Part shown: positions 1 through 64,000 of the stretch, piece by piece | How positions within the stretch are numbered: the first letter of the stretch is position 1 | Layout of the letters: each line of letters starts with the position of its first letter | Source: a phage | Sequence record: PZ445551.1 | Direction: 5' to 3' (one strand) | Length of the DNA stretch: 64,000 nt | Made by a program: the position numbers and the translations under genes | The notes under the pieces: generated by a model | What the model saw: the letters and a program-made list of their open reading frames with translations, nothing else | The model's database searches: none | What the model was told of the DNA's origin: nothing

Positions 1-30
1 GTGGATGCTATTGTTGCTAAACGCACATAA
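1..30 (+). CDS. 3' end of an upstream gene (partial; frame 1 runs from window edge to TAA at 28-30)
   Basis: Open frame entering from the window edge, followed directly by a terminator hairpin. Confidence 0.3.
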   Translation: MDAIVAKRT

Positions 31-33
31 TCA

Positions 34-58
34 AAGCCCCTTCGGGGGCTTATTGTTT
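34..58 (+). terminator. Rho-independent terminator (AGCCCC-ttcg-GGGGCT + T-rich tail)
   Basis: Perfect GC stem with UUCG tetraloop followed by TATTGTTT, sits just upstream of the RBS of the 70-2898 gene. Confidence 0.6.
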
Positions 59-69
59 AAGGAGATTAA

Positions 70-2898
70 ATGTATCCTATTCCTTTATTTATGTCAACAA
101 CATCAGCTTCAGTAGTAACAGCTACATCTATAACCACTTCCTCTATTGGTATTGCAATAGTTGGTAGTAAAAAACAACTGACATATACAGTTACACCCGA
201 AGATGGTGCGTTATTTGATATAGCTTTTTCATCTTCAGATAATACCAAAATGGTTATAGATAATAATGGTATGATGGAGTTTGTTGCTGAAGGTGGTTTT
301 GATGCAATAATGACAGCTAAAAATAATTTAGGTGCTGTCTTAACTGATCAATCTGGTGGTTATGCTTCAGAATTAAGTGTGTACACTGAAAGTCTATCGG
401 CTATGGATGTAGGCACTACTCAACAGTTGGTTGCTACAATCAGTCCAGAAGGTGCTAAAGACCTTCCAGACATGGTAATTACATACACCACAACAGATCC
501 AGAAGTAGCTACTGTAAGCCCTACAGGATTAATAACTGCTCTTAAAGATGGCAATTGCCGTATAGGTTGTACTGCAACGTATCAAGGAACAGTTGTGGCC
601 TCTGATAGTTCTTATTTAGGTGTTAATGCTATTCCTGTTATTTCTAATGTAACAGCCGTGGCAAACAGTTATGGAGACGTTCGTGTTGCTTGGGATGTAA
701 CTGATCCGCTAGACGGTGATACTTATACTGTAGAAGTATTAGATTTAAGTAATAACAGTGTCCAATGGACTACAACAACCACGAATACTTACGCCTACTT
801 TGATATCTCTGACTCTATTCCTCTTTATGGGTTTGCTCCAACATACCTTAAAATTAGCGTTAAGAGCACCAAAGCAGCAGCCGTTATCTTTAATAATTCA
901 ATAGCTACAGATGATTCATTCATTAAAGAAGTTATTGTCTTTGCTGGACAAGATAACGTAAATGCACACTTTACAGAACTATCTGGTGCAAATAAAGCAG
1001 CAATGAGTAGCACAACAGCCCGTAATGCATATGCTACGCAACGTGGTTTAGCAAATGCTGAAGTTCTTCCGTTAAATACAGCTTCTGGATCATCAGCAGC
1101 AGATAAATATGCAGATGATAAAGCTGGAACAGGTACACCAGACAACTACTGGTATGATCTGGATAACACAGCAGATGGGCCATGTTTAACTAACTTTATC
1201 ACTAAAGTCACACCTTATGCAAGTAAGGTTAAAGCAATTATTTGGGGACAAGGTGAAAATGATGCTGTATCAGCATCTTCAACTGTTGCAGGTAGGTACA
1301 GTAACACTACACGTTACCATGATGCCACGATAGCCATTTTTGATAAGATGCGTACAATAGTTCCTGCTTCTCAAGCAAAAATTGTTTGGCAGATCCTAGG
1401 ACGTTCTTATTTATATGGTGTAGAAGTTAATGGTGTGGATTGGCAGAAGTACAGAAATGTACAAAGAACCATCTCTACAGCACGTGATGATGTTATCATT
1501 GGTTCTTGGGTAGATGGTGCTGAACGTTACAGTGGCTATGTTTATGAAGAAGGTATTGATGGTCGTATCCATTATGTTTCTTCTGTATACCAAACAGCAG
1601 CTACAAAACTTGCTAAATCGGCAGCAGACGGTACAGACTTAACATCAACGTCACCTGTTTGGGTTGATATGGCTGTTCCAACTGGAGCAACAGCTACTTC
1701 CCAACCTAATCAAGATACAATTTTAGCATGGGATGCTCAAGGCTATAGTAAACACTACTTCCGTAATATTAACGTCTTAACCGCATCTGTATTAACTGAA
1801 CAAACGCTTAATACGAACAGTTATACGTTTACCTATGCAGATCAAGTAGAACAATATGGTTTTGCAGCAGGAACTACTATATTTGATGTTGCATATTATG
1901 ATGAAGCAAATGATGTGTTATCTCCTTTAGTACGTTTTAATGTTAACGTTACAGCAGGAACCGTAGAAGATAAACCTGTCGTGATGGACTATGATTTGAC
2001 GCAAGAAACTCTTCCAGCAGATGTGCGCGTAAACAGGAGCAACCATTATGCTAGGGCTTCTGGAGATATCCTTGTACCGACAGAGGTTTCTGCTCCTATA
2101 GCACCTTTAGAATATATTGGTACAACGCCACAAGGTAGACGTGTTGTAGCAGCCAGCCGTACATATATCTTTGTCAACAATAACTTGACAACAGCTTCCC
2201 CGTGGTTGAAGACGAACTTGACAGTTACAGCATCAACAATCAACTCTCCGGTTGGAACTACAGCTAACACTTACAAGTTAACACCTTCTACAACTTCAGG
2301 ACAACATATTTTATCAGCGGTGAATACAGCTTCTGATATTACAGCAGGTAAACAATGGGCTGCATCTGTATTCTTGAAGCCAGACGGGATCACTAAAGTG
2401 AAGCTCAAATTGACTTCAGGAGATGAGGTTAACGAAGGGACTTATGATCTTGAAGCTGGAACATTTACAGGCACAGATGCAAATATGATCGACATGGGGA
2501 ATGGTTGGTATCGTGTAATCTTACATAAAGTAACGATTGCTAAACAAGCCTCTATGACTTATGAGATTATAGCTTTGAATGCCAGTGGATCAGACACTTT
2601 TGCAGGAGACGGCACTGGAGGTCTTATTGCTTGGGTTCCACAACTTGAAATGGGTGATATGACAAACCCAGTTTGGGCGGGGACACCATTTGTTTGTACT
2701 TATGCACGAGACACAGATAGTGCTGCCACCTTCACTATTCCTAAGAACGGACACACTGGCGTGGATATTTACCACACAGATGGAACTGTGCAAAGAGAGA
2801 TTTTCACTGGCACAGCTACTACTTGGATGTTGTCATTCAACGCCGCAAGTGCGGATTGGGGATCGAAATTCATTTCTGGTTTGAAATATTACGACTAA
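70..2898 (+). CDS. Tail fibre / receptor-binding protein with Ig-like (BIG2-type) domain and a possible carbohydrate-esterase (sialate-O-acetylesterase/SGNH-like) domain
   Basis: 942-aa ORF with SD aaggag upstream; Thr/Ser-rich N-terminus; BIG2-like motif (TGLITALKDGNCRIGCTATYQG); W-QGEND esterase-like motif in the middle; terminator immediately downstream. Confidence 0.65.
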   Translation: MYPIPLFMSTTSASVVTATSITTSSIGIAIVGSKKQLTYTVTPEDGALFDIAFSSSDNTKMVIDNNGMMEFVAEGGFDAIMTAKNNLGAVLTDQSGGYASELSVYTESLSAMDVGTTQQLVATISPEGAKDLPDMVITYTTTDPEVATVSPTGLITALKDGNCRIGCTATYQGTVVASDSSYLGVNAIPVISNVTAVANSYGDVRVAWDVTDPLDGDTYTVEVLDLSNNSVQWTTTTTNTYAYFDISDSIPLYGFAPTYLKISVKSTKAAAVIFNNSIATDDSFIKEVIVFAGQDNVNAHFTELSGANKAAMSSTTARNAYATQRGLANAEVLPLNTASGSSAADKYADDKAGTGTPDNYWYDLDNTADGPCLTNFITKVTPYASKVKAIIWGQGENDAVSASSTVAGRYSNTTRYHDATIAIFDKMRTIVPASQAKIVWQILGRSYLYGVEVNGVDWQKYRNVQRTISTARDDVIIGSWVDGAERYSGYVYEEGIDGRIHYVSSVYQTAATKLAKSAADGTDLTSTSPVWVDMAVPTGATATSQPNQDTILAWDAQGYSKHYFRNINVLTASVLTEQTLNTNSYTFTYADQVEQYGFAAGTTIFDVAYYDEANDVLSPLVRFNVNVTAGTVEDKPVVMDYDLTQETLPADVRVNRSNHYARASGDILVPTEVSAPIAPLEYIGTTPQGRRVVAASRTYIFVNNNLTTASPWLKTNLTVTASTINSPVGTTANTYKLTPSTTSGQHILSAVNTASDITAGKQWAASVFLKPDGITKVKLKLTSGDEVNEGTYDLEAGTFTGTDANMIDMGNGWYRVILHKVTIAKQASMTYEIIALNASGSDTFAGDGTGGLIAWVPQLEMGDMTNPVWAGTPFVCTYARDTDSAATFTIPKNGHTGVDIYHTDGTVQREIFTGTATTWMLSFNAASADWGSKFISGLKYYD

Positions 2899-2900
2899 TA

Positions 2901-2930
2901 AAAAAGGAGCCTATTGGCTCCTTTTCTTTT
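2901..2930. terminator. Bidirectional intrinsic terminator (AGGAGCC-tatt-GGCTCCT flanked by A-run and T-run)
   Basis: Perfect 7-bp stem between convergent genes, with T tracts on both strands. Confidence 0.6.
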
Positions 2931-2933
2931 ATC

Positions 2934-3314
2934 TTAATCAGTGAAAATTACGCTTACATCTTCTTTAGAAAAGAGTTTATGATCTTCACCTTTTGTCTCA
3001 AGAGTTTCATACAGGTTAAGAAGTTCTGAAACATCTTTCTCTACCAGTTTCTTCAATGTTGCAATTTTCTGTTTGCGACTCTTAATACGTTCAGCTACAA
3101 CCTTACGTTGGTATCCAGCAGTACGATAACCTGAGAAAGTTACACCAGTGAGACTTGCAGTTACAGGATCGTAATGACGTTCAATCTGAAATTTATTAAA
3201 AGGTACAGCGTCATCACGAATAATCTTCCCGCCATTACTTACTTGACGAAGACCAGTAACTTGTTCTAGTCGTGCCATAGAAATCTTTGGAGACAGACCA
3301 GAGTCCAGGTTCAT
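2934..3314 (-). CDS. Hypothetical protein (longest ORF extends to 3365; start uncertain)
   Basis: ORF on the same strand as neighbours; internal ATG at 3314 avoids a 44-nt overlap with the upstream methyltransferase gene. Confidence 0.55.
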   Translation of the reverse strand: MNLDSGLSPKISMARLEQVTGLRQVSNGGKIIRDDAVPFNKFQIERHYDPVTASLTGVTFSGYRTAGYQRKVVAERIKSRKQKIATLKKLVEKDVSELLNLYETLETKGEDHKLFSKEDVSVIFTD

Positions 3315-3321
3315 ACCATTG

Positions 3322-4053
3322 TTAATCAGTGCTTTCAGGGTGATTTTGCTGTTCAGTGTACTCATTTAGTCGTTCCTCCGCTTGCTTAAAAATATTTACA
3401 TCGGCTTCACAGCCTAAGTATTCTCTACCTGTTAAAAGTGCCGCAACTTGTGTTGTTGCACTTCCAGAGAAGAAGTCTAAGACTACATCTCCTTCGTTGG
3501 TGTGTATATTAATAAGGTCACAAAACAAAGTCAAGTGTTTTTGTGTTGGATGAAAACGATCTGCTCCTTGATAGATAGGATACTCAAACACACCCTTATG
3601 GTAGGAAGCATTGAAGGTTGGCTTAGAACCTTTAACACAAACAATAGCCATTTCTTTAGCGTTACTAAGATAGTTAACACCACTGTTGATGGGTACAGGG
3701 TTTGTTTTAATCCATTCGATAGTACGGAACATACGAAAACCAAGCGGTTCAAGGATTTCACGTAGCTCCTGGATCTTCCAGATATCATACCAAACTATGC
3801 AAGTACCACCTTTTCTAAGCACCCTATAGGCTTCTTTGAATACTTCTTTAAAGTAAGGAATATCTACAACATCCCAATCACCAAAGTTGTAAGATACACG
3901 GAATCTATCCGTATCTTTTCCAGTAGGCTCTCCAGACTGAAAATTTGTGTCACGAGAAATAGCATATGGTGGGTCAGTAAGAATCAAATCTACACTATTG
4001 CTTTCGAGGGTTTGCAGGTAGTTTAATGCAGTGTTGTTTACAAATTCGCTCAT
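3322..4053 (-). CDS. DNA methyltransferase (beta-class N6-adenine / N4-cytosine, DPPY motif)
   Basis: Motif IV DLILTDPPY precedes motif I FFSGSATT; SD GGAG upstream of ATG. Confidence 0.8.
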   Translation of the reverse strand: MSEFVNNTALNYLQTLESNSVDLILTDPPYAISRDTNFQSGEPTGKDTDRFRVSYNFGDWDVVDIPYFKEVFKEAYRVLRKGGTCIVWYDIWKIQELREILEPLGFRMFRTIEWIKTNPVPINSGVNYLSNAKEMAIVCVKGSKPTFNASYHKGVFEYPIYQGADRFHPTQKHLTLFCDLINIHTNEGDVVLDFFSGSATTQVAALLTGREYLGCEADVNIFKQAEERLNEYTEQQNHPESTD

Positions 4054-4063
4054 TATATCTCCT

Positions 4064-4091
4064 TCAAAGAAAAGGAGCCGTTAGGCTCCTT
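4064..4091 (-). terminator. Intrinsic terminator (AAGGAGCC-taac-GGCTCCTT + U-tract on minus strand)
   Basis: GC stem-loop followed by TTTTCTTT on the minus strand, between 4114-5061 and the methyltransferase start. Confidence 0.5.
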
Positions 4092-4113
4092 ATATTCACA
4101 CAATACTTAACTA

Positions 4114-5061
4114 TTAGAAACAGTGCAGGAAGTTTCGACCATACTGCAAACCAATAGGAGCAAATGGGATATCATCATCGAAATCTTGAACAACAGGTTC
4201 TGGTTCTTTCGGTGCTGGCTCTTTCTTCTCTACTTTTTTAGTTTCTTTCTTAACTTCTTGTACTGGGGTAGACATTCCACGGATAGCAGCAGCTACTTTA
4301 TCAGACAAAGCAAGAACTTCACGAGCAGCTTCAATAATCTCTTCTGCCGTTACAGTTTTACCTGTATGATCACGACAAGCGTTAAGAATTGCGTGTCCAA
4401 CTGAAGCACCAAGATCATAGTCAGTCACATCAACGCCACGATCTTTAGCAATTTCTGCTTTCAGAGTAACAGTTGCAGATTGTACCACACCAGCCAAGTC
4501 GAAAGCATCACCTTTCACACCAGCACGTAGAAGCTCCAGAGCGCCGTTTACAGCGTGTCCTGTTTCAATCCCTACGGTATCACGTTTTTTGTAGTTAGGC
4601 TTGCTACCTTCGTTATTAGATGGCTTATTTCCACCTTTTGAAGAAGATTGTGCTTGCTGAACACCTTCTGTTGAAAGAATAGTGATTTTACCTTTAGAGG
4701 AATTGTAGTATGTTTTGCCATTCCATTCAGAAGGTTTAACATCCATAGTTAGTTCTACACCTTTTTCGATAGTAACCCACTTGTCACCATCTTTAACTTG
4801 CAGGTTTTCATGTTCTGGATGCAGCTTAACTTCACCTAGGCTAACCCAAACACCTTTATCATCAGCACTAGCACCTTTCTCTTTAATAAGCAGAGATGCT
4901 TTGTGAGTTGATTCAATTTTCTTATCTGGCTGACCTGCAACCTTAATATAAGAGACTTTCATTTCATCAAACTTATCCAGTTTGACATATTCAACGATAC
5001 CTTCAGCCCAGAATGCTTCTTTTTTAGTACGACGGTCGATTTCAGAATTAATTACTGGCAT
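4114..5061 (-). CDS. Putative DNA-binding protein carrying an E. coli SSB C-terminal-tip motif (DFDDDIPF) 15 residues from its end
   Basis: 315-aa ORF; Gly/Ser/Asn-rich linker; Lys/Glu-rich tail; exact DFDDDIPF octapeptide followed by APIGLQYGRNFLHCF (frame re-checked by hand). Confidence 0.65.
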   Translation of the reverse strand: MPVINSEIDRRTKKEAFWAEGIVEYVKLDKFDEMKVSYIKVAGQPDKKIESTHKASLLIKEKGASADDKGVWVSLGEVKLHPEHENLQVKDGDKWVTIEKGVELTMDVKPSEWNGKTYYNSSKGKITILSTEGVQQAQSSSKGGNKPSNNEGSKPNYKKRDTVGIETGHAVNGALELLRAGVKGDAFDLAGVVQSATVTLKAEIAKDRGVDVTDYDLGASVGHAILNACRDHTGKTVTAEEIIEAAREVLALSDKVAAAIRGMSTPVQEVKKETKKVEKKEPAPKEPEPVVQDFDDDIPFAPIGLQYGRNFLHCF

Positions 5062-5077
5062 AAATTCTCCTCTATAA

Positions 5078-5476
5078 TTACATTACTTTAACACAAAACT
5101 CTCGTAAAAGAGTAGCGTCAGTTTCTTCCAACAGGTATTTACCAAGACCAATACCAAATCCTATTTCACCACTTTCGAAATGGAGGATTTGTATCTTTTC
5201 TCCACCAAGGTTAATTACTTTTGCTTTTCCAGGATTATCCAAAACATCTCGTATTGTATCCTGTAGTAGCATTAGTTCACGTTTTGTGATAGTGGTTTCA
5301 GATATCTCTTTGTTTTCTACTCTCACTGTTAAACGGTTGTATCCACCAAAGAGACATAGTATTTGAATAAAAAAGGTATTATCTTGAGGTTCAACATCTT
5401 TTTTAGTTAGCTCAAGACGATTAGTTTCTCTACTATAGAACGTCTCGACTAAGATTTTAGAACGATTATCTGTCAT
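5078..5476 (-). CDS. Hypothetical protein
   Basis: 132-aa ORF in the replication-gene operon, tightly spaced with neighbours. Confidence 0.55.
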   Translation of the reverse strand: MTDNRSKILVETFYSRETNRLELTKKDVEPQDNTFFIQILCLFGGYNRLTVRVENKEISETTITKRELMLLQDTIRDVLDNPGKAKVINLGGEKIQILHFESGEIGFGIGLGKYLLEETDATLLREFCVKVM

Positions 5477-5519
5477 TCAAGTCCTCATAATAACACATAA
5501 TTATAATGTTTGTCAACAC

Positions 5520-6113
5520 TTAAATTTTAAATTCTTCACTGTTAAATGAATCCAGTGTACGTACTTCTGGTTCTTTGGGAATGAAAACGTCTTTTACAAA
5601 GCGGAACATAGGGAAACGTTCTGCCATTTTACGGACGTGTGCTTCTTTACCTGTGTATCGGTGATTAATAGTACAAATATTAGTTTTCAGTGCAAATTCA
5701 AAGTCTGGATGATATACATAATTTTGACCATCCCAGTAACACAAGCAAATAGCTACATCAAAGTTCCATACGATTTCACTGCGTACACCCTCTTCCATGA
5801 TCATAAAGTTAAACTTAAGATCTTTATAGTATGCTTCAAATACCCATTTCAAATGTGGTAGTTCGGCATAAGTGTGTTCTGTTTGCTTAGTAAGTTGTTT
5901 AACATTACGTGCACCAACACCCAACATCAAAAATTTCTCTACTAATACGAGTGTATTGTGGTTAGGCATACGCAAGTAAATGTCAATATCTTGCGCAGGT
6001 TTCTCTAATCGCCAATCACGTACAGCGCCGCCAGCTACAATTGCAAACGGATCTACCAGTTGGCACATACGTAATACTTCTAAAGCTCGTACTTTTTGAT
6101 CTTCAATATTCAT
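5520..6113 (-). CDS. Minimal nucleotidyltransferase (Pol-beta superfamily, GGAVRD head motif as in CCA-adding enzymes / poly(A) polymerases)
   Basis: N-terminal AIVAGGAVRDWRL...DIDIY matches the class II tRNA-nucleotidyltransferase head signature; 197 aa. Confidence 0.6.
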   Translation of the reverse strand: MNIEDQKVRALEVLRMCQLVDPFAIVAGGAVRDWRLEKPAQDIDIYLRMPNHNTLVLVEKFLMLGVGARNVKQLTKQTEHTYAELPHLKWVFEAYYKDLKFNFMIMEEGVRSEIVWNFDVAICLCYWDGQNYVYHPDFEFALKTNICTINHRYTGKEAHVRKMAERFPMFRFVKDVFIPKEPEVRTLDSFNSEEFKI

Positions 6114-6250
6114 ATTTTCTCCTATCTCTTATGGTCTTTGCGTTATTCTAGATGTTCAAACATCTAATTATGAAATGGTTTAAAAGTGCGGAACAACCTT
6201 GGCAATTACAGATTGTTCCACATAAAAACTCCTTTAAAATCAAAGATTTG

Positions 6251-8830
6251 TCAATGACAACTAGCCCATGAGTTACCAACATCGTAACCAGCAGTTAGAG
6301 GTACATTAAGATTGTAATACTCACCAGCTTTATTAACAGCGATAGATGCTAATTCTCCAGCACGACTGTAGGCTGTAAACCAACCACCTTTTGGAGACTC
6401 ATGTACGTTAGCCCAAATCTTGCCAGTACGTTTCTCTTCCTCTTCTTTCCAGGCATTAACTTTATCCAAACATTCTTTATCAATTTTCTTTTGTTCTTCT
6501 GGATCATCAACTTGAGTCCAACCTAAAGATTCTTTAGAGAACCATTTAAAATGCACCAGATCACGAGTTACTTCAAGCTGTGCTTCATCGTGATATGCAA
6601 TCATTTGTTGAACGAATGACTTATTTTTCCAGTCATCAACAAAAAAGTCAACAGCTAATCCTTCTTCTTCGATAAGATCGTCGTAGATAACCATTGCTCT
6701 TTTTGCACAAATAACACCACCGCTCTGGAACAGGGAGTTAAGTATTGCGTGTGCAGATCGTGTAGGTACTTTCCTACCATCAATACCAAGAATGTATTTC
6801 TTACCTGTTTTAACCCAAAAGTCATGCAGACGTTCTTTAAGAAGAGCAAGAGGCTTTGCAGCTTCCCAGAAAGCATCGTATACAAGCTGTCCTGTATACA
6901 TATCACTACCAATGGTTTTTGCTACTTTTGCAGCTTGAGCACCATAAGTAATACCATACTTAACAGATTTAGCAGGGCTTCGTTCAAACTTACGACCAAT
7001 AGTATCAGAAATACGTCGAGCCATCATTGTATGAACATCATTAGGTTTTTCCAACAATAGAGCATTACAATATTCGTGTGGTTCCTGCTCGTACCGCCAA
7101 CAGTAGTGTGATTCTATTTTTGCCTCAAGAGAATCAAAGTCATAACCAATTTGGAAGTATTTTGGAACTTCTACACCAAATAAGTTACGCATTTCATATC
7201 CGTACAGAGATGTTACACGTGGGATATTTGCTACTAACCTATGTTTCATACGAGATGTAGCTGCATCACACGTTGCAGCAGGAGTTGGTATACGACCATC
7301 AGCCCTTACTGCTGCCAGATAACCCTTATCGTAATCCTCTTCATCTTCTTCCCAATCAGCACCACCCCCTAGAATAGAGTTCCTACGGTGTTTATACGTA
7401 AGATACTGCACAATCTGCGTAGCATAAGGAAACTTTTCACCTAGTGCTTCCAAGTTAGGACAAATATCCTTCTCTTGCCCTTTTGTAAAGGAAGGGTTAG
7501 TAAGCACTTTAACACCACGACCTTTAGCTTTAGCAATACGATCTCTTAGTTTCCATTCCAAAGTTTCTGGTGTGCACTCCAGATGATCACATCTATCCTG
7601 GCAGAAGTTAGATGCTAATGTTTGATCAACATAGTCACGAATAGCTTTCTCCATTTGTGCTTCATCTTTCTTAATCTTAGTGCCAGATTTAAGAGTGATA
7701 TCTTTATCTTTATATTCAGATGGACTCCAACCTAAACCAACTAACCAATTTTTAATATGTGTAGTGTCATCTAAAGTAGCAGGTACTGTAGGATCACAAA
7801 TAGGTTCTTCTGCTGGAATAGGTAGTTTAAACTCTTTACCTAATGCAAATAACCACCAACCATCTTCTTTTTGTACAAGTTCACCAGAATGTTTCTCTGC
7901 AAACTTTATCATGTTACTTGAAGGTTCACCATTCTTTTTAAACTGTAGTTTAGGTGGAATGAATGATTTCAAATAACCTTTAGTAGCAGGTTTAGGAGGT
8001 AGTACAGGTTCTGCCTCTAAACGACATGCTTCCATTCGAGCATCCAGATCACGAATATTATCTTCTGCTTGTTTCATATTGAAAGCAAAGCCACGGTGCT
8101 CTTGACGTGTAATAATATCAGCTACACGTTGTTCTAAGTTAAATGGTTCAGACCACTTATTATAATCACCCCACTCTTCCATCAAATAACGGAACACTGC
8201 GGTGTTAGCTTTGTTATCGTAAATACAGTAATACAGCATATCTGCTGCAAATGTTCTAAATCTTTCAGTTTCAGGGATGTTTTTTCTGAAATCAATTTTA
8301 ACATCCCCTCCAGCTTTCTTAGATAACTCTGCCAGACTATGACCACCGAAGCGATCAGGGTTTAGTGTCTTACTTAAGATCATAGTATCACAAATTTCAA
8401 TGTTACTATTACCCCAAGTATTGTACTTAATACTGTAGTTGAGTTTAAAAAATAATTTAATTGCCAGTAAGTCGAAGTTAATGATGTTGTGTCCAACTAC
8501 TTTGGTAATTTTATAGTTTGAATTACCTTTAAATTTACCTGTTCCATTTACAAAATCAGGAAAATCTTTAAGAGGGAAATGGGTATATTCTAAATGCTCA
8601 TATTCCTCCAGTCGGTATTCATACTTTCCGTCAGTCTCAATATACGGACGACCATCGAAAAGATATTTATCACCATCATGGAAAGCAATAATCTCTCCAG
8701 TATCATGACTTTCGCACACAATACAGTGCATTGCAAAACTATCTTTTAAACGATATGGACTTGCCAAGTAATCTACACTTTCGTCATTAAGCAAGTTGTT
8801 ACTTTCAATGTCGAAAGTAAAAGCTCCCAT
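6251..8830 (-). CDS. DNA polymerase, family A (T7 gp5-like) with 3'-5' exonuclease domain
   Basis: Exo I motif FDIES at N-terminus; Pol motif B (RSPAKSVKYGITYG) and motif C (YHDE); 859 aa. Confidence 0.9.
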   Translation of the reverse strand: MGAFTFDIESNNLLNDESVDYLASPYRLKDSFAMHCIVCESHDTGEIIAFHDGDKYLFDGRPYIETDGKYEYRLEEYEHLEYTHFPLKDFPDFVNGTGKFKGNSNYKITKVVGHNIINFDLLAIKLFFKLNYSIKYNTWGNSNIEICDTMILSKTLNPDRFGGHSLAELSKKAGGDVKIDFRKNIPETERFRTFAADMLYYCIYDNKANTAVFRYLMEEWGDYNKWSEPFNLEQRVADIITRQEHRGFAFNMKQAEDNIRDLDARMEACRLEAEPVLPPKPATKGYLKSFIPPKLQFKKNGEPSSNMIKFAEKHSGELVQKEDGWWLFALGKEFKLPIPAEEPICDPTVPATLDDTTHIKNWLVGLGWSPSEYKDKDITLKSGTKIKKDEAQMEKAIRDYVDQTLASNFCQDRCDHLECTPETLEWKLRDRIAKAKGRGVKVLTNPSFTKGQEKDICPNLEALGEKFPYATQIVQYLTYKHRRNSILGGGADWEEDEEDYDKGYLAAVRADGRIPTPAATCDAATSRMKHRLVANIPRVTSLYGYEMRNLFGVEVPKYFQIGYDFDSLEAKIESHYCWRYEQEPHEYCNALLLEKPNDVHTMMARRISDTIGRKFERSPAKSVKYGITYGAQAAKVAKTIGSDMYTGQLVYDAFWEAAKPLALLKERLHDFWVKTGKKYILGIDGRKVPTRSAHAILNSLFQSGGVICAKRAMVIYDDLIEEEGLAVDFFVDDWKNKSFVQQMIAYHDEAQLEVTRDLVHFKWFSKESLGWTQVDDPEEQKKIDKECLDKVNAWKEEEEKRTGKIWANVHESPKGGWFTAYSRAGELASIAVNKAGEYYNLNVPLTAGYDVGNSWASCH

Positions 8831-8900
8831 TCTCCCTCCTTAAAATATTTCTAAAGTCTTAATTTGTTAATACTGTACCATAAATTAATTGTTTTGTAAA

Positions 8901-8914
8901 GGGGCTTTCGCCCC
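8901..8914. other. GC stem-loop (GGGGC-tttc-GCCCC) between a small gene and the polymerase gene
   Basis: Perfect 5-bp GC stem; weak U-tract in the minus (coding) direction, so function (attenuator, RNA stability or processing) is unclear. Confidence 0.35.
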
Positions 8915-8920
8915 TTCTTG

Positions 8921-9316
8921 TTATTTATTGTCAGCACTTAATTGTACTTTAATAAGGCAATTAGGGACACCATTGGTATTTCTCAAGCCTACACGTTCAA
9001 TTTTAACTGTCCCTGTTAAGCCACTAAAAGTGGAAACAATGTTATTAATGTTTTCATCCTTACTAGTGATATCAAGAACAACTTTATCACTAACATTTTT
9101 CAACATACGATCTACAAGCTCTCCCACAAAACCACTGGTAGTTTGAATGAGAAGGTATAGACAACCATCCTCAAACCACAAATGTTCACCATAAGCATAA
9201 CCGTATGGTTCTAATTCTGATCCGTCTTGAAATTTAAACTTAGCAATAGTTTTCGTATAATCATACGCTAAAGCAGAAGGGCATACCCCATAGAGGATAT
9301 TTTCATTGTCTTTCAT
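8921..9316 (-). CDS. Hypothetical protein (start set at internal ATG with strong SD)
   Basis: SD AAGGAG 8 nt upstream of ATG at 9316; the longest ORF would overlap the primase gene by 119 nt. Confidence 0.55.
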   Translation of the reverse strand: MKDNENILYGVCPSALAYDYTKTIAKFKFQDGSELEPYGYAYGEHLWFEDGCLYLLIQTTSGFVGELVDRMLKNVSDKVVLDITSKDENINNIVSTFSGLTGTVKIERVGLRNTNGVPNCLIKVQLSADNK

Positions 9317-9326
9317 ATTTTTCTCC

Positions 9327-11099
9327 TTAATAAGAACCAGCAGAAATATTTTCTGGGTTACTTGTGTATTGATCGTAATCGTGAAGTGTAGCTGTTTTAA
9401 TCTCATAGAAGAAACTACCTGCTGCACCAGTCTCTGAGAACTCACGGTTCTTTAGAATGTAGCAATATGTGCGGTTACGTTCCATAGGATCTTCAGCTTG
9501 TTTATCACGCTCCAGCGCAATTGTGATACCAGCACCTTTAGCAAGGAAGCTACTACCCATTGCATCATCTTCTACAATATGTTCATTACTATTGTTAGAA
9601 GACTTTTTAACGTGTGAAATTACAACAATGGTTATTGCATACTCTTTCATAATGCGTTTCAGCCACGTCGCAAGTTCCTCTTGTTGTGACACGTCCATAC
9701 CAGAAAGCAAATCAGAATAAGGGTCGATAACAAGAATGGTTACTCCGAAATAAATAATCATTTCCAGAACCTTCTCTTTAATCACATCTACGTTAGCTCC
9801 ACGATCATCACAAACATAGAAACGTGGTGTTCCATCTTCCCGTTCGTAAAAATCACGAATCTTTTCTTCATTATCTTTTAAAATCTTTTCCTTCTCTTCT
9901 TTCGTTTTACGGTGAAGAGGGATATGCAAGAATGAAGACAGTAAGTTACGAGAATACTTCTTATACGTTGCCTCCAAAGATAAAATACCAAGAGTATGTT
10001 CTGGGTGTGCAAGAATAATGTGTTTCGTAATCTCGTTAACCAACAGTGTCTTACCGATACTTGTTTTTGCAAGTATAACAGTAATTTCTTCTTCTACCAA
10101 GCCTCCACCTAACATATTAGAAGCAACACGCATGAATGGAGGAAGGGTAATCATTTTAGCTTCCAGGCATTCCAAGGCTGCTTCATACAGTACGTTAGAA
10201 GCGTAAACACCAGCAGGTGTGTATAGTTTAGCTTTGAAAAAGCGATCAATAAAATGATCAATTTTTCCTTCTACTAGTGCCTGGTTAGGATCTTTAACAT
10301 CAGTTAGTTCCATCACGTAAACTTTATTACGTGGTAAGATTTTAACACATTTCTCAACTGCTGCACGTCCAGCTTCATCATTATCCATACATAGAACAAT
10401 CTTTTTAAATTGATCTAAGAATTTATAACGATGTTGAAGCTGCTTATGCAGAGATGTTTCGCCACAAGTACCAGATACTACAGCAGGAACAGGATATTTA
10501 CCACCCTTGTTATAATCTTTTAGCATCTGTGTTGCAGCCAGCATATCGTGTTCACCACCAACGATTAGAATAGTACCGCTGTGGTTACGATATTTAAACT
10601 CCCCAAAAAGATCACAATCCTTTCCTGTTTCACCGATAGGATGTGAGAAATCTTTTGGATCGATACGTTGTTTATACCCAGCAATATTGTAATCTTTAGT
10701 TGTAGGGTATAGTGTTGAAATTACTTCGCCAGTAGCTTCATCGTACATATAGCGTACACCGAAAGGCTTAGAGATATCTTCACGAATACCGCGATAACCT
10801 TTTGGATTAGTTCCAGTGCTGGCTTTTAGTTTATCATGTACTTCTGGATTAAACTCACTACCCAAGATATCCTCCTCTTCAATTTCTTCGCCGTGTGCAT
10901 TTAACCATTTTTGATCAGGGATAGTAAAGCCACAAGAAAAACAATGTGCGCCTCGATGGTCTTCATCGGCATCTAAGCCATATACCATCAAATTGTTTTG
11001 TGATCGATCACGCCCTCCTTTCATACAACGAGGACACCCAGTATGTCCTTCTTGACTTAGATCAATGTTATACCCATATTTATTTACAACATAAGACAC
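9327..11099 (-). CDS. Bifunctional DNA primase-helicase (T7 gp4-like: zinc ribbon, TOPRIM, DnaB-type helicase)
   Basis: N-terminal Cys4 zinc motif (CPRC...CFSCGF), TOPRIM DxD (CMDNDEAG), Walker A AKTSIGKT; 590 aa. Confidence 0.9.
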   Translation of the reverse strand: MSYVVNKYGYNIDLSQEGHTGCPRCMKGGRDRSQNNLMVYGLDADEDHRGAHCFSCGFTIPDQKWLNAHGEEIEEEDILGSEFNPEVHDKLKASTGTNPKGYRGIREDISKPFGVRYMYDEATGEVISTLYPTTKDYNIAGYKQRIDPKDFSHPIGETGKDCDLFGEFKYRNHSGTILIVGGEHDMLAATQMLKDYNKGGKYPVPAVVSGTCGETSLHKQLQHRYKFLDQFKKIVLCMDNDEAGRAAVEKCVKILPRNKVYVMELTDVKDPNQALVEGKIDHFIDRFFKAKLYTPAGVYASNVLYEAALECLEAKMITLPPFMRVASNMLGGGLVEEEITVILAKTSIGKTLLVNEITKHIILAHPEHTLGILSLEATYKKYSRNLLSSFLHIPLHRKTKEEKEKILKDNEEKIRDFYEREDGTPRFYVCDDRGANVDVIKEKVLEMIIYFGVTILVIDPYSDLLSGMDVSQQEELATWLKRIMKEYAITIVVISHVKKSSNNSNEHIVEDDAMGSSFLAKGAGITIALERDKQAEDPMERNRTYCYILKNREFSETGAAGSFFYEIKTATLHDYDQYTSNPENISAGSY

Positions 11100-11111
11100 A
11101 TGATTCTCCTA

Positions 11112-11381
11112 CTAAAATGATTCGTTTGTCTCCATAATATATTGCATTTCCAAATCTTCCATATGTTTCTTAAATTGGTAAACAATTTCCGATGGGGAAA
11201 TATCTATATCAAAAAGTTCTTTTGTACCAGAATAAAACCTAATACCATCAACAATAAGACCACCATAATAATCCCAATCACTTTCTCGTGAGAAAGGGTT
11301 AGGTTCTTCATAATAGTAATCTACTTCAACAATAATAGGTTCTTTATTATCTTGTTTATACTCAAAATCAAAAGTGTTCAT
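11112..11381 (-). CDS. Hypothetical protein (acidic, 89 aa)
   Basis: ORF in operon context, start adjacent to the upstream stop. Confidence 0.5.
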   Translation of the reverse strand: MNTFDFEYKQDNKEPIIVEVDYYYEEPNPFSRESDWDYYGGLIVDGIRFYSGTKELFDIDISPSEIVYQFKKHMEDLEMQYIMETNESF

Positions 11382-12325
11382 TATAAATCCTCGATAAGCA
11401 GTCTGCGGGTTTCATTTAAATCATCAATATTGTAGTTATCTCTTACATACTTAGCAAGAGCCAATCCTTTCTCAATACAAACATCAGGAGATTCGATTAA
11501 GTATTCTACAATATCTTTCCACTCTTTAACTGAATCAGCAAAGAAGATTAGATCTTTAAATTCTTCAGTATAATAGTTCTCTCGTGGCGAACAAACGAGT
11601 GGCAAACCTTTAGCACCAGCTTCAAGAATTTTTAAATTACTTTTGGCATTATTAAAATGATTATTTACTAATGGAGCTATGGAGATTTGATGACCATCAT
11701 ACGCTTCCATATAACACTCATAAGGACGAATACCTTCATAAACACAATCTGGTTGAATATCTTCTTTAATTTGCAACCATTGAGCACTACTTAACTCTTC
11801 GTGATCTCTACGAAATCCACATAAAGTTAAATCTTTACCAAAATCAGGAAGAATTGCTAAATCATGTTTATGTGTTTCACTTCCCGCCCAAACCAGTGGA
11901 CTTTTAGAATAACGGTCTTTCGTAAGAACAAACTGTCCTTCATCAAAAGGTAGTCCGTTAGGCACAATATGTACATTATCATTGTATTGGCTTAATTCAA
12001 CCTTTAATGCCGGAGTTGTTGTAGTTACAAGATCGCTTCTTTCAAGGAACCATTTTAGGTCATCTCGGATTTGATTTTCAAATAGTCCTTCAAGCATGTG
12101 CCCTTCAGGAATAATTAAAGAATCATCCAGATCCATTACCAATTTAAACCCAAGTTGTTTAAGAGCCAGGAAACCTGGCTTTCCACGTGTTGGTACTCCA
12201 TTGAACACAAAAATATTATGCTTAGGATTAATGGTCAGTTTGCGTTTATATGGCAAAATGATTCTATGAAAATCACATACACTATACTTTTCATTTCCGC
12301 GTGTGTCAAGAATAATATTAGGCAT
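11381..12325 (-). CDS. Glycosyltransferase (GT-B-like), paralog of 12337-13311
   Basis: Shares LTKDRYS...WAG and SNLKILEAGAKGLP motifs with the adjacent paralog; 314 aa. Confidence 0.65.
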   Translation of the reverse strand: MPNIILDTRGNEKYSVCDFHRIILPYKRKLTINPKHNIFVFNGVPTRGKPGFLALKQLGFKLVMDLDDSLIIPEGHMLEGLFENQIRDDLKWFLERSDLVTTTTPALKVELSQYNDNVHIVPNGLPFDEGQFVLTKDRYSKSPLVWAGSETHKHDLAILPDFGKDLTLCGFRRDHEELSSAQWLQIKEDIQPDCVYEGIRPYECYMEAYDGHQISIAPLVNNHFNNAKSNLKILEAGAKGLPLVCSPRENYYTEEFKDLIFFADSVKEWKDIVEYLIESPDVCIEKGLALAKYVRDNYNIDDLNETRRLLIEDL

Positions 12326-12336
12326 ATAACTCCTTG

Positions 12337-13311
12337 TTAAAGACTTTCAATAACTTGACGACGCAGTTCATTGGCATCTGCAAGATTATAATTAAGACGA
12401 ACGTGTTCTGCAAGCATCATACCACGATCTTCTGTGTATCTAGGGTTCCTCATTAGCTTGACAACTTCATAATGCCAAGATGCTTTAGAGTCTGCATAGA
12501 TAACAGCCTTTGCATCTACCGGATTGAAGTACGGCAGCACAGGAGAACAGATAATAGGAAGACCCTTTGCACCTGCTTCCAAAATCTTCAAATTGCTTTT
12601 ACAGTTGTTGAAGTCATTATCTACCAGAGGAGCAATTGCAATACTGTGACCGTCATACACAGACATATACTCACCTAAATTTTTAATAGCTGGTTTATAC
12701 TGTGCATTTGGAATTTTACGTTTTACTTTAACCCACTCCGCAGTAGTTAGATACTGACTATTATTTCCAACAGGTGCAGAAGGATACACTTCATACCCTG
12801 CAATTGTCAATAGCGTATCATCAAATGTATTAGCTACAAGAGATAAATCAGGTTCATGGCTTGCTCCTCCCGCCCAAATAATAGGCGTGTCAGAATAACG
12901 GTCTTTTGTCAAAGTAAATTGACCTTCGTCGTAAGGTAGTGCGTTTCTAACAACGACAACATTACGATTTAAATGACGAATTTTGTAAGCTAGGTATTCT
13001 GTTGTTACAGTAACCACATCTGCTAACTTAATCATCTCTACAATAGTCTTTGAGTGATTAGTAAATACGCCAGCCATATAATGTTCAGGATTAAGCGAAT
13101 AAAAATCATCTAAATCAACAATAATCTTAACACCTTGTGCCTTCAGGCGTTTAACTTCGTCTGATCCACGAGAATACACTCTATTAAAAACTAAAACGTC
13201 TTTCTTAGGTTTAAACGTATTTCCAGCAAATGGCATTACAATACGATGGTAATCACAACCACTGCCTAACTTATTATCACACTTAAGTACAGGAGTATTA
13301 GGATTTACCAT
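12337..13311 (-). CDS. Glycosyltransferase (GT-B-like), paralog of 11381-12325
   Basis: Start set at ATG 13311 (SD GGAGG upstream; N-terminus then aligns with the paralog); longest ORF runs to 13350. Confidence 0.65.
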   Translation of the reverse strand: MVNPNTPVLKCDNKLGSGCDYHRIVMPFAGNTFKPKKDVLVFNRVYSRGSDEVKRLKAQGVKIIVDLDDFYSLNPEHYMAGVFTNHSKTIVEMIKLADVVTVTTEYLAYKIRHLNRNVVVVRNALPYDEGQFTLTKDRYSDTPIIWAGGASHEPDLSLVANTFDDTLLTIAGYEVYPSAPVGNNSQYLTTAEWVKVKRKIPNAQYKPAIKNLGEYMSVYDGHSIAIAPLVDNDFNNCKSNLKILEAGAKGLPIICSPVLPYFNPVDAKAVIYADSKASWHYEVVKLMRNPRYTEDRGMMLAEHVRLNYNLADANELRRQVIESL

Positions 13312-13984
13312 ATTTTTGAGCCTCCTCATAAGAGATAAAAGTTTTACCATTGCGAAGATCCTCCAGTGATTGTTTATATTGTTCCCAGTTTACACCAATC
13401 CCCTGTTCTTTCTCTTCTTTTGACAGATTCGCAAAAGGTAAAGGATTGTCTCCAAACACATCGTCAGGATGGATAAACGCCATAATTCGAATAGGACATG
13501 GTACGCCGTGAATACCTCGGTTCAAACCTGCCAGTGGAACGCGCTGAATCCACTCTGCATCTTCATATCCATAACCGTGGGTGTATGAGCGGAAATAGCC
13601 AGCTTTCTCAATAACTGCACGGGAATACATACCAAACTGGCACATGCCTAGCTCCCAAATAACCACTTCTCCTTCAATACCTTTTACTTTATCTTTAAAG
13701 TATTCAGGCATACCAAAGAAATCCCAACCATTTTCCTTCGCCTGTTTTACAAAATATGTTTCCCAACCTGGAACAACAGGATAGCAATCATCATCAAAAA
13801 TAAACCAGTAGTCATACCCTTCATCATAAAACTTTTTCATCAGTTCATTACGGGCATATGCAACACCTTTTCGTTCACGATCATACTGTACAACAAAAGT
13901 AGCATTAGGATCAGTCACAAGATAATCTTTAAGAGGACGCTTACCTACAGTAATAACACCAACACCAATTTTTGTATTTTCCAA
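13298..13984 (-). CDS. Glycosyltransferase, GT-A fold (family 2-like, DxD motif)
   Basis: GVGVITVGKR N-terminus and FIFDDDCYP DxD-type motif; 228 aa. Confidence 0.6.
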   Translation of the reverse strand: MENTKIGVGVITVGKRPLKDYLVTDPNATFVVQYDRERKGVAYARNELMKKFYDEGYDYWFIFDDDCYPVVPGWETYFVKQAKENGWDFFGMPEYFKDKVKGIEGEVVIWELGMCQFGMYSRAVIEKAGYFRSYTHGYGYEDAEWIQRVPLAGLNRGIHGVPCPIRIMAFIHPDDVFGDNPLPFANLSKEEKEQGIGVNWEQYKQSLEDLRNGKTFISYEEAQKYGKS

Positions 13985-13993
13985 AATAACTCC

Positions 13994-14557
13994 TTAAATA
14001 ATTTTATTCATGTCTTGACAATGTAAAAGGTGTGAAACAGCTTTTCTAGGATCATCATTACCTAAACGGTATGTGTGAAATAAATATAACCCACGTAGTA
14101 AACCTAGCCTTTTATTGTTAGCGTGCAATGCTTTAGAGAAAATTATATCAAACTGTATTGATCTTTCCTCAAAAGGCATTTCATTCCACAGACTCTTACG
14201 AAAGAGAAGAAAGAATCCTGCTAAGATAGCATCTGTAGGTACTTCCTCTATTGAGTTTCCCCATTCTAGATGTGCTCTTTTTGCAATCTCAATGTGGTGT
14301 AATATATTCGGATCTTCACTTCTTTCATTATTAAATAATTGATATGTTGATCCCAATCTGTTACAAGATGCACCAAGAACATCAAAATCAGGATTTGAAC
14401 GGACAATTGATTCCAGCCAAGCAGGTTGTTCTGGAAGAAGAAACATTGTATCAATGTCTCTTAGGCAAATCCAACTATCTTCTGGTAAGACACTTATTGT
14501 GTCATTGATACCTTTTCCAATATCTCCAGAAAGATAGGGAGTTATGTGAAATATCAT
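13994..14557 (-). CDS. Hypothetical protein, possible nucleotide-sugar transferase
   Basis: 187-aa ORF co-operonic with the glycosyltransferases; LRDIDTMF DxD-like motif. Confidence 0.5.
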   Translation of the reverse strand: MIFHITPYLSGDIGKGINDTISVLPEDSWICLRDIDTMFLLPEQPAWLESIVRSNPDFDVLGASCNRLGSTYQLFNNERSEDPNILHHIEIAKRAHLEWGNSIEEVPTDAILAGFFLLFRKSLWNEMPFEERSIQFDIIFSKALHANNKRLGLLRGLYLFHTYRLGNDDPRKAVSHLLHCQDMNKII

Positions 14558-14614
14558 ACTCCCTCCGTATTATTACTTTAGCATTTTTAGACTAAAAAGT
14601 CCAAATGGTTTTAC

Positions 14615-14809
14615 CTATTGATTACGTTTTGCGAGTTCCATTTGGATAGCTAAACTGTGATCTCGTGCTTCCATATACTCTTTATATGTTTCATTAAGAT
14701 GATCACGACAAACATCACGCAGTTTAATCAGTTTATCTGTAGGGATACCACTAAGATCATCCCAAGATTTTACAACTTCACCAGTATCATTGATCCCAAT
14801 GGTTTTCAT
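14615..14809 (-). CDS. Hypothetical small protein
   Basis: 64-aa ORF. Confidence 0.45.
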   Translation of the reverse strand: MKTIGINDTGEVVKSWDDLSGIPTDKLIKLRDVCRDHLNETYKEYMEARDHSLAIQMELAKRNQ

Positions 14810-15017
14810 CTACAACCTCCTTAATTGCTACAGCACAGTTTTTGCAGATACACTGCCCTTTACCTTTAGAAATCTGGATGTAAGGTTCATTTTCATTTTC
14901 GCCCTTACGTGAGTCATATATTACAGAATTGAAGCACACAACGCAAATATTTTTTAAGATTGTATACTTATCAACTTTCTTTTTTGTTTTAAAGTTAACT
15001 TCAATAACATCAGCCAT
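14787..15017 (-). CDS. Small zinc-ribbon protein (CxxC...CxxC)
   Basis: Two CxxC pairs (CVVCF...CICKNC); start set at ATG 15017 forming an ATGA overlap with the upstream stop. Confidence 0.5.
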   Translation of the reverse strand: MADVIEVNFKTKKKVDKYTILKNICVVCFNSVIYDSRKGENENEPYIQISKGKGQCICKNCAVAIKEVVDENHWDQ

Positions 15018-15295
15018 CAGTGTAACACTCCCAGTATGTTGCTTTGTGACATAACCATAGAACATTCAACATTATCGTGACTACGTGAAAAACGTTCCCA
15101 AACATCTTCATCGACTCGTAAAGCTATACAAGGATAGACGTTATCATTGATCATTTCAATTGAATAAACATCCACATTGTCTTCGTCTTCGATGAACATC
15201 ATTGCAAACTGTTCTAAATGTTTCCTAATGTAATGTACATCCTCTTCTGTAAGACCAATAACAAGATAACTTGCAACGATAACGCCATCTTTCAT
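15017..15295 (-). CDS. Hypothetical protein
   Basis: 92-aa ORF. Confidence 0.5.
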   Translation of the reverse strand: MKDGVIVASYLVIGLTEEDVHYIRKHLEQFAMMFIEDEDNVDVYSIEMINDNVYPCIALRVDEDVWERFSRSHDNVECSMVMSQSNILGVLH

Positions 15296-15305
15296 CTATA
15301 TCTCC

Positions 15306-15815
15306 TTAGCGATAGAATTGATGTTCTTTGTAGCGGTACACTAGAACCATATCTTTTTCCCAGTGTGCTCTTATTGTAGATTTTTTAAAGTATAATGCTC
15401 CTTTTGTAATATCTAATGCAATTCGTAATTCTGGAAAATGCGTATCGAGATAAAGTAGACGTTCTGCTATAGCCTTAGCTTCCTTCCACTTATCACGTTC
15501 CATAACGTTGAATGTCTTTGTGTAAGAGAATTGTCCTTTTTGAAACAAAACTTCTTTTATAGTATCAGGGAAATATGAATCTCTAGCCCTATTCAATACT
15601 ACATTACCAACAGCAGACATACCGCGCTTTCCTTGATTACGACTTTCTGCATAGATTGCACAAGCTAATAGATTTTCTTTACTATCACGCTTTGTACACT
15701 TGTGAACTACTTTAGCAGTTTTTACGTTTGCAGCTTCGGCTTGCGCCACAACAGGTGTAAATGTAAAAGCAGTTAAGGATAGTAACGCAATTGCGACAAA
15801 GGTTTTTATTGACAA
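15306..15815 (-). CDS. Secreted cell-wall hydrolase (SleB/CwlJ Hydrolase_2-like), candidate endolysin
   Basis: N-terminal signal peptide (AFTFTPVVAQA); Hydrolase_2 signature CAIYAESRNQ...AVGNVVLNR. Confidence 0.7.
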   Translation of the reverse strand: MSIKTFVAIALLSLTAFTFTPVVAQAEAANVKTAKVVHKCTKRDSKENLLACAIYAESRNQGKRGMSAVGNVVLNRARDSYFPDTIKEVLFQKGQFSYTKTFNVMERDKWKEAKAIAERLLYLDTHFPELRIALDITKGALYFKKSTIRAHWEKDMVLVYRYKEHQFYR

Positions 15816-15878
15816 ACTTGCCTCCTATTTTGTTAAACGAACTTTTATTGTAACACAGAAGAGGCTGTTTTGCAAGTG

Positions 15879-15897
15879 GAGGGGGATTATCCCCCTC
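15879..15897. other. Perfect palindromic stem-loop (GAGGGGGA-tta-TCCCCCTC)
   Basis: 8-bp G/C stem in an intergenic position; no clear U-tract. Confidence 0.35.
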
Positions 15898-15907
15898 TTA
15901 CACTCTG

Positions 15908-16510
15908 TTAGATATTGTAAACCTTCGTATGAGTTACTACACCATCTTCTACAAAATCAATACGTTCTTGATCCGTAACTAGTGCAGACAACACTTTAAA
16001 TTTAATTTTTACACGTTCAAAAGCTGGTTGACCATCTTTAAGATAATTATGTTCGGTTGTCACTGTCTTGTTTACAAAATCAACTTTCGCTTTACCGTTT
16101 TCGCGTAGGTGGAATGTTTTTCCTGCTTTGTACACAATTTCAACATTACCTTCGAGAATAATTCCTTCAAAAAGTTCACCCTCTTCTTCATTTTCTTCAC
16201 TTTTGAACAGACGACGAAACTCTTCCATATCAAGATAAACAACATCTTCAGAATAACTATCAGTAAGGTATGTCTTACCATCCATTAACCCGAAATATTG
16301 CCAGATCGCAGAATAAACATCACTAGTTGATCCAAGGGTTTCTCTGAGTTTAGTTCCACGGATTACTTCATAAACTTCAAAATTGAAACCAGACTGCAAA
16401 GCATCAAACAGTACATCACTAACTTCTACAGCATAATCTTGATTGTTGTCAACATCCACAAGAAAATTGCCGCTACGAATAAGTTTTTGACCTTCTAAAG
16501 TAATACCCAT
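15908..16510 (-). CDS. Hypothetical protein (possibly a divergent TerD-like paralog)
   Basis: 200-aa ORF immediately downstream of the TerD gene; weak N-terminal resemblance only. Confidence 0.55.
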   Translation of the reverse strand: MGITLEGQKLIRSGNFLVDVDNNQDYAVEVSDVLFDALQSGFNFEVYEVIRGTKLRETLGSTSDVYSAIWQYFGLMDGKTYLTDSYSEDVVYLDMEEFRRLFKSEENEEEGELFEGIILEGNVEIVYKAGKTFHLRENGKAKVDFVNKTVTTEHNYLKDGQPAFERVKIKFKVLSALVTDQERIDFVEDGVVTHTKVYNI

Positions 16511-16535
16511 TGTTTTCTCCTCTTTTATTTAAAAT

Positions 16536-16556
16536 ATGCGCCCCGAAGGGCGCTAT
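16536..16556 (-). terminator. Intrinsic terminator (GCGCCC-UUCG-GGGCGC + AU-rich tail)
   Basis: Perfect stem and tetraloop between the TerD stop and the RBS of the next gene. Confidence 0.5.
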
Positions 16557-16562
16557 GATTTA

Positions 16563-17159
16563 TTACTCGAACCAATCGTCGCCAGCGCCAAACGCTTTAA
16601 CTACATCGTAAATGTCAAGCCCAGCTTTACCCACACCATACGCTTTCAGTTTCCATTCGCTATCTTCTCGCACCAGGGAGGCAACGTGGCAAATGGTGTT
16701 ACCTGCAAGTTCTGGAGCCAAGAAGTCAAAGTCCAGCAGTTCAACATTACGTTCATCATCGAAGATTTTAAGGAAACCTTCGGTAGCGTGACCAAGGCGT
16801 TTCTTACCCGTTTCGTCATCAATAGTAATTACGAATGCAATTTCCTGTGCTTCAGCAGAGATATTATCCAGTGTAACATCAATCTGCTCCATCTGTCCTA
16901 CACCATCACGAACATCTTCACCTGCAAAAGTAGAACGTTCAGGATCAAATTTCTGCGCGTAGCACACCAGGTGACGAGGAGACAACAGTTCCGGCAGACC
17001 AGATGCATTGTGTCGGCAAATCAGAGCACTAACATCCAGATCCAGTTTTTCGTTAGATTTCCAAGAGAATTCCAGACGAATGCGTTTCAGTGCTGGTGCA
17101 ATCTTTTTCAGAGAAACTTTTTCGCTAGAACCTTTTTTCAGGGAAATTTTCTGAGTCAT
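16563..17159 (-). CDS. TerD-domain protein (tellurite-resistance / stress-response TerD family)
   Basis: N-terminal ISLKKG...VSLKK, LDLDVSA, GEDVRDG and C-terminal GxGKAG pattern typical of TerD; 198 aa. Confidence 0.8.
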   Translation of the reverse strand: MTQKISLKKGSSEKVSLKKIAPALKRIRLEFSWKSNEKLDLDVSALICRHNASGLPELLSPRHLVCYAQKFDPERSTFAGEDVRDGVGQMEQIDVTLDNISAEAQEIAFVITIDDETGKKRLGHATEGFLKIFDDERNVELLDFDFLAPELAGNTICHVASLVREDSEWKLKAYGVGKAGLDIYDVVKAFGAGDDWFE

Positions 17160-17231
17160 AATTTATTATCTCCTTTGTTGTTAATTTACGTTGTCTATTT
17201 TACTAATCTTTTCTACAAAGTCAAGCGTTTT

Positions 17232-18026
17232 TTACGCTTTTGCTCCAAATTTTTTAACCCACTCACCAAACTCTTCGGATAGCAGTTTATCGTAAAGTTC
17301 TTCGTCAGACAAGGACAAATCTGCAATACCGATAAAATCAACATTATCGTATTCTTTTGCCAAGTCTTTCAGGAATTTAAAGTTTGCATTACCTACACCA
17401 ACCATAAACCAGTAAACAGGTGTATTGCGGTGTTTGTTCAGTAAGCTACGTACTGCTGAAGTATCCATGTTCTCCCCGTCAGTTTGGAAGAAAATCATTG
17501 CAGGAGTACGATCAACTTGTGCATCAGTATCTACAACCTGTTCTACAACAGTACGTGTTACTTCTACAAGTTCTTTTTTACCAGTTAGTTTAGCAAGGAA
17601 ACCTTTAGCCGGAACTTCTTCATACTCAACGACTTCGCGTGTAATATTTTTCATAGGTACACTACCGAAGTATGTATCATAGATCTCTTGCATTACTGGA
17701 GCATAAGCAGTACCACCGTTGATGCAAACATTAGACATGCAAGAGCCGACATAATCATCATACACATCAGCCGTTGCAGGAGGCAGTTCAAAAGAAGAAC
17801 TATTGAAAGCCCACATGTCAATCTGTGCATTATCATCAAACTTCATACCAAACGGCAGCAGTTTACCTACAAAATCGCTAACAGTGCCATCACGATACAG
17901 CTCACACATACTACCCGAAATATCTAAGGCGCTACCTACACGAAGAACAACATCGTTAATCTTTTTCTTACGCAGGGATACAGTAAGAGTTTCTTGACGT
18001 TTTTTAAGACTGATTTTATTGGACAT
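17232..18026 (-). CDS. von Willebrand factor A (vWA) domain protein, TerY-like
   Basis: MIDAS motif DISGSM; sits next to TerD as in Ter operons. Confidence 0.7.
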   Translation of the reverse strand: MSNKISLKKRQETLTVSLRKKKINDVVLRVGSALDISGSMCELYRDGTVSDFVGKLLPFGMKFDDNAQIDMWAFNSSSFELPPATADVYDDYVGSCMSNVCINGGTAYAPVMQEIYDTYFGSVPMKNITREVVEYEEVPAKGFLAKLTGKKELVEVTRTVVEQVVDTDAQVDRTPAMIFFQTDGENMDTSAVRSLLNKHRNTPVYWFMVGVGNANFKFLKDLAKEYDNVDFIGIADLSLSDEELYDKLLSEEFGEWVKKFGAKA

Positions 18027-18027
18027 A

Positions 18028-18297
18028 TTATTTCTCCTTTCTGACTGTAATGTTAGTAACTTCTAAATCCACTTCTACCACTTCTGTATCATATAAAATA
18101 CAGTTAAGTTGACCTCTTTGTGAACCGTTAAGACACATTGCTTGGTTTGTATTAACCTTAATAAACACTAAGTTTCTGAACGTATCTAAACCAGCATCTT
18201 GATAGGCAACATAATATACGAATGTATCACCTGTGTCAAGTTCTCCAAAACATTTAGGTTCATCTGATTTGTCGTCTTTGATATTAAATTTAAGCAC
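18028..18297 (-). CDS. Hypothetical protein
   Basis: 89-aa ORF. Confidence 0.5.
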   Translation of the reverse strand: MLKFNIKDDKSDEPKCFGELDTGDTFVYYVAYQDAGLDTFRNLVFIKVNTNQAMCLNGSQRGQLNCILYDTEVVEVDLEVTNITVRKEK

Positions 18298-18853
18298 TGT
18301 TTTCTCCTTTACCTGCTCTCAAGCCTAAATAGAAAGCCTCTCTAGTGATTTTTTGCAACTCGTTTAAAGAGATAGTTACAACTAAATCATCTTCAATTTC
18401 TAGCTTTGAGTCTTCTTCTGTCTCAATGCAAGTATTATGCACTTTGTGGTAAGGATTGTCAACACGTTTAAATTTATTATTTTCAGTGCTGAAGAAGCAA
18501 TCTGGATCTTCTTCTCCATCACCCCAACCCTGGTTAGGGTCTTCTTCAGATCTTTCTGTTGGGATCTCACCTGTAAAGTGTTCTTCTAATACCAGAGCAA
18601 TCCCATCTCCAAGATCGGAAGAGAACATCAAATTACAAACTTCTTCCCAAGGCATAGACCACTTGAATCTTTTACGATTGCCATGTTTATCTTCTTCGTT
18701 AGAGAAAACACTACCATAGCTATCATAATTCCCATACATCTCTTCGACAACCTTACCACCTTTCAAAAGAAATAGGTAGCAAGGAGAGCCATCGAAAGAG
18801 GTAGAAAGAGCAGCATTACCAGACTCTTTGCACAAGAAACTAAAACACCCCAT
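18290..18853 (-). CDS. Hypothetical protein (acidic C-terminal half)
   Basis: 187-aa ORF. Confidence 0.55.
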   Translation of the reverse strand: MGCFSFLCKESGNAALSTSFDGSPCYLFLLKGGKVVEEMYGNYDSYGSVFSNEEDKHGNRKRFKWSMPWEEVCNLMFSSDLGDGIALVLEEHFTGEIPTERSEEDPNQGWGDGEEDPDCFFSTENNKFKRVDNPYHKVHNTCIETEEDSKLEIEDDLVVTISLNELQKITREAFYLGLRAGKGENSA

Positions 18854-19053
18854 TATACACCAGCCTTAAGATCAATTAAAGCCAAAGTTGTTTCAGAGTG
18901 TGTTTGCTCGTCTACAGGTGCAGTCATATGATAATACAAAAAATCTTCGGCATCATACCAATCTGATTCTTGACCTTGTTTCCAACCATCAATGAAAGCA
19001 TCTTCCATAATGGTTTGCAATTCTTCACGAGTTAAGTGAATATCTTTACTCAT
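18853..19053 (-). CDS. Hypothetical small acidic protein
   Basis: 66-aa ORF with ATGA-type overlap to its neighbour. Confidence 0.5.
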   Translation of the reverse strand: MSKDIHLTREELQTIMEDAFIDGWKQGQESDWYDAEDFLYYHMTAPVDEQTHSETTLALIDLKAGV

Positions 19054-19259
19054 TACACATTCTCCTCTTTTACCAATTCCATCGTTGAACTATCAAAACC
19101 ATCTTTAGAAGAATAGGTATAGACAGAACGTAGTTCTCGCAGGACAGTGAATACATTAGGATCATCTAACCAAGCATCCTGGAGGAGAACATAACGATCT
19201 TCATTGTCATACTGAACAGCAATCATAGAACCAGACAGTTTGTAAATTTTAATATTCAT
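19053..19259 (-). CDS. Hypothetical small protein
   Basis: Start set at ATG 19259 with SD AAGGAG upstream; longest ORF runs to 19286. Confidence 0.5.
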   Translation of the reverse strand: MNIKIYKLSGSMIAVQYDNEDRYVLLQDAWLDDPNVFTVLRELRSVYTYSSKDGFDSSTMELVKEENV

Positions 19260-19272
19260 AATATATTTCTCC

Positions 19273-20376
19273 TTAAAGTAGACCACGTTTAACAGTTTGA
19301 ATCATACCATCTTCAAGAGATTGCACTTCTTGAATGTAATCAATACGCGCAGCACGGGCTTCAGTGTTTATTCGGTTAGTTTCTTCCAACATTTTAACTA
19401 AGTTTTCTTGATCGCGACGTAATGTTTCAATATCCAATACTTGACGATTAGCAAGTTGTGTAGCTTCAATTTGGTTTTGTGCAGCCAGATCACTACCCAT
19501 TGCAATAGCAGCATTAAATTCATTCAGCACATTGTTCTGTGTATCGGCTGCTTTCTTCTGGCGTAGACTTTCAATATACATAGAAAAGTTTGCAGAGTAA
19601 GCAGGGATAACATTATTCACAATATTACGGGCTGATCGCATCAAACTTGTAGATACTTTCTGCATACTTTGTACACGTGGCCCCATCTGAACACACAGTA
19701 AACGCAAGGCTTTCAGGTCTGCAATACGAATTTCAAGCAGATCCATAGTATCACGAGTACGTTGACGCTCTTCTACTTCATTTTCAGGTAGTGTATTAAG
19801 GCGAACTTCTTCTTTTTCATAAGTAGCTGTTAGAAGCTCTATATCCCTGTTTAAGCTAAGAGCATATTTTGCAATAGCCTCTTCTAAACGTTGCAGATAT
19901 CGTAAAGAATCTTCTTCTTTTTTCAAGTCTGTTTGTAGTGTCTTTACCAAACCTTCAATACGATTATTGATGGTGTCAAATTCACCAAACAAATCTTCTT
20001 TCATACCTAATACTTTCTTAACTAGTTTACCTAAGCCTTTAGATTGTTTAATAGAGTTAGGATCAAGTTGCTTTGCTTGCTTAATAAGTGCAGTTAAACG
20101 TTCACTCATTTCATCCCCCTGAGATGAACGCTGGTGTTTAAGCACTTCAGCATTAAGGTTACGAAGAGTAAGTCCTGCATCAGCACCAACTTGTTCAATC
20201 TCTTCACGAGACATTGGAGGCAGCATTTGTACAGGTCGTGCAACAGCAGGGGCATATACAGGGCTTGCATCCATAGCACTTGGAGCAAACAAAGACTTAC
20301 TTTTTTCTGTTGTTGCCGTGAATACACTCATTTCAGACGGTTTGCTTTTTACGGCACTGATAAAAGGACTGGACAT
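19273..20376 (-). CDS. TelA/KlaA-like toxic-anion-resistance family protein
   Basis: 367-aa, mostly alpha-helical, repeated heptad-like segments consistent with TelA; clusters with TerD, vWA and TerC. Confidence 0.6.
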   Translation of the reverse strand: MSSPFISAVKSKPSEMSVFTATTEKSKSLFAPSAMDASPVYAPAVARPVQMLPPMSREEIEQVGADAGLTLRNLNAEVLKHQRSSQGDEMSERLTALIKQAKQLDPNSIKQSKGLGKLVKKVLGMKEDLFGEFDTINNRIEGLVKTLQTDLKKEEDSLRYLQRLEEAIAKYALSLNRDIELLTATYEKEEVRLNTLPENEVEERQRTRDTMDLLEIRIADLKALRLLCVQMGPRVQSMQKVSTSLMRSARNIVNNVIPAYSANFSMYIESLRQKKAADTQNNVLNEFNAAIAMGSDLAAQNQIEATQLANRQVLDIETLRRDQENLVKMLEETNRINTEARAARIDYIQEVQSLEDGMIQTVKRGLL

Positions 20377-20444
20377 TCAATTTCCTCCATATTCTTTAGT
20401 AGATGGTGATACCTCTGTACCACCATCATAACACAAATTAAGTA

Positions 20445-21296
20445 TTAAACAAACATATCTAAATAATTTGTAGTAATAAATGCTCCATCTGCTTCCAGAT
20501 TAACATAACCAGTAGCATTAGTGGTTAAGAAATCCAGATCGAAGGACTCTTTAACACCCCGTACCTCAACACGAGAGATATCGAATACAGGTAGTGTAAC
20601 AGCCTCTTCGTGCAATACCGTACCTTTGTAGGTTGCCTTAATGATAAACTTGATATTACCCGTTCCAGCATCATACAAAACACTTTCAAACCCTTTGAGA
20701 GTATACTTATCACCAGAAGTGAAGTGCAAAGTTGCTTTGTTTACAGTACGTTTTTTACGAGGAGTTCCTTTCACACGTTTATGATCACTACGTTTTTTGT
20801 ATTTAGGAATGAATACAAACGATACATTGTGAAGAAAGGTATCAACATCAAGGATTTTAATATCCTCTGTTGCAGCAAATTTTGAAGTTGTTGCATCAAA
20901 ATGCTTTTCCCGGCGATCATACATAAAGATATCAAACCGATCTTCTAAATCAAACAAATTATGTATTTTAATTTCAGAATGCTTGCGCATTGCAGCAACC
21001 TTGAACTCTTCAAAACGTGGGTGTTCTACAAGTTCTTCAAGTTTTACACCAAAGACAGTATATTGCTTCGGAGTTTTTTCTGGTGTTGGCATTACAGAAG
21101 CATAATCACCGATTGCGCTTTTAAAGCAAAATTGTTCTTGACCTGTATTTTTACCAACGAATTTACAGTATTCGTCATCGTGCATACTTTCCTGGGTAGT
21201 ATCAACAAACTCAAAACCATCTTTATTCTTCTCAAGAATTTCTTGATTAAAGATCCAACCTTCCAGGCGATATACTTTACCAACTTCTAGTTTCAT
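20445..21296 (-). CDS. Hypothetical protein
   Basis: 283-aa ORF. Confidence 0.6.
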   Translation of the reverse strand: MKLEVGKVYRLEGWIFNQEILEKNKDGFEFVDTTQESMHDDEYCKFVGKNTGQEQFCFKSAIGDYASVMPTPEKTPKQYTVFGVKLEELVEHPRFEEFKVAAMRKHSEIKIHNLFDLEDRFDIFMYDRREKHFDATTSKFAATEDIKILDVDTFLHNVSFVFIPKYKKRSDHKRVKGTPRKKRTVNKATLHFTSGDKYTLKGFESVLYDAGTGNIKFIIKATYKGTVLHEEAVTLPVFDISRVEVRGVKESFDLDFLTTNATGYVNLEADGAFITTNYLDMFV

Positions 21297-21331
21297 CTGT
21301 TTCTCCTTCTTATTTAATCTGTATTAAATTA

Positions 21332-21922
21332 TTAACGACGACGTGAGCTACTAAAACTACGTTTCGACGAAGAATAACTTTTCGAAGACTTACTATAAGA
21401 GCTAATAGGGCTTGAGTAAGACTTACGAGCAGAGTAATTACTATTCACTTTTGTTGTTGATGGGCGTGAATACGTTTGTACACTTTGCTGCTTAATTGTG
21501 TTTTGTTTAGTGGTTGTATATGTATTTCCTTGTTTATCATAAAAACTATGCTTTTGTGTTGTATATGCTTTACTATTAGTTGTAGGAGCAGCGTTGTTAT
21601 TGATAATTGTTGTATTGCTACCGCCATCTCTATAACCACCACCGCCACTATTACCACTCAACATATGACCAAGGAGCATACCTGTAGCAAATTCACCTAC
21701 ACCAGAAGAACCACTACCGCCTCCTTGCACAACAACTGTTGAAGGTTGTGCAGGTGCTGCTTGAACAACTTGAGGTGCAGGTTGATTTACATATTGTTCA
21801 TCTACCATCTGATTTGGTGTTTGTTGGTAACGTTGATTTTGTACATTTTCAGAATCATCACAACCTACCAGCAATACACTACCTAAAACAACTGCAACAA
21901 TAAAAGATTTAATGTTTTTCAT
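21332..21922 (-). CDS. Lipoprotein with Gly-rich middle and Ser/Tyr/Lys-rich C-terminus
   Basis: Signal peptide with lipobox LLVGC after start MKNIKSF; low-complexity tail SYSKSSKSYSSSKRS. Confidence 0.55.
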   Translation of the reverse strand: MKNIKSFIVAVVLGSVLLVGCDDSENVQNQRYQQTPNQMVDEQYVNQPAPQVVQAAPAQPSTVVVQGGGSGSSGVGEFATGMLLGHMLSGNSGGGGYRDGGSNTTIINNNAAPTTNSKAYTTQKHSFYDKQGNTYTTTKQNTIKQQSVQTYSRPSTTKVNSNYSARKSYSSPISSYSKSSKSYSSSKRSFSSSRRR

Positions 21923-22115
21923 TTGTAACCCTCTCATTTAAAGTCTCAACACAATTTTTAAAATCCCTAGAGAAACAATACATCTGTTCTCCGTTCCTGT
22001 TGATAGTAATTGTATGGTTATCAATATATGTTGTCAAGATAAAAATCAAACAAAACAACCCTAGAGCAAAACAAATATTTTCAAACAGAATCCAAAGAAC
22101 ACGTAAAACCACCAT
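21909..22115 (-). CDS. Small membrane protein
   Basis: 68-aa hydrophobic ORF; SD GAGGTGA upstream. Confidence 0.45.
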   Translation of the reverse strand: MVVLRVLWILFENICFALGLFCLIFILTTYIDNHTITINRNGEQMYCFSRDFKNCVETLNERVTNEKH

Positions 22116-22127
22116 CAGATCACCTCA

Positions 22128-22150
22128 ATAAAGCCCCCGAAGGGGCTTAA
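22128..22150 (-). terminator. Intrinsic terminator (GCCCC-UUCG-GGGGC + UUUAUU)
   Basis: Stem-loop plus U-rich tract on the minus strand after the TerC gene. Confidence 0.5.
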
Positions 22151-22166
22151 TGAATTAAGCAACAGC

Positions 22167-23132
22167 CTAGTCTTCTTTTTCAGGGAAGATTAAACTTGCA
22201 ATAACACCCAGCCCAAGAGTACCTAACACAATATACATACTGATCGTCGGATCAATGTGTGCTGGCAGGAAACTCACTTTTGCGTGCAGAGTTTCTGCAA
22301 ACGGGTGATACATCAGTTTTACACCCACAAATACCAGGACTACGATAACTGCTTTCTCCAGATGAACCAAATACTTCAGTGCAACACTAAGAACAAAGAA
22401 CAGAGCACGTAAACCTAAGATTGCACAGAGCATCGAAGAGAACACCAGCAGAGGTTCTTGTGTCACTGCAATTACTGCTGGAACAGAGTCTACTGCAAAG
22501 ATTACGTCAACCATTTCCATTACAAACACACAAACCAGAGCCGGAGTTGCTACACGAACACCATTTTTGATTGTGAAGAACTTCTCACCATCCATCTGAT
22601 CAGATACAGGGAACAGCTTACGAACAATGCGAGTAGCCCAGTGTTTAGAGTAATCAACTTCTGCATCATTATCTCCAGCGAATACCATTTTAGCCGCACA
22701 GAAAAGGATGACAGCACCGAAGAAGATATTAACATACCAGCCCAAACTCAACAAGTAAGTACCTACTGCTACAAACACACCTCGGAAGACAATCGCACCT
22801 GCAATACCCCAAAGTAGAATCTTGTGTTGCAAGTGTGTGCTTTTAATACCAAAACTTGCGAATACTGCCACAAATACTACTAAGTTATCTACAGAAAGAG
22901 ATTTCTCCAACACATACCCACTCAAGAACAAGCTCGCAAAATCAGCACCGTGTTGGAAGTATACAAAACCATAGTAGGCTAATGATACCCCAATCCAGAA
23001 AATTGACCAACCAACTGCCGATTTAAATGAAATCTCTTTGTTTTCTCTGTGTCCAAAGAAATCAATACAAATCGACAACACTAAAATACCCACTAAAACA
23101 ACCACATCAATAATTGGGAAACCCAGTTGCAT
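22167..23132 (-). CDS. TerC-family integral membrane protein
   Basis: Multi-pass membrane protein with TerC signatures (EKSLSVDNLVVF, DSVPAVIAVTQ, ILGLRALFF). Confidence 0.85.
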   Translation of the reverse strand: MQLGFPIIDVVVLVGILVLSICIDFFGHRENKEISFKSAVGWSIFWIGVSLAYYGFVYFQHGADFASLFLSGYVLEKSLSVDNLVVFVAVFASFGIKSTHLQHKILLWGIAGAIVFRGVFVAVGTYLLSLGWYVNIFFGAVILFCAAKMVFAGDNDAEVDYSKHWATRIVRKLFPVSDQMDGEKFFTIKNGVRVATPALVCVFVMEMVDVIFAVDSVPAVIAVTQEPLLVFSSMLCAILGLRALFFVLSVALKYLVHLEKAVIVVLVFVGVKLMYHPFAETLHAKVSFLPAHIDPTISMYIVLGTLGLGVIASLIFPEKED

Positions 23133-23150
23133 TCTTTTCTCCTCTTTAAT

Positions 23151-23169
23151 GCGGAGGACAATCCTCCGC
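23151..23169. other. Palindromic stem-loop (GCGGAGGA-caa-TCCTCCGC) upstream of the TerC RBS
   Basis: Perfect 8-bp stem in the intergenic region. Confidence 0.4.
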
Positions 23170-23209
23170 TCTATGTCTTATACTATAAACTGTTTTTAAA
23201 GAAAGTCAA

Positions 23210-23458
23210 CTAGTTCAGTTCTGTAATTTTAAGTTTATCTTCTTTGTTAATGATAGGGAAAGCTACAGCATCACCTACGTCATCAATAAAGCAAATAGCA
23301 ATACCACCTTCCACTTTGCTAATCTGACCATTAAAGGCGTGATACGGGGCAGGAACTTGATCTCCATCTTCAAGGAGAATAGCCTCGTAAACCTTGCCGA
23401 TAGTACAATCACGAGTGTTTCTAAATTTTTCAAGCACTTCAACATTTACTTTACGCAT
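23210..23458 (-). CDS. Hypothetical protein
   Basis: 82-aa ORF. Confidence 0.5.
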   Translation of the reverse strand: MRKVNVEVLEKFRNTRDCTIGKVYEAILLEDGDQVPAPYHAFNGQISKVEGGIAICFIDDVGDAVAFPIINKEDKLKITELN

Positions 23459-23472
23459 ATAAAAATCCTCTC

Positions 23473-23679
23473 TTATTTGTTAGATTGAAAGATACCACGA
23501 AGTACCGCAAGAATGAACGTCACACAGACTACACTCCAAAACGTTACAGGAACATGATGCCAGTCTAAGCCGATAATGTCAATCATATAGTTGTATGCTA
23601 AAAGCAGTAGCCAACTAGGGATTAACACAATCAAGAACACAACAATAAAACAACCTAATACTGCTAAAACACCTGCCAT
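23473..23679 (-). CDS. Small membrane protein
   Basis: 68-aa ORF with two hydrophobic helices. Confidence 0.5.
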   Translation of the reverse strand: MAGVLAVLGCFIVVFLIVLIPSWLLLLAYNYMIDIIGLDWHHVPVTFWSVVCVTFILAVLRGIFQSNK

Positions 23680-23688
23680 ACTTTCTCC

Positions 23689-24405
23689 TTATTTCAGTTT
23701 GTAAACAATTACATTTAAACCTTTGTTTACTAGAGTTTCTTCGATCATAAGTTTTACAATATTCCAAGAACCTCCAGCCAAACCACAACCAAGCATTGGT
23801 AAACCTACAATTTTACCGCCTGAAGATACAACATCGTCTCCCATACTATCTAACGCATTATAGATAGCTTCATAATTCAGGTCACGCTTACCTTCCTCAC
23901 GACGACTATAACCATATTGTCCATATAAATTATAAATTGTCAAATTGTTTTCTGTATACTTGGTAAACGTACCTAATTTTTTATAATCACCACGTTTAGT
24001 GGCACAGTCTGCTTTAAACGCCCCAGGCCACTTACTTTTAATTTTTGGTGCAATACCACTACCCATAGTGCAAAAACAGTTACAGCAGTGTGCTATAGCG
24101 TCTATATCGCCTCTCTCGGCTGCTGCTAAAAGATCACCGTATACCTCAATGATACCTGCTGGATAACTTGTTACAATTTCATCTTCCCAGTACATTTTCT
24201 CTACACCACCGATCAGTGCAAAGTTTTGTGTAATGCGATCATCAATATAGTTAAGACCTGAAACATACACAGCATATTCATCCTGTGCTGTAATACCTTG
24301 TACACGAATTCTTAAGACACCATCTTTATCTGTTGCTACACGCCCAAAATCTTTTTCTGTAATATTGGTGATAGGATCTCCGAAAGTCATTACTTTATTA
24401 GACAT
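23689..24405 (-). CDS. Macro-domain protein of the TARG1/DarG type (ADP-ribose hydrolase) with an N-terminal extension
   Basis: C-terminal half matches TARG1/DarG macro signatures (AHCCNCFCTMGSGIA ... LGCGLAGGSW ... VIVYK); start at ATG 24405 with SD AGGGG. Confidence 0.65.
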   Translation of the reverse strand: MSNKVMTFGDPITNITEKDFGRVATDKDGVLRIRVQGITAQDEYAVYVSGLNYIDDRITQNFALIGGVEKMYWEDEIVTSYPAGIIEVYGDLLAAAERGDIDAIAHCCNCFCTMGSGIAPKIKSKWPGAFKADCATKRGDYKKLGTFTKYTENNLTIYNLYGQYGYSRREEGKRDLNYEAIYNALDSMGDDVVSSGGKIVGLPMLGCGLAGGSWNIVKLMIEETLVNKGLNVIVYKLK

Positions 24406-25255
24406 AATAATCCCCTTTAACATTAGATTTGTCGATAATGTTGCTTTCAAAAAATTGACGTAAGAAATCAAAATTCTCTTTGTATTTTTCAATATTATTG
24501 TAACCTTCTGCAAGGCAACCAAAGAACAGTTGTTCTACATAATACAAAGGAAGTTGTGAAAGTGCAATTTTAAAGTCAACTTCGCTTTGACTCATTAGAT
24601 ACTTAATAGGACGAACCAAACATTTAGCATCAGTTTCTTGCTTAATCATTTTAATAAAAGCTGCCAGATTATTAATATAGTTGAAGTTAAGTGCAGCTTC
24701 GGTATTGGCTTCTGTACCTTCATACTTTGCAAAGTACAGGAAAAACGTATCGTTTTCAACACCTTCTTTGTCTAAAATTTCAATAAGTTTTTCTTCGTGT
24801 GTTCCTGTAATATTAACATCATCAATGAAAATCAGAGTTTTATTACCCCAGAAATCACGATTGATAGAGAAAGTGTCACCATCGATCAAAGCCTTACGAT
24901 CTTCTTTGCTAAGAAATCCATAATCATTGATATAGCTCACTTTACGATGAACGATATCCCACTCCACTGCTTTACCTCCTTTGATAGAGATTAGGTAGTT
25001 GATGTGATCTACAAAATGTTCAGATAACACTGTAGCTGCATTTTTCACATAGTTATATGGAGATGGAATAACAACAAAACTTTCATTTACCAGTCGTTCT
25101 TCATACTTAGAAAAGAAACTTTCAGCCAGAATGCGCCCCATTCTTTTTGCTGCCTGGTTACTACCAAACTTTAACTTGGAATAATCTGCAATGTTAAATT
25201 TTGCTTCCTTCAGGTTAGTAAAAGTATTAGCAAAATGTTGAATTTGATTACGCAT
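24398..25255 (-). CDS. Phosphoribosyltransferase (PRTase type I) domain protein
   Basis: PRPP-binding motif TLIFIDDVNITGTHEEK; 285 aa. Confidence 0.7.
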   Translation of the reverse strand: MRNQIQHFANTFTNLKEAKFNIADYSKLKFGSNQAAKRMGRILAESFFSKYEERLVNESFVVIPSPYNYVKNAATVLSEHFVDHINYLISIKGGKAVEWDIVHRKVSYINDYGFLSKEDRKALIDGDTFSINRDFWGNKTLIFIDDVNITGTHEEKLIEILDKEGVENDTFFLYFAKYEGTEANTEAALNFNYINNLAAFIKMIKQETDAKCLVRPIKYLMSQSEVDFKIALSQLPLYYVEQLFFGCLAEGYNNIEKYKENFDFLRQFFESNIIDKSNVKGDYYV

Positions 25256-25904
25256 TAATAAGTTCCTCTTTTTTAAGTTTAGCCAACAAGTCTTCTGGAT
25301 TAATAATATGACAGAACTTCATCCCTATGTCAACAGCTTTTCCATCATAAATCAAACTATCTCCAACGTGTAAAATCTCCTCTGGTGCGAGATCAAACGT
25401 CACCATTTCATCAAAAGAGAGTTTAAAAAACCTAGGATCTGGTTTACACAAGCAAAACTCGTCAGAAAAATGCATAAAGTCGAATGGTAATTTTGTTAAA
25501 CCAGAATATACAGCTAAGAAACTACCTGGTACAAAATTAGTATTACTCTTAATACTCAAAGAGTAGGTTGAACTTAGCTCTTCCAACTTCTTGCAAAGTT
25601 CAGGATTCAATGTTGGAGGATGTTTTATAAACATTGCTAAACAGTCTCTTTTTAACCCATCCACTTTATCAAGATCAATGTTCAAATGAGCAGAAAGTGT
25701 TACCCAAGCATCCTTAGACGTTCCACAAATGCCTTTTTCTGCTTTTAAATCCAAGAGAGTTTTTACCTCTTTATATACGGTAGCTGCTTCTGCCTCAGAA
25801 CAAGAGGCATACTCGGCAATAACCTTGTTGCGCTCTTCTGCATACAAAGGGTTAGCAGTAATAAGAGTATTCCATACATCAAAAGAAATATGCTTAACAG
25901 TCAT
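25248..25904 (-). CDS. HAD-superfamily hydrolase (haloacid-dehalogenase-like phosphatase)
   Basis: Motif I ISFDVWNTL and motif IV HVGDSLIYDG; start at ATG 25904 with SD GGAGG. Confidence 0.65.
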   Translation of the reverse strand: MTVKHISFDVWNTLITANPLYAEERNKVIAEYASCSEAEAATVYKEVKTLLDLKAEKGICGTSKDAWVTLSAHLNIDLDKVDGLKRDCLAMFIKHPPTLNPELCKKLEELSSTYSLSIKSNTNFVPGSFLAVYSGLTKLPFDFMHFSDEFCLCKPDPRFFKLSFDEMVTFDLAPEEILHVGDSLIYDGKAVDIGMKFCHIINPEDLLAKLKKEELINA

Positions 25905-26073
25905 TTTTAATCCTCCGTCCAAAAGAATATCATCTGCTTAATTTTATTGATTTCTTGATGTAGTAACTTTCCAGCATGTGATTGATCTTTAATATTGACA
26001 GCAAGAATTTCAAGTTCCGTTAGTTTTTCTTGGATAGTTTTATATTCATCATCTGTAAGCATTTTCTTCCCCT

Positions 26074-26277
26074 TTAGAATGGTAATCTTTGTATGTCACT
26101 TATCCCCACACCAAGAAGTCTAGCAATATCCTTATCTAAAAGCAACTCTTTTTGTTCTAAAATGTTAATCAGATCTCCTAATACTTCTTTAATGTCACGA
26201 TCATTTTTAGCAACGTGACCACCTGCTGTATCAACTTTATCTTTAAAAACAAAGTAATGATCCATAATACCCTCCAT
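26074..26277 (-). CDS. Hypothetical small protein
   Basis: 67-aa ORF; SD GGAGG upstream. Confidence 0.5.
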   Translation of the reverse strand: MEGIMDHYFVFKDKVDTAGGHVAKNDRDIKEVLGDLINILEQKELLLDKDIARLLGVGISDIQRLPF

Positions 26278-26282
26278 ATAAA

Positions 26283-26306
26283 TAAAGGAGGCTTTCGCCT
26301 CCTTTT
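26283..26306 (-). terminator. Intrinsic terminator (AAGGAGGC-gaaa-GCCTCCTT + U-rich)
   Basis: Perfect 8-bp stem with GNRA-type loop after the ATPase gene. Confidence 0.5.
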
Positions 26307-26311
26307 ATCAC

Positions 26312-27472
26312 TTAGTAAGAACGACCACCAAACACATACTCTGTGTAGTTTTTACGTTCTTTGTTTTTAATAACAACTTCAATGTTGTTGCCTTTATCAT
26401 CGGTGAACACAAAGTGATAACCGTCACCACCCATTGTACGGATGTGTTTTTCATCATACGTCAGCAAGATACGGTCTACACCCCAGTAGTAGTCACCTTC
26501 TTCATCTTTGTCTTCTACTGTAACGACTCCTTCCATTTCAGGAAGATGCTCTTCTCCTGACTTATGATCTACAGCTACAACATAACGATTACCGCTAAAC
26601 AAACCTTGTGCTGTCATACCGTCAATATCGGTATCTGACGAAACATCTCCTGTACGATCTACACCGTTAACTTTCAGGAGTTTAACTTCTTTTGCAGCAT
26701 AGCGGTGTTCAGTGATACTGATACCCATTAATGCAAGTGCATCAGAGAATTTGTCATTAGGGTAACGGTTAAGTTCTTCTACTAATGACTGAACAATATC
26801 AAAGTTCAAGTCCACGGACAGATTATAAAGCGTTTCAAAATCTGGTAAAAAGGCTTTGTTCTCCAGATTTTTAGCCAGATAATCATCCATAGTAGCTTTA
26901 GGTAGTTTCTTATAGCTAAAACTGTAGAAAATACGGCTAGGACGATTACGCAAAAATTCTGATACATAACCATCATTTTTAGTCAATACAAACAGCTTGT
27001 CGTAGCCACCAACACCATCCAGCAGGGTAAGCAAACCATCTTGTGCATCTTTTTCAGCATACAGTTTATCAAATTCATCGATCATAATCATCACAGGTTG
27101 TGTGATTTTAGACATAAAATTGATAAAGCCTTCACCATTAAAAGCACTACCGATAGAAATAGTAGGAATACCCATTTCACGAAGAGCAGAAGACAGCATT
27201 TTAGCTTGCAAAGTTTTACCGCTACCTTTCGTACCCTCAAGGAGAACACCTGTGTTTTTACCTTTGCGGCTAAGGAACGTCTTGATAATACGTTCTGATT
27301 TATCATCAGTATCACCGTATGTTACTGAAGGGACTTCCATATCGTTTTTAGGATACAGGAAGAACTCACCACTTTGAGTAACACCTACACCAAAAGTTCC
27401 TGCTGGAATTTCTTCGATATCTGTACCAGACTTCTGACGCAGGAAGATTTGATTGCCGAATACTGTAAACAT
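26312..27472 (-). CDS. P-loop NTPase (AAA-like ATPase), paralog of 41452-42579
   Basis: Walker A GTKGSGKT, Walker B IMIDEFDK; long collinear similarity to the plus-strand paralog. Confidence 0.8.
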   Translation of the reverse strand: MFTVFGNQIFLRQKSGTDIEEIPAGTFGVGVTQSGEFFLYPKNDMEVPSVTYGDTDDKSERIIKTFLSRKGKNTGVLLEGTKGSGKTLQAKMLSSALREMGIPTISIGSAFNGEGFINFMSKITQPVMIMIDEFDKLYAEKDAQDGLLTLLDGVGGYDKLFVLTKNDGYVSEFLRNRPSRIFYSFSYKKLPKATMDDYLAKNLENKAFLPDFETLYNLSVDLNFDIVQSLVEELNRYPNDKFSDALALMGISITEHRYAAKEVKLLKVNGVDRTGDVSSDTDIDGMTAQGLFSGNRYVVAVDHKSGEEHLPEMEGVVTVEDKDEEGDYYWGVDRILLTYDEKHIRTMGGDGYHFVFTDDKGNNIEVVIKNKERKNYTEYVFGGRSY

Positions 27473-27492
27473 AGTTTTCTCCTCTATTTAAT

Positions 27493-27963
27493 TTAGTCAG
27501 ATTCCCAAATGTTGTCTTTCTTAACCCACATTCGTTGATTATCTGAACCTCTATAACGTTTCGTTGTTGGTTGATTCATATCATACTTACCATCTATCAC
27601 TATGTCAACCAGTTTTTTAATTTTTTCTGGAATTTCTTCAAAAAGATATCCTGTATATAAGACAATATCTTTTTTGTTTCCAAAACAATCTCTTACCTTT
27701 TCAAGAACATACTCTACAGTGTCAATGTTCTCTTTGTCAAGAGGTTCACCACCTAAAACTGTTAATCCTTTAATGAAAGGTCGAGATAAATCTTTCAAGA
27801 TAAGATCTAATGTTTCAGTAGTGAACTCTTGTCCGTAGTTATACGACCAGGCTTTCTGGTTAAAGCAGCCACGGCAACCGTGGCTACAACCGCTCACCCA
27901 CAAAGAGCATCTTACACCGTCACCGTTGAGCATGTCAACAGGTTCATATCCGGCGTAATTCAA
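27493..27963 (-). CDS. nrdG: Anaerobic ribonucleoside-triphosphate reductase activating protein (radical SAM)
   Basis: Cys cluster CSLWVSGCSHGCRGCFN; lies immediately downstream of nrdD with a 4-nt overlap. Confidence 0.85.
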   Translation of the reverse strand: MNYAGYEPVDMLNGDGVRCSLWVSGCSHGCRGCFNQKAWSYNYGQEFTTETLDLILKDLSRPFIKGLTVLGGEPLDKENIDTVEYVLEKVRDCFGNKKDIVLYTGYLFEEIPEKIKKLVDIVIDGKYDMNQPTTKRYRGSDNQRMWVKKDNIWESD

Positions 27964-29759
27964 AAATGTTTCTCCCTTTCTAATACTTCTTGCATTTTAC
28001 CTTTATTATAAGGGCGAGAGTTAGGGGCAGAAAGGTATCCTGACACTCTTCTGATCACAGATATGGATTCTTCTTCATGATTGCCACAACTTGGACACTC
28101 GAAGCCTTTAGCCGTTGCTTTAAATTCACCATGAAAACCACATTTGAAACACTGATCTACAGGTTGGTTCACACCAAAATAAGGAATTTTGTTGTAGGCA
28201 TAATCTACAAGAGTTTCCAGTGCTTGCAAGTTATTTTTAAGGTTTGGTGTTTCTACATAACCTATGTTCCCACCATTACTGATTTGTGCAAAACCTTCCT
28301 CATAATCCCACTTTTGGAACGGGGTAGTGTGCATCCATACAGGTTGATGGAAAGAGTTTGTCAAGTAGTCACGATCAATAGAACCAGGATAGCGATCATT
28401 TAATGCTTTGGCAAATTTATAGCACAAGGATTCTGCTGGTGTTCCATACAAACTAAAAGCTAAACCAGAACGTTCTTTAAATGTGCCACAGATATCCTTC
28501 ATATATTGAAGGATGTTTTTACCCATTGCTTTTGGATTGGTGTTACCTGGGTATAAAATCTCCATAGCTTCTGCTAAACCTACATAACCGATACTAATAG
28601 AGGCATAACCACCTTCGAATAGTTTACCAATCTCTTCATTAGCTTCTAGTCGAGCTAAAGCCCCTTCCATAAACAATGTAGGGTTTTGAGATGCTTTGGT
28701 ATGTCTAATACGGTTAACACGTAGCATATGTGCCTTATACGCCATCTCCATATGTTGTTCCAACAGTTCAGTAAATAAGATGCCCTTTTCACGGGACTCT
28801 GCTGCAATGATAGGTAAGTTTAAAGAAACTACGCCTAAGTTGAAACGACCATCATATTTTTCACCTTGCTCTGTTGCATAGTATGACAAGAAGCTACGGC
28901 AACCCATGCTTGTGACGCGACCATCTGAAGATCCTGTAACTTCTTTGTTTAAAGGTACAGAGATAAAATCAGGATAAATGCGTTCAGCACAACACTCCAT
29001 CGCCAGTTGCTTCAGATCATAATTTGGATCGCCAGCTTTCATGTTAACACCATCTTCCAAGAAGAAGATAACTTTAGGAAACACAGGAGTTACCCTATCT
29101 TTTCCTAATCCTTGTTTGTGCACCATTAGGTAGTTTTTAGTGATCATTCTACCAAAAGCAGAGGTATCCAAACCTAAACTAATTGTTATAAAAGGTGACT
29201 GACCATTTACACTCATTAGAGTGTTCACCTGGTAGATTAAAGTTTGCATTGCATCATAGACCTGTTTATCTACCATACGCATAGCAATATCATAATCGCC
29301 AACATCGGCATATATTTTATTAAAACTTGCTTTAACGTATTGACTAAGCCCAGTATCAACATGTGCACAAGTTTGTCCACCATATTGGCTAGAAGCTACT
29401 GCTTGAATAATTTGAGTTAGGACAGTAGTCGCCACACCGATAGATTTTGGTTTTTCAATATGTGCATTACCAATACGGAAACCGTTCTCAAGCATATCTT
29501 GGTAATTTACTAGGCAACAATTAGTTAAAGGTGAGAGTAAATAATCTAAATCGTGGATGTGACCATACCCACTTTTATGCCATTCTGCTAAATCTTCAGG
29601 TAAAATATGGGTCATTGCCATGTGCTTGCTTAGGATACCTGCTAGTAAATCTCGGTGAGTATTAACAATCATTGCAGGTTTGTTTGCATTTTCACGAGTA
29701 AATTCTTCGGATGTTTGTTCGAGGAATCCGATTACATCCTCATATAGTTTTTGGGTCAT
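27960..29759 (-). CDS. nrdD: Anaerobic ribonucleoside-triphosphate reductase (class III RNR)
   Basis: C-terminal glycyl-radical motif RVSGYL and Zn motif CFKCG...CPSCG; 599 aa. Confidence 0.9.
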   Translation of the reverse strand: MTQKLYEDVIGFLEQTSEEFTRENANKPAMIVNTHRDLLAGILSKHMAMTHILPEDLAEWHKSGYGHIHDLDYLLSPLTNCCLVNYQDMLENGFRIGNAHIEKPKSIGVATTVLTQIIQAVASSQYGGQTCAHVDTGLSQYVKASFNKIYADVGDYDIAMRMVDKQVYDAMQTLIYQVNTLMSVNGQSPFITISLGLDTSAFGRMITKNYLMVHKQGLGKDRVTPVFPKVIFFLEDGVNMKAGDPNYDLKQLAMECCAERIYPDFISVPLNKEVTGSSDGRVTSMGCRSFLSYYATEQGEKYDGRFNLGVVSLNLPIIAAESREKGILFTELLEQHMEMAYKAHMLRVNRIRHTKASQNPTLFMEGALARLEANEEIGKLFEGGYASISIGYVGLAEAMEILYPGNTNPKAMGKNILQYMKDICGTFKERSGLAFSLYGTPAESLCYKFAKALNDRYPGSIDRDYLTNSFHQPVWMHTTPFQKWDYEEGFAQISNGGNIGYVETPNLKNNLQALETLVDYAYNKIPYFGVNQPVDQCFKCGFHGEFKATAKGFECPSCGNHEEESISVIRRVSGYLSAPNSRPYNKGKMQEVLEREKHF

Positions 29760-29775
29760 TAATCCTCCGTGGAAA

Positions 29776-29803
29776 ATAAAAGCCAGCTTAATGCTGGCTT
29801 TAG
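29776..29803 (-). terminator. Intrinsic terminator (AAAGCCAGC-loop-GCTGGCTTT + UUUUAUUUU)
   Basis: Stem-loop and U-tract on the minus strand, immediately before the nrdD RBS. Confidence 0.55.
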
Positions 29804-29848
29804 GGTGGATCTTTATTTTAAATCTTTTTCGTAAGATTGTCCTTGATC

Positions 29849-30799
29849 TTAGTCAAGGTTTTTGGTAATACGTGTACAACCGTCAGAAGTCAAACCGTCA
29901 ACTTGAGTTTCCCAAGTGCCATGAATATTTCGGAACAATGTTGTTACACCTTTTGGTTCATTAATAATGATTGCCATAACAAGTTTAGGATCGATAACAG
30001 ACATAATCTTTTCCTCAATACCCTCTGTAATAACATTATTGCGCACAATATTAATTGCATCTTCTTGTACAGTAAGAACACTTACGTTCTTAAGAGTATA
30101 TACCTGCTGTGTAGTGTAAATGATACGAACATAACTTACAGAACGAGTAGGCACAGGTTTACGCGGTCGGCGAAAACGTGGTTTTGGTGAAGATTCAGTC
30201 TTACTTTCATTTTTTGAATAATACTCCTCAAACAGTTTAGTAAATGTTTTTACATCAACTACAAACCGATCTTTCCTATATGGAGAATTCTTATGTGCAC
30301 CATTAATACCACTGTTTTCATCGAAGAAAGTAATGTTTTCTTCAGTTGAATACATTAGATAATGATCTGCATTTTTCCAATGTGGTTGTGGACAACGAGG
30401 ATTACAAACGGAAAGCAGATAACTAATATCTTCTTCCGTGGCATCAGTATCCAGGAAACACGTATTATGCACAGTCAGTTGTACTTTTTCAGCCATATCT
30501 TTTTCTTTATCCTCTTTAGCAAGATATTCAGTACGAATAATCTCCAGAAAACCTTCAGGTGTTACTTCCATAAATTTATATTCAGGATGAAGCTCCATAT
30601 ATTCAAATCCACAACCATCTAATTGCTGTAGGAAGTTAGGGTAGAAGAACAAATCATTAACACTGTGAATCAGATCATTGATTTCTGCTTCAGTTGTGTA
30701 ACCAAAACTCTTGTGAATTGCTTCGTTAAGAATATGCAGGATACCCATCTCTTCTGCTGCTTTTTTAACTTCCAGTTTATTAGCGTAAAATGCAATCAT
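29849..30799 (-). CDS. Hypothetical protein
   Basis: 316-aa ORF. Confidence 0.6.
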   Translation of the reverse strand: MIAFYANKLEVKKAAEEMGILHILNEAIHKSFGYTTEAEINDLIHSVNDLFFYPNFLQQLDGCGFEYMELHPEYKFMEVTPEGFLEIIRTEYLAKEDKEKDMAEKVQLTVHNTCFLDTDATEEDISYLLSVCNPRCPQPHWKNADHYLMYSTEENITFFDENSGINGAHKNSPYRKDRFVVDVKTFTKLFEEYYSKNESKTESSPKPRFRRPRKPVPTRSVSYVRIIYTTQQVYTLKNVSVLTVQEDAINIVRNNVITEGIEEKIMSVIDPKLVMAIIINEPKGVTTLFRNIHGTWETQVDGLTSDGCTRITKNLD

Positions 30800-30816
30800 T
30801 ATGTTCTCCTTCTAAA

Positions 30817-31251
30817 TTAGTTTAAAATTTCTTTTGCAATGGTAGAAGCAAGTTTTCCATCATATTGATTCGGATACTCTGCTTTAAGGTGTTTCATCAT
30901 ATCTGGCATTTTCTTGCCTGTCAAGGCAAATTCTTCAGCAATAGCTCGAAGATCATCTTCAGATAGCATTTCTGGCAAATATTTTTCCAGAGTGGTGATA
31001 TCACGCATAGCTCGCTCACACTTGCTAATGGAGGCATTAACTTTCTTAAGCGAGTCTAGTTCCTCTTTAGCGTGTGCAATACCAATCTTAACAATGTTAA
31101 TCATAATATCGTCTTCTGATTTATTCAGATTTGCCTTTTGAGTACGAGCAAGGTCAAACTCACCAATAATATTAGTTAACAAAGCAAAAGCACCCTTATC
31201 GGTTGTACGTGCTAAGATACGATCTGCTTTCATTTGTGTCACAATAGACAT
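30817..31251 (-). CDS. Hypothetical protein
   Basis: 144-aa helical ORF. Confidence 0.55.
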   Translation of the reverse strand: MSIVTQMKADRILARTTDKGAFALLTNIIGEFDLARTQKANLNKSEDDIMINIVKIGIAHAKEELDSLKKVNASISKCERAMRDITTLEKYLPEMLSEDDLRAIAEEFALTGKKMPDMMKHLKAEYPNQYDGKLASTIAKEILN

Positions 31252-31263
31252 TCTATTCTCCTC

Positions 31264-31836
31264 TTATTTGCTAATGCTTTGAATCTTATTTACAACACGG
31301 TTTATTGCCAGTGAAGCCCTAGGCTCCGCAATACCTGTTGCATAGATATAAGGATGACCTTTTGGAGACTCCCTCATACCGAATGAACCTAATTCTAAAC
31401 CATATTCATCCTCTACGTCAACCCCAATATTAGTGGGTACTAAATATGTTTTAACTCCATAATAAGTAGAGAAGAAACAGCGCATAGAGTTAGCATACTC
31501 TTCAATTGTAGCATCAGGGTAGAACTCAATCAACTCCAATTTCAAGAAAATATTAAAATGGGTATCATCTAAATTTTCTTCTGTGCGGTAACATGGTGTT
31601 AGTGCCATATACGGATTACCTACTGCAAATTCAAAACCATCCTTCTCCATTTGCAGGAAAGATTGTTCTGCACTAGCTACATAGTATTTACCGTTAGGAT
31701 GCCCTAATGGGCGATCCTCTTTATTTTCTGGTAGTGTGTACGCCAGTATATCAGCATCCACGAGATATGGAACTTCCAACATTTGTGCAAACCGACCATA
31801 GTAATCAATAGCTTGAGCTATTACTGCAACATTCAT
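31264..31836 (-). CDS. Hypothetical protein
   Basis: 190-aa ORF. Confidence 0.55.
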   Translation of the reverse strand: MNVAVIAQAIDYYGRFAQMLEVPYLVDADILAYTLPENKEDRPLGHPNGKYYVASAEQSFLQMEKDGFEFAVGNPYMALTPCYRTEENLDDTHFNIFLKLELIEFYPDATIEEYANSMRCFFSTYYGVKTYLVPTNIGVDVEDEYGLELGSFGMRESPKGHPYIYATGIAEPRASLAINRVVNKIQSISK

Positions 31837-32084
31837 GATCGACCTCCATTGCGGAATGCACGTTTAGTAATGTTTGACATAGTGATCAAATCTTGAAGCG
31901 TCATACCAGGAAAATGCTGTTCAAGAACACCTTCAACAGCGCCTACAATATCTGATAACTCAATAAGTTGCATCAGCTTGCAATCTTGATCAATAGCATC
32001 TTGAAGTTCATAAAGCTCTTCTTGAATCTTAGCAACAGAACCATATTCCTCTTTGCTAATCTCCTTCAAATGATACCCTGCCAC
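31833..32084 (-). CDS. Possible MazG/HisE-like nucleotide pyrophosphohydrolase (small all-alpha)
   Basis: 83 aa with EExxE-like acidic helix (IQEELYELQDAI); weak assignment. Confidence 0.4.
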   Translation of the reverse strand: MAGYHLKEISKEEYGSVAKIQEELYELQDAIDQDCKLMQLIELSDIVGAVEGVLEQHFPGMTLQDLITMSNITKRAFRNGGRS

Positions 32085-32094
32085 TTTAACCCCC

Positions 32095-33831
32095 TTAGTT
32101 TACCAGTTTATTTATATCTGGTAAAAGATTTATTTCACCTAAGAAATCACCTTCACCTTCCTCTAGCCAACTCTCATATGCTTGTGCATGATTATAGTTA
32201 CCATCAAAAGAATCTGCAACAAATTTTTCTACAGTTTTTCGAGATGTGCCAGCACCAAATACACCAAGTTTAATACCATTGATCGGTAAAGTGGTACTTG
32301 TGGGTACTTTCTCTGTTGCAACACGGTTGATATCTATAATCTCCTGTACGGTTGTGTTCCATTGTAAGCATTTAACACAACGGGTATGCGCTACATACAG
32401 TAGGTTTCGCTCTGCCTCTTCCAGTCCTACCCATTCACCAGTCTTTTTATCATAGTTGGAAGGAAAATCATTAGCAACAATAACCTGATCCCACTCCAAA
32501 CCTTTAGACTTGTGTGCTGTAGTCAGTGTGACTTTTGCTGTAGGAGAATTTCTATGCGTTCTAAGTGTATGTGCTATAGTGTTTGCCTTACCAGAAACTA
32601 CGATGTTTAACAAGCGTTTAGCATCTGGATCAGCCTCTGCACACTCAACAAATTCATCCCAGTCTGCGTAAGGTAATACAGTTTCATGTTTTACTTTCTC
32701 AATATCTCCTCTACGAAGAGCATTAACACTATCTACCATAGAGATAAAATCCCTGGTATCTACGTTAATAATAATTTCTTCCCCATCTGCAATACGATCC
32801 ATTGCCTCCATAAGCAAGGTTAAATTCTTGCGAAAGATGATAGTGTAAGGTTTTGTATAGTCTACAACATCTGATTTGTAGCTACCTACTACAGTATCAA
32901 AGCCTTTACCAACCAAAGGGTGACGCAAAGGTTCTTTATCGCTTAAAATCATATTGGCAATGTTTGCCACTTTGGGGCCAAAACGGAAGCAAGCAGTTAA
33001 TGGAAGCTCTGCCCCATATGTAGATGTTTCCTTCATCATATTTTGGCTTCCACGGAACTGGTAGATGCTCTGATATTCGTCACCCACCACTACTACTTGT
33101 TTTGCAGATTTAGCATTTCGCAGAATAGACAAGAATGCAGGGTTAACATCCTGGAATTCATCACCAAAAATAATATCATAACCAAGATCAGCACCAGACA
33201 ATTCAAACAATTTTACATAGGTGTCATGCGTCATCAAAGTATCTGTGTTAGGATCGATGCGCTCTCGCCACAATTGTTTTGCATACTTAACTACTTCTGT
33301 AATTAGTTTGTGTTCGTTAATACCTTTTCTTTTAATATCTGCAAGATGTACACCAGGAAAATGTTTACGGCTGATAAAAGGATCATCCGAAAATTCAAAC
33401 TTACCTACGGTTTGTTTGATCATTAAACCAATCATAGCACGAGTTAACAGTGTTTTCCCTCGTTTATCAATAAGATTATTAATCTTAAATTTCTTTGCTA
33501 TTTCGCTACCTGTACCTGCAACGTTAACATACTGTCCTTCTGGTCGTGACAGTTTTGCACGTAAACGATGATCCAGGAATTGATAGCAAATAGAATGCAA
33601 TGTACGGCATTCTACATTTAGTGGCATCTTACGCCGTGCTTCTTCTGCCATGCTTTTATTGAAAGCTAAGTAAAGAATGCGATCTTCTGTACTGTTAGCC
33701 AGCAAATAAAGTGTTGACGTTTTGCCTGATCCAGATTTAGCTTGGATAGTTAAAAAGCGATGGTCTGGAAAAGCCTCCTTAATAGCTGTTTGCTCTTCTG
33801 TTGGAGTGAAGCTCAACTCTTTCTTAGCCAT
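32095..33831 (-). CDS. Superfamily-1 DNA helicase (UvrD/PcrA-like)
   Basis: Walker A AKSGSGKTST, motif TLHSICYQ, Walker B GDEFQD; start at ATG 33831 with SD AAGAGAGG. Confidence 0.75.
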   Translation of the reverse strand: MAKKELSFTPTEEQTAIKEAFPDHRFLTIQAKSGSGKTSTLYLLANSTEDRILYLAFNKSMAEEARRKMPLNVECRTLHSICYQFLDHRLRAKLSRPEGQYVNVAGTGSEIAKKFKINNLIDKRGKTLLTRAMIGLMIKQTVGKFEFSDDPFISRKHFPGVHLADIKRKGINEHKLITEVVKYAKQLWRERIDPNTDTLMTHDTYVKLFELSGADLGYDIIFGDEFQDVNPAFLSILRNAKSAKQVVVVGDEYQSIYQFRGSQNMMKETSTYGAELPLTACFRFGPKVANIANMILSDKEPLRHPLVGKGFDTVVGSYKSDVVDYTKPYTIIFRKNLTLLMEAMDRIADGEEIIINVDTRDFISMVDSVNALRRGDIEKVKHETVLPYADWDEFVECAEADPDAKRLLNIVVSGKANTIAHTLRTHRNSPTAKVTLTTAHKSKGLEWDQVIVANDFPSNYDKKTGEWVGLEEAERNLLYVAHTRCVKCLQWNTTVQEIIDINRVATEKVPTSTTLPINGIKLGVFGAGTSRKTVEKFVADSFDGNYNHAQAYESWLEEGEGDFLGEINLLPDINKLVN

Positions 33832-33832
33832 T

Positions 33833-34309
33833 TCAACCTCTCTTAATTTGTTTAACAAGCATAGGAACAAAATCTCGTTTTAAAATTTGTTCAATAATAT
33901 GATCAGGTAGCTGTTGGAAATTATAATTAAAAGCTACTGTCTCACCTTTAGGTGTTTCTACCCGCACATATAACATGTTACGAAGTTTATCCACTTGTGC
34001 TGTGTATTCTAAACCATGTAATTGATGTAATGCAAACATCAAATCATCAGTTTCAGTTTGGAATCTATCCCTTCCCTGCATCAAGGACAAGGAAAAAGGT
34101 AGATTTTCCCTAAGAGCCACCTTCTTAGGCACTAGTGAAGGGAAATACTCCCCAATAACTTCCTGTGTAAGCTGAATACACTCTTTTTCAAGCTGGTTTT
34201 GTTCCTTGAGTTCACAAACACTCTTTTGTAAAGTGTTAACCTCTTTTTGCAAAGCTGCTAGTTGAGCACTTAACTTTCTTTTTTGATTACGACCAAAACG
34301 TTTAGACAT
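33833..34309 (-). CDS. Hypothetical protein (coiled-coil N-terminus)
   Basis: 158-aa ORF. Confidence 0.55.
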   Translation of the reverse strand: MSKRFGRNQKRKLSAQLAALQKEVNTLQKSVCELKEQNQLEKECIQLTQEVIGEYFPSLVPKKVALRENLPFSLSLMQGRDRFQTETDDLMFALHQLHGLEYTAQVDKLRNMLYVRVETPKGETVAFNYNFQQLPDHIIEQILKRDFVPMLVKQIKRG

Positions 34310-34317
34310 ATTTCCCC

Positions 34318-34833
34318 CTAGTAAAACCCTTTAACAATCTGTATTAACTCGGCACAACGGTTGACCAACTTTTCCTCATACAATACACGTTGTGGCATAT
34401 GTTGTATAATATACTCCATTTGCTCATGCCATGTCCACTTTTCTTTTTTGTCTGGGATAACATCACTAGCACGAGAATTATCTTTTAATGTTTGTATAAT
34501 CCAATTGCTTGGAAAGTGCTCTCCACCTTTCTTAAATGGTTTATAGTGGCCTAGAGTGAATTGAGAATCCCCTGTTAGAGCACCCAATTTATTTAGATGG
34601 ATAATCAAACTACGAAACACATAGTATTCATAGATGTTATCCACCGTATAGCAAGCATAATATTTCAAGATGCCCTTATCTCGCGGATACTTACCAACAT
34701 CCAGATTGCACCAGTTGACATTTTCTGGATCATAGTGGTGTTCCTTAAGCCATATTTCTCTTTCATCAAAGTCTGGATATATTACCGCTCTGCTTACAGA
34801 GTCAACAAGTGGAGATTGAGCATCAAAAAACAT
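34318..34833 (-). CDS. Hypothetical protein
   Basis: 171-aa ORF. Confidence 0.55.
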   Translation of the reverse strand: MFFDAQSPLVDSVSRAVIYPDFDEREIWLKEHHYDPENVNWCNLDVGKYPRDKGILKYYACYTVDNIYEYYVFRSLIIHLNKLGALTGDSQFTLGHYKPFKKGGEHFPSNWIIQTLKDNSRASDVIPDKKEKWTWHEQMEYIIQHMPQRVLYEEKLVNRCAELIQIVKGFY

Positions 34834-34854
34834 TATATTTTCCTTATTGGTTTG

Positions 34855-35220
34855 TTAAACGTTTTCTAAATCTTTTAAGGCATTACCCAACGTTAGAACA
34901 ATAACATCGTTTGCTGCCTCTTCCCCATTGATATTGGTGAAATTTGGTGTGACAAAAGTAACCATATAAAACTCGTCCACCTGGAAGATAGCAATAACAC
35001 CATCCATCTTAACATCTTGACGAAAGGAAAAACCAATCATCTTCTCTTGCAAAGGCATATCCCCTTCCTTCATTACCGCTAGGGAGTTTTCAGGAATGTT
35101 ATATTTATCTGCTCCGATGTAGATGTACGTAATGTTATCTTTATCGTGATGATACAGGGTTGCTTTTTCCATATCTAAACCTGACAGATCAAATACGTTA
35201 ATTTCTTGTGTAGTCTTCAT
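34855..35220 (-). CDS. Hypothetical protein
   Basis: Start at ATG 35220 with SD GGAGG; longest ORF runs to 35295. Confidence 0.5.
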   Translation of the reverse strand: MKTTQEINVFDLSGLDMEKATLYHHDKDNITYIYIGADKYNIPENSLAVMKEGDMPLQEKMIGFSFRQDVKMDGVIAIFQVDEFYMVTFVTPNFTNINGEEAANDVIVLTLGNALKDLENV

Positions 35221-35584
35221 AAATATCCTCCCAAATCCAATAATCATCTGTGTAAGTAGGATGCCTTTTATCCCACTCTGTTCTAGCCCAAGCAACCGCT
35301 GCTACCAACACATCACCATGACAAGGTTGAGGTGAGCAGAAGCAAACTAAGTCTTTCCCTTCTAATTCTAACAAATCCTCAAGAGTGATTTTACCACAAC
35401 GAATTTGTTCCCACAACCACTCTTTATATCTTTGTATAGTTGATCCTCGTGGTTCATCATCCTTTAACTTAAAAGGATTTGCAAACTTTGAGGCTTTTAA
35501 CCCCATATGAGGCATAGCTCTGCCAATGTACACTGCACCTTCAGGTATTACTTTACCTAAGTGGTAAAAATTTAATACTTTCAT
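35198..35584 (-). CDS. Hypothetical protein with CxC...CHGD motif
   Basis: Start at ATG 35584 abutting the upstream stop; Cys/His cluster DLVCFCSPQPCHGD. Confidence 0.5.
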   Translation of the reverse strand: MKVLNFYHLGKVIPEGAVYIGRAMPHMGLKASKFANPFKLKDDEPRGSTIQRYKEWLWEQIRCGKITLEDLLELEGKDLVCFCSPQPCHGDVLVAAVAWARTEWDKRHPTYTDDYWIWEDIYEDYTRN

Positions 35585-35585
35585 A

Positions 35586-35936
35586 TTAACCCAAACACAT
35601 TTGTGCAATCAAGCCCTGTATAAATTTATTAGCTTCTTTACTGTCGTAGTCAGTCTCTTCTGGATATCCATCTTCATCGTACACAACTGTACCTTCAATA
35701 TACCCTGCCTCAATTAAGGCGCGGATCATATCAAATTGCCAGCATGAGTTACCAAATGGACGTTTACCATTAAAACACTCTTCTTCTCTCCATAACGTAG
35801 AGAGTAGTTGTCGGAAATATTCCCGTACAGTGACAGTACCAAGATCTGAATCCTCAAACATAACATCCAGGGCATCAGGATTGCTTTTCTCTACATAAGG
35901 GATATATTTAACACCATTAATAGTTACATCAAGCAT
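35586..35936 (-). CDS. Hypothetical protein
   Basis: 116-aa ORF. Confidence 0.55.
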   Translation of the reverse strand: MLDVTINGVKYIPYVEKSNPDALDVMFEDSDLGTVTVREYFRQLLSTLWREEECFNGKRPFGNSCWQFDMIRALIEAGYIEGTVVYDEDGYPEETDYDSKEANKFIQGLIAQMCLG

Positions 35937-36299
35937 TTATTTCTCCTTATCATCATATTCTAAGAACATATCTGCACGATATGCTTTACGCTCTTCAAAC
36001 TTAGCAGGATCTACAACAATAAGCAATACAAGGTTAACATCTAAATACTTCTTAACAAATAGAAATAAATCTTTTCCACAGTTAAAACCTACACCAGTAT
36101 AGGCATCCCCATATTGATCTACTGATTTAATCTTCTTACTAACCGTACACTCTATGCTATTCTTTTCTTCTTGGTATAAGGCTTTCCCACCCCAATATGT
36201 AAAGAATTTAGTACCGTCAGCACCAAGTTTAAAACCCTCTGTTGCATGTCCCGCAAATGAAAGTAAACATAACCAAGTGATCATCAGGTACTTTAGCAT
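35937..36299 (-). CDS. Secreted / periplasmic hypothetical protein
   Basis: Start at ATG 36299; signal peptide MLKYLMITWLCLLSFAGHA. Confidence 0.5.
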   Translation of the reverse strand: MLKYLMITWLCLLSFAGHATEGFKLGADGTKFFTYWGGKALYQEEKNSIECTVSKKIKSVDQYGDAYTGVGFNCGKDLFLFVKKYLDVNLVLLIVVDPAKFEERKAYRADMFLEYDDKEK

Positions 36300-36300
36300 T

Positions 36301-36783
36301 TTAACCACCCAATTGCAAATGTTTAGAAAGAACAATATCCCACTGATCACCACAACCGTTATCTATGCGGAACATAATGTACGTATCATCTTCTTCTACG
36401 ACATATAATACCTCATAGGAATTACAACAGCCTTCCCAATTTTTAACAGCCTCTGGTGTATCATGTGTAAAAATTTCATTACCATCATATGACCAAAACA
36501 AAGGGGTAAGGTTTTCGAAGGTCAGTGAAGTAGGGTTTACTTCATCTTTAACTGCTTCCTCATATTCTTTATGCGTTTGTACTGCTTTAGTTAGTGTACT
36601 CATGTCTATCTCCTTTTCTCCTTCTTGACTATGGAGGATAGCAAACTCTCTAAACTCCACTTCACGCCATGTTTTCAGGTAGTGCTTTATAATTTTATCA
36701 ACATCTGCCTGTTCAACATTACTTTTCAAGCAATAGTAATCATGGTCTTCGCCCATTCTACCCCATATGCTATACATTGTCAT
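36301..36783 (-). CDS. Hypothetical protein
   Basis: 160-aa ORF. Confidence 0.55.
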   Translation of the reverse strand: MTMYSIWGRMGEDHDYYCLKSNVEQADVDKIIKHYLKTWREVEFREFAILHSQEGEKEIDMSTLTKAVQTHKEYEEAVKDEVNPTSLTFENLTPLFWSYDGNEIFTHDTPEAVKNWEGCCNSYEVLYVVEEDDTYIMFRIDNGCGDQWDIVLSKHLQLGG

Positions 36784-37051
36784 CTGATTGATCCTTTACA
36801 TTGTTCTTGGCATACACAGGAATAACATCATTGTGATCTTTATTACTTTCATCTGTTAAAGCCCAAAACAACTTACCTGCTGGATGTTTAAAGATGTAAG
36901 CAATAGGTTCCTCTTCCTGGGCTTCTTTGCTACGGATACCATCCCGCCAGGCAAGCCAAGTGTAGATCATCACTTCTTGACGTTCTTCTTCGTTAGGCCA
37001 CATATGTGGTGGAAAGTTTTTATCAAACCATTGCTTAAATTCTTCAGTCAT
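36770..37051 (-). CDS. Hypothetical protein
   Basis: 93-aa ORF; SD GGAG upstream. Confidence 0.55.
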   Translation of the reverse strand: MTEEFKQWFDKNFPPHMWPNEEERQEVMIYTWLAWRDGIRSKEAQEEEPIAYIFKHPAGKLFWALTDESNKDHNDVIPVYAKNNVKDQSDDNV

Positions 37052-37061
37052 AGTCTACTCC

Positions 37062-37226
37062 TTAGCGTACAAAGTTAACTTCTGCTTCTTTCAGCTTTGA
37101 CACTTCTACATAACCACCATGATCATCTTTAATCCATTCTTTTCCTTTACGGATGATAACAGGATATGTAGAGTGAGTAAGTTTAGGTACAGATCTTTTT
37201 GTTTTAGTGATAGAAATGTTTTGCAT
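37062..37226 (-). CDS. Small hypothetical protein (54 aa, below the ORF-track threshold)
   Basis: ATG at 37226 preceded by SD AAGGAG; stop at 37062; hand-translated. Confidence 0.4.
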   Translation of the reverse strand: MQNISITKTKRSVPKLTHSTYPVIIRKGKEWIKDDHGGYVEVSKLKEAEVNFVR

Positions 37227-37286
37227 AGTAGTCTCCTTAGTAAATTTTACATAGAGTCTAGATTATTTAGTAGATAGAGTCAATAA

Positions 37287-37553
37287 CTAATTACTGTTAG
37301 ATCTGTATTCTGTCTTCCATTCACAATGGTAAACTTCAACAGGTTCTAACTTCCAATGTTCAGGAACTAATTCAGGGCAATATCTACAAAAGAGAAATAG
37401 ATAGATAACTAAGACAGGTATTAAATAGTAAAATGGTATACGATCATAACCATACTTACGAGATAACATGTAGACATATAGATAGGGTATAACAATTAAT
37501 CCTATAACTATAAGTAAGAAGAGAAGTATAAACCTTAGTGTAGTAACATCCAT
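37287..37553 (-). CDS. Small membrane protein
   Basis: 88 aa with two hydrophobic helices. Confidence 0.5.
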   Translation of the reverse strand: MDVTTLRFILLFLLIVIGLIVIPYLYVYMLSRKYGYDRIPFYYLIPVLVIYLFLFCRYCPELVPEHWKLEPVEVYHCEWKTEYRSNSN

Positions 37554-37717
37554 AGTATTCTCCTATACAGTAATATACTCTGTTCCTGCCCCTCCATGAG
37601 TGACAGGAACAATATCTATAGAGAATACTAACTCGCTTCGCTCGTCACCTTTCAGGTTTAGGGTAGCATGTTTTTCTGAAAAAGTCAATACTCTCCACAA
37701 AACTTTACAAAATACTT

Positions 37718-37990
37718 TTACATAGGTACAACAGAGTCTGTTTTGAAGTCGTACATATGATTTACACCTGTGATTTTTGACATAGAGATTGCACGTTTAG
37801 CACCTGCAATTACCTGGTCTGTCTTCTTAATCTCTTTACGGAACTTACGTACAGTTAAAGAGAAGAAACGATGATCCATCCATTGACGATTCACACGATC
37901 ACGCTTGAAGTGACGGAAATCTTCAATCTGTTTATTGCGCAATCGGCGCAGTACATGCAATAGTTGATAGTAAGGGTGTTTATTTTTCAT
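37718..37990 (-). CDS. Hypothetical basic protein
   Basis: 90-aa Arg/Lys-rich ORF. Confidence 0.5.
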   Translation of the reverse strand: MKNKHPYYQLLHVLRRLRNKQIEDFRHFKRDRVNRQWMDHRFFSLTVRKFRKEIKKTDQVIAGAKRAISMSKITGVNHMYDFKTDSVVPM

Positions 37991-37993
37991 AAT

Positions 37994-38422
37994 TTATTCT
38001 CCAAATCGAAAATCGTCAATATCATCAAACCATACACAATGGCGAGTCCTTTCTTTTTCTGTTGCAGACATTGTTTCAACAGCTTTAGGACTAAGTACAA
38101 CAGGAATGTAACGAACAGGTCGTTCATAATAGTAGCCATACTTTTCTGTATTAGCTGCCTCAAAGACTTTACGGCGTTCTTCAAGATCTTCTATGGTGAA
38201 TCCTACCATATAACCATCATGTTTGCTACCCCATCCTTCCTCACTTTCAACAATCGGGATATAAAAGCCGTTACGCGTCCCTGACGCTGGTTCTTCTTGA
38301 GCCTGAAGGCAAGCCTCCCATCCTGCTTTAAAGACGTTATAGAGCGATTTACGCACGTTATGAGTGCCGCTTTCGCTTGCTGGATAGAGTTCATTAAACT
38401 TGTCTTGGATTTGTTGTGTCAT
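37994..38422 (-). CDS. Hypothetical protein
   Basis: 142-aa ORF. Confidence 0.55.
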   Translation of the reverse strand: MTQQIQDKFNELYPASESGTHNVRKSLYNVFKAGWEACLQAQEEPASGTRNGFYIPIVESEEGWGSKHDGYMVGFTIEDLEERRKVFEAANTEKYGYYYERPVRYIPVVLSPKAVETMSATEKERTRHCVWFDDIDDFRFGE

Positions 38423-38565
38423 ACTCGCCCCTTAGTGATTATTTGACCAGCTAAACAAATAGCTTGTAGTACAATAAAGAAGTAGCCTAATTTTACACTA
38501 CCCAATACCCAGAATGCAATGTTTGCAAACAAACAAAAAGCAATATTAAGTCTAAAGAATAACAT

Positions 38566-38766
38566 TTAATCCCCTTCATATTTAGGTAAAGGCATATATG
38601 CCACAATGGGAGGGTAATCAAAGTGAAAATGATGGTTCACCACAATAATCTTACCAGACATACTTTTATGCACTTCACAATACCCTTTTCCACCATCTTC
38701 CATTACCACCACATACTCACCTAGTGGGATATCGTATGGGTCTTCTACTTTCACCCATTCTGTCAT
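38566..38766 (-). CDS. Hypothetical small protein
   Basis: Start at ATG 38766 (MTEWVKV) with SD GAGGAG and an ATGA overlap to the upstream small ORF. Confidence 0.5.
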   Translation of the reverse strand: MTEWVKVEDPYDIPLGEYVVVMEDGGKGYCEVHKSMSGKIIVVNHHFHFDYPPIVAYMPLPKYEGD

Positions 38767-38918
38767 TTTGTAAACTCCTCGTAGTAAGGTAAAGCCTTGA
38801 TTAGTTGTTCTGAAGTGCCATTTTGCACCCACGTAACACCATTGTCAACAGAAACATACCCTTTTTTGTCAATAAATTTACGCAGACAGCCAGTGAACTT
38901 ATTTTTGTAGATAGCCAT
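38763..38918 (-). CDS. Small hypothetical protein (51 aa, below the ORF-track threshold)
   Basis: ATG at 38918 preceded by SD AAGGAG; hand-translated; stop overlaps the next start. Confidence 0.45.
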   Translation of the reverse strand: MAIYKNKFTGCLRKFIDKKGYVSVDNGVTWVQNGTSEQLIKALPYYEEFTK

Positions 38919-38930
38919 GTTTACTCCTTG

Positions 38931-39284
38931 TTACATCCACAGATTATGAAAATACTTAGCAAACAAAATACGACCTTCTAAACGATCTTGCCGCTGTTTT
39001 TCATTAACTTCTTCTGGTGGAGTTGAGTCCTTAAAAGAAGACTCCATTTTTTCAAGAATTTCTAACCAGTGTTCTGCTGCTCGTTCTTCCATATAAGGTA
39101 GATAGTCACCTTTAGCGTGTGGGTACATCCGACGAAGTAACCCACTAGGAATTTTAACATTGTTTGTGGCTATCACTTTTGCACGATACGCAGAAAGTGC
39201 ATTGTAGATCAGTTTACTTAGTGTCACATCCAGATCAAGAAGATCACTCTCTTCAAATTGAATTTCATCGTGTACAATTTTCAT
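38931..39284 (-). CDS. Hypothetical protein
   Basis: 117-aa ORF; 4-nt overlap with the upstream gene. Confidence 0.55.
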   Translation of the reverse strand: MKIVHDEIQFEESDLLDLDVTLSKLIYNALSAYRAKVIATNNVKIPSGLLRRMYPHAKGDYLPYMEERAAEHWLEILEKMESSFKDSTPPEEVNEKQRQDRLEGRILFAKYFHNLWM

Positions 39285-39568
39285 CGTGCCTTCTCCCGAT
39301 CTGCATCTAATTTCAACAAGAAAGCTGTATACTCTTCCGAACCTTGGTGTAAAAACATGTGATAAGAGCTTACCAGTTTCTTCGTTGTTGTATAACGTTC
39401 CATTTCCCCAACAACACCTCCACCTAGTGTGTAGAGCACAATACCTTCAACTCCAACATAGGTTACTACTTCAACCAAGTCTGTGTTATCCCAATAGTAG
39501 TTAGGTGACACAATAAGATCGCCCACTGCCAGTTTAATGTTTGCTACTTCGTCTTGTGAATAATACAT
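39281..39568 (-). CDS. Hypothetical protein
   Basis: 95-aa ORF. Confidence 0.55.
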   Translation of the reverse strand: MYYSQDEVANIKLAVGDLIVSPNYYWDNTDLVEVVTYVGVEGIVLYTLGGGVVGEMERYTTTKKLVSSYHMFLHQGSEEYTAFLLKLDADREKAR

Positions 39569-39580
39569 TTGGTTCTCCTC

Positions 39581-39871
39581 TCACATTAAGACACGTTTTG
39601 TGTTGATGGGTGCATTATCAAACATGTTTATCACTTTGTCAAGTTTGTGTATTAACTCGTTCGTAATGTTCCACTCTTTGTATGATCTCCATTGTTTCTT
39701 ATTCTCACCTACCTGGTGTAAAACTTTGATTGGTGCATTCAAACGTACATTGCGTTCTTTGTCCTCTTCAAAAGAGGCTAACCATTTTTCGTTATGTCCA
39801 TGAACAGCAATAATAATGCCAAAACCATCAAAAGTTTCTGTAATATTCTTAGTTGCTAGTGTGATGTTCAT
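39581..39871 (-). CDS. Hypothetical protein (first gene of the minus-strand block)
   Basis: 96-aa ORF adjacent to the divergent intergenic region. Confidence 0.55.
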   Translation of the reverse strand: MNITLATKNITETFDGFGIIIAVHGHNEKWLASFEEDKERNVRLNAPIKVLHQVGENKKQWRSYKEWNITNELIHKLDKVINMFDNAPINTKRVLM

Positions 39872-39990
39872 ATCTAACCTCTTTTGTTACGATACACACA
39901 GAGTACCAGAAATTAATTTCAGATCAAGTATTGACATACTGTTTTATTGTGCTAATCTTAATGCATACACAAATGAGAGGAGATAAACGA
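39872..39990. promoter_or_regulatory. Divergent intergenic control region (strand switch; TTGACA -35-like box for the plus-strand block)
   Basis: Genes to the left are all minus-strand, genes to the right all plus-strand; TTGACA about 50 nt upstream of the 39991 start. Confidence 0.4.
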
Positions 39991-40542
39991 ATGCAAAACA
40001 CCGATCTGACTTGGATAGAAGCCAAAGAAGCAATGTTAAAAGGCAAACGCGTTAAACATAAATACTTTTGCGAAGGAGAATGGTTTGAAATGCGTAACCG
40101 ATCCCTTGTAGATGAAAAAGGGAATGACATGCAACAATGGTTCAAAAATGAAATTTGGCAGGGAACAGGTTGGTCTGTAGTTGAAGAGCAGCCTAGCTCA
40201 AGCGCACTGTTTAGCCCTATTATGTATCGCGTTATCGGTGCTTTAGTTGTTGATCACAGGATTGCAGTGGAAAAAGAATGCTGGGAAGAGGTATCTTTTT
40301 TCAACCTGGCTTCTTATGCAAAAAGCCATATGCACTTGTTTGAAGAAGGGGATGAATTTGTTCTTCGTATGCGCTATGGCAAAGAATTCAGATTATCACT
40401 TGATAATGATGTAGACACTGTTGTAAAATGGTTAGCAGAGCATTACGCTTACGATGCAATTTGTGGTCGCAGCTTCGGCAACGAACGCTGGGACATGATT
40501 TGTGAAAAATATGATTTTGAGCCGGAGTACGGAGTTTTATAA
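39991..40542 (+). CDS. Hypothetical protein
   Basis: Start at ATG 39991 with SD GAGAGGAG; longest ORF from 39931 lacks an RBS. Confidence 0.6.
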   Translation: MQNTDLTWIEAKEAMLKGKRVKHKYFCEGEWFEMRNRSLVDEKGNDMQQWFKNEIWQGTGWSVVEEQPSSSALFSPIMYRVIGALVVDHRIAVEKECWEEVSFFNLASYAKSHMHLFEEGDEFVLRMRYGKEFRLSLDNDVDTVVKWLAEHYAYDAICGRSFGNERWDMICEKYDFEPEYGVL

Positions 40543-40793
40543 TGTTAAGTATCAAACCTAAAATGATAACAGAAGACGAAGCAGACTTTATTTTCAAATG
40601 TGGACGTGTATGGAGAGAATTCACAAAAGGAAATGAAGTGGTGGTTGTTGTTGAACACAAGATATCTATTCAGGATCTGTTTGGACAATATGTTGATGTT
40701 ATTAAATTAGGTATTGACAAGGGTTTAGTTGAGGTGTTAACATTAGATCAAGTTGAAGCAGAGCACCTCAATAAAGTAGTGGTTGAATTTTAA
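40542..40793 (+). CDS. Hypothetical protein
   Basis: 83-aa ORF, translationally coupled to its neighbour. Confidence 0.55.
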   Translation: MLSIKPKMITEDEADFIFKCGRVWREFTKGNEVVVVVEHKISIQDLFGQYVDVIKLGIDKGLVEVLTLDQVEAEHLNKVVVEF

Positions 40794-40813
40794 AATACAG
40801 ACGGGAGAAAGGT

Positions 40814-40987
40814 ATGAGTTTCTTTGTTACAGTATTTATGGCTATCTGGATTGTAGTCTCACTCGTTCTTTTCCTGGTGGGTTGTCTGGAAGAGATTAAG
40901 AAAGCGGTTATTTGCGGTTTCTTTGGCTTTATTATCTCTCCTGCCTGGATGTGGTTCTTCATTATTATTGGTTTCCTTAAAAGGTAA
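40814..40987 (+). CDS. Small membrane protein (57 aa, below the ORF-track threshold)
   Basis: ATG 40814 after GGGAGAAAGG; two hydrophobic segments; hand-translated. Confidence 0.45.
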   Translation: MSFFVTVFMAIWIVVSLVLFLVGCLEEIKKAVICGFFGFIISPAWMWFFIIIGFLKR

Positions 40988-41001
40988 GTGAGGAATAAAG
41001 A

Positions 41002-41439
41002 ATGAGTAAAACAAACGCAATCGCAGATAAAGCAACTGATGTACTTCTGAACATGGTTAACGTCACTATTCAAACAATGAGTGATGTTGTAGAGTTTGGA
41101 AAACAACAAATTCCAGAAGTAATTCATCAATTATTAGTGTGGAAAGCAGTATCCGCAGGTTTATGGCAACTTTTTAGTATTTGCTTTATGTTTATTACTT
41201 TTATTGCTGTGCGGAACCTCGTAAAAGCAATTAAAGATAAAGAATGCCTGTGGTCACGAGATCGCTATGGTGAAGTATCTGCTTTACCTATTGTTGGCCT
41301 TGTTGTCTGTGCTTTCTTTTTCTTTTTAGGATTTGTTATTTTCTTTTCGAATTTTGATTGGCTAAAAATCATTATTGCACCAAAAGTGTATCTGATTGAA
41401 TTTGCTGCTGATTTAATTCGTTCATCTCAACAAAAATAA
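41002..41439 (+). CDS. Membrane protein
   Basis: 145 aa with several hydrophobic helices. Confidence 0.6.
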   Translation: MSKTNAIADKATDVLLNMVNVTIQTMSDVVEFGKQQIPEVIHQLLVWKAVSAGLWQLFSICFMFITFIAVRNLVKAIKDKECLWSRDRYGEVSALPIVGLVVCAFFFFLGFVIFFSNFDWLKIIIAPKVYLIEFAADLIRSSQQK

Positions 41440-41451
41440 AAGGGGTTTAAA

Positions 41452-42579
41452 ATGAAATACACGATTTATGGTGATATTGTAAGTGTAAATAAAGATATGG
41501 GCGTGGAATCTAACTATCTTCCACCAGGATTCTATACTGTTAGTCGTGATCCCCTTGGCAATTATTTTTTAAGCCGTGGTAATCTGACAGGTGTACCGGA
41601 TGTTTTGTATGGTGAAACAGAAAAACGAGCAAATCACGTTATCCGTACATTCCATCGCCGGAGTGCACAAGGTAAAAACACAGGCTTGCTTCTGACAGGA
41701 ACTAAGGGCAGTGGTAAAACTATGTTAGCCAAACTCATTAGTCGTGACCTTGTAGAAGAAGGTATTCCAACTATTATGGTTACTCAAGCCTATAGTGATG
41801 CTAATTTCATTGAACTTATTAGCAAGATCACCGACAAAGCAGTGATTATTTTTGACGAGTTTGATAAAGTATATGAGAAGAAACAAGATCAAGAAGCACT
41901 TCTCACTTTGTTAGATGGTACTGGCAGTGGTAATAAACTGTTTATTCTGACTAAAAACAGTGGTTTTATCTCTGAATTCTTTTTAAATCGTCCTAGTCGT
42001 GTGTTTTATAATTTTAATTATGATAAAATCTCACTAGAAACTATGATTGACTATTTAGATAAAAACCTGGATAACAAAGCACACTTTGATAATTTCCAAA
42101 GACTTTGGGATGTAAGTTTAGAGTTGTCCTTTGATGTGATCCAAGGTATAGTAGAAGAACTTAATTTCTACCCTGATTTATCCTTTAAAGAATGTATCTC
42201 TATGATGGGCGTTTCTTTAGGTGGTGGTAATAAATGGGATATCAGCAGTGTTGTTATTAATGGGAAACTTCAGAAAGTTAGCTGGGTATCTAGTTGGCAT
42301 AACTTTACACCTGCAATCTTTTTAGGTGGCTCGTGCACACTAGACGTGTACTTGTCATCTCCAAGTGATGCAGACTCTAAAGAAGCCCTTGCTAATAGCT
42401 CTTACGTGGTTTTTGATGATGAAGGAGATGCTCGAATTCCATTGAATGCGACAAAAATGAAAGCAGATCTTATTACAGGCGGTAAAATCGTTGTGTTTAG
42501 TGATGATCCAGAAGATTCTTTCCGTATTGTTCTGGAACCAACTATCACCAATGGTGCAACTTTGGCAAGTGTGTTTTAA
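41452..42579 (+). CDS. P-loop NTPase (AAA-like ATPase), paralog of 26312-27472
   Basis: Walker A GTKGSGKT, Walker B IIFDEFDK; collinear with the minus-strand paralog over about 250 residues. Confidence 0.8.
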   Translation: MKYTIYGDIVSVNKDMGVESNYLPPGFYTVSRDPLGNYFLSRGNLTGVPDVLYGETEKRANHVIRTFHRRSAQGKNTGLLLTGTKGSGKTMLAKLISRDLVEEGIPTIMVTQAYSDANFIELISKITDKAVIIFDEFDKVYEKKQDQEALLTLLDGTGSGNKLFILTKNSGFISEFFLNRPSRVFYNFNYDKISLETMIDYLDKNLDNKAHFDNFQRLWDVSLELSFDVIQGIVEELNFYPDLSFKECISMMGVSLGGGNKWDISSVVINGKLQKVSWVSSWHNFTPAIFLGGSCTLDVYLSSPSDADSKEALANSSYVVFDDEGDARIPLNATKMKADLITGGKIVVFSDDPEDSFRIVLEPTITNGATLASVF

Positions 42580-42593
42580 GTAAGCCAGCAAAT

Positions 42594-42620
42594 AAAAACC
42601 CGCTCCGGCGGGTTTTCTTG
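42594..42620 (+). terminator. Rho-independent terminator (AACCCGC-tccg-GCGGGTT + TTCTTG)
   Basis: Stem-loop and T-tract immediately after the ATPase stop. Confidence 0.65.
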
Positions 42621-42653
42621 TATTGATACCAGATTTAATAAGAGGAGTAATAG

Positions 42654-43826
42654 ATGACAGCACCAAAATCATGGGAACAATATAAAGAAGAATTAACACC
42701 CCTTGCTAAAAATCACAATATTCAAATCCTGGGTTATGTTGGTGAATGGAAAGGGAACAAGACTAAACTTAAGCTATCTTGCCCTAAACATGGAGAGTGG
42801 AACACCACGAACATTAATGATTTTAAGAAGGGACGTGGTTGTCCTATCTGTTCTGGTAAGAAGCCGTTAACATGGGAAACAGAATTGCCGATCTTGGAAG
42901 AGATAGCACAGAAGAGGGGGTATCAGGTGTTAGGGTACGTGGGAGAATGGAAAGGGAATAAAACAAAACTTGATTTGTTGTGTCATTGTGGTAATAAATG
43001 GGATACTACAAGTATTAACAATTTTAAACGTGGTAGCGGTTGTCCACAATGTAAGAGGGAGAGACAAACAATGTCCGACGATCAACATATTGCAGATTTC
43101 TTTTCTACAGGGGAATTTAAGGAAGGCACTATCTTCACCAATACAGGGAAACGTAACAAGCGTGATGCAGTATGGATGGTTGAGTGTCCTGTTTGCTCCC
43201 ATGATGAATATGTTCAAGCAGGTGTTTGTGATGGTAAATTTTACTCTGCAGGACATAACCTTAAACAAGGGTATATTCCGTGTCGTTGTGGGAACTATCA
43301 GTATACAGAAGACCAGATCACCTATAGGGTAAAAAAGGAAGTAGAAGGGAAAGGGTATGTCTGGGTAGATTGGATTACCAAACCCTCTTCTATAGGTAAG
43401 TTTAAATATCTTTGTCTTGTGCATGGTGAGCAGATAGGGAGTGCTCGTAATTTATTAAGCCTCGGTCAAGGTTGTCCACAGTGTGCTGGTCATAATCAAC
43501 AGCAATTATATATTAATATTGTTAAAGATAATGATATTATAGTTGCCCTTAAGTTTGGTATATCTAAAGATAGCGATAGACGATTAAACGGTCAAAATAG
43601 CCGTAATCTGTTTTTTATGGAGCGTATTTGTTTATATGATTTTAGCACAGTGAAACAATGTAGGGCTGCTGAAAGAGCTATAAAGAAAAAATTAAAAACT
43701 GGTATTTTAACGGCAAGAGAGTTGAAAGATGGTTATACAGAAACAGTAAGTGTTTCTGATTTGGAAAATCTTCAAAAAATTATTACACAATATGGTGGCA
43801 AATTAGTATACAGTAAGGAGATGTAA
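42654..43826 (+). CDS. Protein with three zinc-ribbon-type repeats (GCPxC) and a C-terminal T5orf172/GIY-YIG-like domain
   Basis: Tandem repeats LGYVGEWKGNKTKL...GCPICSG / ...GCPQCK / ...GCPQCAG; C-terminus IVALKFGISKDSDRRL resembles T5orf172. Confidence 0.55.
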   Translation: MTAPKSWEQYKEELTPLAKNHNIQILGYVGEWKGNKTKLKLSCPKHGEWNTTNINDFKKGRGCPICSGKKPLTWETELPILEEIAQKRGYQVLGYVGEWKGNKTKLDLLCHCGNKWDTTSINNFKRGSGCPQCKRERQTMSDDQHIADFFSTGEFKEGTIFTNTGKRNKRDAVWMVECPVCSHDEYVQAGVCDGKFYSAGHNLKQGYIPCRCGNYQYTEDQITYRVKKEVEGKGYVWVDWITKPSSIGKFKYLCLVHGEQIGSARNLLSLGQGCPQCAGHNQQQLYINIVKDNDIIVALKFGISKDSDRRLNGQNSRNLFFMERICLYDFSTVKQCRAAERAIKKKLKTGILTARELKDGYTETVSVSDLENLQKIITQYGGKLVYSKEM

Positions 43827-44378
43827 ATGCGGATTACTGATAAGTATGTGTTCTTCTTCTCGGCAAAAGATGAATTTAGCAACTGGTATCTATCATCTTT
43901 TATTGAACCTTTAGCTCCCAAGTATAATAATTCTATTACAAGTTCTGTTGAATTTACTTGTGTGGAACAATATATGATGTGGAGAAAAGCATGTTTGTTT
44001 TATGATTACAACATTGCATCTTCTATTTTAACCGGAGATCTAAGATATACAGGAGAAAAAGAACAAGCATATTATAAGCGACTAGGCAGATTAGTTAAAG
44101 ATTATGATGAAGATACCTGGACTTCTTTACGGGAGAAGATTGTCAAACGTGGTTTGTATCTTAAATACACACAAAATGAAGATCTCAAAAATAAACTTAT
44201 AGCCTACGCAGATAAGGAGTTCGTAGAGGCAAGCCCTTATGATTCTATTTATGGTATCAAAATGGGGATGTGGGATCGGGACGTGGAAAATAAGGATTGT
44301 TGGAAAGGACAAAATCTTTTAGGAAAATGGCATACAGACCTTGCTGTTTATCTAAAAGCACAATCTGATATTTCCTGA
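43827..44378 (+). CDS. NADAR-domain protein (YbiA-like; candidate DNA ADP-ribosyl-guanine hydrolase)
   Basis: Motifs FFFSAKDEFSNW, CVEQYMMWRKA, W-KGQNLLGKW agree with the NADAR/YbiA pattern; 183 aa. Confidence 0.55.
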   Translation: MRITDKYVFFFSAKDEFSNWYLSSFIEPLAPKYNNSITSSVEFTCVEQYMMWRKACLFYDYNIASSILTGDLRYTGEKEQAYYKRLGRLVKDYDEDTWTSLREKIVKRGLYLKYTQNEDLKNKLIAYADKEFVEASPYDSIYGIKMGMWDRDVENKDCWKGQNLLGKWHTDLAVYLKAQSDIS

Positions 44379-44596
44379 TATTTTGAAAATTTTTATTTTT
44401 ATAAAAAGGGGTGTGGGTTTCATGTACGGAAATTCACCCTCTGCACAGTATATCCAGAGTAAGTAGTATTCTATACCCTGTTAATAAAGTATTTAATTTG
44501 TTTGTTGGACTATGGTATCTGATCTTTAAAAGGCATACTATCTCTTAACTACTACTTATAACAGAACAGTAAAATCATTTTTATAAAAAGTACAAA

Positions 44597-44800
44597 ATTA
44601 TTTAAAGTTTTTACAGATTTTTGGGTACAAATTTTGAAAATGAAAAGTTCAAGTTTGGTCAAAATTATTTAAAGTTTTTGTACGTATTTCTATTCAGATT
44701 TTGAAAATGAAAACTTCAATTTTTTAAAAATTCCCCAGTTTATTTAAAGTTTTTTTGCCTTTTTCCGTAGAAAAATCAAAAATGAAAAGTTCAATTTCGT
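44597..44800. repeat. Three tandem direct repeats (about 65-75 bp units: TATTTAAAGTTTTT ... GAAAATGAAAAGTTCAA)
   Basis: Repeated unit read directly in an AT-rich non-coding stretch. Confidence 0.6.
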
Positions 44801-44817
44801 GTTTTTATAGGTGTGTT

Positions 44818-44928
44818 AATGAGAATCATTTTCGTTTGTAAATGAGAATCATTATCATTTAACTATGTAAGTGATAATCATTCTCAGTAAGAGAATGAGA
44901 ATCCTTAGCAAATGAGAATTTTCTCATT
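44818..44928. promoter_or_regulatory. Cluster of five AATGAGAATCATT / GATAATCATTCTC iteron-like sites (Fur-box-like), including the perfect 18-bp palindrome AATGAGAATTTTCTCATT
   Basis: Repeated half-sites resembling the GATAAT hexamer of the Fur box; non-coding. Confidence 0.45.
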
Positions 44929-45044
44929 TAGAGAATAACGCGCAGGGGTGGTGTTTGTCTCGCGCTCCCGTGTCCCCTCGCCATACAATAAGAATAGCAT
45001 AACCAACAACAAAAGCAAGCGATTATTTTTATCTTTACATTTCT

Positions 45045-45458
45045 TTACAAATTTATTTTAGACGAGCTACCGGCGATCAACCTTCCAACCAGTGCCCCCT
45101 GGTATGTTAGCCCCGCCTTTACGCCGTGGGGGTGGCGCTTCCTCTTCTGTATGTAAAACAGTATAAGCCCGATCCCTGGGCTTGTCAAGATTATTTTTTG
45201 TTTTCTTGCCAGGATAGGACACCTAACCAAAAATACATGTCGCCCCGCGCCCCCTGGTGGGATCTTGCTTTCCCCGCCGCCACTGCAAGCCCATAGATAA
45301 CCATTTGCGAACGTATCAAAATGATCTATTTCTTCCACCTTATGATCGCCCAGGTTGAGAACGGTTTCAACCTTTAAGCCCGTTGCGCTTGCTACCTGGT
45401 GCACCGTGCCGCCTTGCCAGCCTAATGAGTGCATGAGGTGTGAAGTAGTATTTGTCAT
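45045..45458 (-). CDS. Hypothetical ORF inside a GC-rich island (coding status uncertain)
   Basis: 137-aa ORF on the opposite strand from flanking genes; region is visibly GC-richer than its surroundings; no clear SD. Confidence 0.25.
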   Translation of the reverse strand: MTNTTSHLMHSLGWQGGTVHQVASATGLKVETVLNLGDHKVEEIDHFDTFANGYLWACSGGGESKIPPGGAGRHVFLVRCPILARKQKIILTSPGIGLILFYIQKRKRHPHGVKAGLTYQGALVGRLIAGSSSKINL

Positions 45459-45829
45459 GGTATCGCCCTTTCTTTGATGTGTGCCCTGGTTGGCGCGGTA
45501 GAAAGATAATAGCCCTTTCCTTTATAGATAGCAAGCAAAAAAGAAATGAAAAAAAGATTAAAAAAGGGGTTGACGTTCCTCACCTGGTAGCGTATTATTC
45601 ATCTTGTCGAGGGGGGCGAGGCACAACGACAATAAACAAAAGGAGGGCGCAATGTAGGACGGGCAAAGGTGAGGATCTCCACAATCCACCGTCACAATAA
45701 CATTACTTATAAAAGGTTGATAACGATGATCAAGAAAGAAAACAGCTTGACGGTTGGAACGATTAACGCTATCATTTTCGCCGTTCCATTTTGGGTTGTA
45801 GTAGCGGTTATTATCTTTTAAAAATATTC

Positions 45830-45887
45830 TTGACAACGTTTTTTAATCTGATAAGATGTATCACATAGGGCGGCAATAGTGCCGCTC
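45830..45887 (+). promoter_or_regulatory. sigma70-like promoter (TTGACA -35) + 5' GC stem-loop cassette
   Basis: TTGACA at 45830; stem-loop GGGCGGC-aatagt-GCCGCTC; ATG at 45910. Confidence 0.55.
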
Positions 45888-45909
45888 ATAACAGAAGAGA
45901 GAAATAATC

Positions 45910-46182
45910 ATGGCATCATATAGCGCATCAATGATCGTAACGGGCATCACTGGTAAACCTATGCGCGGTGGCGGATCTTTCGCTAACATCAATATTGATG
46001 GGCGTTTATCCCTGGACGCAGCGATCACAGTGGCACGGGAAACGTTTAAAAAAGAATGTAATTTCAATAAACAAGATTATCTCGGTTTCGCTATTGAAAA
46101 AACCGCGCGCTTTGTTGATTATAAAAGCCCGAAAATGGTTGATACTACACTAAAAGCGCAAGATGTAGCATTTTTGCTTTAA
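45910..46182 (+). CDS. Hypothetical early protein
   Basis: 90-aa ORF behind a promoter/stem-loop cassette. Confidence 0.6.
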   Translation: MASYSASMIVTGITGKPMRGGGSFANINIDGRLSLDAAITVARETFKKECNFNKQDYLGFAIEKTARFVDYKSPKMVDTTLKAQDVAFLL

Positions 46183-46185
46183 GGC

Positions 46186-46246
46186 TTGACACTGAAAAAT
46201 AATTTGGTAATATATACTACATAGGGCGGGGAAATGGTTTCCCGCC
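46186..46246 (+). promoter_or_regulatory. sigma70-like promoter + 5' GC stem-loop cassette
   Basis: TTGACA at 46186; stem-loop GGGCGGGG-aaatggttt-CCCGCC; ATG at 46269. Confidence 0.55.
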
Positions 46247-46268
46247 AAATCAAAGAAAGGGTAACACA

Positions 46269-46631
46269 ATGAGCAAGCAAATCAATACTATCATGTTAAA
46301 CCTGGTATCTTTCCGCGATGACGTGAAAAATCTTTCGCGTGATGCAGTGGATGCACGGATCGAAAGCTATCGCTCACAGATCGCAACATTACCGCTAAAA
46401 CGTGATCAACATGCCGCTAATATGATGCTTAATGCTATGCTTAAAAAGATGATTCAATGTGATCTTACCCTGGCTTATGAATATGCTGGCGATCTCTTTG
46501 TAACATACAATAAGCCCGTTCCAGGTATGAGCACAACCGAAGAATTGCATGCCTTAAATCTGCGACAAGATGCATGGGATAATATGCGCCGCGTTATGGT
46601 ATGGGTAGAAAGCGGCAAAATTTACGCATAA
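46269..46631 (+). CDS. Hypothetical early protein
   Basis: 120-aa ORF behind a cassette. Confidence 0.6.
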   Translation: MSKQINTIMLNLVSFRDDVKNLSRDAVDARIESYRSQIATLPLKRDQHAANMMLNAMLKKMIQCDLTLAYEYAGDLFVTYNKPVPGMSTTEELHALNLRQDAWDNMRRVMVWVESGKIYA

Positions 46632-46670
46632 AGGCTTTACATTACACGAAAACCTGATAAGCTATCTTAA

Positions 46671-46690
46671 AGCGGGAATAGTTCCCGCTT
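46671..46690 (+). promoter_or_regulatory. 5' GC stem-loop (GCGGGAA-tag-TTCCCGC); upstream promoter weak or unclear
   Basis: Same class of stem-loop as the other cassettes, about 18 nt before ATG 46708. Confidence 0.4.
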
Positions 46691-46707
46691 TCATAGGATA
46701 AAACTTT

Positions 46708-46854
46708 ATGAAACAATATGTAATGAGTATTCACACCAAAAACGGCGCTACTGTTACGACTCCGGCACGGTTTGCACTTGTAAACCGTTGCAAGAGACTA
46801 AAACGAGAGTTAAAAAATAACCGTGCAACGGGCTTTAAACGCTGGGGAGGATAA
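46708..46854 (+). CDS. Small basic protein (48 aa, below the ORF-track threshold)
   Basis: ATG 46708 directly after the stem-loop; Lys/Arg-rich; hand-translated. Confidence 0.45.
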   Translation: MKQYVMSIHTKNGATVTTPARFALVNRCKRLKRELKNNRATGFKRWGG

Positions 46855-46856
46855 TC

Positions 46857-47117
46857 TTGTTTTTTCTAAAAGTTTTTGATAATGTGATCGCTTTTGAACA
46901 TGCTACAACGTTCGACCTAGCGAGATACGCTATCAGGTTTAAAGATAATGTTTATCCCCGTGCTGGAGGCGGTTACACTATTTTTAATCATCGTAACGCT
47001 CAATTAACGGATATAACTAATCCAGATCCTGGAGTGTATCGCATAGGCTGGCTACCGTCAAAAGACGCGGCAAGCATGTTTAAGGTGTGTAAACTACTAA
47101 CAGAAGAGGCAAATTAG
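46857..47117 (+). CDS. Hypothetical early protein (TTG start)
   Basis: 86-aa ORF; SD GGGGAGG 5 nt upstream of TTG. Confidence 0.5.
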   Translation: MFFLKVFDNVIAFEHATTFDLARYAIRFKDNVYPRAGGGYTIFNHRNAQLTDITNPDPGVYRIGWLPSKDAASMFKVCKLLTEEAN

Positions 47118-47118
47118 C

Positions 47119-47664
47119 ATGGGGCGTGAGTATGTGATCCAGTCCTGGGTAAAGCATGACGCTAATGATCCGCGCATAATACCAGATGACATGATCGATC
47201 ACATGGTAGGGTATAGCGGGGAGCAGATAGGAAATCGAGCGGCAAAGAGCAACGGCAACACAAAGGCGCGATCCGTTCGCCCTGGTTGGCTGGCAAATGG
47301 TAACGCTGACATTGCAAGCGCCGCAGATCCAAGCGATGACGCTAAAAATAATCCCTTATACAGCATTGATCCGGCTTTTAAGGTGTTAGAAGAGTATCCC
47401 GCTAAATTAGCCGCACTAGATAAGGCATACGAAGAAAAGCGCATGGCATGGACGGTATACAACACCGCTAAAATGGTGCTAGATGCAAAATTGATTAAAG
47501 CCCAGGAGAAGATCAATAAACTTGTTGCAGTAGCGCAAGAGGAAGACCAGGAGGAAGAGGAAGAAATCATGCCTACCCTGGAAGAGGAAGAGATCCAGCC
47601 ATACATGCCGACGGAAGAGGAAAAAAGACAAGCCCTAAAAAATTATGAAAATTGCATTGTGTAA
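47119..47664 (+). CDS. Hypothetical early protein with strongly acidic C-terminus
   Basis: 181-aa ORF; C-terminal QEEDQEEEEEIMPTLEEEE. Confidence 0.6.
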   Translation: MGREYVIQSWVKHDANDPRIIPDDMIDHMVGYSGEQIGNRAAKSNGNTKARSVRPGWLANGNADIASAADPSDDAKNNPLYSIDPAFKVLEEYPAKLAALDKAYEEKRMAWTVYNTAKMVLDAKLIKAQEKINKLVAVAQEEDQEEEEEIMPTLEEEEIQPYMPTEEEKRQALKNYENCIV

Positions 47665-47667
47665 GGC

Positions 47668-47723
47668 TTGACATATGCAAACAAGCCCCGTAATATGTAC
47701 CACATAAAGCGGGGCAACGCCCC
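47668..47723 (+). promoter_or_regulatory. sigma70-like promoter (TTGACA...TAATAT) + GC stem-loop GGGGC-aac-GCCCC
   Basis: Boxes and stem-loop read directly. Confidence 0.5.
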
Positions 47724-47745
47724 ATAAGGTGAAATAAAAAATCAC

Positions 47746-47773
47746 TTGACACCTGAAATCAGTAAGCTATAAT
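47746..47773 (+). promoter_or_regulatory. Consensus sigma70 promoter (TTGACA-N16-TATAAT)
   Basis: Exact -35 and -10 hexamers with a 16-nt spacer, 37 nt upstream of ATG 47811. Confidence 0.65.
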
Positions 47774-47810
47774 GCTTATATAGATTGAAACATTACTAAG
47801 GAATAAAAGC

Positions 47811-47990
47811 ATGGCTATTATTGCAAAAACTGAGATCGTAGGTTTAGATTCTATCATCCTGGCATATGAGGAAGCTATAGAAATGTATGTAGTGACCTAT
47901 GGTGATTATGTGCGTGAATACGAATACATTGATCTTGCTTTCGAATGTTACATTCGCCAGGTCAATAAAGCCTATGATGATTATCGTTAA
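47811..47990 (+). CDS. Small hypothetical protein (59 aa, below the ORF-track threshold)
   Basis: ATG 47811 after SD AAGGAATAA; hand-translated to TAA at 47988-47990. Confidence 0.5.
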   Translation: MAIIAKTEIVGLDSIILAYEEAIEMYVVTYGDYVREYEYIDLAFECYIRQVNKAYDDYR

Positions 47991-48085
47991 AAGTTTTAGT
48001 CTTGTGCTATTGACAACGAACGATAGTACAAGCATAATAACTTTTATCGGGAATACTCCTAACTAATCAAAAGAGATTAAAGACT

Positions 48086-48451
48086 ATGGCTAAAAATATC
48101 AATGTTTCTGCTTATGCTACCCTGGCTAACACTGCTAAAATTGAACTATCCAGCATTGAAGCGGTACATATTAGCGCCCGTCGCTGGTTTCAAAAGTCTT
48201 ATGGTAATACTTATTTCTCTTTGATGGTTGACGTTGAGATCGGCGGTAAACTGATTGAAGTCGTTAACGTTCCGTTTCACTATGGCTACGGGGATCATTT
48301 TGATACCGTTGCCCTAGAAGAGTTTAGCAAGGTTGTCAACCTGGAAGGTAAAGAGTTTTCAAATTATGCCTACCTTTCCCGTTTTTGCCGTGATAATGGG
48401 ATCGCTGTATACAGTCATGCAAGCGATGTTAAACGTAAAAAAGATTTATAA
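48086..48451 (+). CDS. Hypothetical early protein
   Basis: 121-aa ORF. Confidence 0.6.
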   Translation: MAKNINVSAYATLANTAKIELSSIEAVHISARRWFQKSYGNTYFSLMVDVEIGGKLIEVVNVPFHYGYGDHFDTVALEEFSKVVNLEGKEFSNYAYLSRFCRDNGIAVYSHASDVKRKKDL

Positions 48452-48457
48452 AAAGCA

Positions 48458-48516
48458 TTGACAGCACGAATAAAAAGCATATAATACTTATATCGAGAGC
48501 GGGAATAGTTCCCGCC
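48458..48516 (+). promoter_or_regulatory. Consensus sigma70 promoter (TTGACA-N16-TATAAT) + 5' stem-loop GCGGGAA-tag-TTCCCGC
   Basis: Boxes and stem-loop read directly; ATG at 48541. Confidence 0.6.
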
Positions 48517-48540
48517 TCACTGAAAAAAGAGATTAACATC

Positions 48541-48780
48541 ATGGCTAAATCTAAAATGTTCTTAGGTCACAAAAACAAAACTCATTGGAATGTAAGCCTT
48601 TGGATCAACAACGATGAAGGTTTTTATAATCTTGCGCGTGAATTTATCGCAGCTAACACCAATAAGAATGACGCAGCGCGTGATATGATGTTATTTCTTG
48701 AAAGTATGGATCAAGATAAAACGCCAGACGGTTACAAGTTCAGTAAAACTGCGATCCGCGCCGCGATGGTTGGAATGTAA
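48541..48780 (+). CDS. Hypothetical early protein
   Basis: 79-aa ORF. Confidence 0.55.
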   Translation: MAKSKMFLGHKNKTHWNVSLWINNDEGFYNLAREFIAANTNKNDAARDMMLFLESMDQDKTPDGYKFSKTAIRAAMVGM

Positions 48781-48885
48781 AGGAGACATAAAAATGAAAC
48801 ATCGTTCGACCTATCTCACAAAACGTTTTAGCTTAGATCATAAATTGGGCTATTACGGAAGAAATAGAAAATAATTTGACACTGT

Positions 48886-48935
48886 TTAAAATTCTGGTAT
48901 AGTTTATCACATAGGGCGGGAAATGGTTTCCCGCC
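48886..48935 (+). promoter_or_regulatory. sigma70-like promoter + 5' GC stem-loop cassette
   Basis: TTGACA at 48886; -10 TATAGT; stem-loop GGGCGGG-aaatggttt-CCCGCC; ATG at 48958. Confidence 0.55.
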
Positions 48936-48957
48936 AAATGAAAGAAAGGTTATCATT

Positions 48958-49185
48958 ATGGCTATCGTTATTGTTCGCGTATCCGGCACGGTTGGAATCT
49001 CCCAGGTAGTAGCAGTTATCACCGAGAAGAAAGGGGATGATCTTCACTCTTCCTTGAATAGCTGGGCGGTCGCTAACTTCGGGCAATGGTCGAGCGTTGA
49101 GTACATCGAATCCTACCAGGTGCCAACGATTAGCCTAACCGATCTAAATGTTGATCGCTTGTTGTGCCTGGATCAATTAAACTAA
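48958..49185 (+). CDS. Hypothetical early protein
   Basis: 75-aa ORF. Confidence 0.55.
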   Translation: MAIVIVRVSGTVGISQVVAVITEKKGDDLHSSLNSWAVANFGQWSSVEYIESYQVPTISLTDLNVDRLLCLDQLN

Positions 49186-49193
49186 AAATAATA

Positions 49194-49252
49194 TTGACAA
49201 GATAACTAAAATCAGTAAAATGTAATGCATAGGGCGGCAATAGTGCCGCTCC
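49194..49252 (+). promoter_or_regulatory. sigma70-like promoter + 5' GC stem-loop cassette
   Basis: TTGACA at 49194; -10 TAAAAT; stem-loop GGGCGGC-aatagt-GCCGCTC. Confidence 0.55.
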
Positions 49253-49272
49253 TAGTGAGAGAGATTATCAAG

Positions 49273-49488
49273 ATGGCTAATATCCGCACACTGTTAAAAA
49301 ATGCAAGTCAAGTTTTATTTTCAGATGACGAGTATTTCAACAAAGACATTACAGGCGTGAAAAATTTAAAAGACGTGAAGGATGTTATCGGTATTCGTGG
49401 ATCTTTACGTAAAGGTGACATATACGGTAACAAGGTGCAATATAAACTGTCAAAAGATTATGATTTTACTTTGACATTTATTTCATAA
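49273..49488 (+). CDS. Hypothetical early protein
   Basis: Start at ATG 49273 (MANIRTL) downstream of the stem-loop; 71 aa. Confidence 0.55.
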   Translation: MANIRTLLKNASQVLFSDDEYFNKDITGVKNLKDVKDVIGIRGSLRKGDIYGNKVQYKLSKDYDFTLTFIS

Positions 49489-49494
49489 AACCGC

Positions 49495-49555
49495 TTGCAA
49501 TACTACAAAAATAAAGTAAACTGTATTCATCAAGGCGGTGGAATAGCCCACCGCC
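49495..49555 (+). promoter_or_regulatory. Promoter-like boxes (TTGCAA...TAAACT) + stem-loop GGCGGTGG-aatagc-CCACCGCC
   Basis: Perfect 8-bp stem; promoter boxes are weaker than in the other cassettes. Confidence 0.45.
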
Positions 49556-49579
49556 TAACAAAGAGAAGAGGAAAACATC

Positions 49580-49750
49580 ATGATCACTTTTGCTACCCGT
49601 GAAGCCGCTCGCAACGTTGCACGTAAAGTTAACGCCGCCAACCTGGGCGCTACGCTTAAAGCCCCGGTAAAAGATGAATCAGGGAAATGGATCTTCCCTG
49701 GTCTGCGTCACGCTGATAAGCTGGGAACATTAACGTTAAAAAATAAATAA
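49580..49750 (+). CDS. Small hypothetical protein (56 aa, below the ORF-track threshold)
   Basis: ATG 49580 after SD GAGAAGAGGAAAA; hand-translated. Confidence 0.45.
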   Translation: MITFATREAARNVARKVNAANLGATLKAPVKDESGKWIFPGLRHADKLGTLTLKNK

Positions 49751-49757
49751 TATCCGC

Positions 49758-49816
49758 TTGACAGTAGCATGATTTATAAGTAAAGTAACAACAACGGCGG
49801 GAAATGGTTTCCCGCC
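49758..49816 (+). promoter_or_regulatory. sigma70-like promoter + 5' GC stem-loop cassette
   Basis: TTGACA at 49758; stem-loop GGCGGG-aaatggttt-CCCGCC; ATG at 49837. Confidence 0.55.
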
Positions 49817-49836
49817 ATCAATAAAGAGATAAGATT

Positions 49837-50196
49837 ATGAAATCAGTAAAAGCAATTAAAACTTACATTTTGTCGGCTATTTCTTTTGATGGTACTACAA
49901 CCGAAAAAGAAAAAATCACCGAACTGATGCGCCGTTTTAACTCTGAATACTGGTATCCCGATAATCAAAAACGTTACAATTATAACGTGATTAAGGCGAT
50001 AGCCTCATGGTTACAAGGTTTACCGTCAGAAATCAATATTGCTTTTGATTATAACGAGATCGATCACTTGTTAATTGAATGGAAGTACATAAAAGAAACA
50101 AGCAAAGAAACAACCGTTACCCGTGAGCGGGAAAATTATTGGTTATATATTGCAAGCATGATCGTAATCCTGGCAAAACAGCATAACGTGGCGTAA
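49837..50196 (+). CDS. Hypothetical early protein
   Basis: 119-aa ORF. Confidence 0.6.
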   Translation: MKSVKAIKTYILSAISFDGTTTEKEKITELMRRFNSEYWYPDNQKRYNYNVIKAIASWLQGLPSEINIAFDYNEIDHLLIEWKYIKETSKETTVTRERENYWLYIASMIVILAKQHNVA

Positions 50197-50211
50197 TTAA
50201 GAGGAAGAAAC

Positions 50212-50349
50212 ATGAACGCATCACAGCAGATCGAAAAATTCAACCGCAGCAAGGCGCGTAAAGATTGGAACGAAGAGATCACCAAAAAAGGCGACAAGCG
50301 GAACAAAACAAAGAGAGATCGCAGCACAAAAAGATACTGGAACGAATAA
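50212..50349 (+). CDS. Small basic protein (45 aa, below the ORF-track threshold)
   Basis: ATG 50212 after SD AAGAGGAAG; Lys/Arg-rich; followed by a terminator. Confidence 0.45.
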   Translation: MNASQQIEKFNRSKARKDWNEEITKKGDKRNKTKRDRSTKRYWNE

Positions 50350-50351
50350 CA

Positions 50352-50378
50352 AAAAGGGCGCAATAAGCGCCCTTTTAG
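50352..50378 (+). terminator. Rho-independent terminator (GGGCGC-aataa-GCGCCC + TTTT)
   Basis: Perfect stem followed by a T run. Confidence 0.6.
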
Positions 50379-50466
50379 CTTATATAGAGGCTTGTTACCC
50401 ATAGGCAATGGTAACGCCAGGATAAGCCTATAAACCACGTTAGACAGCTTTACAGGAGCTTTAAAA

Positions 50467-50649
50467 ATGAAATTAGACGAAATAAGCAAGGCACTAGCCC
50501 AGGGGCAAAGGTTATGCGCCCGATATCGTGATCAATATGGCTTCATAACTAGCGGCGTGATCCTGGGGATTGAAGGCAATAAGATTTTTATTGACACGTT
50601 GAAAAACGTTGTATATAGTGACAATATAATCTCAATAAAACATATATGA
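50467..50649 (+). CDS. Hypothetical small protein
   Basis: 60-aa ORF; SD AGGAG upstream. Confidence 0.5.
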   Translation: MKLDEISKALAQGQRLCARYRDQYGFITSGVILGIEGNKIFIDTLKNVVYSDNIISIKHI

Positions 50650-50657
50650 GGCAAGAA

Positions 50658-51059
50658 ATGAAAAAATTATTGATCGCTGGTTTAATCTCTTTTGGCATGG
50701 TTGGAACATCTAGCGCGGCGATATCCTCCACAGTAGCAGAATTAAGCGCCGTTGATGCAATGGAAAACGTCATGCTTATTAATAACGCGATCCCCGATGA
50801 AATCATGGAGGATTCACACATGATCGCTTATGGTGCTGTTACACAACTAACGGCAAAAATAGATAAATCTATTGTTAACGGCTTAAATGAAGATGTGCCA
50901 TGTGAAATTATTACCAGTGTGCTGACTACTCAAAATTTTACGCCGTGGTTAAAAAGTATTCAAAAAGTACACAGTACAGCCGCAGATCGTAGCAATGAAA
51001 AACTAGTGTCAGCACTTGCAACGTATACCCTAGCAAAATGCACCGAGATAAAAGATTGA
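50658..51059 (+). CDS. Secreted / periplasmic hypothetical protein
   Basis: Signal peptide MKKLLIAGLISFGMVGTSSA; start at ATG 50658. Confidence 0.55.
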   Translation: MKKLLIAGLISFGMVGTSSAAISSTVAELSAVDAMENVMLINNAIPDEIMEDSHMIAYGAVTQLTAKIDKSIVNGLNEDVPCEIITSVLTTQNFTPWLKSIQKVHSTAADRSNEKLVSALATYTLAKCTEIKD

Positions 51060-51084
51060 CAACATAGAAAGCACGTTATAAGAT
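51056..51084 (+). promoter_or_regulatory. sigma70-like promoter (TTGACA-N17-TAAGAT), no stem-loop
   Basis: Hexamers read directly upstream of ATG 51107. Confidence 0.45.
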
Positions 51085-51106
51085 ACACACAACAAAGGAG
51101 AACTAC

Positions 51107-51409
51107 ATGAACGGCATAGCTAAAACGTTTTTTCTTTTTTCTGGTGTAAATGATCCATCAATAAAAGTCGATAGTGTAAAAGAAAACAATACTATCACCG
51201 CTAAATTGTTTCAAGATGAAACAAATAACGTGCTAATCATTAATCTTAAAGAAGTAACTAAAGGTTATTATACTATTGCTTACCATGCGATTTATCATGC
51301 TGGTACTAGTGAGGAAGTGCAAACAAGCAACAACGAAAGCGCGGCGCTACCTGGTGATCTGGTGCTGGGCGTTATCAGTTTAATTGTCAATGATTTTTTT
51401 AAGGAGTAA
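51107..51409 (+). CDS. Hypothetical protein
   Basis: 100-aa ORF; SD AAAGGAG. Confidence 0.55.
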   Translation: MNGIAKTFFLFSGVNDPSIKVDSVKENNTITAKLFQDETNNVLIINLKEVTKGYYTIAYHAIYHAGTSEEVQTSNNESAALPGDLVLGVISLIVNDFFKE

Positions 51410-51738
51410 AACCATGCCCTATTTACATTTATTTTTCGGTATCTTATTGACAGGATCTTTTTTCTTCTGTATGCTTGTTTCTATTGTAAACCACGTTTTA
51501 AGACATTAAGGAAACAGCATGAAAATTATTCCCGTACAATATAGCGTAATAAATCCAGCATACGAGGAAGGAAGGAAAACAAGCATGGCTTTATGTTGTA
51601 TTGCTACTATAGCCATGTTGTTATATATTGTGTTTTAATAGGTTTTATAGTTGTACGCTTTAAGGGCTTGACAATTTTTTGTTATGCTTTAAACTATATC
51701 TTGAAAACGGCAAAGGCCGCAAACAAAAGGGTAAAATT

Positions 51739-52062
51739 ATGAAATCTGTGATCGGTGTTTATTTGGATAACTCTGATTTTTTCTATCATCGCGCTCGTTT
51801 CCTTGATGCGATTGAAATGATAGAATCAGGCTTTAAAGAGTATCGCCTTGCACATGATGACCTGGAAGCATTACAGGGCAATAGTGTTTTTACATTGCAA
51901 GCTAAAGCACTATGCAAAAGCCGGATCGACATTGCGAGCAAAAAGATAGAACGCGGCATGTCCTGGTTGCGCACCGCAGAAATCAACATGGGGCAATGGT
52001 ACGGCGAAAACTTAGAAAATAAACATACTTTTGTCAATGTAGAAAATATTGAAGATTATTGA
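51739..52062 (+). CDS. Hypothetical protein
   Basis: Start at ATG 51739 (MKSVIGV); TTGACA at 51668 upstream; 107 aa. Confidence 0.55.
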   Translation: MKSVIGVYLDNSDFFYHRARFLDAIEMIESGFKEYRLAHDDLEALQGNSVFTLQAKALCKSRIDIASKKIERGMSWLRTAEINMGQWYGENLENKHTFVNVENIEDY

Positions 52063-52125
52063 TTGACAGCACACCTAACGGGTAGTATATTGTATCTCAT
52101 AGAGCGGGGAAATGGTTTCCCCGCC
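52063..52125 (+). promoter_or_regulatory. sigma70-like promoter + 5' GC stem-loop cassette
   Basis: TTGACA at 52063; -10 TATATT; stem-loop GAGCGGGG-aaatggttt-CCCCGCC. Confidence 0.55.
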
Positions 52126-52144
52126 TTAAAAGAAGAGATAAGCT

Positions 52145-52429
52145 ATGAAGATCACAAAAGCACTTTCCAACTATGCAGCACGTCGCGGATTATGTTTAAC
52201 CGTTGAAAATTTAGGGAAAGAAGATTTTTTGTGCTTTTGGGAGCTTGAGAATGATAATGAGTGGATCTTCTCTTATTCTATCTGCGAAGATCAAAACGGT
52301 TGTTTATTAACCTGGCGCGGTAATATCTATTTACCGGAAGAAATCAAAGAAGAATTACCAGGCACGATCATGACTGAGAAACAGCTTAAGGAAGTGATCA
52401 ATTTTGTAGGGCAAAACATTAAAAAATAA
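52145..52429 (+). CDS. Hypothetical early protein
   Basis: 94-aa ORF. Confidence 0.55.
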   Translation: MKITKALSNYAARRGLCLTVENLGKEDFLCFWELENDNEWIFSYSICEDQNGCLLTWRGNIYLPEEIKEELPGTIMTEKQLKEVINFVGQNIKK

Positions 52430-52430
52430 T

Positions 52431-52489
52431 TTGACACTAGGCAAACAACGTAGTAAAGTTTATCACATAGGGCGGCAATAGTGCCGCTC
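52431..52489 (+). promoter_or_regulatory. sigma70-like promoter + 5' GC stem-loop cassette
   Basis: TTGACA at 52431; -10 TAAAGT; stem-loop GGGCGGC-aatagt-GCCGCTC. Confidence 0.55.
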
Positions 52490-52510
52490 ATAACAGAAGA
52501 GAAACAAATC

Positions 52511-52681
52511 ATGATCCCGACTATGTTTTATGTATCGCGCAAAGGTCACAATATTTTTTGGTCTGAAGATTTAAATGAAGCTATGACGTTTGCCCGTGAT
52601 CGTGTCGCTATCGGTGGCGTTAACATCACTGTAACCGATGAAAACGGCATTGAATACTATAACGGCGACGATGAAGAGTAA
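52511..52681 (+). CDS. Small hypothetical protein
   Basis: Start at ATG 52511 downstream of the stem-loop; 56 aa. Confidence 0.5.
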   Translation: MIPTMFYVSRKGHNIFWSEDLNEAMTFARDRVAIGGVNITVTDENGIEYYNGDDEE

Positions 52682-52688
52682 TCAACAA

Positions 52689-52706
52689 GGCGGGATTAAT
52701 CCCGCC
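52689..52706 (+). promoter_or_regulatory. GC stem-loop GGCGGGAT-ta-ATCCCGCC preceding a small ORF
   Basis: Perfect palindrome; no clear promoter hexamers upstream. Confidence 0.35.
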
Positions 52707-52725
52707 TGTATTAAAGGGTAATATA

Positions 52726-52863
52726 ATGAAAACTTTCAACGCAACAGCCTCGACAATTGGTTATATTATTACAGTGCAAGCCGTTGACCTGGTAGCGGCA
52801 GCAAACAAGATTAAAAAGATGATCCCAACAGGCAGCGAATTTTCCGTTTGGGAAGTAAAATAA
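52726..52863 (+). CDS. Small hypothetical protein (45 aa, below the ORF-track threshold)
   Basis: ATG 52726 after AAAGGGTAATATA; hand-translated. Confidence 0.4.
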   Translation: MKTFNATASTIGYIITVQAVDLVAAANKIKKMIPTGSEFSVWEVK

Positions 52864-52866
52864 ATC

Positions 52867-52924
52867 TTGACAATAGTTTATTACTTGATAGAATGTATTT
52901 CGTAGGGCGGCAATAGTGCCGCTC
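52867..52924 (+). promoter_or_regulatory. sigma70-like promoter + 5' GC stem-loop cassette
   Basis: TTGACA at 52867; -10 TAGAAT; stem-loop GGGCGGC-aatagt-GCCGCTC. Confidence 0.55.
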
Positions 52925-52945
52925 ACAACTAAAAGAGAAATCATC

Positions 52946-53140
52946 ATGGCGCTTAAAAAATTAACAAGCAATACTCGTTGGGATGAAATCGACGGGGAAG
53001 TATACATTTTCGCCCGTAAACCAGGTGATCAAAAATGGTCAAAGGCTTTTACTTGCCACCCTGCAACAATAGATCTAATAAAAAGTAAAGGTTTACGTGA
53101 AGCAGTAGCGAGAAGTTTACTGATCCCTTATAAAAAATAG
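52946..53140 (+). CDS. Small hypothetical protein
   Basis: Start at ATG 52946 (MALKKL); 64 aa. Confidence 0.5.
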   Translation: MALKKLTSNTRWDEIDGEVYIFARKPGDQKWSKAFTCHPATIDLIKSKGLREAVARSLLIPYKK

Positions 53141-53141
53141 T

Positions 53142-53203
53142 TTGACAATATGCTGTTATCTGGTAAAGTGTACGACATAGGGCGGGGCAATAAGGCAACG
53201 CCC
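53142..53203 (+). promoter_or_regulatory. sigma70-like promoter + 5' GC stem-loop cassette
   Basis: TTGACA at 53142; -10 TAAAGT; stem-loop GGGCGGGGC ... GCAACGCCC. Confidence 0.5.
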
Positions 53204-53221
53204 ATTAATGAGGGTAGAATC

Positions 53222-53326
53222 ATGTTAGAGAAAATTTTCACGGTTGTAGTAGTTGGCCTGGCGTTATCGGTTGGATTGGTTGCAACTATGGCTAACATGA
53301 TCCTATCTTCCCACGGTATTGGATAA
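53222..53326 (+). CDS. Small hydrophobic peptide (34 aa)
   Basis: ATG 53222 after GAGGGTAGAATC; one transmembrane-like segment; hand-translated. Confidence 0.35.
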   Translation: MLEKIFTVVVVGLALSVGLVATMANMILSSHGIG

Positions 53327-53336
53327 GGTGAATCAA

Positions 53337-53552
53337 ATGATCACGAATAAGACAGGTAAAACAGAATTTTTACGCGGCTTGCAAATAGGTAAACCTGAGA
53401 TCTGGCATTGCACTAAATCCGCGCATAATGAAATGAAAGATTTTACCGCTACTTTACAACGTGTTAAAATATCTATCACGCAGAAAAAAGCCTTGTTAGT
53501 AGTAGAAAACGAGATACCGCAAACCATTATTATTGTCGAGCGTACAGCATGA
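53337..53552 (+). CDS. Hypothetical small protein
   Basis: Start at ATG 53337 with SD AAGGTGA; 71 aa. Confidence 0.5.
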   Translation: MITNKTGKTEFLRGLQIGKPEIWHCTKSAHNEMKDFTATLQRVKISITQKKALLVVENEIPQTIIIVERTA

Positions 53553-53935
53553 AAACTGAAATCATTATTGAAATCATCAACGGTTATAAAGAAGCCTTTA
53601 TTTTTGCTGAATCAGCCAGGGATCATGAAGGCTATTTTATTGATAACTTAGACGATTATGATTTTTCAGATCAAGCCCATCAGCGGATCATTCATGACGT
53701 AGCGGCTTATTGTGATGCCAATGATGCTGCTATCTCTGAGGCAATGAGCGACGGCGCTACAGCAAACCAGATCGGGAATGATTTACATTTTACCCGTAAC
53801 GGTCACGGCGTAGGCTTTTGGGATCGCCCTGAAATATACACTACTAACACCGCCAACCGCCTAACAAATGCAGCTAAATTAATGCCATCGGTGCATGCTT
53901 ACATTGGTGAAGATAATTTGATTTATATTGAATAA
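53549..53935 (+). CDS. Hypothetical acidic protein
   Basis: 128-aa ORF, Asp/Glu-rich; 4-nt overlap with the upstream gene. Confidence 0.6.
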   Translation: MKTEIIIEIINGYKEAFIFAESARDHEGYFIDNLDDYDFSDQAHQRIIHDVAAYCDANDAAISEAMSDGATANQIGNDLHFTRNGHGVGFWDRPEIYTTNTANRLTNAAKLMPSVHAYIGEDNLIYIE

Positions 53936-53941
53936 AAAGTA

Positions 53942-54000
53942 TTGACACCGATCCCCCATATGGTATTATTTACCACGTAGGCGGGAAATGGTTTCCCGCC
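53942..54000 (+). promoter_or_regulatory. sigma70-like promoter + 5' GC stem-loop cassette
   Basis: TTGACA at 53942; -10 TATTAT; stem-loop GGCGGG-aaatggttt-CCCGCC. Confidence 0.55.
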
Positions 54001-54023
54001 AGGTAATCAAAAAGGTAAATACT

Positions 54024-54413
54024 ATGCGCAACCTGGTTTCTGTTTCTAACGTTGAAAAATTTCAATCCTTGCAGGGTATCGTTAACAACGTAGCGCCTTT
54101 TTTAGTCAATGGCTTGATTGCAAAGATGAAAAATAAACATCATGCGGCATGGTCTGCTTACTGCTTTGATAATGATGAAAAAGCGGCTGAAATGATGTTA
54201 GATATGCTGTTAAATAGTGTAGAAACATCTTTACCGGAAAACATCGCAGAAGAGATCACCTATCGTTATAATATGGCGATCACTTACCAGGAGGTTGCGC
54301 AATTTAATATGATGGATGATGACGAACAACAGGATCAGGAAATGTTTTGGGAGTATGCAGATCGTCAATCGGCTTTTGATGAAAAGTTAGCGATGTATTA
54401 TAACGAATATTAA
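54024..54413 (+). CDS. Hypothetical acidic protein (candidate DNA mimic)
   Basis: Start at ATG 54024; 129 aa; C-terminal MMDDDEQQDQEMFWEY. Confidence 0.55.
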   Translation: MRNLVSVSNVEKFQSLQGIVNNVAPFLVNGLIAKMKNKHHAAWSAYCFDNDEKAAEMMLDMLLNSVETSLPENIAEEITYRYNMAITYQEVAQFNMMDDDEQQDQEMFWEYADRQSAFDEKLAMYYNEY

Positions 54414-54423
54414 TACACGGTAA

Positions 54424-54455
54424 AAGAAAGGGGCGCACTAAGCGCCCTTTTTTGT
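54424..54455 (+). terminator. Rho-independent terminator (GGGCGC-actaa-GCGCCC + TTTTTT)
   Basis: Perfect stem with a T6 run. Confidence 0.7.
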
Positions 54456-54799
54456 ATTCTTTTTTCACGATGGAAGTAACACGTAAAGAATAAACGTAAA
54501 AGGTGGTGTAAAACAGCCTAAAACCGATTATAACCGCTTAAACAAGGTAGTAATGACTAATCACCTTGCCAGGATGAAAAAGCTGTTATAAAGCTATTTA
54601 GAGCGTTTAAAGCACATAGGAAATAATTTGCTTTTTATCTTGCCTTTTATCCTGCTTTTGATTATTATTATGGAACGGGCGGCACCTGGGGACAGGGGAA
54701 GGTAATCACCGGAAGATCCCGCTATATATTGATAGCTAATATCTATTAAACAACAAAACATCAAAGGAATAAACTATCAAATCTTTACAATTCTACCTA

Positions 54800-54859
54800 T
54801 TGACACAGGATCACCCTTATAATAAGATGTATCCAGTAGGGCGGGAAATGGTTTCCCGC
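54800..54859 (+). promoter_or_regulatory. sigma70-like promoter + 5' GC stem-loop cassette
   Basis: TTGACA at 54800; -10 TAAGAT; stem-loop GGGCGGG-aaatggttt-CCCGC. Confidence 0.55.
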
Positions 54860-54878
54860 TTGATATAGGAATCATACC

Positions 54879-55112
54879 ATGATCGAACAAATTAAAAGCA
54901 CTACACCAAATGTTAACGGCAATGTTTCACACTTTATCGGGGATAATGAAAGGGGTACACCATACGCCGCCGTAACCGTGCAACCTAATGGCGATTATTG
55001 GTTTACCGTGTACGGATCATATTCTTTCGGACGCCCGGCACATGATAAGATCTTGCAAGCGGTTAAGCCTACTGGGAAGAATATCACAGCAGAAAAATTT
55101 TATAAAAAATAG
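54879..55112 (+). CDS. Hypothetical early protein
   Basis: 77-aa ORF. Confidence 0.55.
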   Translation: MIEQIKSTTPNVNGNVSHFIGDNERGTPYAAVTVQPNGDYWFTVYGSYSFGRPAHDKILQAVKPTGKNITAEKFYKK

Positions 55113-55113
55113 C

Positions 55114-55142
55114 TTGCTTTATAGTCTCTGTTAATTTATAGT
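55114..55142 (+). promoter_or_regulatory. sigma70-like promoter (TTGCTT-N17-TATAGT)
   Basis: Hexamers read directly upstream of ATG 55188. Confidence 0.45.
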
Positions 55143-55187
55143 TATCGTGTAGGGCAAACAATTTTAAACGGTAAACGAGGAATCACC

Positions 55188-55571
55188 ATGAGCAATATCA
55201 GCAACCTGGCGGCTACTGTAAACGGTAAAGATTTTAACGGCGCTGTAGATCGTGATCCTATGTGGTGCTTATCAGTGTTTAAAGGCGATCTGGTTGAAGT
55301 TAGAACAACCGAAGGGTATAGCGATGATTATAAATGCGAGATCCATTTACACAACTGGTACACGGGTAAAACTTATGCGCTGAATCATGCGTTTATCGGC
55401 AAGGTTGAATATAGAGAAATGATCGACGAAGAAACGGGGCAAGATTTTAGCGAGCATGTTTATATTCGTTCCGAGACATTAGCCGAACGTTTGATCGAGA
55501 AAATGAAAGCAAAAAATAAAATTAATTTATCTCATTGGATTGATATAACAAACGATCCAGCTTATCAGTAA
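55188..55571 (+). CDS. Hypothetical early protein
   Basis: 127-aa ORF; SD GAGGAATCACC. Confidence 0.6.
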   Translation: MSNISNLAATVNGKDFNGAVDRDPMWCLSVFKGDLVEVRTTEGYSDDYKCEIHLHNWYTGKTYALNHAFIGKVEYREMIDEETGQDFSEHVYIRSETLAERLIEKMKAKNKINLSHWIDITNDPAYQ

Positions 55572-55583
55572 ATAACATTTCAT

Positions 55584-55613
55584 ACCAGGGCGCACAAAGC
55601 GCCCTTTCTTTTT
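55584..55613 (+). terminator. Rho-independent terminator (AGGGCGC-acaaa-GCGCCCT + TTCTTTTT)
   Basis: Perfect stem with T-tract right after the 55188-55571 stop. Confidence 0.7.
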
Positions 55614-55817
55614 ACCTAAATAAAGATGATAGCTTTTACCTATCAAAAACGTTCACCGAAAAAAGTGAATAGATCGCGGTATCGAGCTAATCAAGGAGCA
55701 GATGAACAACCATACCATGAAGATCATAAGGCGCTTACAACGTGTTTTAGACCGCTTATTTTTAATTTCTCAATGTAACTATCTGGCAAAAACAGCCTTT
55801 TTCTTGTCTTTCCTCTT

Positions 55818-55893
55818 AAATGATAATCATTCTTATTTATAGCTGATTATTTATGCAATAAACTGAATAATGCAATAATGATAATCATTCTTA
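55818..55893. promoter_or_regulatory. Two Fur-box-like sites (AATGATAATCATTCTTA)
   Basis: Two copies, each matching most of the E. coli Fur consensus GATAATGATAATCATTATC. Confidence 0.45.
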
Positions 55894-56250
55894 ACTTATG
55901 ACCATCTAACCTATAAAATAATAAGTTATCTAACTAAATTAAAACTAATTATCTCACCTTTATTTATAACTTACTGTTACTATCTCATTGATAACCTTAT
56001 ATTAAACAACAATAACCAATATAAATCATTACTAAGCTAAATATAATCTATCTAACCTTTAAAACTATAACTATAATCTATCGAATTGTTGCACAAAGTA
56101 ACTATTAAATTGTTAGTAACATTACTAAATAATTAATATCCTATCTATTTATGATCTAATCTTTATCTTCCTATCTATTACCTAAATAATCATTTCATAC
56201 AGTAATCATTTCATACAATAATTATAACAAGAAATATAATTCGCAAGCGT

Positions 56251-56430
56251 ATCATTAGCAGCCTATGCCGGACACATAGGCGGCTAATAATAACGCAACT
56301 ACACACCCCACATAATAACCATCACCGATAGTTATTATTTGTGCTTATGTAGCTTGCAACAATTGCAAGCGCAACAATATACATGGTATATTGTATCCCT
56401 TACATTGTTGCGGTGCGTTATTATTAGCTA
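56251..56430. repeat. Large imperfect inverted repeat with nested palindromes (CCTATG/CATAGG; CTTGCAA-caa-TTGCAAG; GCTAATAATAACGCAAC / GTTGCG..GTTATTATTAGC)
   Basis: Inverted-repeat arms read directly in an AT-rich non-coding region; could form a cruciform or hairpin. Confidence 0.5.
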
Positions 56431-56756
56431 ATGTTTAGAACATTGGCTATAATATAAGCTAAGTAATAAGCTATGCAATAATAAACATGGTGAATAATGA
56501 CATTGATGATCATAATGCGCCACCTTCCAGGGGGCGCTATGTGAACACAAAGAAATCTTTCTTGTCAAGAAAAAATATTGCCATTATTGCGCAAAATTAT
56601 TTATATCTGAATAGATGATTTTTCATACTATTGCCCCATATAACATACCTCATTTGTTGAGCATAGTTATAGCCTATTTGTTGAGCCTACTTTCTTAAAA
56701 GCGCAATAAATCAGAATTATCTTGATTTTTAGTCTGTTTTATAGTATAGAAAGTAT

Positions 56757-56778
56757 GCAAATGATAATCATTATCAGC
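56757..56778. promoter_or_regulatory. Fur-box-like site containing AATGATAATCATTATC (16/16 match to consensus positions 4-19)
   Basis: Direct match to the canonical Fur box core. Confidence 0.5.
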
Positions 56779-56940
56779 TATCTTCCACGGGTAGCACTAT
56801 TTCACGCCAGATCATTTCATTTGGCAAGGTGTATATAGATGTTTAGACTTGCCAAGCCATTGATTTACTTAGAATTTATCTGTTTTGTTGTGAGTAGAGC
56901 CTTTCTTGCTCAGAAAATAATCAAAAGTCTTATAAGTCAT

Positions 56941-56976
56941 TGAATGATAATGCAAATGATAATTATTCTCATTGAT
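56941..56976. promoter_or_regulatory. Fur-box-like repeats (TGAATGATAATGCAAATGATAATTATTCTCATTGAT)
   Basis: Tandem GATAAT-type hexamers. Confidence 0.4.
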
Positions 56977-57332
56977 ATTTGAGGGGGACGGTCGGCAGAA
57001 ATCGGGGGGCGCTGAAAATCGCGTTAAGCACCTCTCGCAAGCGAGCAGTATTTTGCGGCAAGTTATTGATATTATTGGCTTTACGCTTATGAAAAGGGGG
57101 TGTGTCGAAATAAATCGGGTATACCGGAAAATTTTTGTGGCATAGATATTTATTTGTCTATATTATGTACAAAAGGGTGTGTTAAAAATATTAGGTATAT
57201 ATAGAATAATTGATAGGGAAATCCTATACTAATTCCTCCATTAATGATGTTTCTATGTTACTGTTCTTGTAACAGATGAAAAGACGCTGTATGATGTGTG
57301 GCATGAAACGTAAATTTATAAAGGAGTCTGAT

Positions 57333-57692
57333 ATGTGTGTTCCTCTTAGCAGTCCACTGCTGTTAGAATTTTACAAAGCATGGATGGAAGATCATTCCTC
57401 AATGCATCGTGAGAATGTTGGTTTGTGTAATTGCCTTATGGATTACCTGGCAACCACTATGTCAAAGAAAAAACCTACGGAAGAAGATATAGAATATTTC
57501 AAGATGGTTCGTAGCAAAACGCTGGAAGAGATGAAACTGCAATTCACGTGTGCTGGGCTATCCTCCTTTCTACCCTTTAATTATGATCTTCTGTGTTATG
57601 AAGATGAAGGTAAGACACATTCTTGCCATACCAACCCAAAGAGATTGCAGTGGGTGAAAGATCGTATTGCCGATTCATGCAAGGGTGTGTAG
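57333..57692 (+). CDS. Cys/His-rich small protein, paralog family member 1
   Basis: Start at ATG 57333 with SD AAGGAG; motifs LLEFYKAW, GLCNCL, QFTCAGL, PFN, RLQWVKDRI shared with three paralogs. Confidence 0.6.
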   Translation: MCVPLSSPLLLEFYKAWMEDHSSMHRENVGLCNCLMDYLATTMSKKKPTEEDIEYFKMVRSKTLEEMKLQFTCAGLSSFLPFNYDLLCYEDEGKTHSCHTNPKRLQWVKDRIADSCKGV

Positions 57693-57693
57693 A

Positions 57694-57849
57694 ATGTTGG
57701 AATTGATTGGGATAGTTTGGTTAATGATAAAAGCAGGTTTCGTCGGTTTCGGACTTCTTATAATTTTGTGTATGTTCCTTAGTGCAATACAGGCATTCTT
57801 TTATCTGCTAGGTAGAATACTTAAGTTGGGAGGTGATAATGAAAAGTAA
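57694..57849 (+). CDS. Small membrane protein (51 aa)
   Basis: Hydrophobic helix IGIVWLMIKAGFVGFGLLIILCMFL; longest ORF from 57667. Confidence 0.45.
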   Translation: MLELIGIVWLMIKAGFVGFGLLIILCMFLSAIQAFFYLLGRILKLGGDNEK

Positions 57850-58207
57850 TATTCCGTTGAGTAGTGCAGCTTTAATACGATTCTATAAAGCATGGATTGC
57901 CAACCATCCTGCAATGAATCGCACAACGAGTGGCTTATGTGGTTGTCTGGTAGATTATGTAGATGATTTTGTTGGTGAGATAACTAGAGAAGAAGATAAA
58001 AGATGGCGTGATCGTTTGTTGGATAGTTTGAAATACGAAATGAGGAAACAATTTACATGTGCAGGACTGGACTACAATCTTCCGTTCAATGCAGATTGCA
58101 TGGATTACCTTTCAGAGTGTATAGACTTGGCGTGTCATACCAACACGTTACGTCTTCAATGGGTGAAAGACAGAATCGAAGATGCAAATAATGCTTGCAT
58201 TGAATAG
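57839..58207 (+). CDS. Cys/His-rich small protein, paralog family member 2
   Basis: SD GGGAGGTGATA; motifs LIRFYKAW, GLCGCL, QFTCAGL, PFN, RLQWVKDRI. Confidence 0.6.
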   Translation: MKSNIPLSSAALIRFYKAWIANHPAMNRTTSGLCGCLVDYVDDFVGEITREEDKRWRDRLLDSLKYEMRKQFTCAGLDYNLPFNADCMDYLSECIDLACHTNTLRLQWVKDRIEDANNACIE

Positions 58208-58277
58208 AAATGTCTGTACACTGTGTTCCATAAGATATACAATATCGCGCATAACAAACTACTAATGAGAGGTGTAA

Positions 58278-58736
58278 ATGAAAACTGTATCTTTGTATCT
58301 TGCTAACACGGAGCGTGTACATAATCTTGTAAAAGAATGCGGTGTGAGTGTTCAATTTAATACAGGAAAGCCTTCCGTGGTGACAGGCAGTGAGATATGT
58401 GTTATTGATTTCCTCAATGAATATTTTCGTGGAAAACCTATTGCTCGTCACTTCATTCAAGAAATGCGAGATGTACTACAGGCTTATGAATTCTACCCTG
58501 AAGTTTGTGAACGCTATGAAACGATTCTTAGCTCTGTAGAAGATCCAGATACTAGTGAAACAGGTGCTTCCCACTTGCTGTGGATGTTGAATGAAATTCA
58601 GGATGGGTGTAATGGTATGTCTGAAACCAAACGCCATCGTTGGCTAGGCTATATTCAGGGTGTTATGGTTATGAAAAACCTTATTACAGTGAATGATGAA
58701 CGTAACGCTACACGCCCAGTCTTTAATGGAGCATAA
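58278..58736 (+). CDS. Hypothetical protein
   Basis: 152-aa ORF; SD GAGAGGTG. Confidence 0.6.
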   Translation: MKTVSLYLANTERVHNLVKECGVSVQFNTGKPSVVTGSEICVIDFLNEYFRGKPIARHFIQEMRDVLQAYEFYPEVCERYETILSSVEDPDTSETGASHLLWMLNEIQDGCNGMSETKRHRWLGYIQGVMVMKNLITVNDERNATRPVFNGA

Positions 58737-58737
58737 C

Positions 58738-58953
58738 ATGAAAAGCATTAGGGTGTGTATCGAAAATAATTGTGGTTATCTGGGGTTGACACACGTCGCT
58801 TTCCCTCTTATATTGGATGCCGATATAGCTTACAGCGGAGTTGCTTATGTGTCATTCAAAACAATGAGCCAAGTACCTGGCTGGAATTGGGAAGTGGTTG
58901 ATGTTGTTGAAGGAGAAGACTATGTTTTCCTTCCACACGAATATACAGTTTAA
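58738..58953 (+). CDS. Hypothetical small protein
   Basis: Start at ATG 58738 with SD GGAGCATAAC; 71 aa. Confidence 0.5.
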   Translation: MKSIRVCIENNCGYLGLTHVAFPLILDADIAYSGVAYVSFKTMSQVPGWNWEVVDVVEGEDYVFLPHEYTV

Positions 58954-58967
58954 AAGAGGAAAAGAAG

Positions 58968-59144
58968 ATGGATAAACAAACTACTATGTACTTAGTAACA
59001 AAGAATACCCCAGGCTGGAGCCAATGCAGCACTGTTCCTTATAAGATCTGTGCAACATTAGAACTAGCACAACGTGCAGAAGCAGAAGTGAATGCCATGC
59101 AATACAGCTATGGTGAAATCATTCCTTTTACTCTTGAACAATAA
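58968..59144 (+). CDS. Small hypothetical protein (58 aa, below the ORF-track threshold)
   Basis: ATG 58968 after AAGAGGAAAAGAAG; hand-translated. Confidence 0.45.
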   Translation: MDKQTTMYLVTKNTPGWSQCSTVPYKICATLELAQRAEAEVNAMQYSYGEIIPFTLEQ

Positions 59145-59155
59145 GGATTTGTGTA

Positions 59156-59608
59156 ATGTTTGAAATTGGTAAAGTGTATCGTTTTAAGAACCCATCTTAT
59201 ATCCGTAAGTTTGCTAACGTGTCTGAGTGCAATAGCAGGATTGCTTCTTTCTTAGGTGATTCTTATTTTCGTGTATTAGATGTGGATGATTGGTATGGTG
59301 TCACTGCTTTGCAATCCTTGGCAGGAGAACAAGAAATTATCGCTCAAAATGAAGGAGACTTTCTTCAGTGTTACACGTTGCTTGCAAAAAGTGAGTTTGA
59401 GTATTTTGTAGAAGTCTTAGAGGAAGCACCAAAAAGTAAACACGAAGAGAAATACCTGCTTGTAGTGGATGGAGTTCCGATCATGGAAACCATCTCCCGT
59501 GAGGAAGTTGAAAAAGAGGCGAAACGTTACAAACTGGATCGTACACAGAGTGTAGTTGAAATCTATTCTCTTGTTGGTGTTGCAGATATTAGTGTGAACA
59601 TCGTATAA
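59156..59608 (+). CDS. Hypothetical protein
   Basis: 150-aa ORF. Confidence 0.6.
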   Translation: MFEIGKVYRFKNPSYIRKFANVSECNSRIASFLGDSYFRVLDVDDWYGVTALQSLAGEQEIIAQNEGDFLQCYTLLAKSEFEYFVEVLEEAPKSKHEEKYLLVVDGVPIMETISREEVEKEAKRYKLDRTQSVVEIYSLVGVADISVNIV

Positions 59609-59611
59609 TAT

Positions 59612-59824
59612 ATGTGTAATGACAGATACATTCTCCGTGTATCTGATAAGTCTCCTATGTTTGACTGGCGGGGCTGGTGGCTACTAGCTCCGATGCAAGG
59701 TCTGACAGACGTGGAAAAGGAGGCTTATGTGTATACAAAAGAAGAGATAGAAGATAGCCTTTATTTGACAGATAACATTAAGAATGGTATCTTTGAGTGT
59801 AAATTGAAAGGAGAGGAAGAATGA
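59612..59824 (+). CDS. Hypothetical small protein
   Basis: 70-aa ORF. Confidence 0.5.
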   Translation: MCNDRYILRVSDKSPMFDWRGWWLLAPMQGLTDVEKEAYVYTKEEIEDSLYLTDNIKNGIFECKLKGEEE

Positions 59825-60120
59825 CTATTACAGAAAAACTGCGCTGTATTGCAAAGCAAAGTGGAGAAGGTTTATGGTTTCCTATTGAGGAAATTATTCA
59901 GGACTGTTATGATCAGGCTAAGACTGGCAAATACTCCAAAGCATTTAAACCGTCTGTTTTCGGTTTGGATGACTATCCAAAAAATGAACAAGCAAAGAAA
60001 CGACAAGTTGATTTGATTGATCTTGCTATGGAAGCACTACGAGAGCATGGGCTTAGTAAGGTGTATGCTTTAAACACCAAAGAGGGCTTTGTAGATTCAG
60101 TGATCGTAGACTGGTATTAA
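59821..60120 (+). CDS. Hypothetical protein
   Basis: 99-aa ORF; 4-nt overlap with the upstream gene. Confidence 0.55.
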   Translation: MTITEKLRCIAKQSGEGLWFPIEEIIQDCYDQAKTGKYSKAFKPSVFGLDDYPKNEQAKKRQVDLIDLAMEALREHGLSKVYALNTKEGFVDSVIVDWY

Positions 60121-60129
60121 GGAGAAGCC

Positions 60130-60498
60130 ATGCAAGAAAATAATAAAGTGTGTAACATGAAAAGCAGCCCCTATTTGCTACAATTTTATGAGTGGTGGTT
60201 AGAACAAGAAGATACAAACTTTAGCAAAAAGCATTATGGTCTTTGCACGTGTCTTGTAGACTTCTTATACAATATTGCTTGGATAAAAGATGTTGAGAAT
60301 GTAGCAAACCTCCAGTCCTCTGTACGAGAGGAAATGAAGGAACAGTTTAAGAAAGCAGGTTTGAACCATTTACACCCATTTAATACAGATTTCTCACATT
60401 ACTTTACGGAAACAGAGTTAGGCATTGCACACCTTAACAAAGAACGTGTACAATGGGTGATTGATCGTATTCGTGATATGGAGGAATATAATGGTTAA
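60130..60498 (+). CDS. Cys/His-rich small protein, paralog family member 3
   Basis: Motifs LLQFYEWW, GLCTCL, QFKKAGL, PFN, RVQWVIDRI. Confidence 0.6.
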   Translation: MQENNKVCNMKSSPYLLQFYEWWLEQEDTNFSKKHYGLCTCLVDFLYNIAWIKDVENVANLQSSVREEMKEQFKKAGLNHLHPFNTDFSHYFTETELGIAHLNKERVQWVIDRIRDMEEYNG

Positions 60499-60700
60499 GT
60501 TTAAAACTTTCTGTGCAATCTCTGTTTGTCTTATTCTTGCATACGTGTTATTCTCTAGTATCATTCGTTTAGGTGAGTATATGGCAAGAGAAGCTCGTGA
60601 AAGTGAAGCTAAAAAAGAACAGTGCATCGTGTTAAAGCACCAAAGGGATGCTGAAAAATTTCTTGAACAGGATTGTGGGCGCTATGTGAATTATAATTAG
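60491..60700 (+). CDS. Small membrane-anchored protein
   Basis: Start at ATG 60491 with SD GGAGGAATATA; N-terminal transmembrane helix. Confidence 0.5.
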   Translation: MVKFKTFCAISVCLILAYVLFSSIIRLGEYMAREARESEAKKEQCIVLKHQRDAEKFLEQDCGRYVNYN

Positions 60701-60709
60701 GAGGGAAGT

Positions 60710-60958
60710 ATGTTAGATATTTTTACCTTTGATCGTGTTGGTACACCGATTACCGAAGAAGAACGTACCAAAATTGAACAAGAATTGGATGCTTTACGTG
60801 CGTCTCTTACAGACACAGCCTCACTACAACGTGAAGCTGCACATCTCACAGAGATCACTGGTATTCAGTGGAGCACGGAGTGGGTTGTAATTACAATTGA
60901 AGCGGATATTTGGGGACATGAAGAGACGCTACGTACCGGAGTAGTAACGGTTTGGTGA
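60710..60958 (+). CDS. Hypothetical small protein
   Basis: 82-aa ORF; SD GGAGGGAAG. Confidence 0.55.
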   Translation: MLDIFTFDRVGTPITEEERTKIEQELDALRASLTDTASLQREAAHLTEITGIQWSTEWVVITIEADIWGHEETLRTGVVTVW

Positions 60959-61004
60959 TAGATGTTATTCTTTTGTGTTTCTTGATATATAAATAGGAGG
61001 GTTT

Positions 61005-61229
61005 ATGGTAAAACGTCTGGAATGGGATGCGTGTACTGCTCACGCTTGTCACTGTAATATTGTGGAAGATCCTAATGGAGAAATGGTGTATTATGAGGAT
61101 TACGAAGCATTGCATAATGCTGTGATCGCTTTACTGGATGATATTAGCTCACGCTATCCAGGACAACAGTTTACGTGTCCACATATCCAACTATTAGCCA
61201 AACTTACGGAGTATCCAAGTGTTTCATAA
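61005..61229 (+). CDS. Hypothetical small protein
   Basis: 74-aa ORF; SD AGGAGGG. Confidence 0.55.
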   Translation: MVKRLEWDACTAHACHCNIVEDPNGEMVYYEDYEALHNAVIALLDDISSRYPGQQFTCPHIQLLAKLTEYPSVS

Positions 61230-61230
61230 T

Positions 61231-61398
61231 ATGGGTGTCCCTGAACAACTCCTCTTTATTGTAGGATTAGTGGGCTTATTAGCGGCTGGAGCCAAAGCCG
61301 CTTCTCACACGCATCACATAATGTTAAGATTTCTGTTCCTACTCCCTTCTATCCTTGTATTATTAGTCATATTGATTGATAACATTTTTCACAATTAA
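61231..61398 (+). CDS. Small membrane peptide (55 aa), weak RBS
   Basis: Hydrophobic ORF filling the gap between neighbouring genes; hand-translated; no clear SD. Confidence 0.3.
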   Translation: MGVPEQLLFIVGLVGLLAAGAKAASHTHHIMLRFLFLLPSILVLLVILIDNIFHN

Positions 61399-61407
61399 GG
61401 AGAGGTT

Positions 61408-61992
61408 ATGAGTAAAATTATACCAAGCAGTTATGAATTATTGCAGTTTTATGTATATTACTTAGACTGGGTTAATAGATCGAATGTTAAAGACAATGCG
61501 ATGTTTAGTAAAAACATCTGTTTAACAGAAAGTATCTTCCGTTATTGGCACACAGGCAGAAAGTGTACACACAGTGAAGCTATGCGTATTGTAGGTGAAT
61601 ACCTGGAGCAATTGCAAAAAGCAGAACTTCCTGTCCTTCACCCATTCAACGAATCTAAAGAAGAATTAGAACAAGAGTGTAGAGAAGGTAAGTGCCATTT
61701 AAATGAAAAACGTATCGAATGGGTGAGGCAACGTTTAGCCGATGCAGGAAAGACTCCTAGTGACTCTGACTATACGTGGTATGATGTAGAGGGTTTAGTT
61801 CAAGGTTTTGAGGCTTGTGCTATAGATAATACCAACTTTGCCAAAGTTTTATGTGAGGCTTATGATCTGGCAGATAAAATCCGAAATCACGGATGGAAAC
61901 AAGAGCATAAAGAATCATATGAACGCCTTGACAAGATTTTCAAACAGATCTATTCTAACCACAAGAAGATGTTCCAAATGGAGGATGTGTAA
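61408..61992 (+). CDS. Cys/His-rich protein, paralog family member 4 (extended C-terminus)
   Basis: Motifs LLQFYVYYL, PFN, RIEWVRQRL; SD AAGGAGAGG. Confidence 0.6.
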   Translation: MSKIIPSSYELLQFYVYYLDWVNRSNVKDNAMFSKNICLTESIFRYWHTGRKCTHSEAMRIVGEYLEQLQKAELPVLHPFNESKEELEQECREGKCHLNEKRIEWVRQRLADAGKTPSDSDYTWYDVEGLVQGFEACAIDNTNFAKVLCEAYDLADKIRNHGWKQEHKESYERLDKIFKQIYSNHKKMFQMEDV

Positions 61993-62678
61993 TGAAAGAG
62001 ATTATGTTTGAAGGGCATTGTTACGAAGTTCCAGACAATGCAAATTTCATGGCTCGTGATATCACTGGAGATGTGTTCTGGTTTGAAGATGAACCTATGT
62101 TTTCTTCGAACAAACACTGGTTTTCACAACAATCTTCTTCGGAAAATATGACTTTTGGCTACGTAGAGTCTAAAGTACGTTGCAAAGCAGCTTCTTCTTT
62201 GGTAAAAATTTCCCAAGATGACCAAGAAAATACTCAAGATGTTGTTAGTGCGCTACTGAAGTACATTGCAGAACTTGAGAAGAAAATTAAAGAAGCAGAA
62301 ACTAAGGTGAAAGCACGATCAGCAATCATCGAAACTATGTCTGAACGTATTTTAGAACTAGAAGATTTGTGTGGAGAGGCTTATCAAGTGGTTGGTGCGC
62401 TGGCGTGTGAAGCACAAATGTTTGAAACTTCAGAACAAGTTTCGCATATGTTAGATAATTTGAGTGAATGTAAAATGATTCATGATGATGTATTGCCATT
62501 TTGTTGCAATGTTAACAAAACAGAGCAAACACAAGATTCAGAAACAGTTTATGTTCCGCTAATGTGTGTTCCAGATCATCTAAAAGGTGTATTCTCTTGT
62601 AAATGGTCGCTGTTGAGCGTTACTAATTGTGGTGAAAACTATTCTGCCAACATTGAATTGCTAAAACACGTTAAATAA
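61992..62678 (+). CDS. Hypothetical protein (Cys-rich)
   Basis: 228-aa ORF. Confidence 0.6.
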   Translation: MKEIMFEGHCYEVPDNANFMARDITGDVFWFEDEPMFSSNKHWFSQQSSSENMTFGYVESKVRCKAASSLVKISQDDQENTQDVVSALLKYIAELEKKIKEAETKVKARSAIIETMSERILELEDLCGEAYQVVGALACEAQMFETSEQVSHMLDNLSECKMIHDDVLPFCCNVNKTEQTQDSETVYVPLMCVPDHLKGVFSCKWSLLSVTNCGENYSANIELLKHVK

Positions 62679-62688
62679 GGAGAGTAAT

Positions 62689-63093
62689 ATGTGGTCTGTT
62701 AAAATCAAATATAATGCGCAGTATTATGGTGGAAAGCCTTACGAAGTTGTTATTTGTGATTGTATCTCTAAAGAAGTTGCACAGCTTTGTGGCGCTGGTG
62801 TTAGTGAAGCTATGAACAAAATGCATAACTCTACTGTGCGTTACTTGGATCAAGATATTCCAGAAGATGTAAATGACTATGCTTACGAAGTTATTTACAG
62901 TGAAGGTAAGAAGCTCTCTATTGAAGATGCACTTAAAGCACTACCTGCTATGTGCAGCCCAACACCAAAAGCAGTTAAAGAGATTTTACCAGAATCCAAC
63001 CCCGATGAATATGCTGCTATGGTTGCTTCGGACATGTGGAATCTCTGTCGAGAAACTATGATTAAAAATCTGGTGGAAATGGCGCATGAGTAA
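62689..63093 (+). CDS. Hypothetical protein
   Basis: 134-aa ORF; SD AAGGAGAG. Confidence 0.6.
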   Translation: MWSVKIKYNAQYYGGKPYEVVICDCISKEVAQLCGAGVSEAMNKMHNSTVRYLDQDIPEDVNDYAYEVIYSEGKKLSIEDALKALPAMCSPTPKAVKEILPESNPDEYAAMVASDMWNLCRETMIKNLVEMAHE

Positions 63094-63304
63094 AACGCAC
63101 TTTATACATCCGTTTGATCCAAAGAACAAGGCGGTTATACACCGCCGTTGGACTGAAACGCGCATTACAAAATGTCCTGTGCCAGCAGCACAGGAATATA
63201 ACAAAACATATAAAGCAGAATTTGTGGAGTACACCTTTGTAAATAACAAAGGGAAGGAGGTTTATGTTCCAGAATACTGCCTTTGGATAAAATGGGAGGA
63301 ATAA
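63086..63304 (+). CDS. Hypothetical small protein
   Basis: 72-aa ORF; overlapping start/stop with neighbours. Confidence 0.5.
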   Translation: MSKTHFIHPFDPKNKAVIHRRWTETRITKCPVPAAQEYNKTYKAEFVEYTFVNNKGKEVYVPEYCLWIKWEE

Positions 63305-63471
63305 TGCAAACATTTTTTATCGACAAGTTCAATAAAAGTATGAACACGTGGATGGCAACATTCACTATGCAATTTGCGTCATTTAAAGAAGCTCAAGAAT
63401 GGTGCGATCAACACAAGGATTTTGATTTTTACTATCAAGTTAATGCAAACCTTTCTCCAGAGGAGAAATAA
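63304..63471 (+). CDS. Hypothetical small protein
   Basis: Start at ATG 63304 with SD GGGAGGAATA; 55 aa. Confidence 0.5.
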   Translation: MQTFFIDKFNKSMNTWMATFTMQFASFKEAQEWCDQHKDFDFYYQVNANLSPEEK

Positions 63472-63472
63472 T

Positions 63473-63817
63473 ATGTTGGCTGATATTGAAATCCTTATGT
63501 ACCGACAAGGTATGATCAAAATGTGGCTAGATTCTTTTAGCAACATATACTGCACAGTACGATCAGCAGACGAGCGTAAAACGCTTATTTTATCTGCTAT
63601 TGTTGATAAACAACGTTTCTTCAAAGAAATTTTGCAAACAGGCTTCTCCGATGCAGGAGTAGAGATTGCAACGCTTAGTCTTGGAGTGCTGTCTTACTTG
63701 GAATCCGTTGTTTTATATGTCTTCTCTTTAGAAGAACACTTGCAATTTGAAGCATTAAAACTTATCTTAGATGCTGCAATTGACATAGAACAAAATCGAA
63801 TTGATTCTTTTGAATAA
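63473..63817 (+). CDS. Hypothetical protein
   Basis: Start at ATG 63473 with SD GGAGAAATAAT; 114 aa. Confidence 0.55.
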   Translation: MLADIEILMYRQGMIKMWLDSFSNIYCTVRSADERKTLILSAIVDKQRFFKEILQTGFSDAGVEIATLSLGVLSYLESVVLYVFSLEEHLQFEALKLILDAAIDIEQNRIDSFE

Positions 63818-63833
63818 AAATAAGGAGGAAACT

Positions 63834-64000
63834 ATGCAAGAGGTTAAACATTATCCACATGGTCGTAGTTTTGTAGCTGTATGGCATGTTCCTGCTCGTA
63901 ATGAACTATTTTGCGCATCTTTTCATTACAAAGATGGACAATATTTCACCTATGACGAGACGATGGATGATTTCATCCCAGAGTGCGATCATGGGTATAC
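63834..64000 (+). CDS. Hypothetical protein (5' partial, runs off the window)
   Basis: ATG 63834 after SD AAGGAGGAAACT; open to the window end. Confidence 0.5.
   Translation, partial: MQEVKHYPHGRSFVAVWHVPARNELFCASFHYKDGQYFTYDETMDDFIPECDHGY

What the first reader, a model, noticed from the sequence alone, without database searches (positions are those of the whole stretch)
56251..56430. Large imperfect inverted repeat with nested palindromes in the 55.6-57.3 kb AT-rich region
Arms GCTAATAATAACGCAAC and GTTGCG(GTGC)GTTATTATTAGC flank about 107 bp centred on the palindrome CTTGCAACAATTGCAAG, and a second hairpin (CCTATG-ccggaca-CATAGG) lies just upstream. The surrounding 1.6 kb is non-coding and full of short direct repeats (ATCTAACC, TAATCATTTCATACA). 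This is a cruciform-capable element, a candidate origin, resolution site or packaging signal.
Basis: seen in the sequence. Interest (0 to 1): 0.5.

Follow-up and report, generated by a model that had tools for sequence, protein, structure and literature searches.

The report
Conserved folded element beside phage terminal repeat
The inverted repeat is the visible part of a 180-base folded element (one hairpin plus a four-armed junction) that all phi92-like and phAPEC8-like phages keep, by compensating mutations, about 250 bases from the repeat that forms their DNA ends; it is undescribed and probably acts in making or packaging those ends, or is a new small RNA.

Summary
The window is coliphage VivaForever, a phi92-like Justusliebigvirus. 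Positions 56261-56428 fold into hairpin P1 plus a four-way junction: a 15-bp closing stem P2 and arms P3, P4 and P5. In 22 distinct homologues from all Stephanstirmvirinae clades, 98.6% of pair cells are standard pairs and 15 of 51 pairs carry compensatory double changes. No shuffle (0 of 500) reached the observed paired fraction or covariation score.

The element matches no Rfam family or tRNA, is single-copy, and was not found in plasmids or bacterial genomes.

Mapping the annotated phi92 terminal repeat, and the PhageTerm-based ends of phage BME3, puts the 343-bp direct terminal repeat at 56684-57026. The element therefore lies 256 bp inside the right genome end, at the concatemer junction.

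Folding is strand-biased. The minus strand, which runs from the repeat into the genome, is 12.6-24 kcal/mol more stable in every homologue and turns plus-strand C·A mismatches into G·U pairs. A symmetric cruciform is therefore unlikely.

rV5-like and 4MG-like phages carry analogous nested elements in the same non-coding region as the terminal repeat.

Whether the active form is RNA or single-stranded DNA is unresolved. My best reading is a cis-acting genome-end element, with T7's junction hairpin as the closest precedent. A new non-coding RNA is a close rival.

The parts
56261..56281 (-). P1 hairpin: 7-bp stem GCCTATG/CATAGGC with a 7-nt loop. On the minus strand it gains a U·G closing pair.
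   Evidence: Three of its pairs show Watson-Crick to Watson-Crick double changes (GC/CG, CG/GC, UA/CG) and none is broken.
56283..56297 (-). P2 closing stem, arm nearer the upstream genes: GCTAATAATAACGCA.
   Evidence: Perfectly complementary over 15 nt to 56414-56428 (I12). Three pairs covary (AU/CG, CG/GC, GC/CG/AU) and 100% of cells are paired.
56299..56352 (-). P3 arm: outer helix CTACA/TGTAG, an internal loop, and a distal 9-12-bp hairpin (56312-56338).
   Evidence: The distal hairpin has a different sequence in every clade but stays complementary, with 6 of 9 pairs doubly changed. The outer helix keeps all pairs only on the minus strand, through A-U/G·U and U·G/C-G exchanges.
56353..56369 (-). 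P4: palindrome CTTGCAA-nnn-TTGCAAG. The stem is invariant and the 3-nt loop varies.
   Evidence: The stem is identical in all homologues apart from one G·U cell, while the loop reads CAA, TAA, TTA, TGC, TGA or TGT. Because the stem does not vary, it gives no evidence for or against pairing. It could equally be a protein-binding site.
56370..56412 (-). P5 arm: helix CGCAACAAT/ATTGTTGCG enclosing a clade-specific insert and the conserved motif CTTACA.
   Evidence: Three pairs covary (C-G/U-A). The ESCO5 clade has a U·G pair on the plus strand here, which is the one clear exception to the minus-strand bias.
56414..56428 (-). P2 closing stem, arm nearer the terminal repeat: TGCGTTATTATTAGC.
   Evidence: As for 56283-56297.
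56250..56260 (.). Third copy of the (T)ATCATTAGCA motif. It can pair with 56283-56292 and so offers an alternative to P2.
   Evidence: Inverted repeat I8 has 18-nt arms that are 89% complementary. The minus-strand minimum-energy fold of the 201-nt stretch uses this alternative pairing. ATTAG is conserved at this position in all clades.
55800..56250 (.). Tract of 22% G+C with same-orientation short repeats (CTATCTA, ATCTAACC, AATCATTnCA at 16-nt spacing). It adjoins the element on the side away from the terminal repeat.
   Evidence: An A+T-rich tract of 19-34% G+C lies on this side in every Stephanstirmvirinae clade examined.
56684..57026 (.). Direct terminal repeat, single copy in this assembly, so this is the concatemer junction and the physical genome ends.
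   Evidence: phi92 record FR775895.2 annotates identical 343-bp left and right terminal repeats. They map here at 98% identity. The BME3 record starts at window position 57025, and its 342-bp PhageTerm-based repeat ends at 56684.
56651..56690 (+). Two tandem copies of TTTGTTGAGC(A/C). The second spans the left boundary of the repeat (TTG^AGCC). The right boundary reads CGCGTTA^AGCACC at 57026/57027.
   Evidence: (D10). The same boundary motifs, 319-342 bp apart, occur in all seven Stephanstirmvirinae representatives examined.

Best explanation
**What is shown.**
- The inverted repeat belongs to a 180-nt element: hairpin P1 followed by a four-way junction closed by the 15-bp stem P2.
- Its base pairing has been maintained by selection throughout the Stephanstirmvirinae.
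- It lies in the non-coding right end of the genome, 256 bp inside the 343-bp direct terminal repeat, so it is at the concatemer junction.
- The strand that keeps all pairs is the one running 5' to 3' from the repeat into the genome (window minus strand). A very A+T-rich repeat tract follows it on that strand.

**What is inferred.**
- The element is a cis-acting part of the genome-end machinery and works in single-stranded form.
- While concatemers are processed, DNA synthesis or strand displacement that starts at the repeat and runs inward exposes this strand.
- The strand folds. The nested hairpins bring the distant P2 arms together.
- The fold then acts as a turn-around or priming and recognition structure. 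It lets the single repeat shared by two neighbouring genomes be copied before terminase cuts at the TTG^AGC and TTA^AGC sites.
- This is the route proposed for the hairpin intermediate of phage T7.
- A transcript of the same strand that stays near its template could play the same role.
For: **Base pairing is under selection.** 98.6% of 1110 pair cells are standard pairs and 15 of 51 pairs have double changes. No shuffle (0 of 500) reached the observed paired fraction or covariation score. Slid controls reach only 26-55% paired.

**The genome terminus is adjacent.** The phi92 terminal repeats map to 56684-57026, and the BME3 PhageTerm-based ends agree to within 1 nt. The boundary motifs and the 319-342 bp spacing between them are conserved in every clade. 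The element lies 186-461 bp from the last upstream-boundary motif.

**The bias is strand-specific.** The minus strand is 12.6-24 kcal/mol more stable in all 20 homologues. Consensus energies are -58.6 (minus) against -43.1 (plus). On the same mirrored structure there are 57 G·U cells on the minus strand against 7 on the plus strand.

**The geometry repeats in a sister group.** In rV5-like LL12 the PhageTerm repeat is 104966-105424. A 184-nt nested element sits at 105636-105819, and again the strand running from the repeat inward folds better (-87 against -77). The bov11CS3 record starts exactly at that repeat.

**The flanks look like protein-binding DNA.** Same-orientation repeats (AATCATTnCA, ATTAGCA) surround the element, and the P4 stem is invariant while its loop varies.

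**No transcription signals are conserved.** No promoter or terminator brackets the element consistently.

**There is a precedent.** A hairpin DNA containing the terminal repeat is found during T7 infection and has been invoked in repeat duplication (PMC4281155). The mechanism for phages with direct terminal repeats is still described as poorly understood (PMC13595956).
Against: - There is no direct evidence that this DNA strand is ever single-stranded in vivo.
- A simple turn-around needs only an inverted repeat. It does not need a four-way junction with a conserved core and conserved loop and junction bases. That pattern, the expansion of arms by inserted hairpins, and the fixed G·U pairs are more typical of a structured RNA.
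- With DNA energy parameters the two strands differ by only 5 kcal/mol.
- The strand bias rests on few independent events, about 7 against 2 by my own reading of the per-pair table.
- The terminase cut sites have their own motif, so the element is not required to explain cutting.
- In 4MG-like phages the element may lie inside the repeat rather than beside it, which fits the T7 geometry less well.
- The T7 hairpin pathway is itself not firmly established.
Confidence: 0.38

Rival explanations
1. It is a free-standing gene for a structured non-coding RNA of about 180-350 nt. The RNA would be transcribed on the minus strand, inward from the terminal-repeat side, and would act in trans. Possible roles include a decoy or regulator of a host or phage protein, an anti-defence RNA, or a packaging RNA in the manner of phi29 pRNA.
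For: - The fold is a four-way junction with almost no linker bases, a conserved core and variable arm tips with inserted hairpins.
- G·U pairs are fixed or exchanged on one strand only, and that strand gains 12.6-24 kcal/mol with RNA parameters in all 20 homologues.
- The same strand polarity is seen in LL12. There a strong promoter, TTGACA-16-CATAAT, sits at the repeat boundary and points at the element.
- A minus-strand bias is also seen in the 4MG-type analogues.
- Size and near-terminal position resemble phi29 pRNA (own knowledge).
Against: - No promoter or intrinsic terminator is conserved on either strand across clades.
- The 50 bp next to the element on the repeat side is the most variable stretch within the genus.
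- The LL12 promoter is not conserved in bov11CS3.
- The helices are unusually long and perfect for an RNA. The six covarying pairs of P1 and P2 show only Watson-Crick to Watson-Crick changes, with no G·U intermediates.
- The P4 stem is invariant while its loop is free, which is the pattern of a protein-binding DNA palindrome.
- No Rfam family matches.
Confidence: 0.33
2. It is the core of a replication origin. In one version a transcript started on the repeat side folds into the element, runs into the adjacent tract of 20-23% G+C, and forms a stable RNA-DNA hybrid there that primes DNA synthesis. This is the logic of ColE1 RNA II, the T4 oriF and oriG origins and the T7 primary origin. In the other version an initiator protein binds the short direct repeats and melts the tract.
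For: - A tract of 19-34% G+C adjoins the element on the downstream side of the favoured strand in every Stephanstirmvirinae clade. In the window it is 22% G+C over 450 bp.
- Same-orientation short repeats fill that tract.
- The strand polarity points into the tract.
Against: - The repeat motifs are lineage-specific. CTATCTA is almost absent from other genera.
- The Vequintavirinae analogues have no comparable A+T-rich tract.
- No conserved promoter was found.
- GC skew in the window follows gene orientation and shows no origin signature here.
- No initiator gene was identified, and this was not tested.
Confidence: 0.15
3. It is a duplex-DNA site. A cruciform extrudes from supercoiled DNA, or the palindromic half-sites are bound by a dimeric protein such as the small terminase subunit. 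Both strands would then be equivalent.
For: - Both strands fold significantly with DNA parameters (z = -7.2 and -7.4).
- The A+T-rich context would favour opening of the duplex.
- The P4 palindrome is invariant.
Against: - The covarying P2 arms are 116 nt apart.
- The P3 and P5 sequences change completely between clades while staying complementary. Co-evolution of protein half-sites does not explain that.
- A consistent strand bias is not expected for a symmetric structure.
Confidence: 0.08
4. It is a chance or neutral palindrome cluster in low-complexity A+T-rich DNA and has no function.
For: The surrounding DNA is A+T-rich and repetitive, so short inverted repeats are common. The repeat scan reported 70 inverted pairs in 1.9 kb.
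Against: - Compensatory changes occur in 15 pairs across 22 sequences.
- The element is conserved in 133 phage records across genera.
- The fold z-score reaches -7.9.
Confidence: 0.01

Closest known systems
Right-end / concatemer-junction region of phage T7 and T3 (pacB, the phiOR promoter, and the inverted repeat where the hairpin-ended junction fragment forms)
   Same: - Both phages have short exact direct terminal repeats and form concatemers with one repeat per junction.
- Both have an inverted repeat just outside the repeat on the unique side. I recall it at about 190 bp from the mature T7 right end. Here it lies 256 bp from the repeat boundary.
- In T7 the same few hundred bp also hold promoter and origin functions.
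- A hairpin DNA containing the repeat has been reported and invoked in repeat duplication (PMC4281155, citing Chung and Hinkle 1990). The positional details are from my own knowledge.
   Different: - There is no sequence relation.
- The host phages are unrelated: a myovirus of about 146 kb against a podovirus of about 40 kb.
- The element here is a 180-nt multi-helix junction with a conserved core, not a simple imperfect palindrome.
- No hairpin-ended DNA has been shown for these phages.
- These phages have no known phage RNA polymerase promoter at this position.
phi29 packaging RNA (pRNA, Rfam RF00044)
   Same: It is a structured RNA of about 170 nt, encoded a few hundred bp from a genome end and transcribed inward from that end (own knowledge).
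   Different: - No match to the Rfam family.
- The fold is different: pRNA has a three-way junction with two interlocking loops.
- phi29 uses protein-primed, terminal-protein-linked DNA without terminal repeats or concatemers.
- Transcription of the element here is unproven.
Transcription-primed origins (ColE1 RNA II; T4 oriF and oriG; T7 primary origin)
   Same: The layout matches in outline: a folded element followed, on the same strand, by a very A+T-rich unwinding tract.
   Different: No conserved promoter was found, there is no sequence similarity, and no evidence of initiation at this position.
Parvovirus / AAV inverted terminal repeat (outer palindrome A-A' enclosing the small palindromes B-B' and C-C')
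   Different: The AAV repeat lies at the physical end of a single-stranded genome. The element here lies about 600 bp from the end of a double-stranded genome and outside the terminal repeat.
Analogous nested elements of Vequintavirinae found here (rV5/LL12 type, 118 records; 4MG/PVP-SE1/KB57 type, 63 records)
   Same: - They lie in the same terminal non-coding region.
- They are 184-320 nt long, with an 18-23-bp closing stem around several hairpins.
- The closing stem shows compensatory changes.
- They fold better on one strand. In LL12 that is the strand running inward from the mapped repeat.
- Sources.
   Different: - They are not detectably homologous. The covariance model built here gives only 16-22 bits on them.
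- The element lies after the repeat in the usual rV5 orientation.
- In 4MG-like phages it may lie inside the repeat.

Membership tests
Any described RNA family (Rfam 15, 4227 models, including pRNA, ribozymes, Y RNA and 6S RNA) | A match to a family covariance model at or near its gathering score | tested here: not met
   cmscan of 54000-59000 on both strands, up to E = 10, found no hit overlapping 56250-56430. The four weak hits elsewhere are far below their gathering scores.
tRNA / tmRNA | A cloverleaf detected by ARAGORN | tested here: not met
   No tRNA or tmRNA gene was found in the whole window.
T7-type junction hairpin element | The phage has short, exact direct terminal repeats | tested here: met
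   The phi92 repeats of 343 bp map to 56684-57026, and BME3 has a 342-bp repeat by PhageTerm.
T7-type junction hairpin element | An inverted repeat lies just outside the repeat, on the unique right-end side of the junction | tested here: met
   The element ends at 56428 and the repeat starts at 56684. The last upstream-boundary motif lies 186-461 bp past the element in the seven representatives examined.
T7-type junction hairpin element | Hairpin-ended (fold-back) DNA is present in infected cells and depends on terminase | not testable with these tools
   This needs intracellular DNA analysis.
Iteron-type or transcription-primed replication origin | An A+T-rich unwinding tract next to the element | tested here: met
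   The tract 55800-56250 is 22% G+C. It is 19-34% G+C in all Stephanstirmvirinae clades.
Iteron-type or transcription-primed replication origin | Conserved iterons or a conserved promoter directed into the tract | tested here: inconclusive
   Same-orientation repeats are present but differ between genera. Only weak, non-conserved promoter-like sites were found.
Iteron-type or transcription-primed replication origin | Demonstrated initiation of DNA synthesis at the site | not testable with these tools
   GC skew in the window follows gene orientation only.
phi29-type packaging RNA | The element is transcribed as a discrete RNA and is needed for packaging | not testable with these tools
   No transcriptome for these phages was found in the paper library.
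Classical cruciform (a simple palindrome extruding symmetrically) | Adjacent or nearly adjacent arms, with both strands equivalent | tested here: not met
   The arms are 116 nt apart and enclose three independent helices. On the mirrored structure, standard pairs make up 98.6% of cells on the minus strand against 94.1% on the plus strand.
Intrinsic terminator | A G+C-rich hairpin directly followed by a T run | tested here: not met
   The only terminator-like site in 55000-58000 is at 55587-55605, after the last upstream gene.
Protein-coding sequence | A conserved open reading frame | tested here: not met
   No ORF of 40 aa or more lies within 55843-56427. The homologues differ by indels that are not multiples of three and by arm swaps. 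The 31-aa ORFs in the VivaForever record are not annotated in phi92.

The most novel reading that the evidence does not exclude
The rV5, phi92 and phAPEC8 supergroup of large coliphages, several hundred sequenced genomes, carries a so far undescribed class of strand-specific four-way-junction elements next to the terminal repeat. These elements would be the missing cis-acting component of repeat duplication and packaging initiation in phages with direct terminal repeats. They could act as a fold-back DNA primer. More radically, they could act as a packaging or priming RNA, which would be the first pRNA-like RNA outside the phi29 group.
Probability: 0.3. Interest if true: 0.8.

Novelty: new variant of a known kind. 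Interest (0 to 1): 0.62.

Why it matters
**An open problem.** How phages with exact direct terminal repeats regenerate two repeats from the single copy in a concatemer junction is still poorly understood. How terminase finds the junction is also unclear. This holds even for T7 and T5, according to the 2026 review PMC13595956.

**A testable handle.** This work defines a precisely bounded, covariation-supported element beside a mapped terminus, in a group of easily grown coliphages that are widely used for therapy. Mutations that disrupt P2, and second mutations that restore its pairing, can be designed directly from the alignment.

**If it is an RNA.** It would be a new phage RNA family for Rfam, present in at least 133 genomes, with analogues in about 180 more.

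**A practical consequence.** The analysis fixes the physical ends of VivaForever and related records. Most of those records are deposited with arbitrary start points.

Tried and rejected
1. **Known RNA families and tRNAs.** Rfam and ARAGORN gave nothing.
2. **Coding sequence.** No conserved ORF exists.
3. **Conserved sigma-70 promoter or terminator around the element.** I inspected the promoter scan of the window and the cross-clade flank sequences printed, and I checked variability within the genus. Nothing was consistent.
4. **More homologues from metagenomes.** My pattern was too loose. 120 loci came back, and the covariance model kept only four of them (L032, L042, L087, L113).
5. **Occurrence outside phages.** There was no plasmid hit. 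The one bacterial contig hit matches only the P4 palindrome by chance, at 17 bits.
6. **Terminal repeats claimed in the phiWec186 and SalP219 records.** They are 148-bp and 127-bp end overlaps at unrelated positions, most likely assembly overlaps, so they are uninformative.
7. **The phi92 paper (PMC3457257).** It is not held in the library, so I could not read how the phi92 ends were mapped.
8. **Transcriptome papers for these phages.** None were found.
9. **Terminal-repeat position in 4MG-like phages.** It could not be settled. Only motif spacing suggests that the element lies inside the repeat.
10. **Homology between the Stephanstirmvirinae and Vequintavirinae elements.** The covariance model gives only marginal scores.

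Full report
**Identity of the window.** The 1.9 kb around the finding is 100% identical to Escherichia phage VivaForever (PP925843.1, reverse strand). It is 93-97% identical to phi92, alia, EmilieFrey and other members of Justusliebigvirus, subfamily Stephanstirmvirinae.

**The observation.**
- The region 55.6-57.27 kb has no ORF of 60 aa or more, and phi92's curated record annotates no gene there.
- The 15-nt perfect inverted repeat (56283-56297 with 56414-56428) exceeds the longest repeat in 40 shuffles, which was 12 nt.
- A 201-nt stretch folds far better than shuffled sequence as RNA and as DNA, on both strands, with z between -5.9 and -7.9.
- In a sliding scan of the whole non-coding tract, this is the one outstanding structured block.

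**Anatomy.** I collected homologues from annotated phage records, IMG/VR and metagenomes, giving 20-22 distinct sequences. They cover phi92-like, phAPEC8/ESCO5-like, phiWec186-like, Klebsiella (KP2025, FKP3, KP13-26), Citrobacter Tr1 and an uncultured lineage. The consensus has these parts.
- P1 is a hairpin at 56261-56281.
- One base further on begins a four-way junction, closed by the 15-bp stem P2.
- Inside the junction are a long arm P3 (56299-56352), the palindrome P4 (56353-56369) and arm P5 (56370-56412).

**Covariation.** I built a covariance model and aligned 22 sequences to it.
- 98.6% of 1110 pair cells are standard pairs.
- 15 of 51 pairs carry changes on both sides.
- The covariation score is 0.249, against 0.101 ± 0.007 in shuffles (0 of 500 reach it).
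- Sliding the partner columns drops pairing to 26-55%.
- P1 and P2 each have three pairs that switch between Watson-Crick types.
- The distal P3 hairpin has a different sequence in each clade.
- P5 carries clade-specific inserted hairpins.
- The P4 stem never varies while its loop does, so P4 says nothing about pairing and could be a protein-binding palindrome.

Base pairing over a distance of 116 nt is therefore under selection. That requires a single-stranded state.

**Distribution.** The element occurs in 133 phage records, all Stephanstirmvirinae or mislabelled copies of them, and once per genome. It is absent from the plasmid collection. The single bacterial-genome hit is a chance match to P4 alone. 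Neither Rfam nor ARAGORN recognises it.

**The terminus.** The phi92 record annotates identical 343-bp left and right direct terminal repeats.
- They map at 98% identity to window 56684-57026.
- BME3 has a 342-bp repeat determined with PhageTerm (PMC12210895). Its record starts at window position 57025, and the repeat ends at 56684.
- The window therefore contains the concatemer junction, and the element ends 256 bp before it.
- The boundaries read TTTGTTG^AGCC on the left and CGCGTTA^AGCACC on the right.
- The same two motifs lie 319-342 bp apart in every Stephanstirmvirinae representative examined. They are often preceded by GGGGGCG and a small hairpin, and sometimes by extra upstream copies.
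- The cut sites thus have their own signal, and the element is a separate conserved component 186-461 bp away.
- Two records that claim terminal repeats elsewhere only have 127-148-bp end overlaps.

**Strand bias.**
- With RNA parameters the minus strand is 12.6-24 kcal/mol more stable than the plus strand in all 20 homologues, with 4-9 G·U pairs against 0-3.
- Consensus folding gives -58.6 against -43.1 kcal/mol.
- On one structure and its mirror image, standard pairs make up 98.6% of cells on the minus strand and 94.1% on the plus strand.
- Two pairs are G·U in most or all sequences. Setting those aside, I count about seven independent G·U events on the minus strand against two on the plus strand. 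The clearest plus-strand case is P5 in the ESCO5 clade (my reading).
- The outer helix of P3 is instructive. CUACAU and CUACGC both pair fully with GUGUAG on the minus strand, whereas each variant has one mismatch on the plus strand.
- With DNA parameters the strands differ by only 5 kcal/mol.
- The bias argues against a symmetric cruciform. It fits an RNA, or one particular DNA strand.

**Flanks.**
- On the side away from the repeat lies a tract of 20-23% G+C with same-orientation short repeats. An A+T-rich tract on this side is conserved across the subfamily, but the repeat motifs are not.
- Copies of AATCATTnCA and ATTAGCA flank the element in one orientation. A third ATTAGC copy just before P1 offers an alternative pairing to P2.
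- I found no promoter or terminator conserved across clades on either strand. The 50 bp on the repeat side is the most variable stretch within the genus.

**Relatives outside the subfamily.** Vequintavirinae phages share a homologue of the upstream gene. In the corresponding non-coding region they have large nested elements of their own.
- The 4MG/PVP-SE1/KB57 type (63 records) has a 19-23-bp closing stem with compensatory changes, around three arms. It folds 7-19 kcal/mol better on the minus strand. It lies between two TTTTTGAGCAT motifs 388-502 bp apart, which may mean it lies inside that group's repeat.
- The rV5/LL12 type (118 records) is a 184-nt element at 105636-105819, about 210 bp after the PhageTerm-mapped 459-bp repeat (PMC6658697).
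- Another rV5-type record, bov11CS3, begins exactly at that repeat.
- In LL12 the plus strand is the better folder (-87 against -77). This is again the strand that runs from the repeat into the genome.
- LL12 has a strong promoter-like site at the repeat boundary pointing at the element, but bov11CS3 does not conserve it.
- My covariance model does not detect these elements convincingly, so homology is open.

**Interpretation.**
- Shown: a conserved, pairing-constrained, strand-biased, branched element sits at the concatemer junction.
- Inferred: it acts in cis on genome ends.
- I favour, with modest confidence (0.38), a role for the inward-running strand as a fold-back, priming or recognition structure during duplication of the terminal repeat and the start of packaging. 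The only precedent is the T7 hairpin intermediate (plus my own knowledge of Chung and Hinkle 1990). Reviews still call this step poorly understood.
- A discrete non-coding RNA is nearly as likely (0.33). It is favoured by the junction architecture and the G·U pattern, and weakened by the missing transcription signals and the very regular helices.
- A transcription-primed or iteron origin using the adjacent A+T-rich tract (0.15) and a duplex protein site or cruciform (0.08) remain possible.
- Chance is excluded.

**Verdict.** The finding is real, and more interesting than a palindrome in A+T-rich DNA. It is an undescribed, subfamily-wide structured element tied to the physical genome end.

Noticed in passing
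window 56684-57026: The physical genome ends (a 343-bp direct terminal repeat) fall here. The VivaForever record, like most related records, is deposited with an arbitrary start. The boundary motifs TTG^AGC and TTA^AGC, usually preceded by GGGGGCG and a small hairpin, are conserved across the subfamily and look like the terminase cut signal.
   Followed up: yes
window 55819-55835, 55874-55892, 56757-56775, 56955-56971: These are near-consensus Fur-box-like palindromes (AATGATAATCATT). The site at 56757-56775 matches 17 of 19 positions of the E. coli Fur box GATAATGATAATCATTATC. The whole window has 4 sites (5 strand matches) with 3 or fewer mismatches, against 0.05 expected. Two of the four listed palindromes lie inside the terminal repeat. 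Phapecoctavirus repeats carry them too. They may be iron- or Fur-controlled early promoters, or the operator of a phage repressor.
   Followed up: partly
window 44800-44935: A second intergenic array of five or six similar boxes (AATGAGAATCATT) lies in a gap of about 670 bp between ORFs, in the lowest-G+C kilobase of the window. It looks like the same regulatory motif used at another promoter region.
   Followed up: no
L150 (LL12 MH491969) 105636-105819; L004 (4MG) 6431-6645; L005, L007, L151-L154: Vequintavirinae phages carry analogous nested, covarying, strand-biased elements in the terminal non-coding region. In LL12 the element lies about 210 bp after the mapped repeat. In 4MG-like phages it lies between two TTTTTGAGCAT motifs about 390 bp apart, so possibly inside the repeat.
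   Followed up: partly
L150 1525-1600 (LL12 105424-105500): Directly after the LL12 terminal repeat there are about eight (T/G)GACA(C/T) repeats at roughly 10-11-bp spacing, overlapping two strong promoter-like sites. Phasing at the helical repeat suggests an array of protein-binding sites at the repeat boundary.
   Followed up: no
window 56250-56292 versus 56283-56428: There are three copies of the ATTAGC motif, two direct and one inverted. They allow two mutually exclusive pairings, an extended P1 or P2. The minus-strand minimum-energy fold of the 201-nt stretch picks the extended P1. This could be a conformational switch.
   Followed up: partly
window 56400-56680: The spacer between the element and the repeat is moderately structured on the plus strand (z between -4 and -6). 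It includes the hairpin GCGCCACCTTCCAGGGGGCGC and the palindrome TTTCTTGTCAAGAAA, which reads TTGACA on the minus strand.
   Followed up: no
window 55587-55605: A strong intrinsic terminator (7-bp stem with 6 G-C pairs, then a T run) closes the last upstream gene, the Gp30.8-like phi92 gp248 homologue. Read-through from that operon into the element on the plus strand is therefore unlikely.
   Followed up: partly
phage records MG065639, MG065645, MG065656, MG065689 and others: Records labelled 'Campylobacter phage' with host C. jejuni are 95-99% identical to these coliphages across this region. Similar records match the rV5-type element. They are probably mislabelled or contaminant genomes.
   Followed up: no
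L002 (PP925843.1 annotation), window about 55700-57200: The VivaForever record annotates about nine hypothetical proteins of 31-46 aa across the non-coding terminal region, two of them on the element. phi92 and most other records annotate none, and the alignment shows no conserved frame. These are likely over-predictions.
   Followed up: partly

What the first reader, a model, noticed from the sequence alone, without database searches (positions are those of the whole stretch)
57097..57205. Repeated AAAAGGG(G)TGTG motif (three copies: 44403, 57097, 57171) ahead of plus-strand gene blocks
The same about 12-nt G-rich motif, followed by an AT-rich stretch containing GGTATA or TATATA, occurs twice just upstream of the 57.3 kb gene block and once just after the NADAR gene at 44.4 kb. 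It does not match sigma70 hexamers and may be a promoter for a phage-specific sigma or RNA polymerase, or a regulator binding site.
Basis: seen in the sequence. Interest (0 to 1): 0.4.

Follow-up and report, generated by a model that had tools for sequence, protein, structure and literature searches.

The report
Conserved repeats beside phage terminal repeat
Two of the three motif copies are a conserved tandem repeat just inside the left end of a phi92-like E. coli phage genome, probably a protein-binding control site for the first early genes, and the third copy is an unrelated hairpin, so this is not a new promoter class.

Summary
The window is Escherichia phage VivaForever, a phi92-like Justusliebigvirus.

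**The motif is real.** AAAAG(3-5)TGTG occurs at 44404, 57092 and 57171, all on the + strand. There is no other copy in the 146-kb genome, where about 0.13 are expected by chance.

**Copies 2 and 3 are paralogues.**
- They are the cores of two tandem modules of about 40 bp (local alignment P=0.001).
- Mapping onto phi92's annotated 343-bp left terminal repeat puts them 66 and 145 bp inside the unique DNA. That is 409 and 488 bp from the physical left end, upstream of the first early gene.
- Position and orientation are kept in 14 genomes of Justusliebigvirus, Phapecoctavirus and a Klebsiella relative.
- Copy 3's block is the best-conserved non-coding stretch between the two genera.

**Copy 1 is something else.** It is the 5' arm of a 14-bp hairpin 26 nt after the NADAR stop codon, in a convergent ORF-free region. 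Given copies 2 and 3, a third match by chance has P of about 0.12.

**A phage-specific sigma or RNA polymerase promoter class is not supported.** The motif sits before no other operon.

**Mechanism.** My preferred reading is operator or promoter-auxiliary sites for the left-end early operon (confidence about 0.4). The main rival is accessory sites of the terminal-repeat packaging signal (about 0.3). No transcription-start or binding data exist for this phage group.

**Side observations are more striking than the motif.** The repeat-boundary block is copied in small islands in 413 of 5,426 E. coli genomes. Fur-box-like sites cluster in the same ORF-free regions.

The parts
57092..57104 (+). Motif copy 2, core AAAAGGGGGTGTG
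   Evidence: Exact pattern match. The G-run length varies from 4 to 6 among relatives.
57087..57125 (+). Module 2: TTATG-AAAAGGGGG-TGTGTCGAAATAAATCG-GGTATACC, where GGTATACC is an 8-bp palindrome
   Evidence: Paralogous to module 3 (P=0.001). The core GGGTGTGTCGAAATAATC is kept in Phapecoctavirus. It has the same composite architecture as the terminal-repeat boundary block.
57171..57181 (+). Motif copy 3, core AAAAGGGTGTG
   Evidence: Exact pattern match.
57166..57231 (+). Module 3, the conserved block GGGTGTGTTAAAAATATTAGGTATATATAGAATAATTGATAGG, followed by the inverted repeat ATAGG-gaaat-CCTAT (57213-57227)
   Evidence: Cross-genus BLAST hit 57143-57235 at about 76%, 92% over 57173-57221. 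There are no indels and GGTATATAT and TAATTGATAG are almost invariant in 14 genomes.
44404..44415 (+). Motif copy 1, AAAAGGGGTGTG. It is the junction of the repeat ATTTTTATAAAAAG with a hairpin arm
   Evidence: Repeat family D6 recurs at 44577 without GGGTGTG.
44407..44442 (+). A 14-bp stem-loop 26 nt after the NADAR stop codon. Copy 1's G-run and TGTGGG form its 5' arm. No U-tract follows
   Evidence: Free energy -16.4 kcal/mol, z=-3.3. In phage muut a U-to-C change turns a G.U pair into G-C.
56684..57026 (.). Inferred direct terminal repeat. In the virion it is present at both ends, and 56684 is the physical left end
   Evidence: phi92's annotated left repeat (1-343) aligns to 56684-57026. 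UAB_1 is annotated with 343 bp and BME3 has 342 bp (PMC12210895).
57000..57046 (+). Boundary block ...ATCGGGGGGCGCTGAAAATCGCGTTA|AGCACCTCTCGCAA, which spans the inner repeat boundary
   Evidence: TCGCGTTAAGCA is invariant in 14 genomes. The 74-bp query 56973-57046, which contains this block, is 100% identical in most Justusliebigvirus records. It is copied in E. coli islands.
57267..57295 (+). Sigma-70-type promoter TTGTAA-17-TATGAT directly before the first gene
   Evidence: The hexamers are kept in both genera while the spacer differs completely.
57333..57692 (+). First gene of the left-end early block (119 aa, family phrog_2510, function unknown)
   Evidence: GenBank coding sequence. PHROG hit, no Pfam hit.

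Best explanation
Copies 2 and 3 are the cores of two tandem, paralogous modules of about 40 bp. The modules lie in the leader between the left direct terminal repeat and the first early operon of a phi92-like phage.

They most likely work as DNA sites recognised by a protein that controls transcription entering that operon. In other words they are an operator or promoter-auxiliary element, not a self-sufficient promoter class.

In module 3 the motif occupies about -46 to -36 of a weak sigma-70-like arrangement:
- an A-tract and G-run, then GTGTTA or TTAAAA, a 17-bp spacer, then TAGAAT or AATAAT;
- an operator-like inverted repeat ATAGG-N5-CCTAT at the predicted start.

Module 2 is a more degenerate duplicate.

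Copy 1 is unrelated. It is the 5' arm of a stem-loop at the 3' end of the NADAR operon.

Shown: location, paralogy, conservation and uniqueness in the genome. Inferred: that a protein binds, which protein it is, and the effect on transcription.
For: **Location**
- Homology to phi92's annotated repeat puts copies 2 and 3 at 66 and 145 bp past the repeat boundary, upstream of and co-oriented with the first gene.

**Conservation**
- Both modules keep their place and orientation in 14 genomes of two genera plus a Klebsiella phage.
- Module 3 is the best-conserved non-coding block between the genera.
- Conservation runs through the would-be spacer (GGTATATAT) and through TAATTGATAGG. The neighbouring true promoter TTGTAA-17-TATGAT keeps only its hexamers. 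This pattern suggests an extended protein contact rather than a plain promoter.
- There are no indels from TGT to GATAGG in 13 of 14 genomes. The only indels between VivaForever and phi92 over 563 bp lie in the two A/G runs.

**Promoter-like features**
- RATAAT, with the key A and T positions, is kept in 13 of 14 genomes, 17 bp after TYAAAA.
- In phiWec181, GTGTCA-17-TAGAAT is the top promoter-matrix hit of the region.
- The stem of ATAGG-N5-CCTAT is kept while its loop varies (GAAAT, GAATA, AATCC).
- Two canonical promoters of this phage also carry a G-run directly before the -35 hexamer, at 45570 and 58786.

**Against the packaging rival**
- E. coli islands that copy the repeat-boundary block do not copy modules 2 and 3. 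This suggests the modules serve a phage-specific function rather than the shared one.
Against: - No transcription-start, binding or expression data exist for this phage group.
- The sigma-70 matrix scores of the module frames are unremarkable in VivaForever, below 7.5. Hundreds of sites per 64 kb score as well, and the real early promoters score 13-16.
- Module 2 has no acceptable -10 hexamer in Justusliebigvirus.
- No DNA-binding protein was recognised among the first ten left-end genes.
- Module 2 resembles the repeat-boundary block, which favours a packaging role.
- The G-run plus TGTGT is lost from one of the two modules in some lineages: module 2 in phiWec181-like phages and module 3 in KP2025.
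Confidence: 0.4

Rival explanations
1. Copies 2 and 3 are accessory recognition repeats of the packaging and terminus-forming signal. They would be terminase-binding sites next to the inner boundary of the terminal repeat, comparable to the R sites of lambda cosB.
For: - They lie 66 and 145 bp from the inferred cut site, as direct repeats, and occur nowhere else in the genome, as expected for a packaging signal.
- The composite pattern G-run, 4-10 nt, GAAA(W0-4)ATCG occurs only twice in 146 kb: in the boundary block (57004) and in module 2 (57096). Both are followed by (C/G)GTWWA.
- Local alignment of the boundary block against module 2 gives P=0.018 in VivaForever and P=0.011 in KP2025.
- Four of the 14 plus-strand runs of five or more G in the genome fall within 56530-57100.
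Against: - The similarity between boundary block and module is not significant in Phapecoctavirus, nor for module 3.
- The E. coli islands share only the boundary block of about 46-75 bp and not the TGTGT modules.
- The most invariant part of module 3 (GGTATATAT...TAATTGATAGG) has no counterpart at the boundary.
- The spacing between modules differs between the genera, about 78 against about 59 bp.
Confidence: 0.3
2. One reading: the motif plus a downstream TATA-like element is a promoter class recognised by a phage-encoded sigma factor or RNA polymerase, used at middle or late times ahead of gene blocks.
For: - The motif sits where a -35 element would be, relative to TATA-rich sequence in modules 2 and 3.
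- The left-end block has no near-consensus sigma-70 promoter directly upstream.
Against: - There are only three copies in 146 kb and none before any other operon.
- Copy 1 is downstream of a gene, inside a hairpin.
- No RNA polymerase or sigma gene is annotated.
- A conserved sigma-70-type promoter lies between module 3 and the first gene.
Confidence: 0.05
3. All three copies, including copy 1, bind one and the same factor, which links the two large ORF-free regions (44.4-45.05 kb and 55.6-57.3 kb).
For: - Copy 1 matches copy 2 over 17 of 18 nt, TTAT(G)AAAA(A)GGGG(G)TGTG.
- Both ORF-free regions also hold clusters of Fur-box-like palindromes, so they share other features.
Against: - The similarity stops at TGTG.
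- Copy 1's AAAAG belongs to another repeat that recurs without the G-run/TGTG.
- Copy 1's G-run/TGTGGG is paired in a stable hairpin that copies 2 and 3 lack.
- A chance third match has P of about 0.12.
- Copy 1's region has no detectable match in Phapecoctavirus records, whereas copies 2 and 3 are conserved there.
Confidence: 0.1
4. Copies 2 and 3 are a tandem duplication with no function of their own, carried along in a conserved leader.
For: - G-run length drifts freely.
- One of the two modules has lost the motif in some lineages.
Against: - Module 3 is 92% identical between genera whose flanking non-coding DNA is 65-79% identical or cannot be aligned.
- At least one module per genome keeps the G-run and TG.
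Confidence: 0.1

Closest known systems
Terminase-binding repeats next to a cut site (lambda cosB R3/R2/R1; the hexamer arrays of the P1 pac site)
   Same: Short direct repeats occur only beside the DNA-end-forming site, within about 200 bp of the cut. One repeat resembles the sequence at the cut itself.
   Different: No binding or packaging data exist. This phage has T7-type short terminal repeats, not cohesive ends. The repeats lie outside the terminal repeat. The islands that share the cut-site block lack them.
Tandem host-polymerase promoters at the left end of T7 (A1, A2, A3, about 500-750 bp from the end)
   Same: The elements are tandem, co-oriented and 400-500 bp from the physical left end, just past a short terminal repeat and before the first early genes.
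   Different: The T7 A promoters are strong near-consensus sigma-70 promoters. These modules have poor -35 hexamers, and module 2 has a poor -10 as well. Their conservation also extends through the spacer.
UP element plus -35 region of sigma-70 promoters (proximal subsite consensus AAAAAARNR at -46 to -38)
   Same: With AATAAT as the -10 hexamer, copy 3 (AAAAGGGTG) falls at -46 to -38. Two canonical promoters of this phage also have an A-run and/or a G-run directly before TTGAC(A/G).
   Different: The A-tract shifts by 1-2 nt between close relatives because the G-run length varies. No start site has been mapped.
Small sets of special promoters at a phage's left end (the three hairpin promoters of N4 for its virion RNA polymerase; T4 MotA-box middle promoters)
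   Same: A non-sigma-70 motif in the -35 position, present in few copies near one genome end.
   Different: No virion or phage RNA polymerase, sigma factor or MotA/AsiA-like gene is annotated. The motif forms no hairpin at copies 2 and 3. T4 middle promoters number in the dozens.

Membership tests
Sigma-70 promoter | A -10 hexamer with A at position 2 and T at position 6 | tested here: met
   Module 3 has AATAAT or GATAAT in 13 of 14 genomes (KP2025 has TTTAAT), and TAGAAT is an alternative in Justusliebigvirus. Module 2 has only AAAATT in Justusliebigvirus and TATTTT in Schickermooser.
Sigma-70 promoter | A -35 hexamer resembling TTGACA, 16-18 bp upstream of the -10 | tested here: inconclusive
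   TTAAAA or TCAAAA, or GTGTTA or GTGTCA, lie at 17 bp but match only 3-4 of 6 positions. The matrix score in VivaForever is below 7.5, against 13-16 for the phage's real early promoters.
Sigma-70 promoter | Between relatives, conservation is confined to the hexamers and the spacer is free to vary | tested here: not met
   The spacer GGTATATAT and the downstream TAATTGATAGG are as conserved as the hexamers. The neighbouring TTGTAA-17-TATGAT promoter does show hexamer-only conservation.
Sigma-70 promoter | A mapped transcription start | not testable with these tools
   No transcription-start or RNA-seq study of this subfamily was found.
Phage-specific promoter class (own sigma factor or RNA polymerase) | The motif recurs upstream of many genes or operons of one temporal class | tested here: not met
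   There are three copies in 146 kb and none before another operon. Relaxed searches find nothing coherent.
Phage-specific promoter class (own sigma factor or RNA polymerase) | The phage encodes an RNA polymerase, a sigma factor or a sigma appropriator | tested here: inconclusive
   None is annotated among the 280 coding sequences, but most genes are hypothetical and were not searched individually.
Packaging-signal accessory repeats (cosB or pac type) | Repeats lie next to the end-forming cut and are unique in the genome | tested here: met
   They lie 66 and 145 bp from the inferred repeat boundary and have no other copy. Module 2 shares its architecture with the boundary block.
Packaging-signal accessory repeats (cosB or pac type) | Bound by the small terminase subunit and required for cutting or packaging | not testable with these tools
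   This needs gel-shift and plasmid-packaging assays.
Packaging-signal accessory repeats (cosB or pac type) | Travels together with the cut-site block in other elements that use the same signal | tested here: not met
   The E. coli islands share only 46-75 bp around the boundary and carry no TGTGT modules. It is itself only an inference that the islands use this block for packaging.
Intrinsic terminator (copy 1) | A G+C-rich hairpin | tested here: met
   A 14-bp stem at 44407-44442, -16.4 kcal/mol, z=-3.3.
Intrinsic terminator (copy 1) | A U-tract directly after the stem | tested here: not met
   The stem is followed by TGCACAGTATATCC, and the terminator scan does not list it.

The most novel reading that the evidence does not exclude
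Modules 2 and 3, together with the boundary block 56973-57046, form a multi-repeat packaging signal of T7-type terminal-repeat packaging in Stephanstirmvirinae. The core of that signal has been captured by small integrase-bearing islands in about 8% of E. coli genomes. Those islands would then be a previously unrecognised kind of satellite of phi92-like myoviruses.
Probability: 0.2. Interest if true: 0.65.

Novelty: new member of a known kind. Interest (0 to 1): 0.27.

Why it matters
The motif matters mainly for what it locates. It marks the physical left end of the genome and a conserved control region that current annotation hides under spurious small ORFs. That region holds the terminal-repeat boundary, the two repeat modules and the first early promoter.

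If the modules are operators, they are a handle on how phi92-like phages time their first genes. These phages are widely used as therapy candidates. If the modules belong to the packaging signal, they help define the minimal sequence needed to package DNA into these capsids. They would also help explain why E. coli islands carry a copy of the neighbouring block.

As a claimed new promoter class the finding does not hold.

Tried and rejected
- **Related loci through the first gene's protein.** The scan of viral contigs found no relatives.
- **Exact module-3 pattern in viral contigs.** Only 3 loci came back.
- **A 15-mer boundary anchor in metagenome contigs.** The anchor was too short, so most of the 120 hits were chance. 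Eight contigs of one island family and one Phapecoctavirus contig were real.
- **Known RNA families.** Rfam at gathering thresholds on the whole window, and at permissive E-values on both ORF-free regions, gave no credible family. No tRNA genes were found in the window.
- **RNA structure at copies 2 and 3.** Folding z-scores of -0.5 to -1.2 are not significant.
- **Coding.** GenBank annotates a 34-codon ORF at 57100-57204 that starts at the GTG inside copy 2. The 1-nt length differences in the A/G runs of phi92 break its frame, so it is not conserved as coding sequence.
- **Extra GGGTGTGT sites.** The sites at 57683 and 58751 looked like a cluster, but they are absent from the orthologous phi92 and UAB_1 left ends, so I dropped them.
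- **Minus-strand promoters through the motif (TTAACA, TCGACA).** No -10 hexamer sits at a usable, conserved distance (reading).
- **Host factor sites.** By-eye comparison with my recalled consensus sequences for CRP, IHF, Fis, DnaA, sigma-54, the MotA box and the marbox gave no convincing match. This rests on memory, not on a formal test.
- **Replication origin.** GC skew follows gene orientation only and shows no switch at 57 kb.
- **DNA-binding genes.** Pfam and PHROGs searches of the first ten left-end genes identified no DNA-binding protein.
- **Literature.** Searches found no promoter, transcription-start or satellite data for this subfamily.

Full report
**Identity of the window.** Window 55500-59500 is 100% identical to Escherichia phage VivaForever (PP925843.1, 146,096 bp), on the reverse strand. 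It is 95-97% identical to many phi92-like Justusliebigvirus genomes. Record position equals 144201 minus window position. I fetched the whole genome and searched it in full.

- 44404-44415
- 57092-57104
- 57171-57181

Shuffles expect 0.18 matches. The other 82 kb of the genome hold no copy on either strand, even with AAAG(3-6)TGTG. A first-order Markov model expects 0.13 matches per genome. So the set is more than chance, but the three copies are not independent and are not of one kind.

**Copies 2 and 3 are paralogues.** They align over about 40 nt as TTATG(TAC)AAAAG(n)TGTGT-YR-AAA(W)..-GGTATA. The score is 33 against a null of 16.3 +/- 3.0, P=0.001 (also family D16).

**Where copies 2 and 3 sit.**
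- phi92 (NC_023693) is annotated with a left direct terminal repeat at 1-343. UAB_1 has the same annotation, and BME3 has 342 bp (PMC12210895).
- phi92 1-565 aligns to window 56684-57246 with 552 identities. This places the physical left end at 56684 and the inner repeat boundary at 57026|57027.
- Copies 2 and 3 therefore lie 66 and 145 bp inside the unique DNA, 409 and 488 bp from the left end.
- They are upstream of the first gene at 57333-57692.
- The only two indels in that alignment are single bases in the A/G runs of copies 2 and 3.
- The 1.7-kb 'ORF-free' stretch 55606-57332 is thus the right-end unique DNA, the terminal repeat and the left-end leader. The small ORFs GenBank places there, including one that starts at the GTG inside copy 2, are not conserved as coding sequence.

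**Conservation.**
- A 441-bp query around the copies finds 112 phage records. All Phapecoctavirus records hit only 57143-57235, which is module 3, at the same distance from the left end, about 438-529.
- Against a Phapecoctavirus-like contig, module 3 is 92% identical. The other alignable non-coding blocks are 68-79% identical.
- In a 14-genome alignment (6 Justusliebigvirus, 7 Phapecoctavirus-like, 1 Klebsiella phage), module 3 reads G(3-5)TGT(G)T-Y-AAAAATA-W-Y-M-GGTATATAT-R-G-R-ATAATTGATAGG. It has no indel in 13 of the 14 genomes.
- Module 2 keeps GGGTGTGTCGAAATAATC in most Phapecoctavirus genomes.
- The G-run varies from 3 to 6 bases among close relatives.
- phiWec181-like phages have lost TGTGT from module 2, and KP2025 has lost the G-run from module 3. 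At least one module per genome keeps it.

**Copy 1 is different.**
- It lies 26 nt after the stop codon of the NADAR/YbiA-like gene.
- In curated phi92 the next gene is on the opposite strand, about 800 bp away, so the region is convergent.
- Its AAAAG is the end of a repeat, ATTTTTATAAAAAG, that recurs at 44577 without the G-run.
- Its GGGGTGTGGGTTTC is the 5' arm of a 14-bp hairpin at 44407-44442, -16.4 kcal/mol, z=-3.3. Copies 2 and 3 have no such structure.
- In phage muut a U-to-C change converts a G.U pair of this stem into G-C.
- No U-tract follows, so it is not a canonical terminator.
- The similarity to copies 2 and 3 stops at TGTG.
- The region has no detectable match in Phapecoctavirus records.
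- Given copies 2 and 3, one more chance match in the genome has P of about 0.12.

**Testing the promoter-class idea.**
- The phage's recognisable early promoters are near-consensus sigma-70 promoters, TTGACA-16/17-TAnnnT, with A-rich upstream DNA. Twelve of them are followed after 7 nt by ATAGGGCGG..., which forms a hairpin that covaries between copies.
- Nothing like the motif precedes any other operon.
- Taking all one-mismatch GGGTGTG sites that have a -10-like hexamer at the module-3 distance yields 37 scattered hits, mostly inside genes.
- No RNA polymerase or sigma gene is annotated.
- Between module 3 and the first gene lies TTGTAA-17-TATGAT (57267-57295). Its hexamers are kept in both genera while its spacer differs completely, which is the footprint expected of a real sigma-70 promoter.
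- Module 3 shows the opposite pattern, with conservation straight through any spacer.
- I therefore reject a phage-specific promoter class. Modules 2 and 3 are best treated as extended protein-recognition sites.

**Which function?** Two readings remain.

*(a) Regulatory, my preferred reading.*
- The modules are co-oriented with and upstream of the first operon.
- Module 3 contains weak sigma-70-like frames. TTAAAA/TCAAAA-17-AATAAT/GATAAT has the key -10 positions kept in 13 of 14 genomes. GTGTYA-17-TAGAAT is the top matrix hit in phiWec181.
- With AATAAT as the -10, the motif falls at -46 to -36. This is where the proximal UP subsite lies, according to my recollection of the literature.
- Two canonical promoters here also have G-runs abutting the -35 hexamer.
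- An inverted repeat ATAGG-N5-CCTAT with a conserved stem and a variable loop sits at the predicted start.
- Against this reading: matrix scores are unremarkable in VivaForever, module 2 lacks a usable -10 in Justusliebigvirus, and no regulator gene was recognised.

*(b) Packaging-related.*
- The modules flank the repeat boundary and are unique in the genome.
- Module 2 shares a composite architecture with the boundary block: G-run, 4-10 nt, GAAA(W0-4)ATCG, then (C/G)GTWWA. That pattern occurs only at these two places in 146 kb.
- The boundary block aligns to module 2 with P=0.018 in VivaForever and P=0.011 in KP2025.
- Four of the 14 plus-strand runs of five or more G lie within 56530-57100.
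- Against this reading: the similarity is not significant in Phapecoctavirus or for module 3. The E. coli islands that copy the boundary block do not copy the modules.

I put (a) at about 0.4 and (b) at about 0.3. Neither can be settled without experiments.

**Things found on the way.**
- *Boundary block.* The block spanning the repeat boundary, ATCGGGGGGCGCTGAAAATCGCGTTA|AGCACCTCTCGCAA, is invariant at TCGCGTTAAGCA in all 14 genomes, and the 74-bp query containing it is 100% identical in most Justusliebigvirus records.
- *Shared cut-site pattern.* Both boundaries share GTTR|AGC: TTGTTG|AGCC on the left and GCGTTA|AGCA on the right. The left boundary lies in the second copy of a 24-nt tandem repeat (D5).
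- *Islands in E. coli.* 413 of 5,426 complete genomes carry a stretch of about 46-48 bp at least 80% identical to the boundary block, 411 of them at 90% or more. In the two genomes inspected it sits inside a small integrase-bearing island. One is an island of about 8.4 kb at the thiM riboswitch. The other is an island of about 13 kb at tRNA-Thr with genes resembling Dit, tape-measure protein, capsid protein and a replication initiator. This block is the only DNA the islands share with the phage. That is what one would expect of satellites borrowing a helper's packaging signal. No paper linking satellites to phi92 was found. I did not test this further.
- *Fur-box-like palindromes.* These have the core AATGAKAATCATT. 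Fourteen sites lie within 4 mismatches of the 19-bp consensus, against 1.9 in shuffles. Eleven of the 14 are in the two ORF-free regions, at 44815-44910 and 55874-56970. The one at 56952 overlaps TTGAAT-18-TATTCT. Across all 14 genomes it keeps the core AATGAKAAT-N-ATTC-N-CAT, followed by an invariant TGATATTTG.

**Verdict.** The motif is real. Two of its copies mark a conserved element beside the genome terminus whose mechanism is unknown. The third copy is a look-alike. The proposed phage-specific promoter class is not supported. For the finding as stated, interest is low to moderate.

Noticed in passing
window 56973-57046; loci L140 (9001-9074), L141 (10001-10046), L022/L036/L042/L067/L073/L089/L094/L118: The block spanning the inner terminal-repeat boundary has near-identical copies in E. 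coli. 413 of 5,426 complete genomes carry a stretch of about 46-48 bp at least 80% identical, 411 of them at 90% or more (44/46 in the best cases). In the two genomes inspected it sits inside a small integrase-bearing chromosomal island, at the thiM riboswitch or at tRNA-Thr. It is the only DNA the islands share with the phage. These islands are candidate satellites that borrow a Justusliebigvirus packaging signal. No literature on this was found.
   Followed up: partly
window 44815-44910 and 55816-56970: Clusters of Fur-box-like palindromes (core AATGAKAATCATT). Fourteen sites lie within 4 mismatches of GATAATGATAATCATTATC in the genome, against 1.9 in shuffles, and 11 of them are in the two ORF-free regions. 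The box at 56952 lies inside the terminal repeat and overlaps a rightward TTGAAT-18-TATTCT. Its core AATGAKAAT-N-ATTC-N-CAT is kept in all 14 related genomes. This may mean iron- or Fur-responsive control, or Fur titration.
   Followed up: partly
window 45830-54870 (+ strand; e.g. 45830, 46186, 48458, 48876, 49194, 52063, 52867, 53942) and 23209 (- strand): Twelve near-consensus sigma-70 early promoters, each followed 7 nt after the -10 by (A/G)TAGGGCGG.... This sequence forms a hairpin at the 5' end of the transcript, and the stem sequences covary between copies (GGCGGGAAA/TTTCCCGCC, GCGGCA/TGCCGC, GCGGAGGA/TCCTCCGC).
   Followed up: partly
window 56645-56692 and 57020-57032: Both inferred terminal-repeat boundaries share GTTR|AGC (TTGTTG|AGCC and GCGTTA|AGCA). 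The left boundary lies in the second copy of a 24-nt tandem repeat, ATAxCxxATTTGTTGAGCxTAxTT. An island copy keeps GCGTTG|AGC.
   Followed up: partly
window 44577-44797: Three tandem repeats of about 70 bp (TTATTTAAAGTTTTT ... TTTTGAAAATGAAAAGTTCAA) lie in the convergent ORF-free region after the NADAR gene. Four Fur-like boxes and a GC-rich segment follow directly. The arrangement looks iteron-like and could be an origin or a regulatory array.
   Followed up: no
window 56530, 56983, 57004, 57096: Four of the genome's 14 plus-strand runs of five or more G fall within 570 bp around the terminal repeat, where about 0.05 would be expected. GGGGGCGCT occurs at both 56530 and 57005.
   Followed up: partly
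window 55606-57332: GenBank annotates 8 ORFs of 30-46 codons in this 1.7-kb stretch, which is really the right-end unique DNA, the terminal repeat and the leader. The curated phi92, Paula and Schickermooser records call none there. The ORF at 57100-57204 is broken by 1-nt indels in phi92. These calls are probably spurious.
   Followed up: partly
window 56260-56430: A conserved block, 79-80% identical to Phapecoctavirus, contains a perfect 15-nt inverted repeat (56283-56297 / 56414-56428) and smaller hairpins. It also holds CACACCCC, the reverse complement of GGGGTGTG, at 56302. This last feature is kept in Paula but not in Phapecoctavirus.
   Followed up: no
loci L019 and L096 (Phapecoctavirus-like), module 2 position: In phiWec181-like phages the G-run of module 2 pairs with a C-run about 17 nt downstream. 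Between two relatives a G-to-A change in one arm is matched by a C-to-T change in the other (GGGGG...CCCCC against GAGGG...CCCTC).
   Followed up: no
window 57333-62000: Four of the first ten left-end genes (57333, 57839, 60130, 61408) belong to one family of unknown function (phrog_2510). None of the ten has a Pfam match above threshold.
   Followed up: partly

What the first reader, a model, noticed from the sequence alone, without database searches (positions are those of the whole stretch)
57333..61992. Four-member family of diversified Cys/His-rich small proteins
ORFs at 57333-57692, 57839-58207, 60130-60498 and 61408-61992 share ordered motifs (LxxFYxxW, GLCxCL, QF(T/K)(C/K)AGL, PFN, R(L/V/I)(Q/E)WV(K/I/R)(D/Q)RI) but are otherwise divergent. 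Conserved Cys and His suggest metal binding. Expanded, fast-diverging paralog families in early regions are typical of host-range or anti-defence factors.
Basis: seen in the sequence. Interest (0 to 1): 0.6.

Follow-up and report, generated by a model that had tools for sequence, protein, structure and literature searches.

The report
Uncharacterised phage early-protein paralog family
Four genes at the inferred leading end of this E. coli phage genome are true ancient copies of one small helical protein domain that is widespread in phages (including the model phage N4, gene 3) but has no known function, no database family and no solved structure; the suggested metal-binding site is not a property of the family.

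Summary
The four ORFs are real, annotated genes of Escherichia phage VivaForever (phi92-like, Stephanstirmvirinae) and are homologous (pairwise BLASTP E 1e-8 to 1e-34). All hit phrog_2510, which has no assigned function. It is phage-specific, has no Pfam hit (0 of 106 members), and includes coliphage N4 gp3. AlphaFold gives a confident all-helical fold (pLDDT 88) with no solved relative.

By homology to phi92's mapped terminal repeat, paralogs A and B are the first two genes after the physical left end. In N4-like and T7-like phages the family also sits in early regions.

- Only one Cys is conserved family-wide (97%). His is at 73% and the other Cys are clade-specific, so there is no general zinc site.
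- Orthologs are under purifying selection (dN/dS 0.06-0.20), so they are not fast-diverging.
- The locus does change by copy number (0-7 per genome), A/B chimeras, deletion scars and mosaic alleles, with breakpoints at the conserved QWVKDRI motif.

Function is unknown. My best guess is a soluble early protein that binds a host target. General anti-restriction is unlikely.

The parts
57333..57692 (+). Paralog A (119 aa), the first gene after the inferred genome end; 7 Cys; A/B-type clade
   Evidence: GenBank CDS; RBS at 57322-57326; phrog_2510 E=4.5e-22; ortholog dN/dS 0.16; absent from phi92
57694..57849 (+). Small hydrophobic ORF (51 aa) between A and B, overlapping the start of B; probably not a functional partner of the family
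   Evidence: Annotated CDS; maximum 19-residue hydropathy 2.49; absent from EmilieFrey and inny; adjacency to TM-like ORFs does not hold in distant phages
57839..58207 (+). Paralog B (122 aa), the only copy with the full clade-specific Cys set (C39, C41, C75, C95, C100, H101); a mosaic allele class
   Evidence: 18 B-tail alleles are 43-98% identical overall but 97-100% identical over the last ~11 residues; dN/dS 0.20
60130..60498 (+). Paralog C (122 aa), orthologue of phi92 gp006; the protein modelled by AlphaFold2
   Evidence: model pLDDT 88, pTM 0.81, helices at 14-25, 31-35, 38-53, 58-75, 88-97 and 104-121; 90% identity or more in 56 phage records; dN/dS 0.06
61408..61992 (+). Paralog D (194 aa), orthologue of phi92 gp010: a divergent core (residues 1-115, lacking canonical Cys39) plus a C-terminal extension
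   Evidence: phrog_27059 E=9e-140 and phrog_2510 E=7e-18; AlphaFold2 core pLDDT 85-97 with the same helix order; dN/dS 0.09
61750..61989 (+). C-terminal extension of D (~80 aa, three predicted helices at low confidence), essentially confined to this genus
   Evidence: pLDDT 56-76; tblastn finds 56 records at 90% identity or more and only 4 distant hits
57648..57668 (+). 21-nt DNA repeat encoding QWVKDRI in A; further copies at 58157-58177 (B) and 60451-60471 (C), and a weaker one at 61706-61726 (D); acts as a recombination joint
   Evidence: Repeat families D4 and D13; the phi92 deletion ends at 58157 and the JohannJBalmer A/B chimera joins there
57247..58156 (+). Segment (A, the small ORF and most of B) that is missing in phi92, which keeps only the last 16 codons of B as a scar
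   Evidence: phi92 1-565 = window 56684-57246 and phi92 566-641 = window 58157-58232; junction sequences
56684..57026 (+). Homologue of the phi92 left direct terminal repeat, marking the inferred physical left end of the genome
   Evidence: phi92 left terminal repeat annotated at 1-343; 97.7% identity over 565 nt

Best explanation
The four genes are old paralogs (30-47% identity) of an uncharacterised, phage-specific, all-alpha domain of about 110 residues. I call it the N4 gp3 / phrog_2510 family. They are encoded in the first ~5.3 kb after the inferred physical left end of a phi92-like myovirus genome.

Shown:
- The four are homologous, and the family is large.
- The predicted fold is confident and has no solved relative.
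- The genes sit in leading-end or early positions in four unrelated phage groups.
- Each paralog is under purifying selection.
- Copy number and alleles change by recombination at the conserved 3' QWVKDRI-coding repeat.

Inferred (about 40% confidence for the mechanism): each paralog is a soluble cytoplasmic early protein that works by binding a host component, as a host-takeover or counter-defence module. The conserved aromatic core and helix-capping residues would form a rigid scaffold. The variable alpha2-alpha3 loop and the alpha4 surface would set target specificity. That would explain why several diverged copies are each kept and why alleles are swapped as cassettes.
For: Homology.

Family size and architecture: 1,346 clusters at E<=1e-3, mostly single domains of 100-120 aa, some with 2-3 tandem domains or embedded in mosaic prophage-type proteins.

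Phage specificity: 1 hit in 72,556 plasmids and none in the species-representative genomes.

Soluble and mildly acidic: pI 5.2-6.1, no TM segment.

Early or leading-end position: the phi92 terminal-repeat homology; gp001 and gp002 of Schickermooser; genes 2 and 3 of a Rhizobium autographivirus; beside RNAP1 in an N4-like Erwinia phage; N4 gp3 between the early genes gp2 and gp15.

Selection: purifying on every copy.

Variable segments versus a conserved core and termini.

Copy-number dynamics: 1-7 places per record, A/B chimera, phi92 scar.
Against: No binding partner or phenotype is known, and nothing here tests binding. About ten polar residues (S13, Y20, C39, E68, Q72, N85, E94, H101, N103, R106) are conserved at 73-100% across hosts from Alpha- to Gammaproteobacteria. 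That fits a shared ligand or catalytic site at least as well as a pure scaffold. I could not map these residues in 3D because the tools return no coordinates. Which genome end enters the cell first is not known for phi92-like phages. The promoter scan shows no enrichment upstream of A (38 sites found against 36.9 expected).
Confidence: 0.4

Rival explanations
1. The domain is a small enzyme or small-molecule binder. The near-invariant Cys39, at the N-terminus of helix 2, would be a reactive thiol that works with His101, Arg106 and Glu68/Gln72. The paralogs would differ in substrate.
For: Cys39 is 97% conserved over 197 domains and invariant in a 106-sequence alignment at ~30% identity, together with R106 (99-100%), Y20, and E68/Q72 (87-90%). 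It sits at a helix N-terminus in the model. Purifying selection acts on all copies.
Against: No similarity to any enzyme fold or family was found. His101 is only 73% conserved, with Tyr at 12%. Paralog D lacks Cys39 yet is conserved and under purifying selection. Several conserved polar residues (S13, N85, N103) lie next to predicted helix starts, which fits structural capping (inference).
Confidence: 0.2
2. One reading: the conserved Cys and His bind a structural metal such as zinc.
For: A and B have 7 Cys each. In the A/B-type clade C41, C75 and C95 co-occur (C41-C75 22/0, Fisher p=3e-18). B has C39, C41, C75, C95, C100 and H101. In an antiparallel alpha2/alpha3 hairpin, C41 and C75 would be neighbours (inference).
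Against: Family-wide only one Cys is conserved, and the median domain has 3 Cys. C and D in this same genome each lack several candidate ligands. Even among the 18 B-tail alleles, C75 and C100 fall below 80% conservation in the consensus; in the alignment P0009 has Arg and P0015 His at position 75, and P0015, P0017 and P0018 have Ser and P0020 Thr at position 100. The co-occurrence is confounded by shared ancestry.
Confidence: 0.1
3. An anti-restriction protein, either Arn-like (one cluster member is labelled 'Anti-restriction nuclease' by its source) or an Ocr/ArdA-like DNA mimic.
For: The source label on CAM6581850.1. The position as first gene on the genome resembles T7 gene 0.3.
Against: hhalign against T4 Arn gives probability 0.3% and BLASTP E=10. 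pI of 5.2-6.1 with net charge -2 to -6 is not that of a DNA mimic. No fold match was found. phi92-like phages with 2-4 copies are 'exceptionally susceptible' to RM systems (PMC8594841; copy counts).
Confidence: 0.04
4. A phage transcription or DNA-binding regulator involved in the early-to-middle switch.
Confidence: 0.08

Closest known systems
Coliphage N4 gp3 (ABK54374.1, 104 aa; EF056009 1214-1528)
   Same: It has the same domain: broad-HMM E=7.6e-22, hhalign probability 99.3%, and BLASTP to B/D/A/C at 8e-13 to 3e-7. GLC, PFN and CHLNxxRIxW are conserved. It is also near the genome's left end, 1.2 kb in, within the early region.
   Different: N4 has a single copy with a shorter alpha2-alpha3 segment. 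It is transcribed by the injected virion RNAP rather than, presumably, the host RNAP. I found no function for it in the literature I could search.
PHROG families phrog_2510, 6418, 27059 and 2176 (all 'unknown function')
   Same: All four paralogs and 106 of 106 diverse members match phrog_2510. D is a full-length match to phrog_27059.
   Different: These are automatic clusters with no annotation. There is no Pfam or NCBIfam counterpart.
Mosaic lambdoid-prophage early-region proteins (DUF551-containing and 'Ea22/Eaa-like' types)
   Same: The same domain is embedded as one module in 250-400 aa mosaic proteins, for example P0163, P0154 and P0057, whose cluster carries the DUF551 label.
   Different: Only the domain is shared. 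No other module of those proteins occurs in the window. The window proteins have no Pfam DUF551 hit.
T4 Arn (anti-restriction nuclease; inhibitor of McrBC)
   Same: It is a small phage early protein, and one family member carries this name in a source annotation.
   Different: There is no sequence or profile similarity, and Arn is absent from the fold-search hits.
T7 gene 0.3 (Ocr) and other first-gene early accessory proteins
   Same: It resembles the family by position only: the first gene after the genome end, small, acidic and dispensable (for T7's layout).
   Different: The T7 early region has no family member. The family is far less acidic than a DNA mimic would be. The resemblance is an analogy, not homology.

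Membership tests
phrog_2510 / N4 gp3-like domain family | Significant profile match over the whole ~110-aa domain | tested here: met
   E 7e-18 to 1.5e-25 for all four; N4 gp3 against the family profile gives probability 99.3%
phrog_2510 / N4 gp3-like domain family | Conserved motif set LxxFYxxW, GLC, (E)MxxQFxxAGL, PFN, HxNxxRxxWV | tested here: met
   Present in A, B and C. D keeps all except GLC and AGL
phrog_2510 / N4 gp3-like domain family | Shared all-alpha fold with five main helices | tested here: met
   C pLDDT 88. The D core has the same helix order at pLDDT 85-97. BFVD matches are other family members at TM 0.6-0.7
Structural zinc-binding domain (four conserved Cys/His ligands) | Four ligand positions conserved across the family | tested here: not met
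   Only C39 is at 97%; C41 21%, C100 50%, H101 73%; C and D lack several
Structural zinc-binding domain (four conserved Cys/His ligands) | Bound metal in the purified protein | not testable with these tools
   This needs ICP-MS or a PAR assay. A clade-specific site in A/B-type proteins is not excluded
T4 Arn anti-restriction nuclease family | Sequence or profile homology to T4 Arn | tested here: not met
   hhalign probability 0.3%; BLASTP E=10
DNA-mimic anti-restriction proteins (Ocr/ArdA type) | Strongly acidic surface (pI about 4, from my own knowledge) and a DNA-mimic fold | tested here: not met
   pI 5.2-6.1 and family median 5.4; no fold match
Pfam DUF551 | Match to PF04448 above the gathering score | tested here: not met
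   No Pfam hit for the four at E<=1, nor for 106 members at E<=0.01. The DUF551 label belongs to a separate N-terminal module in fusion proteins
Sigma-factor-binding protein Crl | Score above the curated cut-off (Pfam 27 bits; NCBIfam 117 bits) | tested here: not met
   Paralog C only, at 13 and 14.9 bits
Known anti-phage defence or anti-defence catalogue (PADLOC) | Significant match to a catalogued model | tested here: not met
   Only a 12-bit chance match to Cas12d

The most novel reading that the evidence does not exclude
The N4 gp3-like domain is a previously unrecognised and very widespread class of phage early effector with a new fold. Its near-invariant Cys/Arg site would carry out one conserved biochemical act, such as covalent or thiol-dependent modification or sequestration of a conserved proteobacterial target. 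Phages would diversify it by cassette exchange at the leading end of the genome. If so, VivaForever's four copies are a multi-specificity arsenal, and N4 gp3 is a ready genetic model for it.
Probability: 0.15. Interest if true: 0.75.

Novelty: new member of a known kind. Interest (0 to 1): 0.4.

Why it matters
The family is one of the larger pieces of phage 'dark matter' without a curated entry. It has over 1,300 clusters at 50% identity and spans myo-, sipho- and podoviruses, both virulent and temperate, on Alpha-, Beta- and Gammaproteobacteria. It consistently sits in early or leading-end regions. Linking it to N4 gp3 gives it a tractable model. Natural variants with 2, 3 and 4 copies already exist in the BASEL collection (Bas60, Bas62 and Bas61), which sets up a simple comparison. 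The cassette-like recombination at a conserved coding motif shows how such accessory loci diversify. If a function were found it would annotate thousands of phage genes. For now this is an ordinary, though large, unknown family.

Tried and rejected
1. Conserved module of a family gene plus a small membrane protein. The three clearly TM-like small ORFs in the block each abut a paralog (post-hoc p about 0.04). Only 2 of 11 family genes in five other phages have such a neighbour, and EmilieFrey and inny lack the ORF between A and B. Rejected.

2. The 'Anti-restriction nuclease' source label. Tested against T4 Arn and rejected.

3. The 'goF' and 'transcription factor' labels in relatives. They sit on neighbouring genes, not on the family.

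4. Prophage context in bacterial genomes. Two scans of GTDB species-representative genomes found nothing, and one alignment was too divergent for the tool.

5. Plasmid leading regions. The family is essentially absent.

6. Fusion partners as functional clues. Ten fusion proteins gave no significant Pfam or NCBIfam domain, and their other modules are not in the window.

7. D's C-terminal extension. The word-indexed search found nothing, tblastn shows it is confined to the genus, and the model there is low-confidence.

8. AFDB50 fold search. The library was not available.

9. Literature. Searches for phrog_2510, Justusliebigvirus paralogs, N4 gp3 and N4 or phi92-like coverage in CRISPRi-ART, transposon mutagenesis and HIDEN-SEQ studies gave no functional data.

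10. Rfam and tRNA scans were negative.

11. T1, lambda, the T7 early region and T4 150-169 kb have no family member.
Full report
**Identity of the window.** Window 57000-62000 is 100% identical to Escherichia phage VivaForever (PP925843.1, 146 kb) and about 97% identical to many phi92-like phages of the genus Justusliebigvirus, subfamily Stephanstirmvirinae. An AGGAG ribosome-binding site lies 7 nt upstream of the ATG at 57333.

- Pairwise BLASTP E-values run from 3.5e-34 (A-B, 47% identity) to about 1e-8 (A-D and B-D).
- All four hit phrog_2510 at E 7e-18 to 1.5e-25.
- An HMM of the four finds no further copy in the six-frame translation of the 64-kb window. tblastn finds four places in the whole VivaForever genome.
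- Two corrections apply. D has 'NICL' in place of 'GLCxC' and 'QLQKAEL' in place of 'QFxxAGL'. Among the four, only one Cys and one His are invariant.

**The family is much larger than the word-indexed search suggested.**
- That search found only 35 clusters, none with a Pfam domain.
- The exhaustive profile search found 1,346 clusters at 50% identity with E<=1e-3, and 499 with E<=1e-10.
- Most members are single domains of 100-120 aa. Some have two or three tandem domains.
- A few are embedded in 250-400 aa mosaic proteins of lambdoid-prophage type. Only this domain is shared between those proteins and the window.
- None of 106 diverse members hits any Pfam family at E<=0.01, while all 106 hit phrog_2510. 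NCBIfam and PADLOC give nothing above noise.
- The family is phage-specific: one hit among 72,556 plasmids and none in two scans of species-representative bacterial genomes.
- tblastn finds it in 178 phage records with 1-7 places each. These cover Stephanstirmvirinae, T1-like Drexlerviridae, Rhizobium Autographiviridae and N4-like Erwinia phages.
- The viral structure library adds Burkholderia, Achromobacter, Delftia, Pectobacterium and Klebsiella phages, all uncharacterised.

**A model-phage member exists.** A family HMM scan of classic genomes found that coliphage N4 gp3 (104 aa) is a member.
- Scores: E=7.6e-22 with the broad HMM, hhalign probability 99.3%, and BLASTP E of 8e-13 to 3e-7 to B, D, A and C.
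- T1, lambda, the T7 early region and T4 150-169 kb have no member.
- gp3 lies between gp2 and gp15. The N4 review lists gp1, gp2, gp15 and gp16 as early products made by the injected virion RNAP (PMC4496689).
- I found no function for gp3 in the searchable literature.

**Structure.**
- AlphaFold2 on paralog C with a 35-sequence alignment gives a confident all-helical model: pLDDT 88, pTM 0.81, helices at 14-25, 31-35, 38-53, 58-75, 88-97 and 104-121.
- Full-length D has the same helix order in its core (pLDDT 85-97), plus a three-helix C-terminal extension at low confidence. That extension is essentially confined to the genus.
- The tools return no model coordinates, so I could not map the conserved residues in 3D.

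**Metal binding.**
- Across 197 aligned domains only Cys39 (paralog C numbering, the 'GLC' motif at the start of helix 2) is conserved, at 97%.
- The second Cys of CxC is at 21%, with Asn at 59%. Cys100 is at 50%. His101 is at 73%, with Tyr at 12%.
- In a 106-sequence alignment the invariant residues are Y20, C39, P83, F84 and R106.
- The extra Cys positions 41, 75 and 95 co-occur strongly (C41-C75 22/0, p=3e-18), but they define the A/B-type clade. Only B has the full set, and C and D each lack several.
- Even among the 18 B-tail alleles, positions 75 and 100 fall below 80% conservation. For example, P0009 has Arg at position 75 and P0015 has Ser at position 100.
- So a four-ligand metal site is not a family property. 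A clade-specific site in A and B cannot be excluded without biochemistry.

**Genome position.**
- phi92 has an annotated 343-bp left direct terminal repeat. Its bases 1-565 align to window 56684-57246 at 97.7%.
- By homology, the physical left end of the VivaForever genome is therefore near window 56684. Paralog A starts about 650 bp further in, and A and B are the first two genes.
- In phi92 the C and D orthologues are gp006 and gp010. In the Phapecoctavirus Schickermooser, gp001 and gp002 are both family members.
- A Rhizobium autographivirus has three domains in genes 2 and 3. An N4-like Erwinia phage has one next to RNAP1 subunit A.
- This supports 'early'. It remains an inference for phi92-like phages, because the direction of DNA entry and the transcript timing are not known. 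The sigma-70 promoter scan shows no enrichment.

**Evolution.**
- Within the genus, ortholog dN/dS is 0.16 (A), 0.20 (B), 0.06 (C) and 0.09 (D). The neighbouring genes range from 0.03 to 0.27. Every copy is under purifying selection, so 'fast-diverging' is not supported at this scale.
- What changes is gene content. VivaForever, Eryne, EmilieFrey and inny have four copies. JohannJBalmer has an A-body/B-tail chimera plus C and D. phi92 has only C and D, plus a 16-codon remnant of B fused to the upstream non-coding DNA.
- The phi92 deletion endpoint and the chimera joint both fall on the 21-nt repeat that encodes QWVKDRI, which is shared by A, B and C (family D4).
- Eighteen B-tail alleles are 43-98% identical overall. 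They are 97-100% identical over the last ~11 residues but only 22-46% identical in the alpha2-alpha3 loop region. That is a cassette-like mosaic pattern.
- The natural deletions show that A and B are dispensable for growth on laboratory hosts.

**What it is probably not.**
- One cluster member is labelled 'Anti-restriction nuclease' by its source. T4 Arn shows no similarity: hhalign probability 0.3% and BLASTP E=10.
- The proteins are only mildly acidic (pI 5.2-6.1; family median 5.4) and have no TM segment. That fits neither a DNA mimic nor a basic DNA binder.
[quoted passage not shown] The phi92-like BASEL phages carry 2-4 family copies. A general anti-restriction role is therefore unlikely.
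- The 'goF' and 'transcription factor' labels in relatives sit on neighbouring genes.

**Best explanation.** With about 0.9 confidence, these are four anciently diverged, individually maintained copies of the N4 gp3 / phrog_2510 early-protein domain at the inferred leading end of the genome. With about 0.4 confidence, they act as soluble proteins that bind host components. The conserved core would be the scaffold and the variable loop and alpha4 surfaces would set specificity.

**Main rival.** The main rival, at about 0.2, is a thiol-dependent enzyme or ligand binder. That idea is prompted by the near-invariant Cys39 and Arg106. It is weakened because paralog D, which lacks Cys39, is nonetheless conserved and under purifying selection.

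**Novelty and score.**
- The family is catalogued only as unannotated PHROG clusters. It has no Pfam entry, no solved structure and no described function.
- As a kind of thing, a multi-copy early accessory gene family in a large virulent phage is familiar.
- I rate it a new member of a known kind with moderate interest (0.4).
- It is a good target because of its breadth, the N4 handle and the natural copy-number variants. Nothing found here is surprising in itself.

Noticed in passing
window 55819-55831, 55877-55889, 56757-56775, 56955-56967; second cluster 44815-44882: Sites resembling the E. coli Fur box (consensus GATAATGATAATCATTATC, from my own knowledge) are strongly enriched: 5 matches at 3 mismatches or fewer against 0.05 expected, and 11 matches to the 13-nt core against 0.42 expected. 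One cluster flanks or lies inside the inferred terminal repeat just upstream of paralog A. The other is in the ORF-free stretch 44379-45044 (no ORF of 60 aa or more). This may mean iron or Fur control of a virulent phage's leading-end genes.
   Followed up: partly
window 56497-56533, 56755-56791, 56950-56986: Three copies of a 37-nt repeat (73-76% identity) lie in the ORF-poor region. The second and third contain a Fur-box-like core, and all three end in a G-run (CCAGGGG, CCACGGG or GAGGGG). They may be phage-specific regulatory or terminal-repeat elements.
   Followed up: no
window 55600-57330: A 1.7-kb AT-rich stretch has no convincing genes. It is preceded by strong terminator-like hairpins at 54425-54453 and 55587-55605. 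By homology to phi92 it contains the junction of the physical genome ends, with the terminal repeat at about 56684-57026.
   Followed up: partly
window 57694-57849, 60491-60700, 61231-61398: Three small, strongly hydrophobic ORFs (51, 69 and 55 aa) each abut a family paralog. The pattern does not hold in distant phages, so it is probably coincidental.
   Followed up: yes
window 61408-61761 joined to 63473-63817 (protein P0013): A metagenomic variant (P0013, 166 aa) fuses the core of paralog D at '...RLADAG' to the C-terminus of the gene at 63473-63817. This implies a natural deletion of about 1.9 kb that removes D's extension and the genes between them, including the two Eaa-like genes.
   Followed up: no
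window 59156-59608, 59821-60120, 61992-62678, 62689-63093: Neighbouring genes carry tentative labels in relatives: 'goF mRNA metabolism modulator' (Eryne), 'putative transcription factor' or 'predicted transcription regulator' (EmilieFrey, phi92 gp005), and 'potential Eaa-like protein' (phi92 gp011 and gp012). None was verified here.
   Followed up: no
records MG065645, MG065689, MG065639, MG065656 (matches to window 57000-62000): Four records named 'Campylobacter phage' with host C. jejuni are about 97% identical to this E. coli phage over the region and carry the family's four paralogs. Their host assignment looks doubtful.
   Followed up: no
window ~40000: GC skew switches sign sharply near 40 kb, from negative upstream to positive downstream. 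This fits a change in the dominant coding strand.
   Followed up: no
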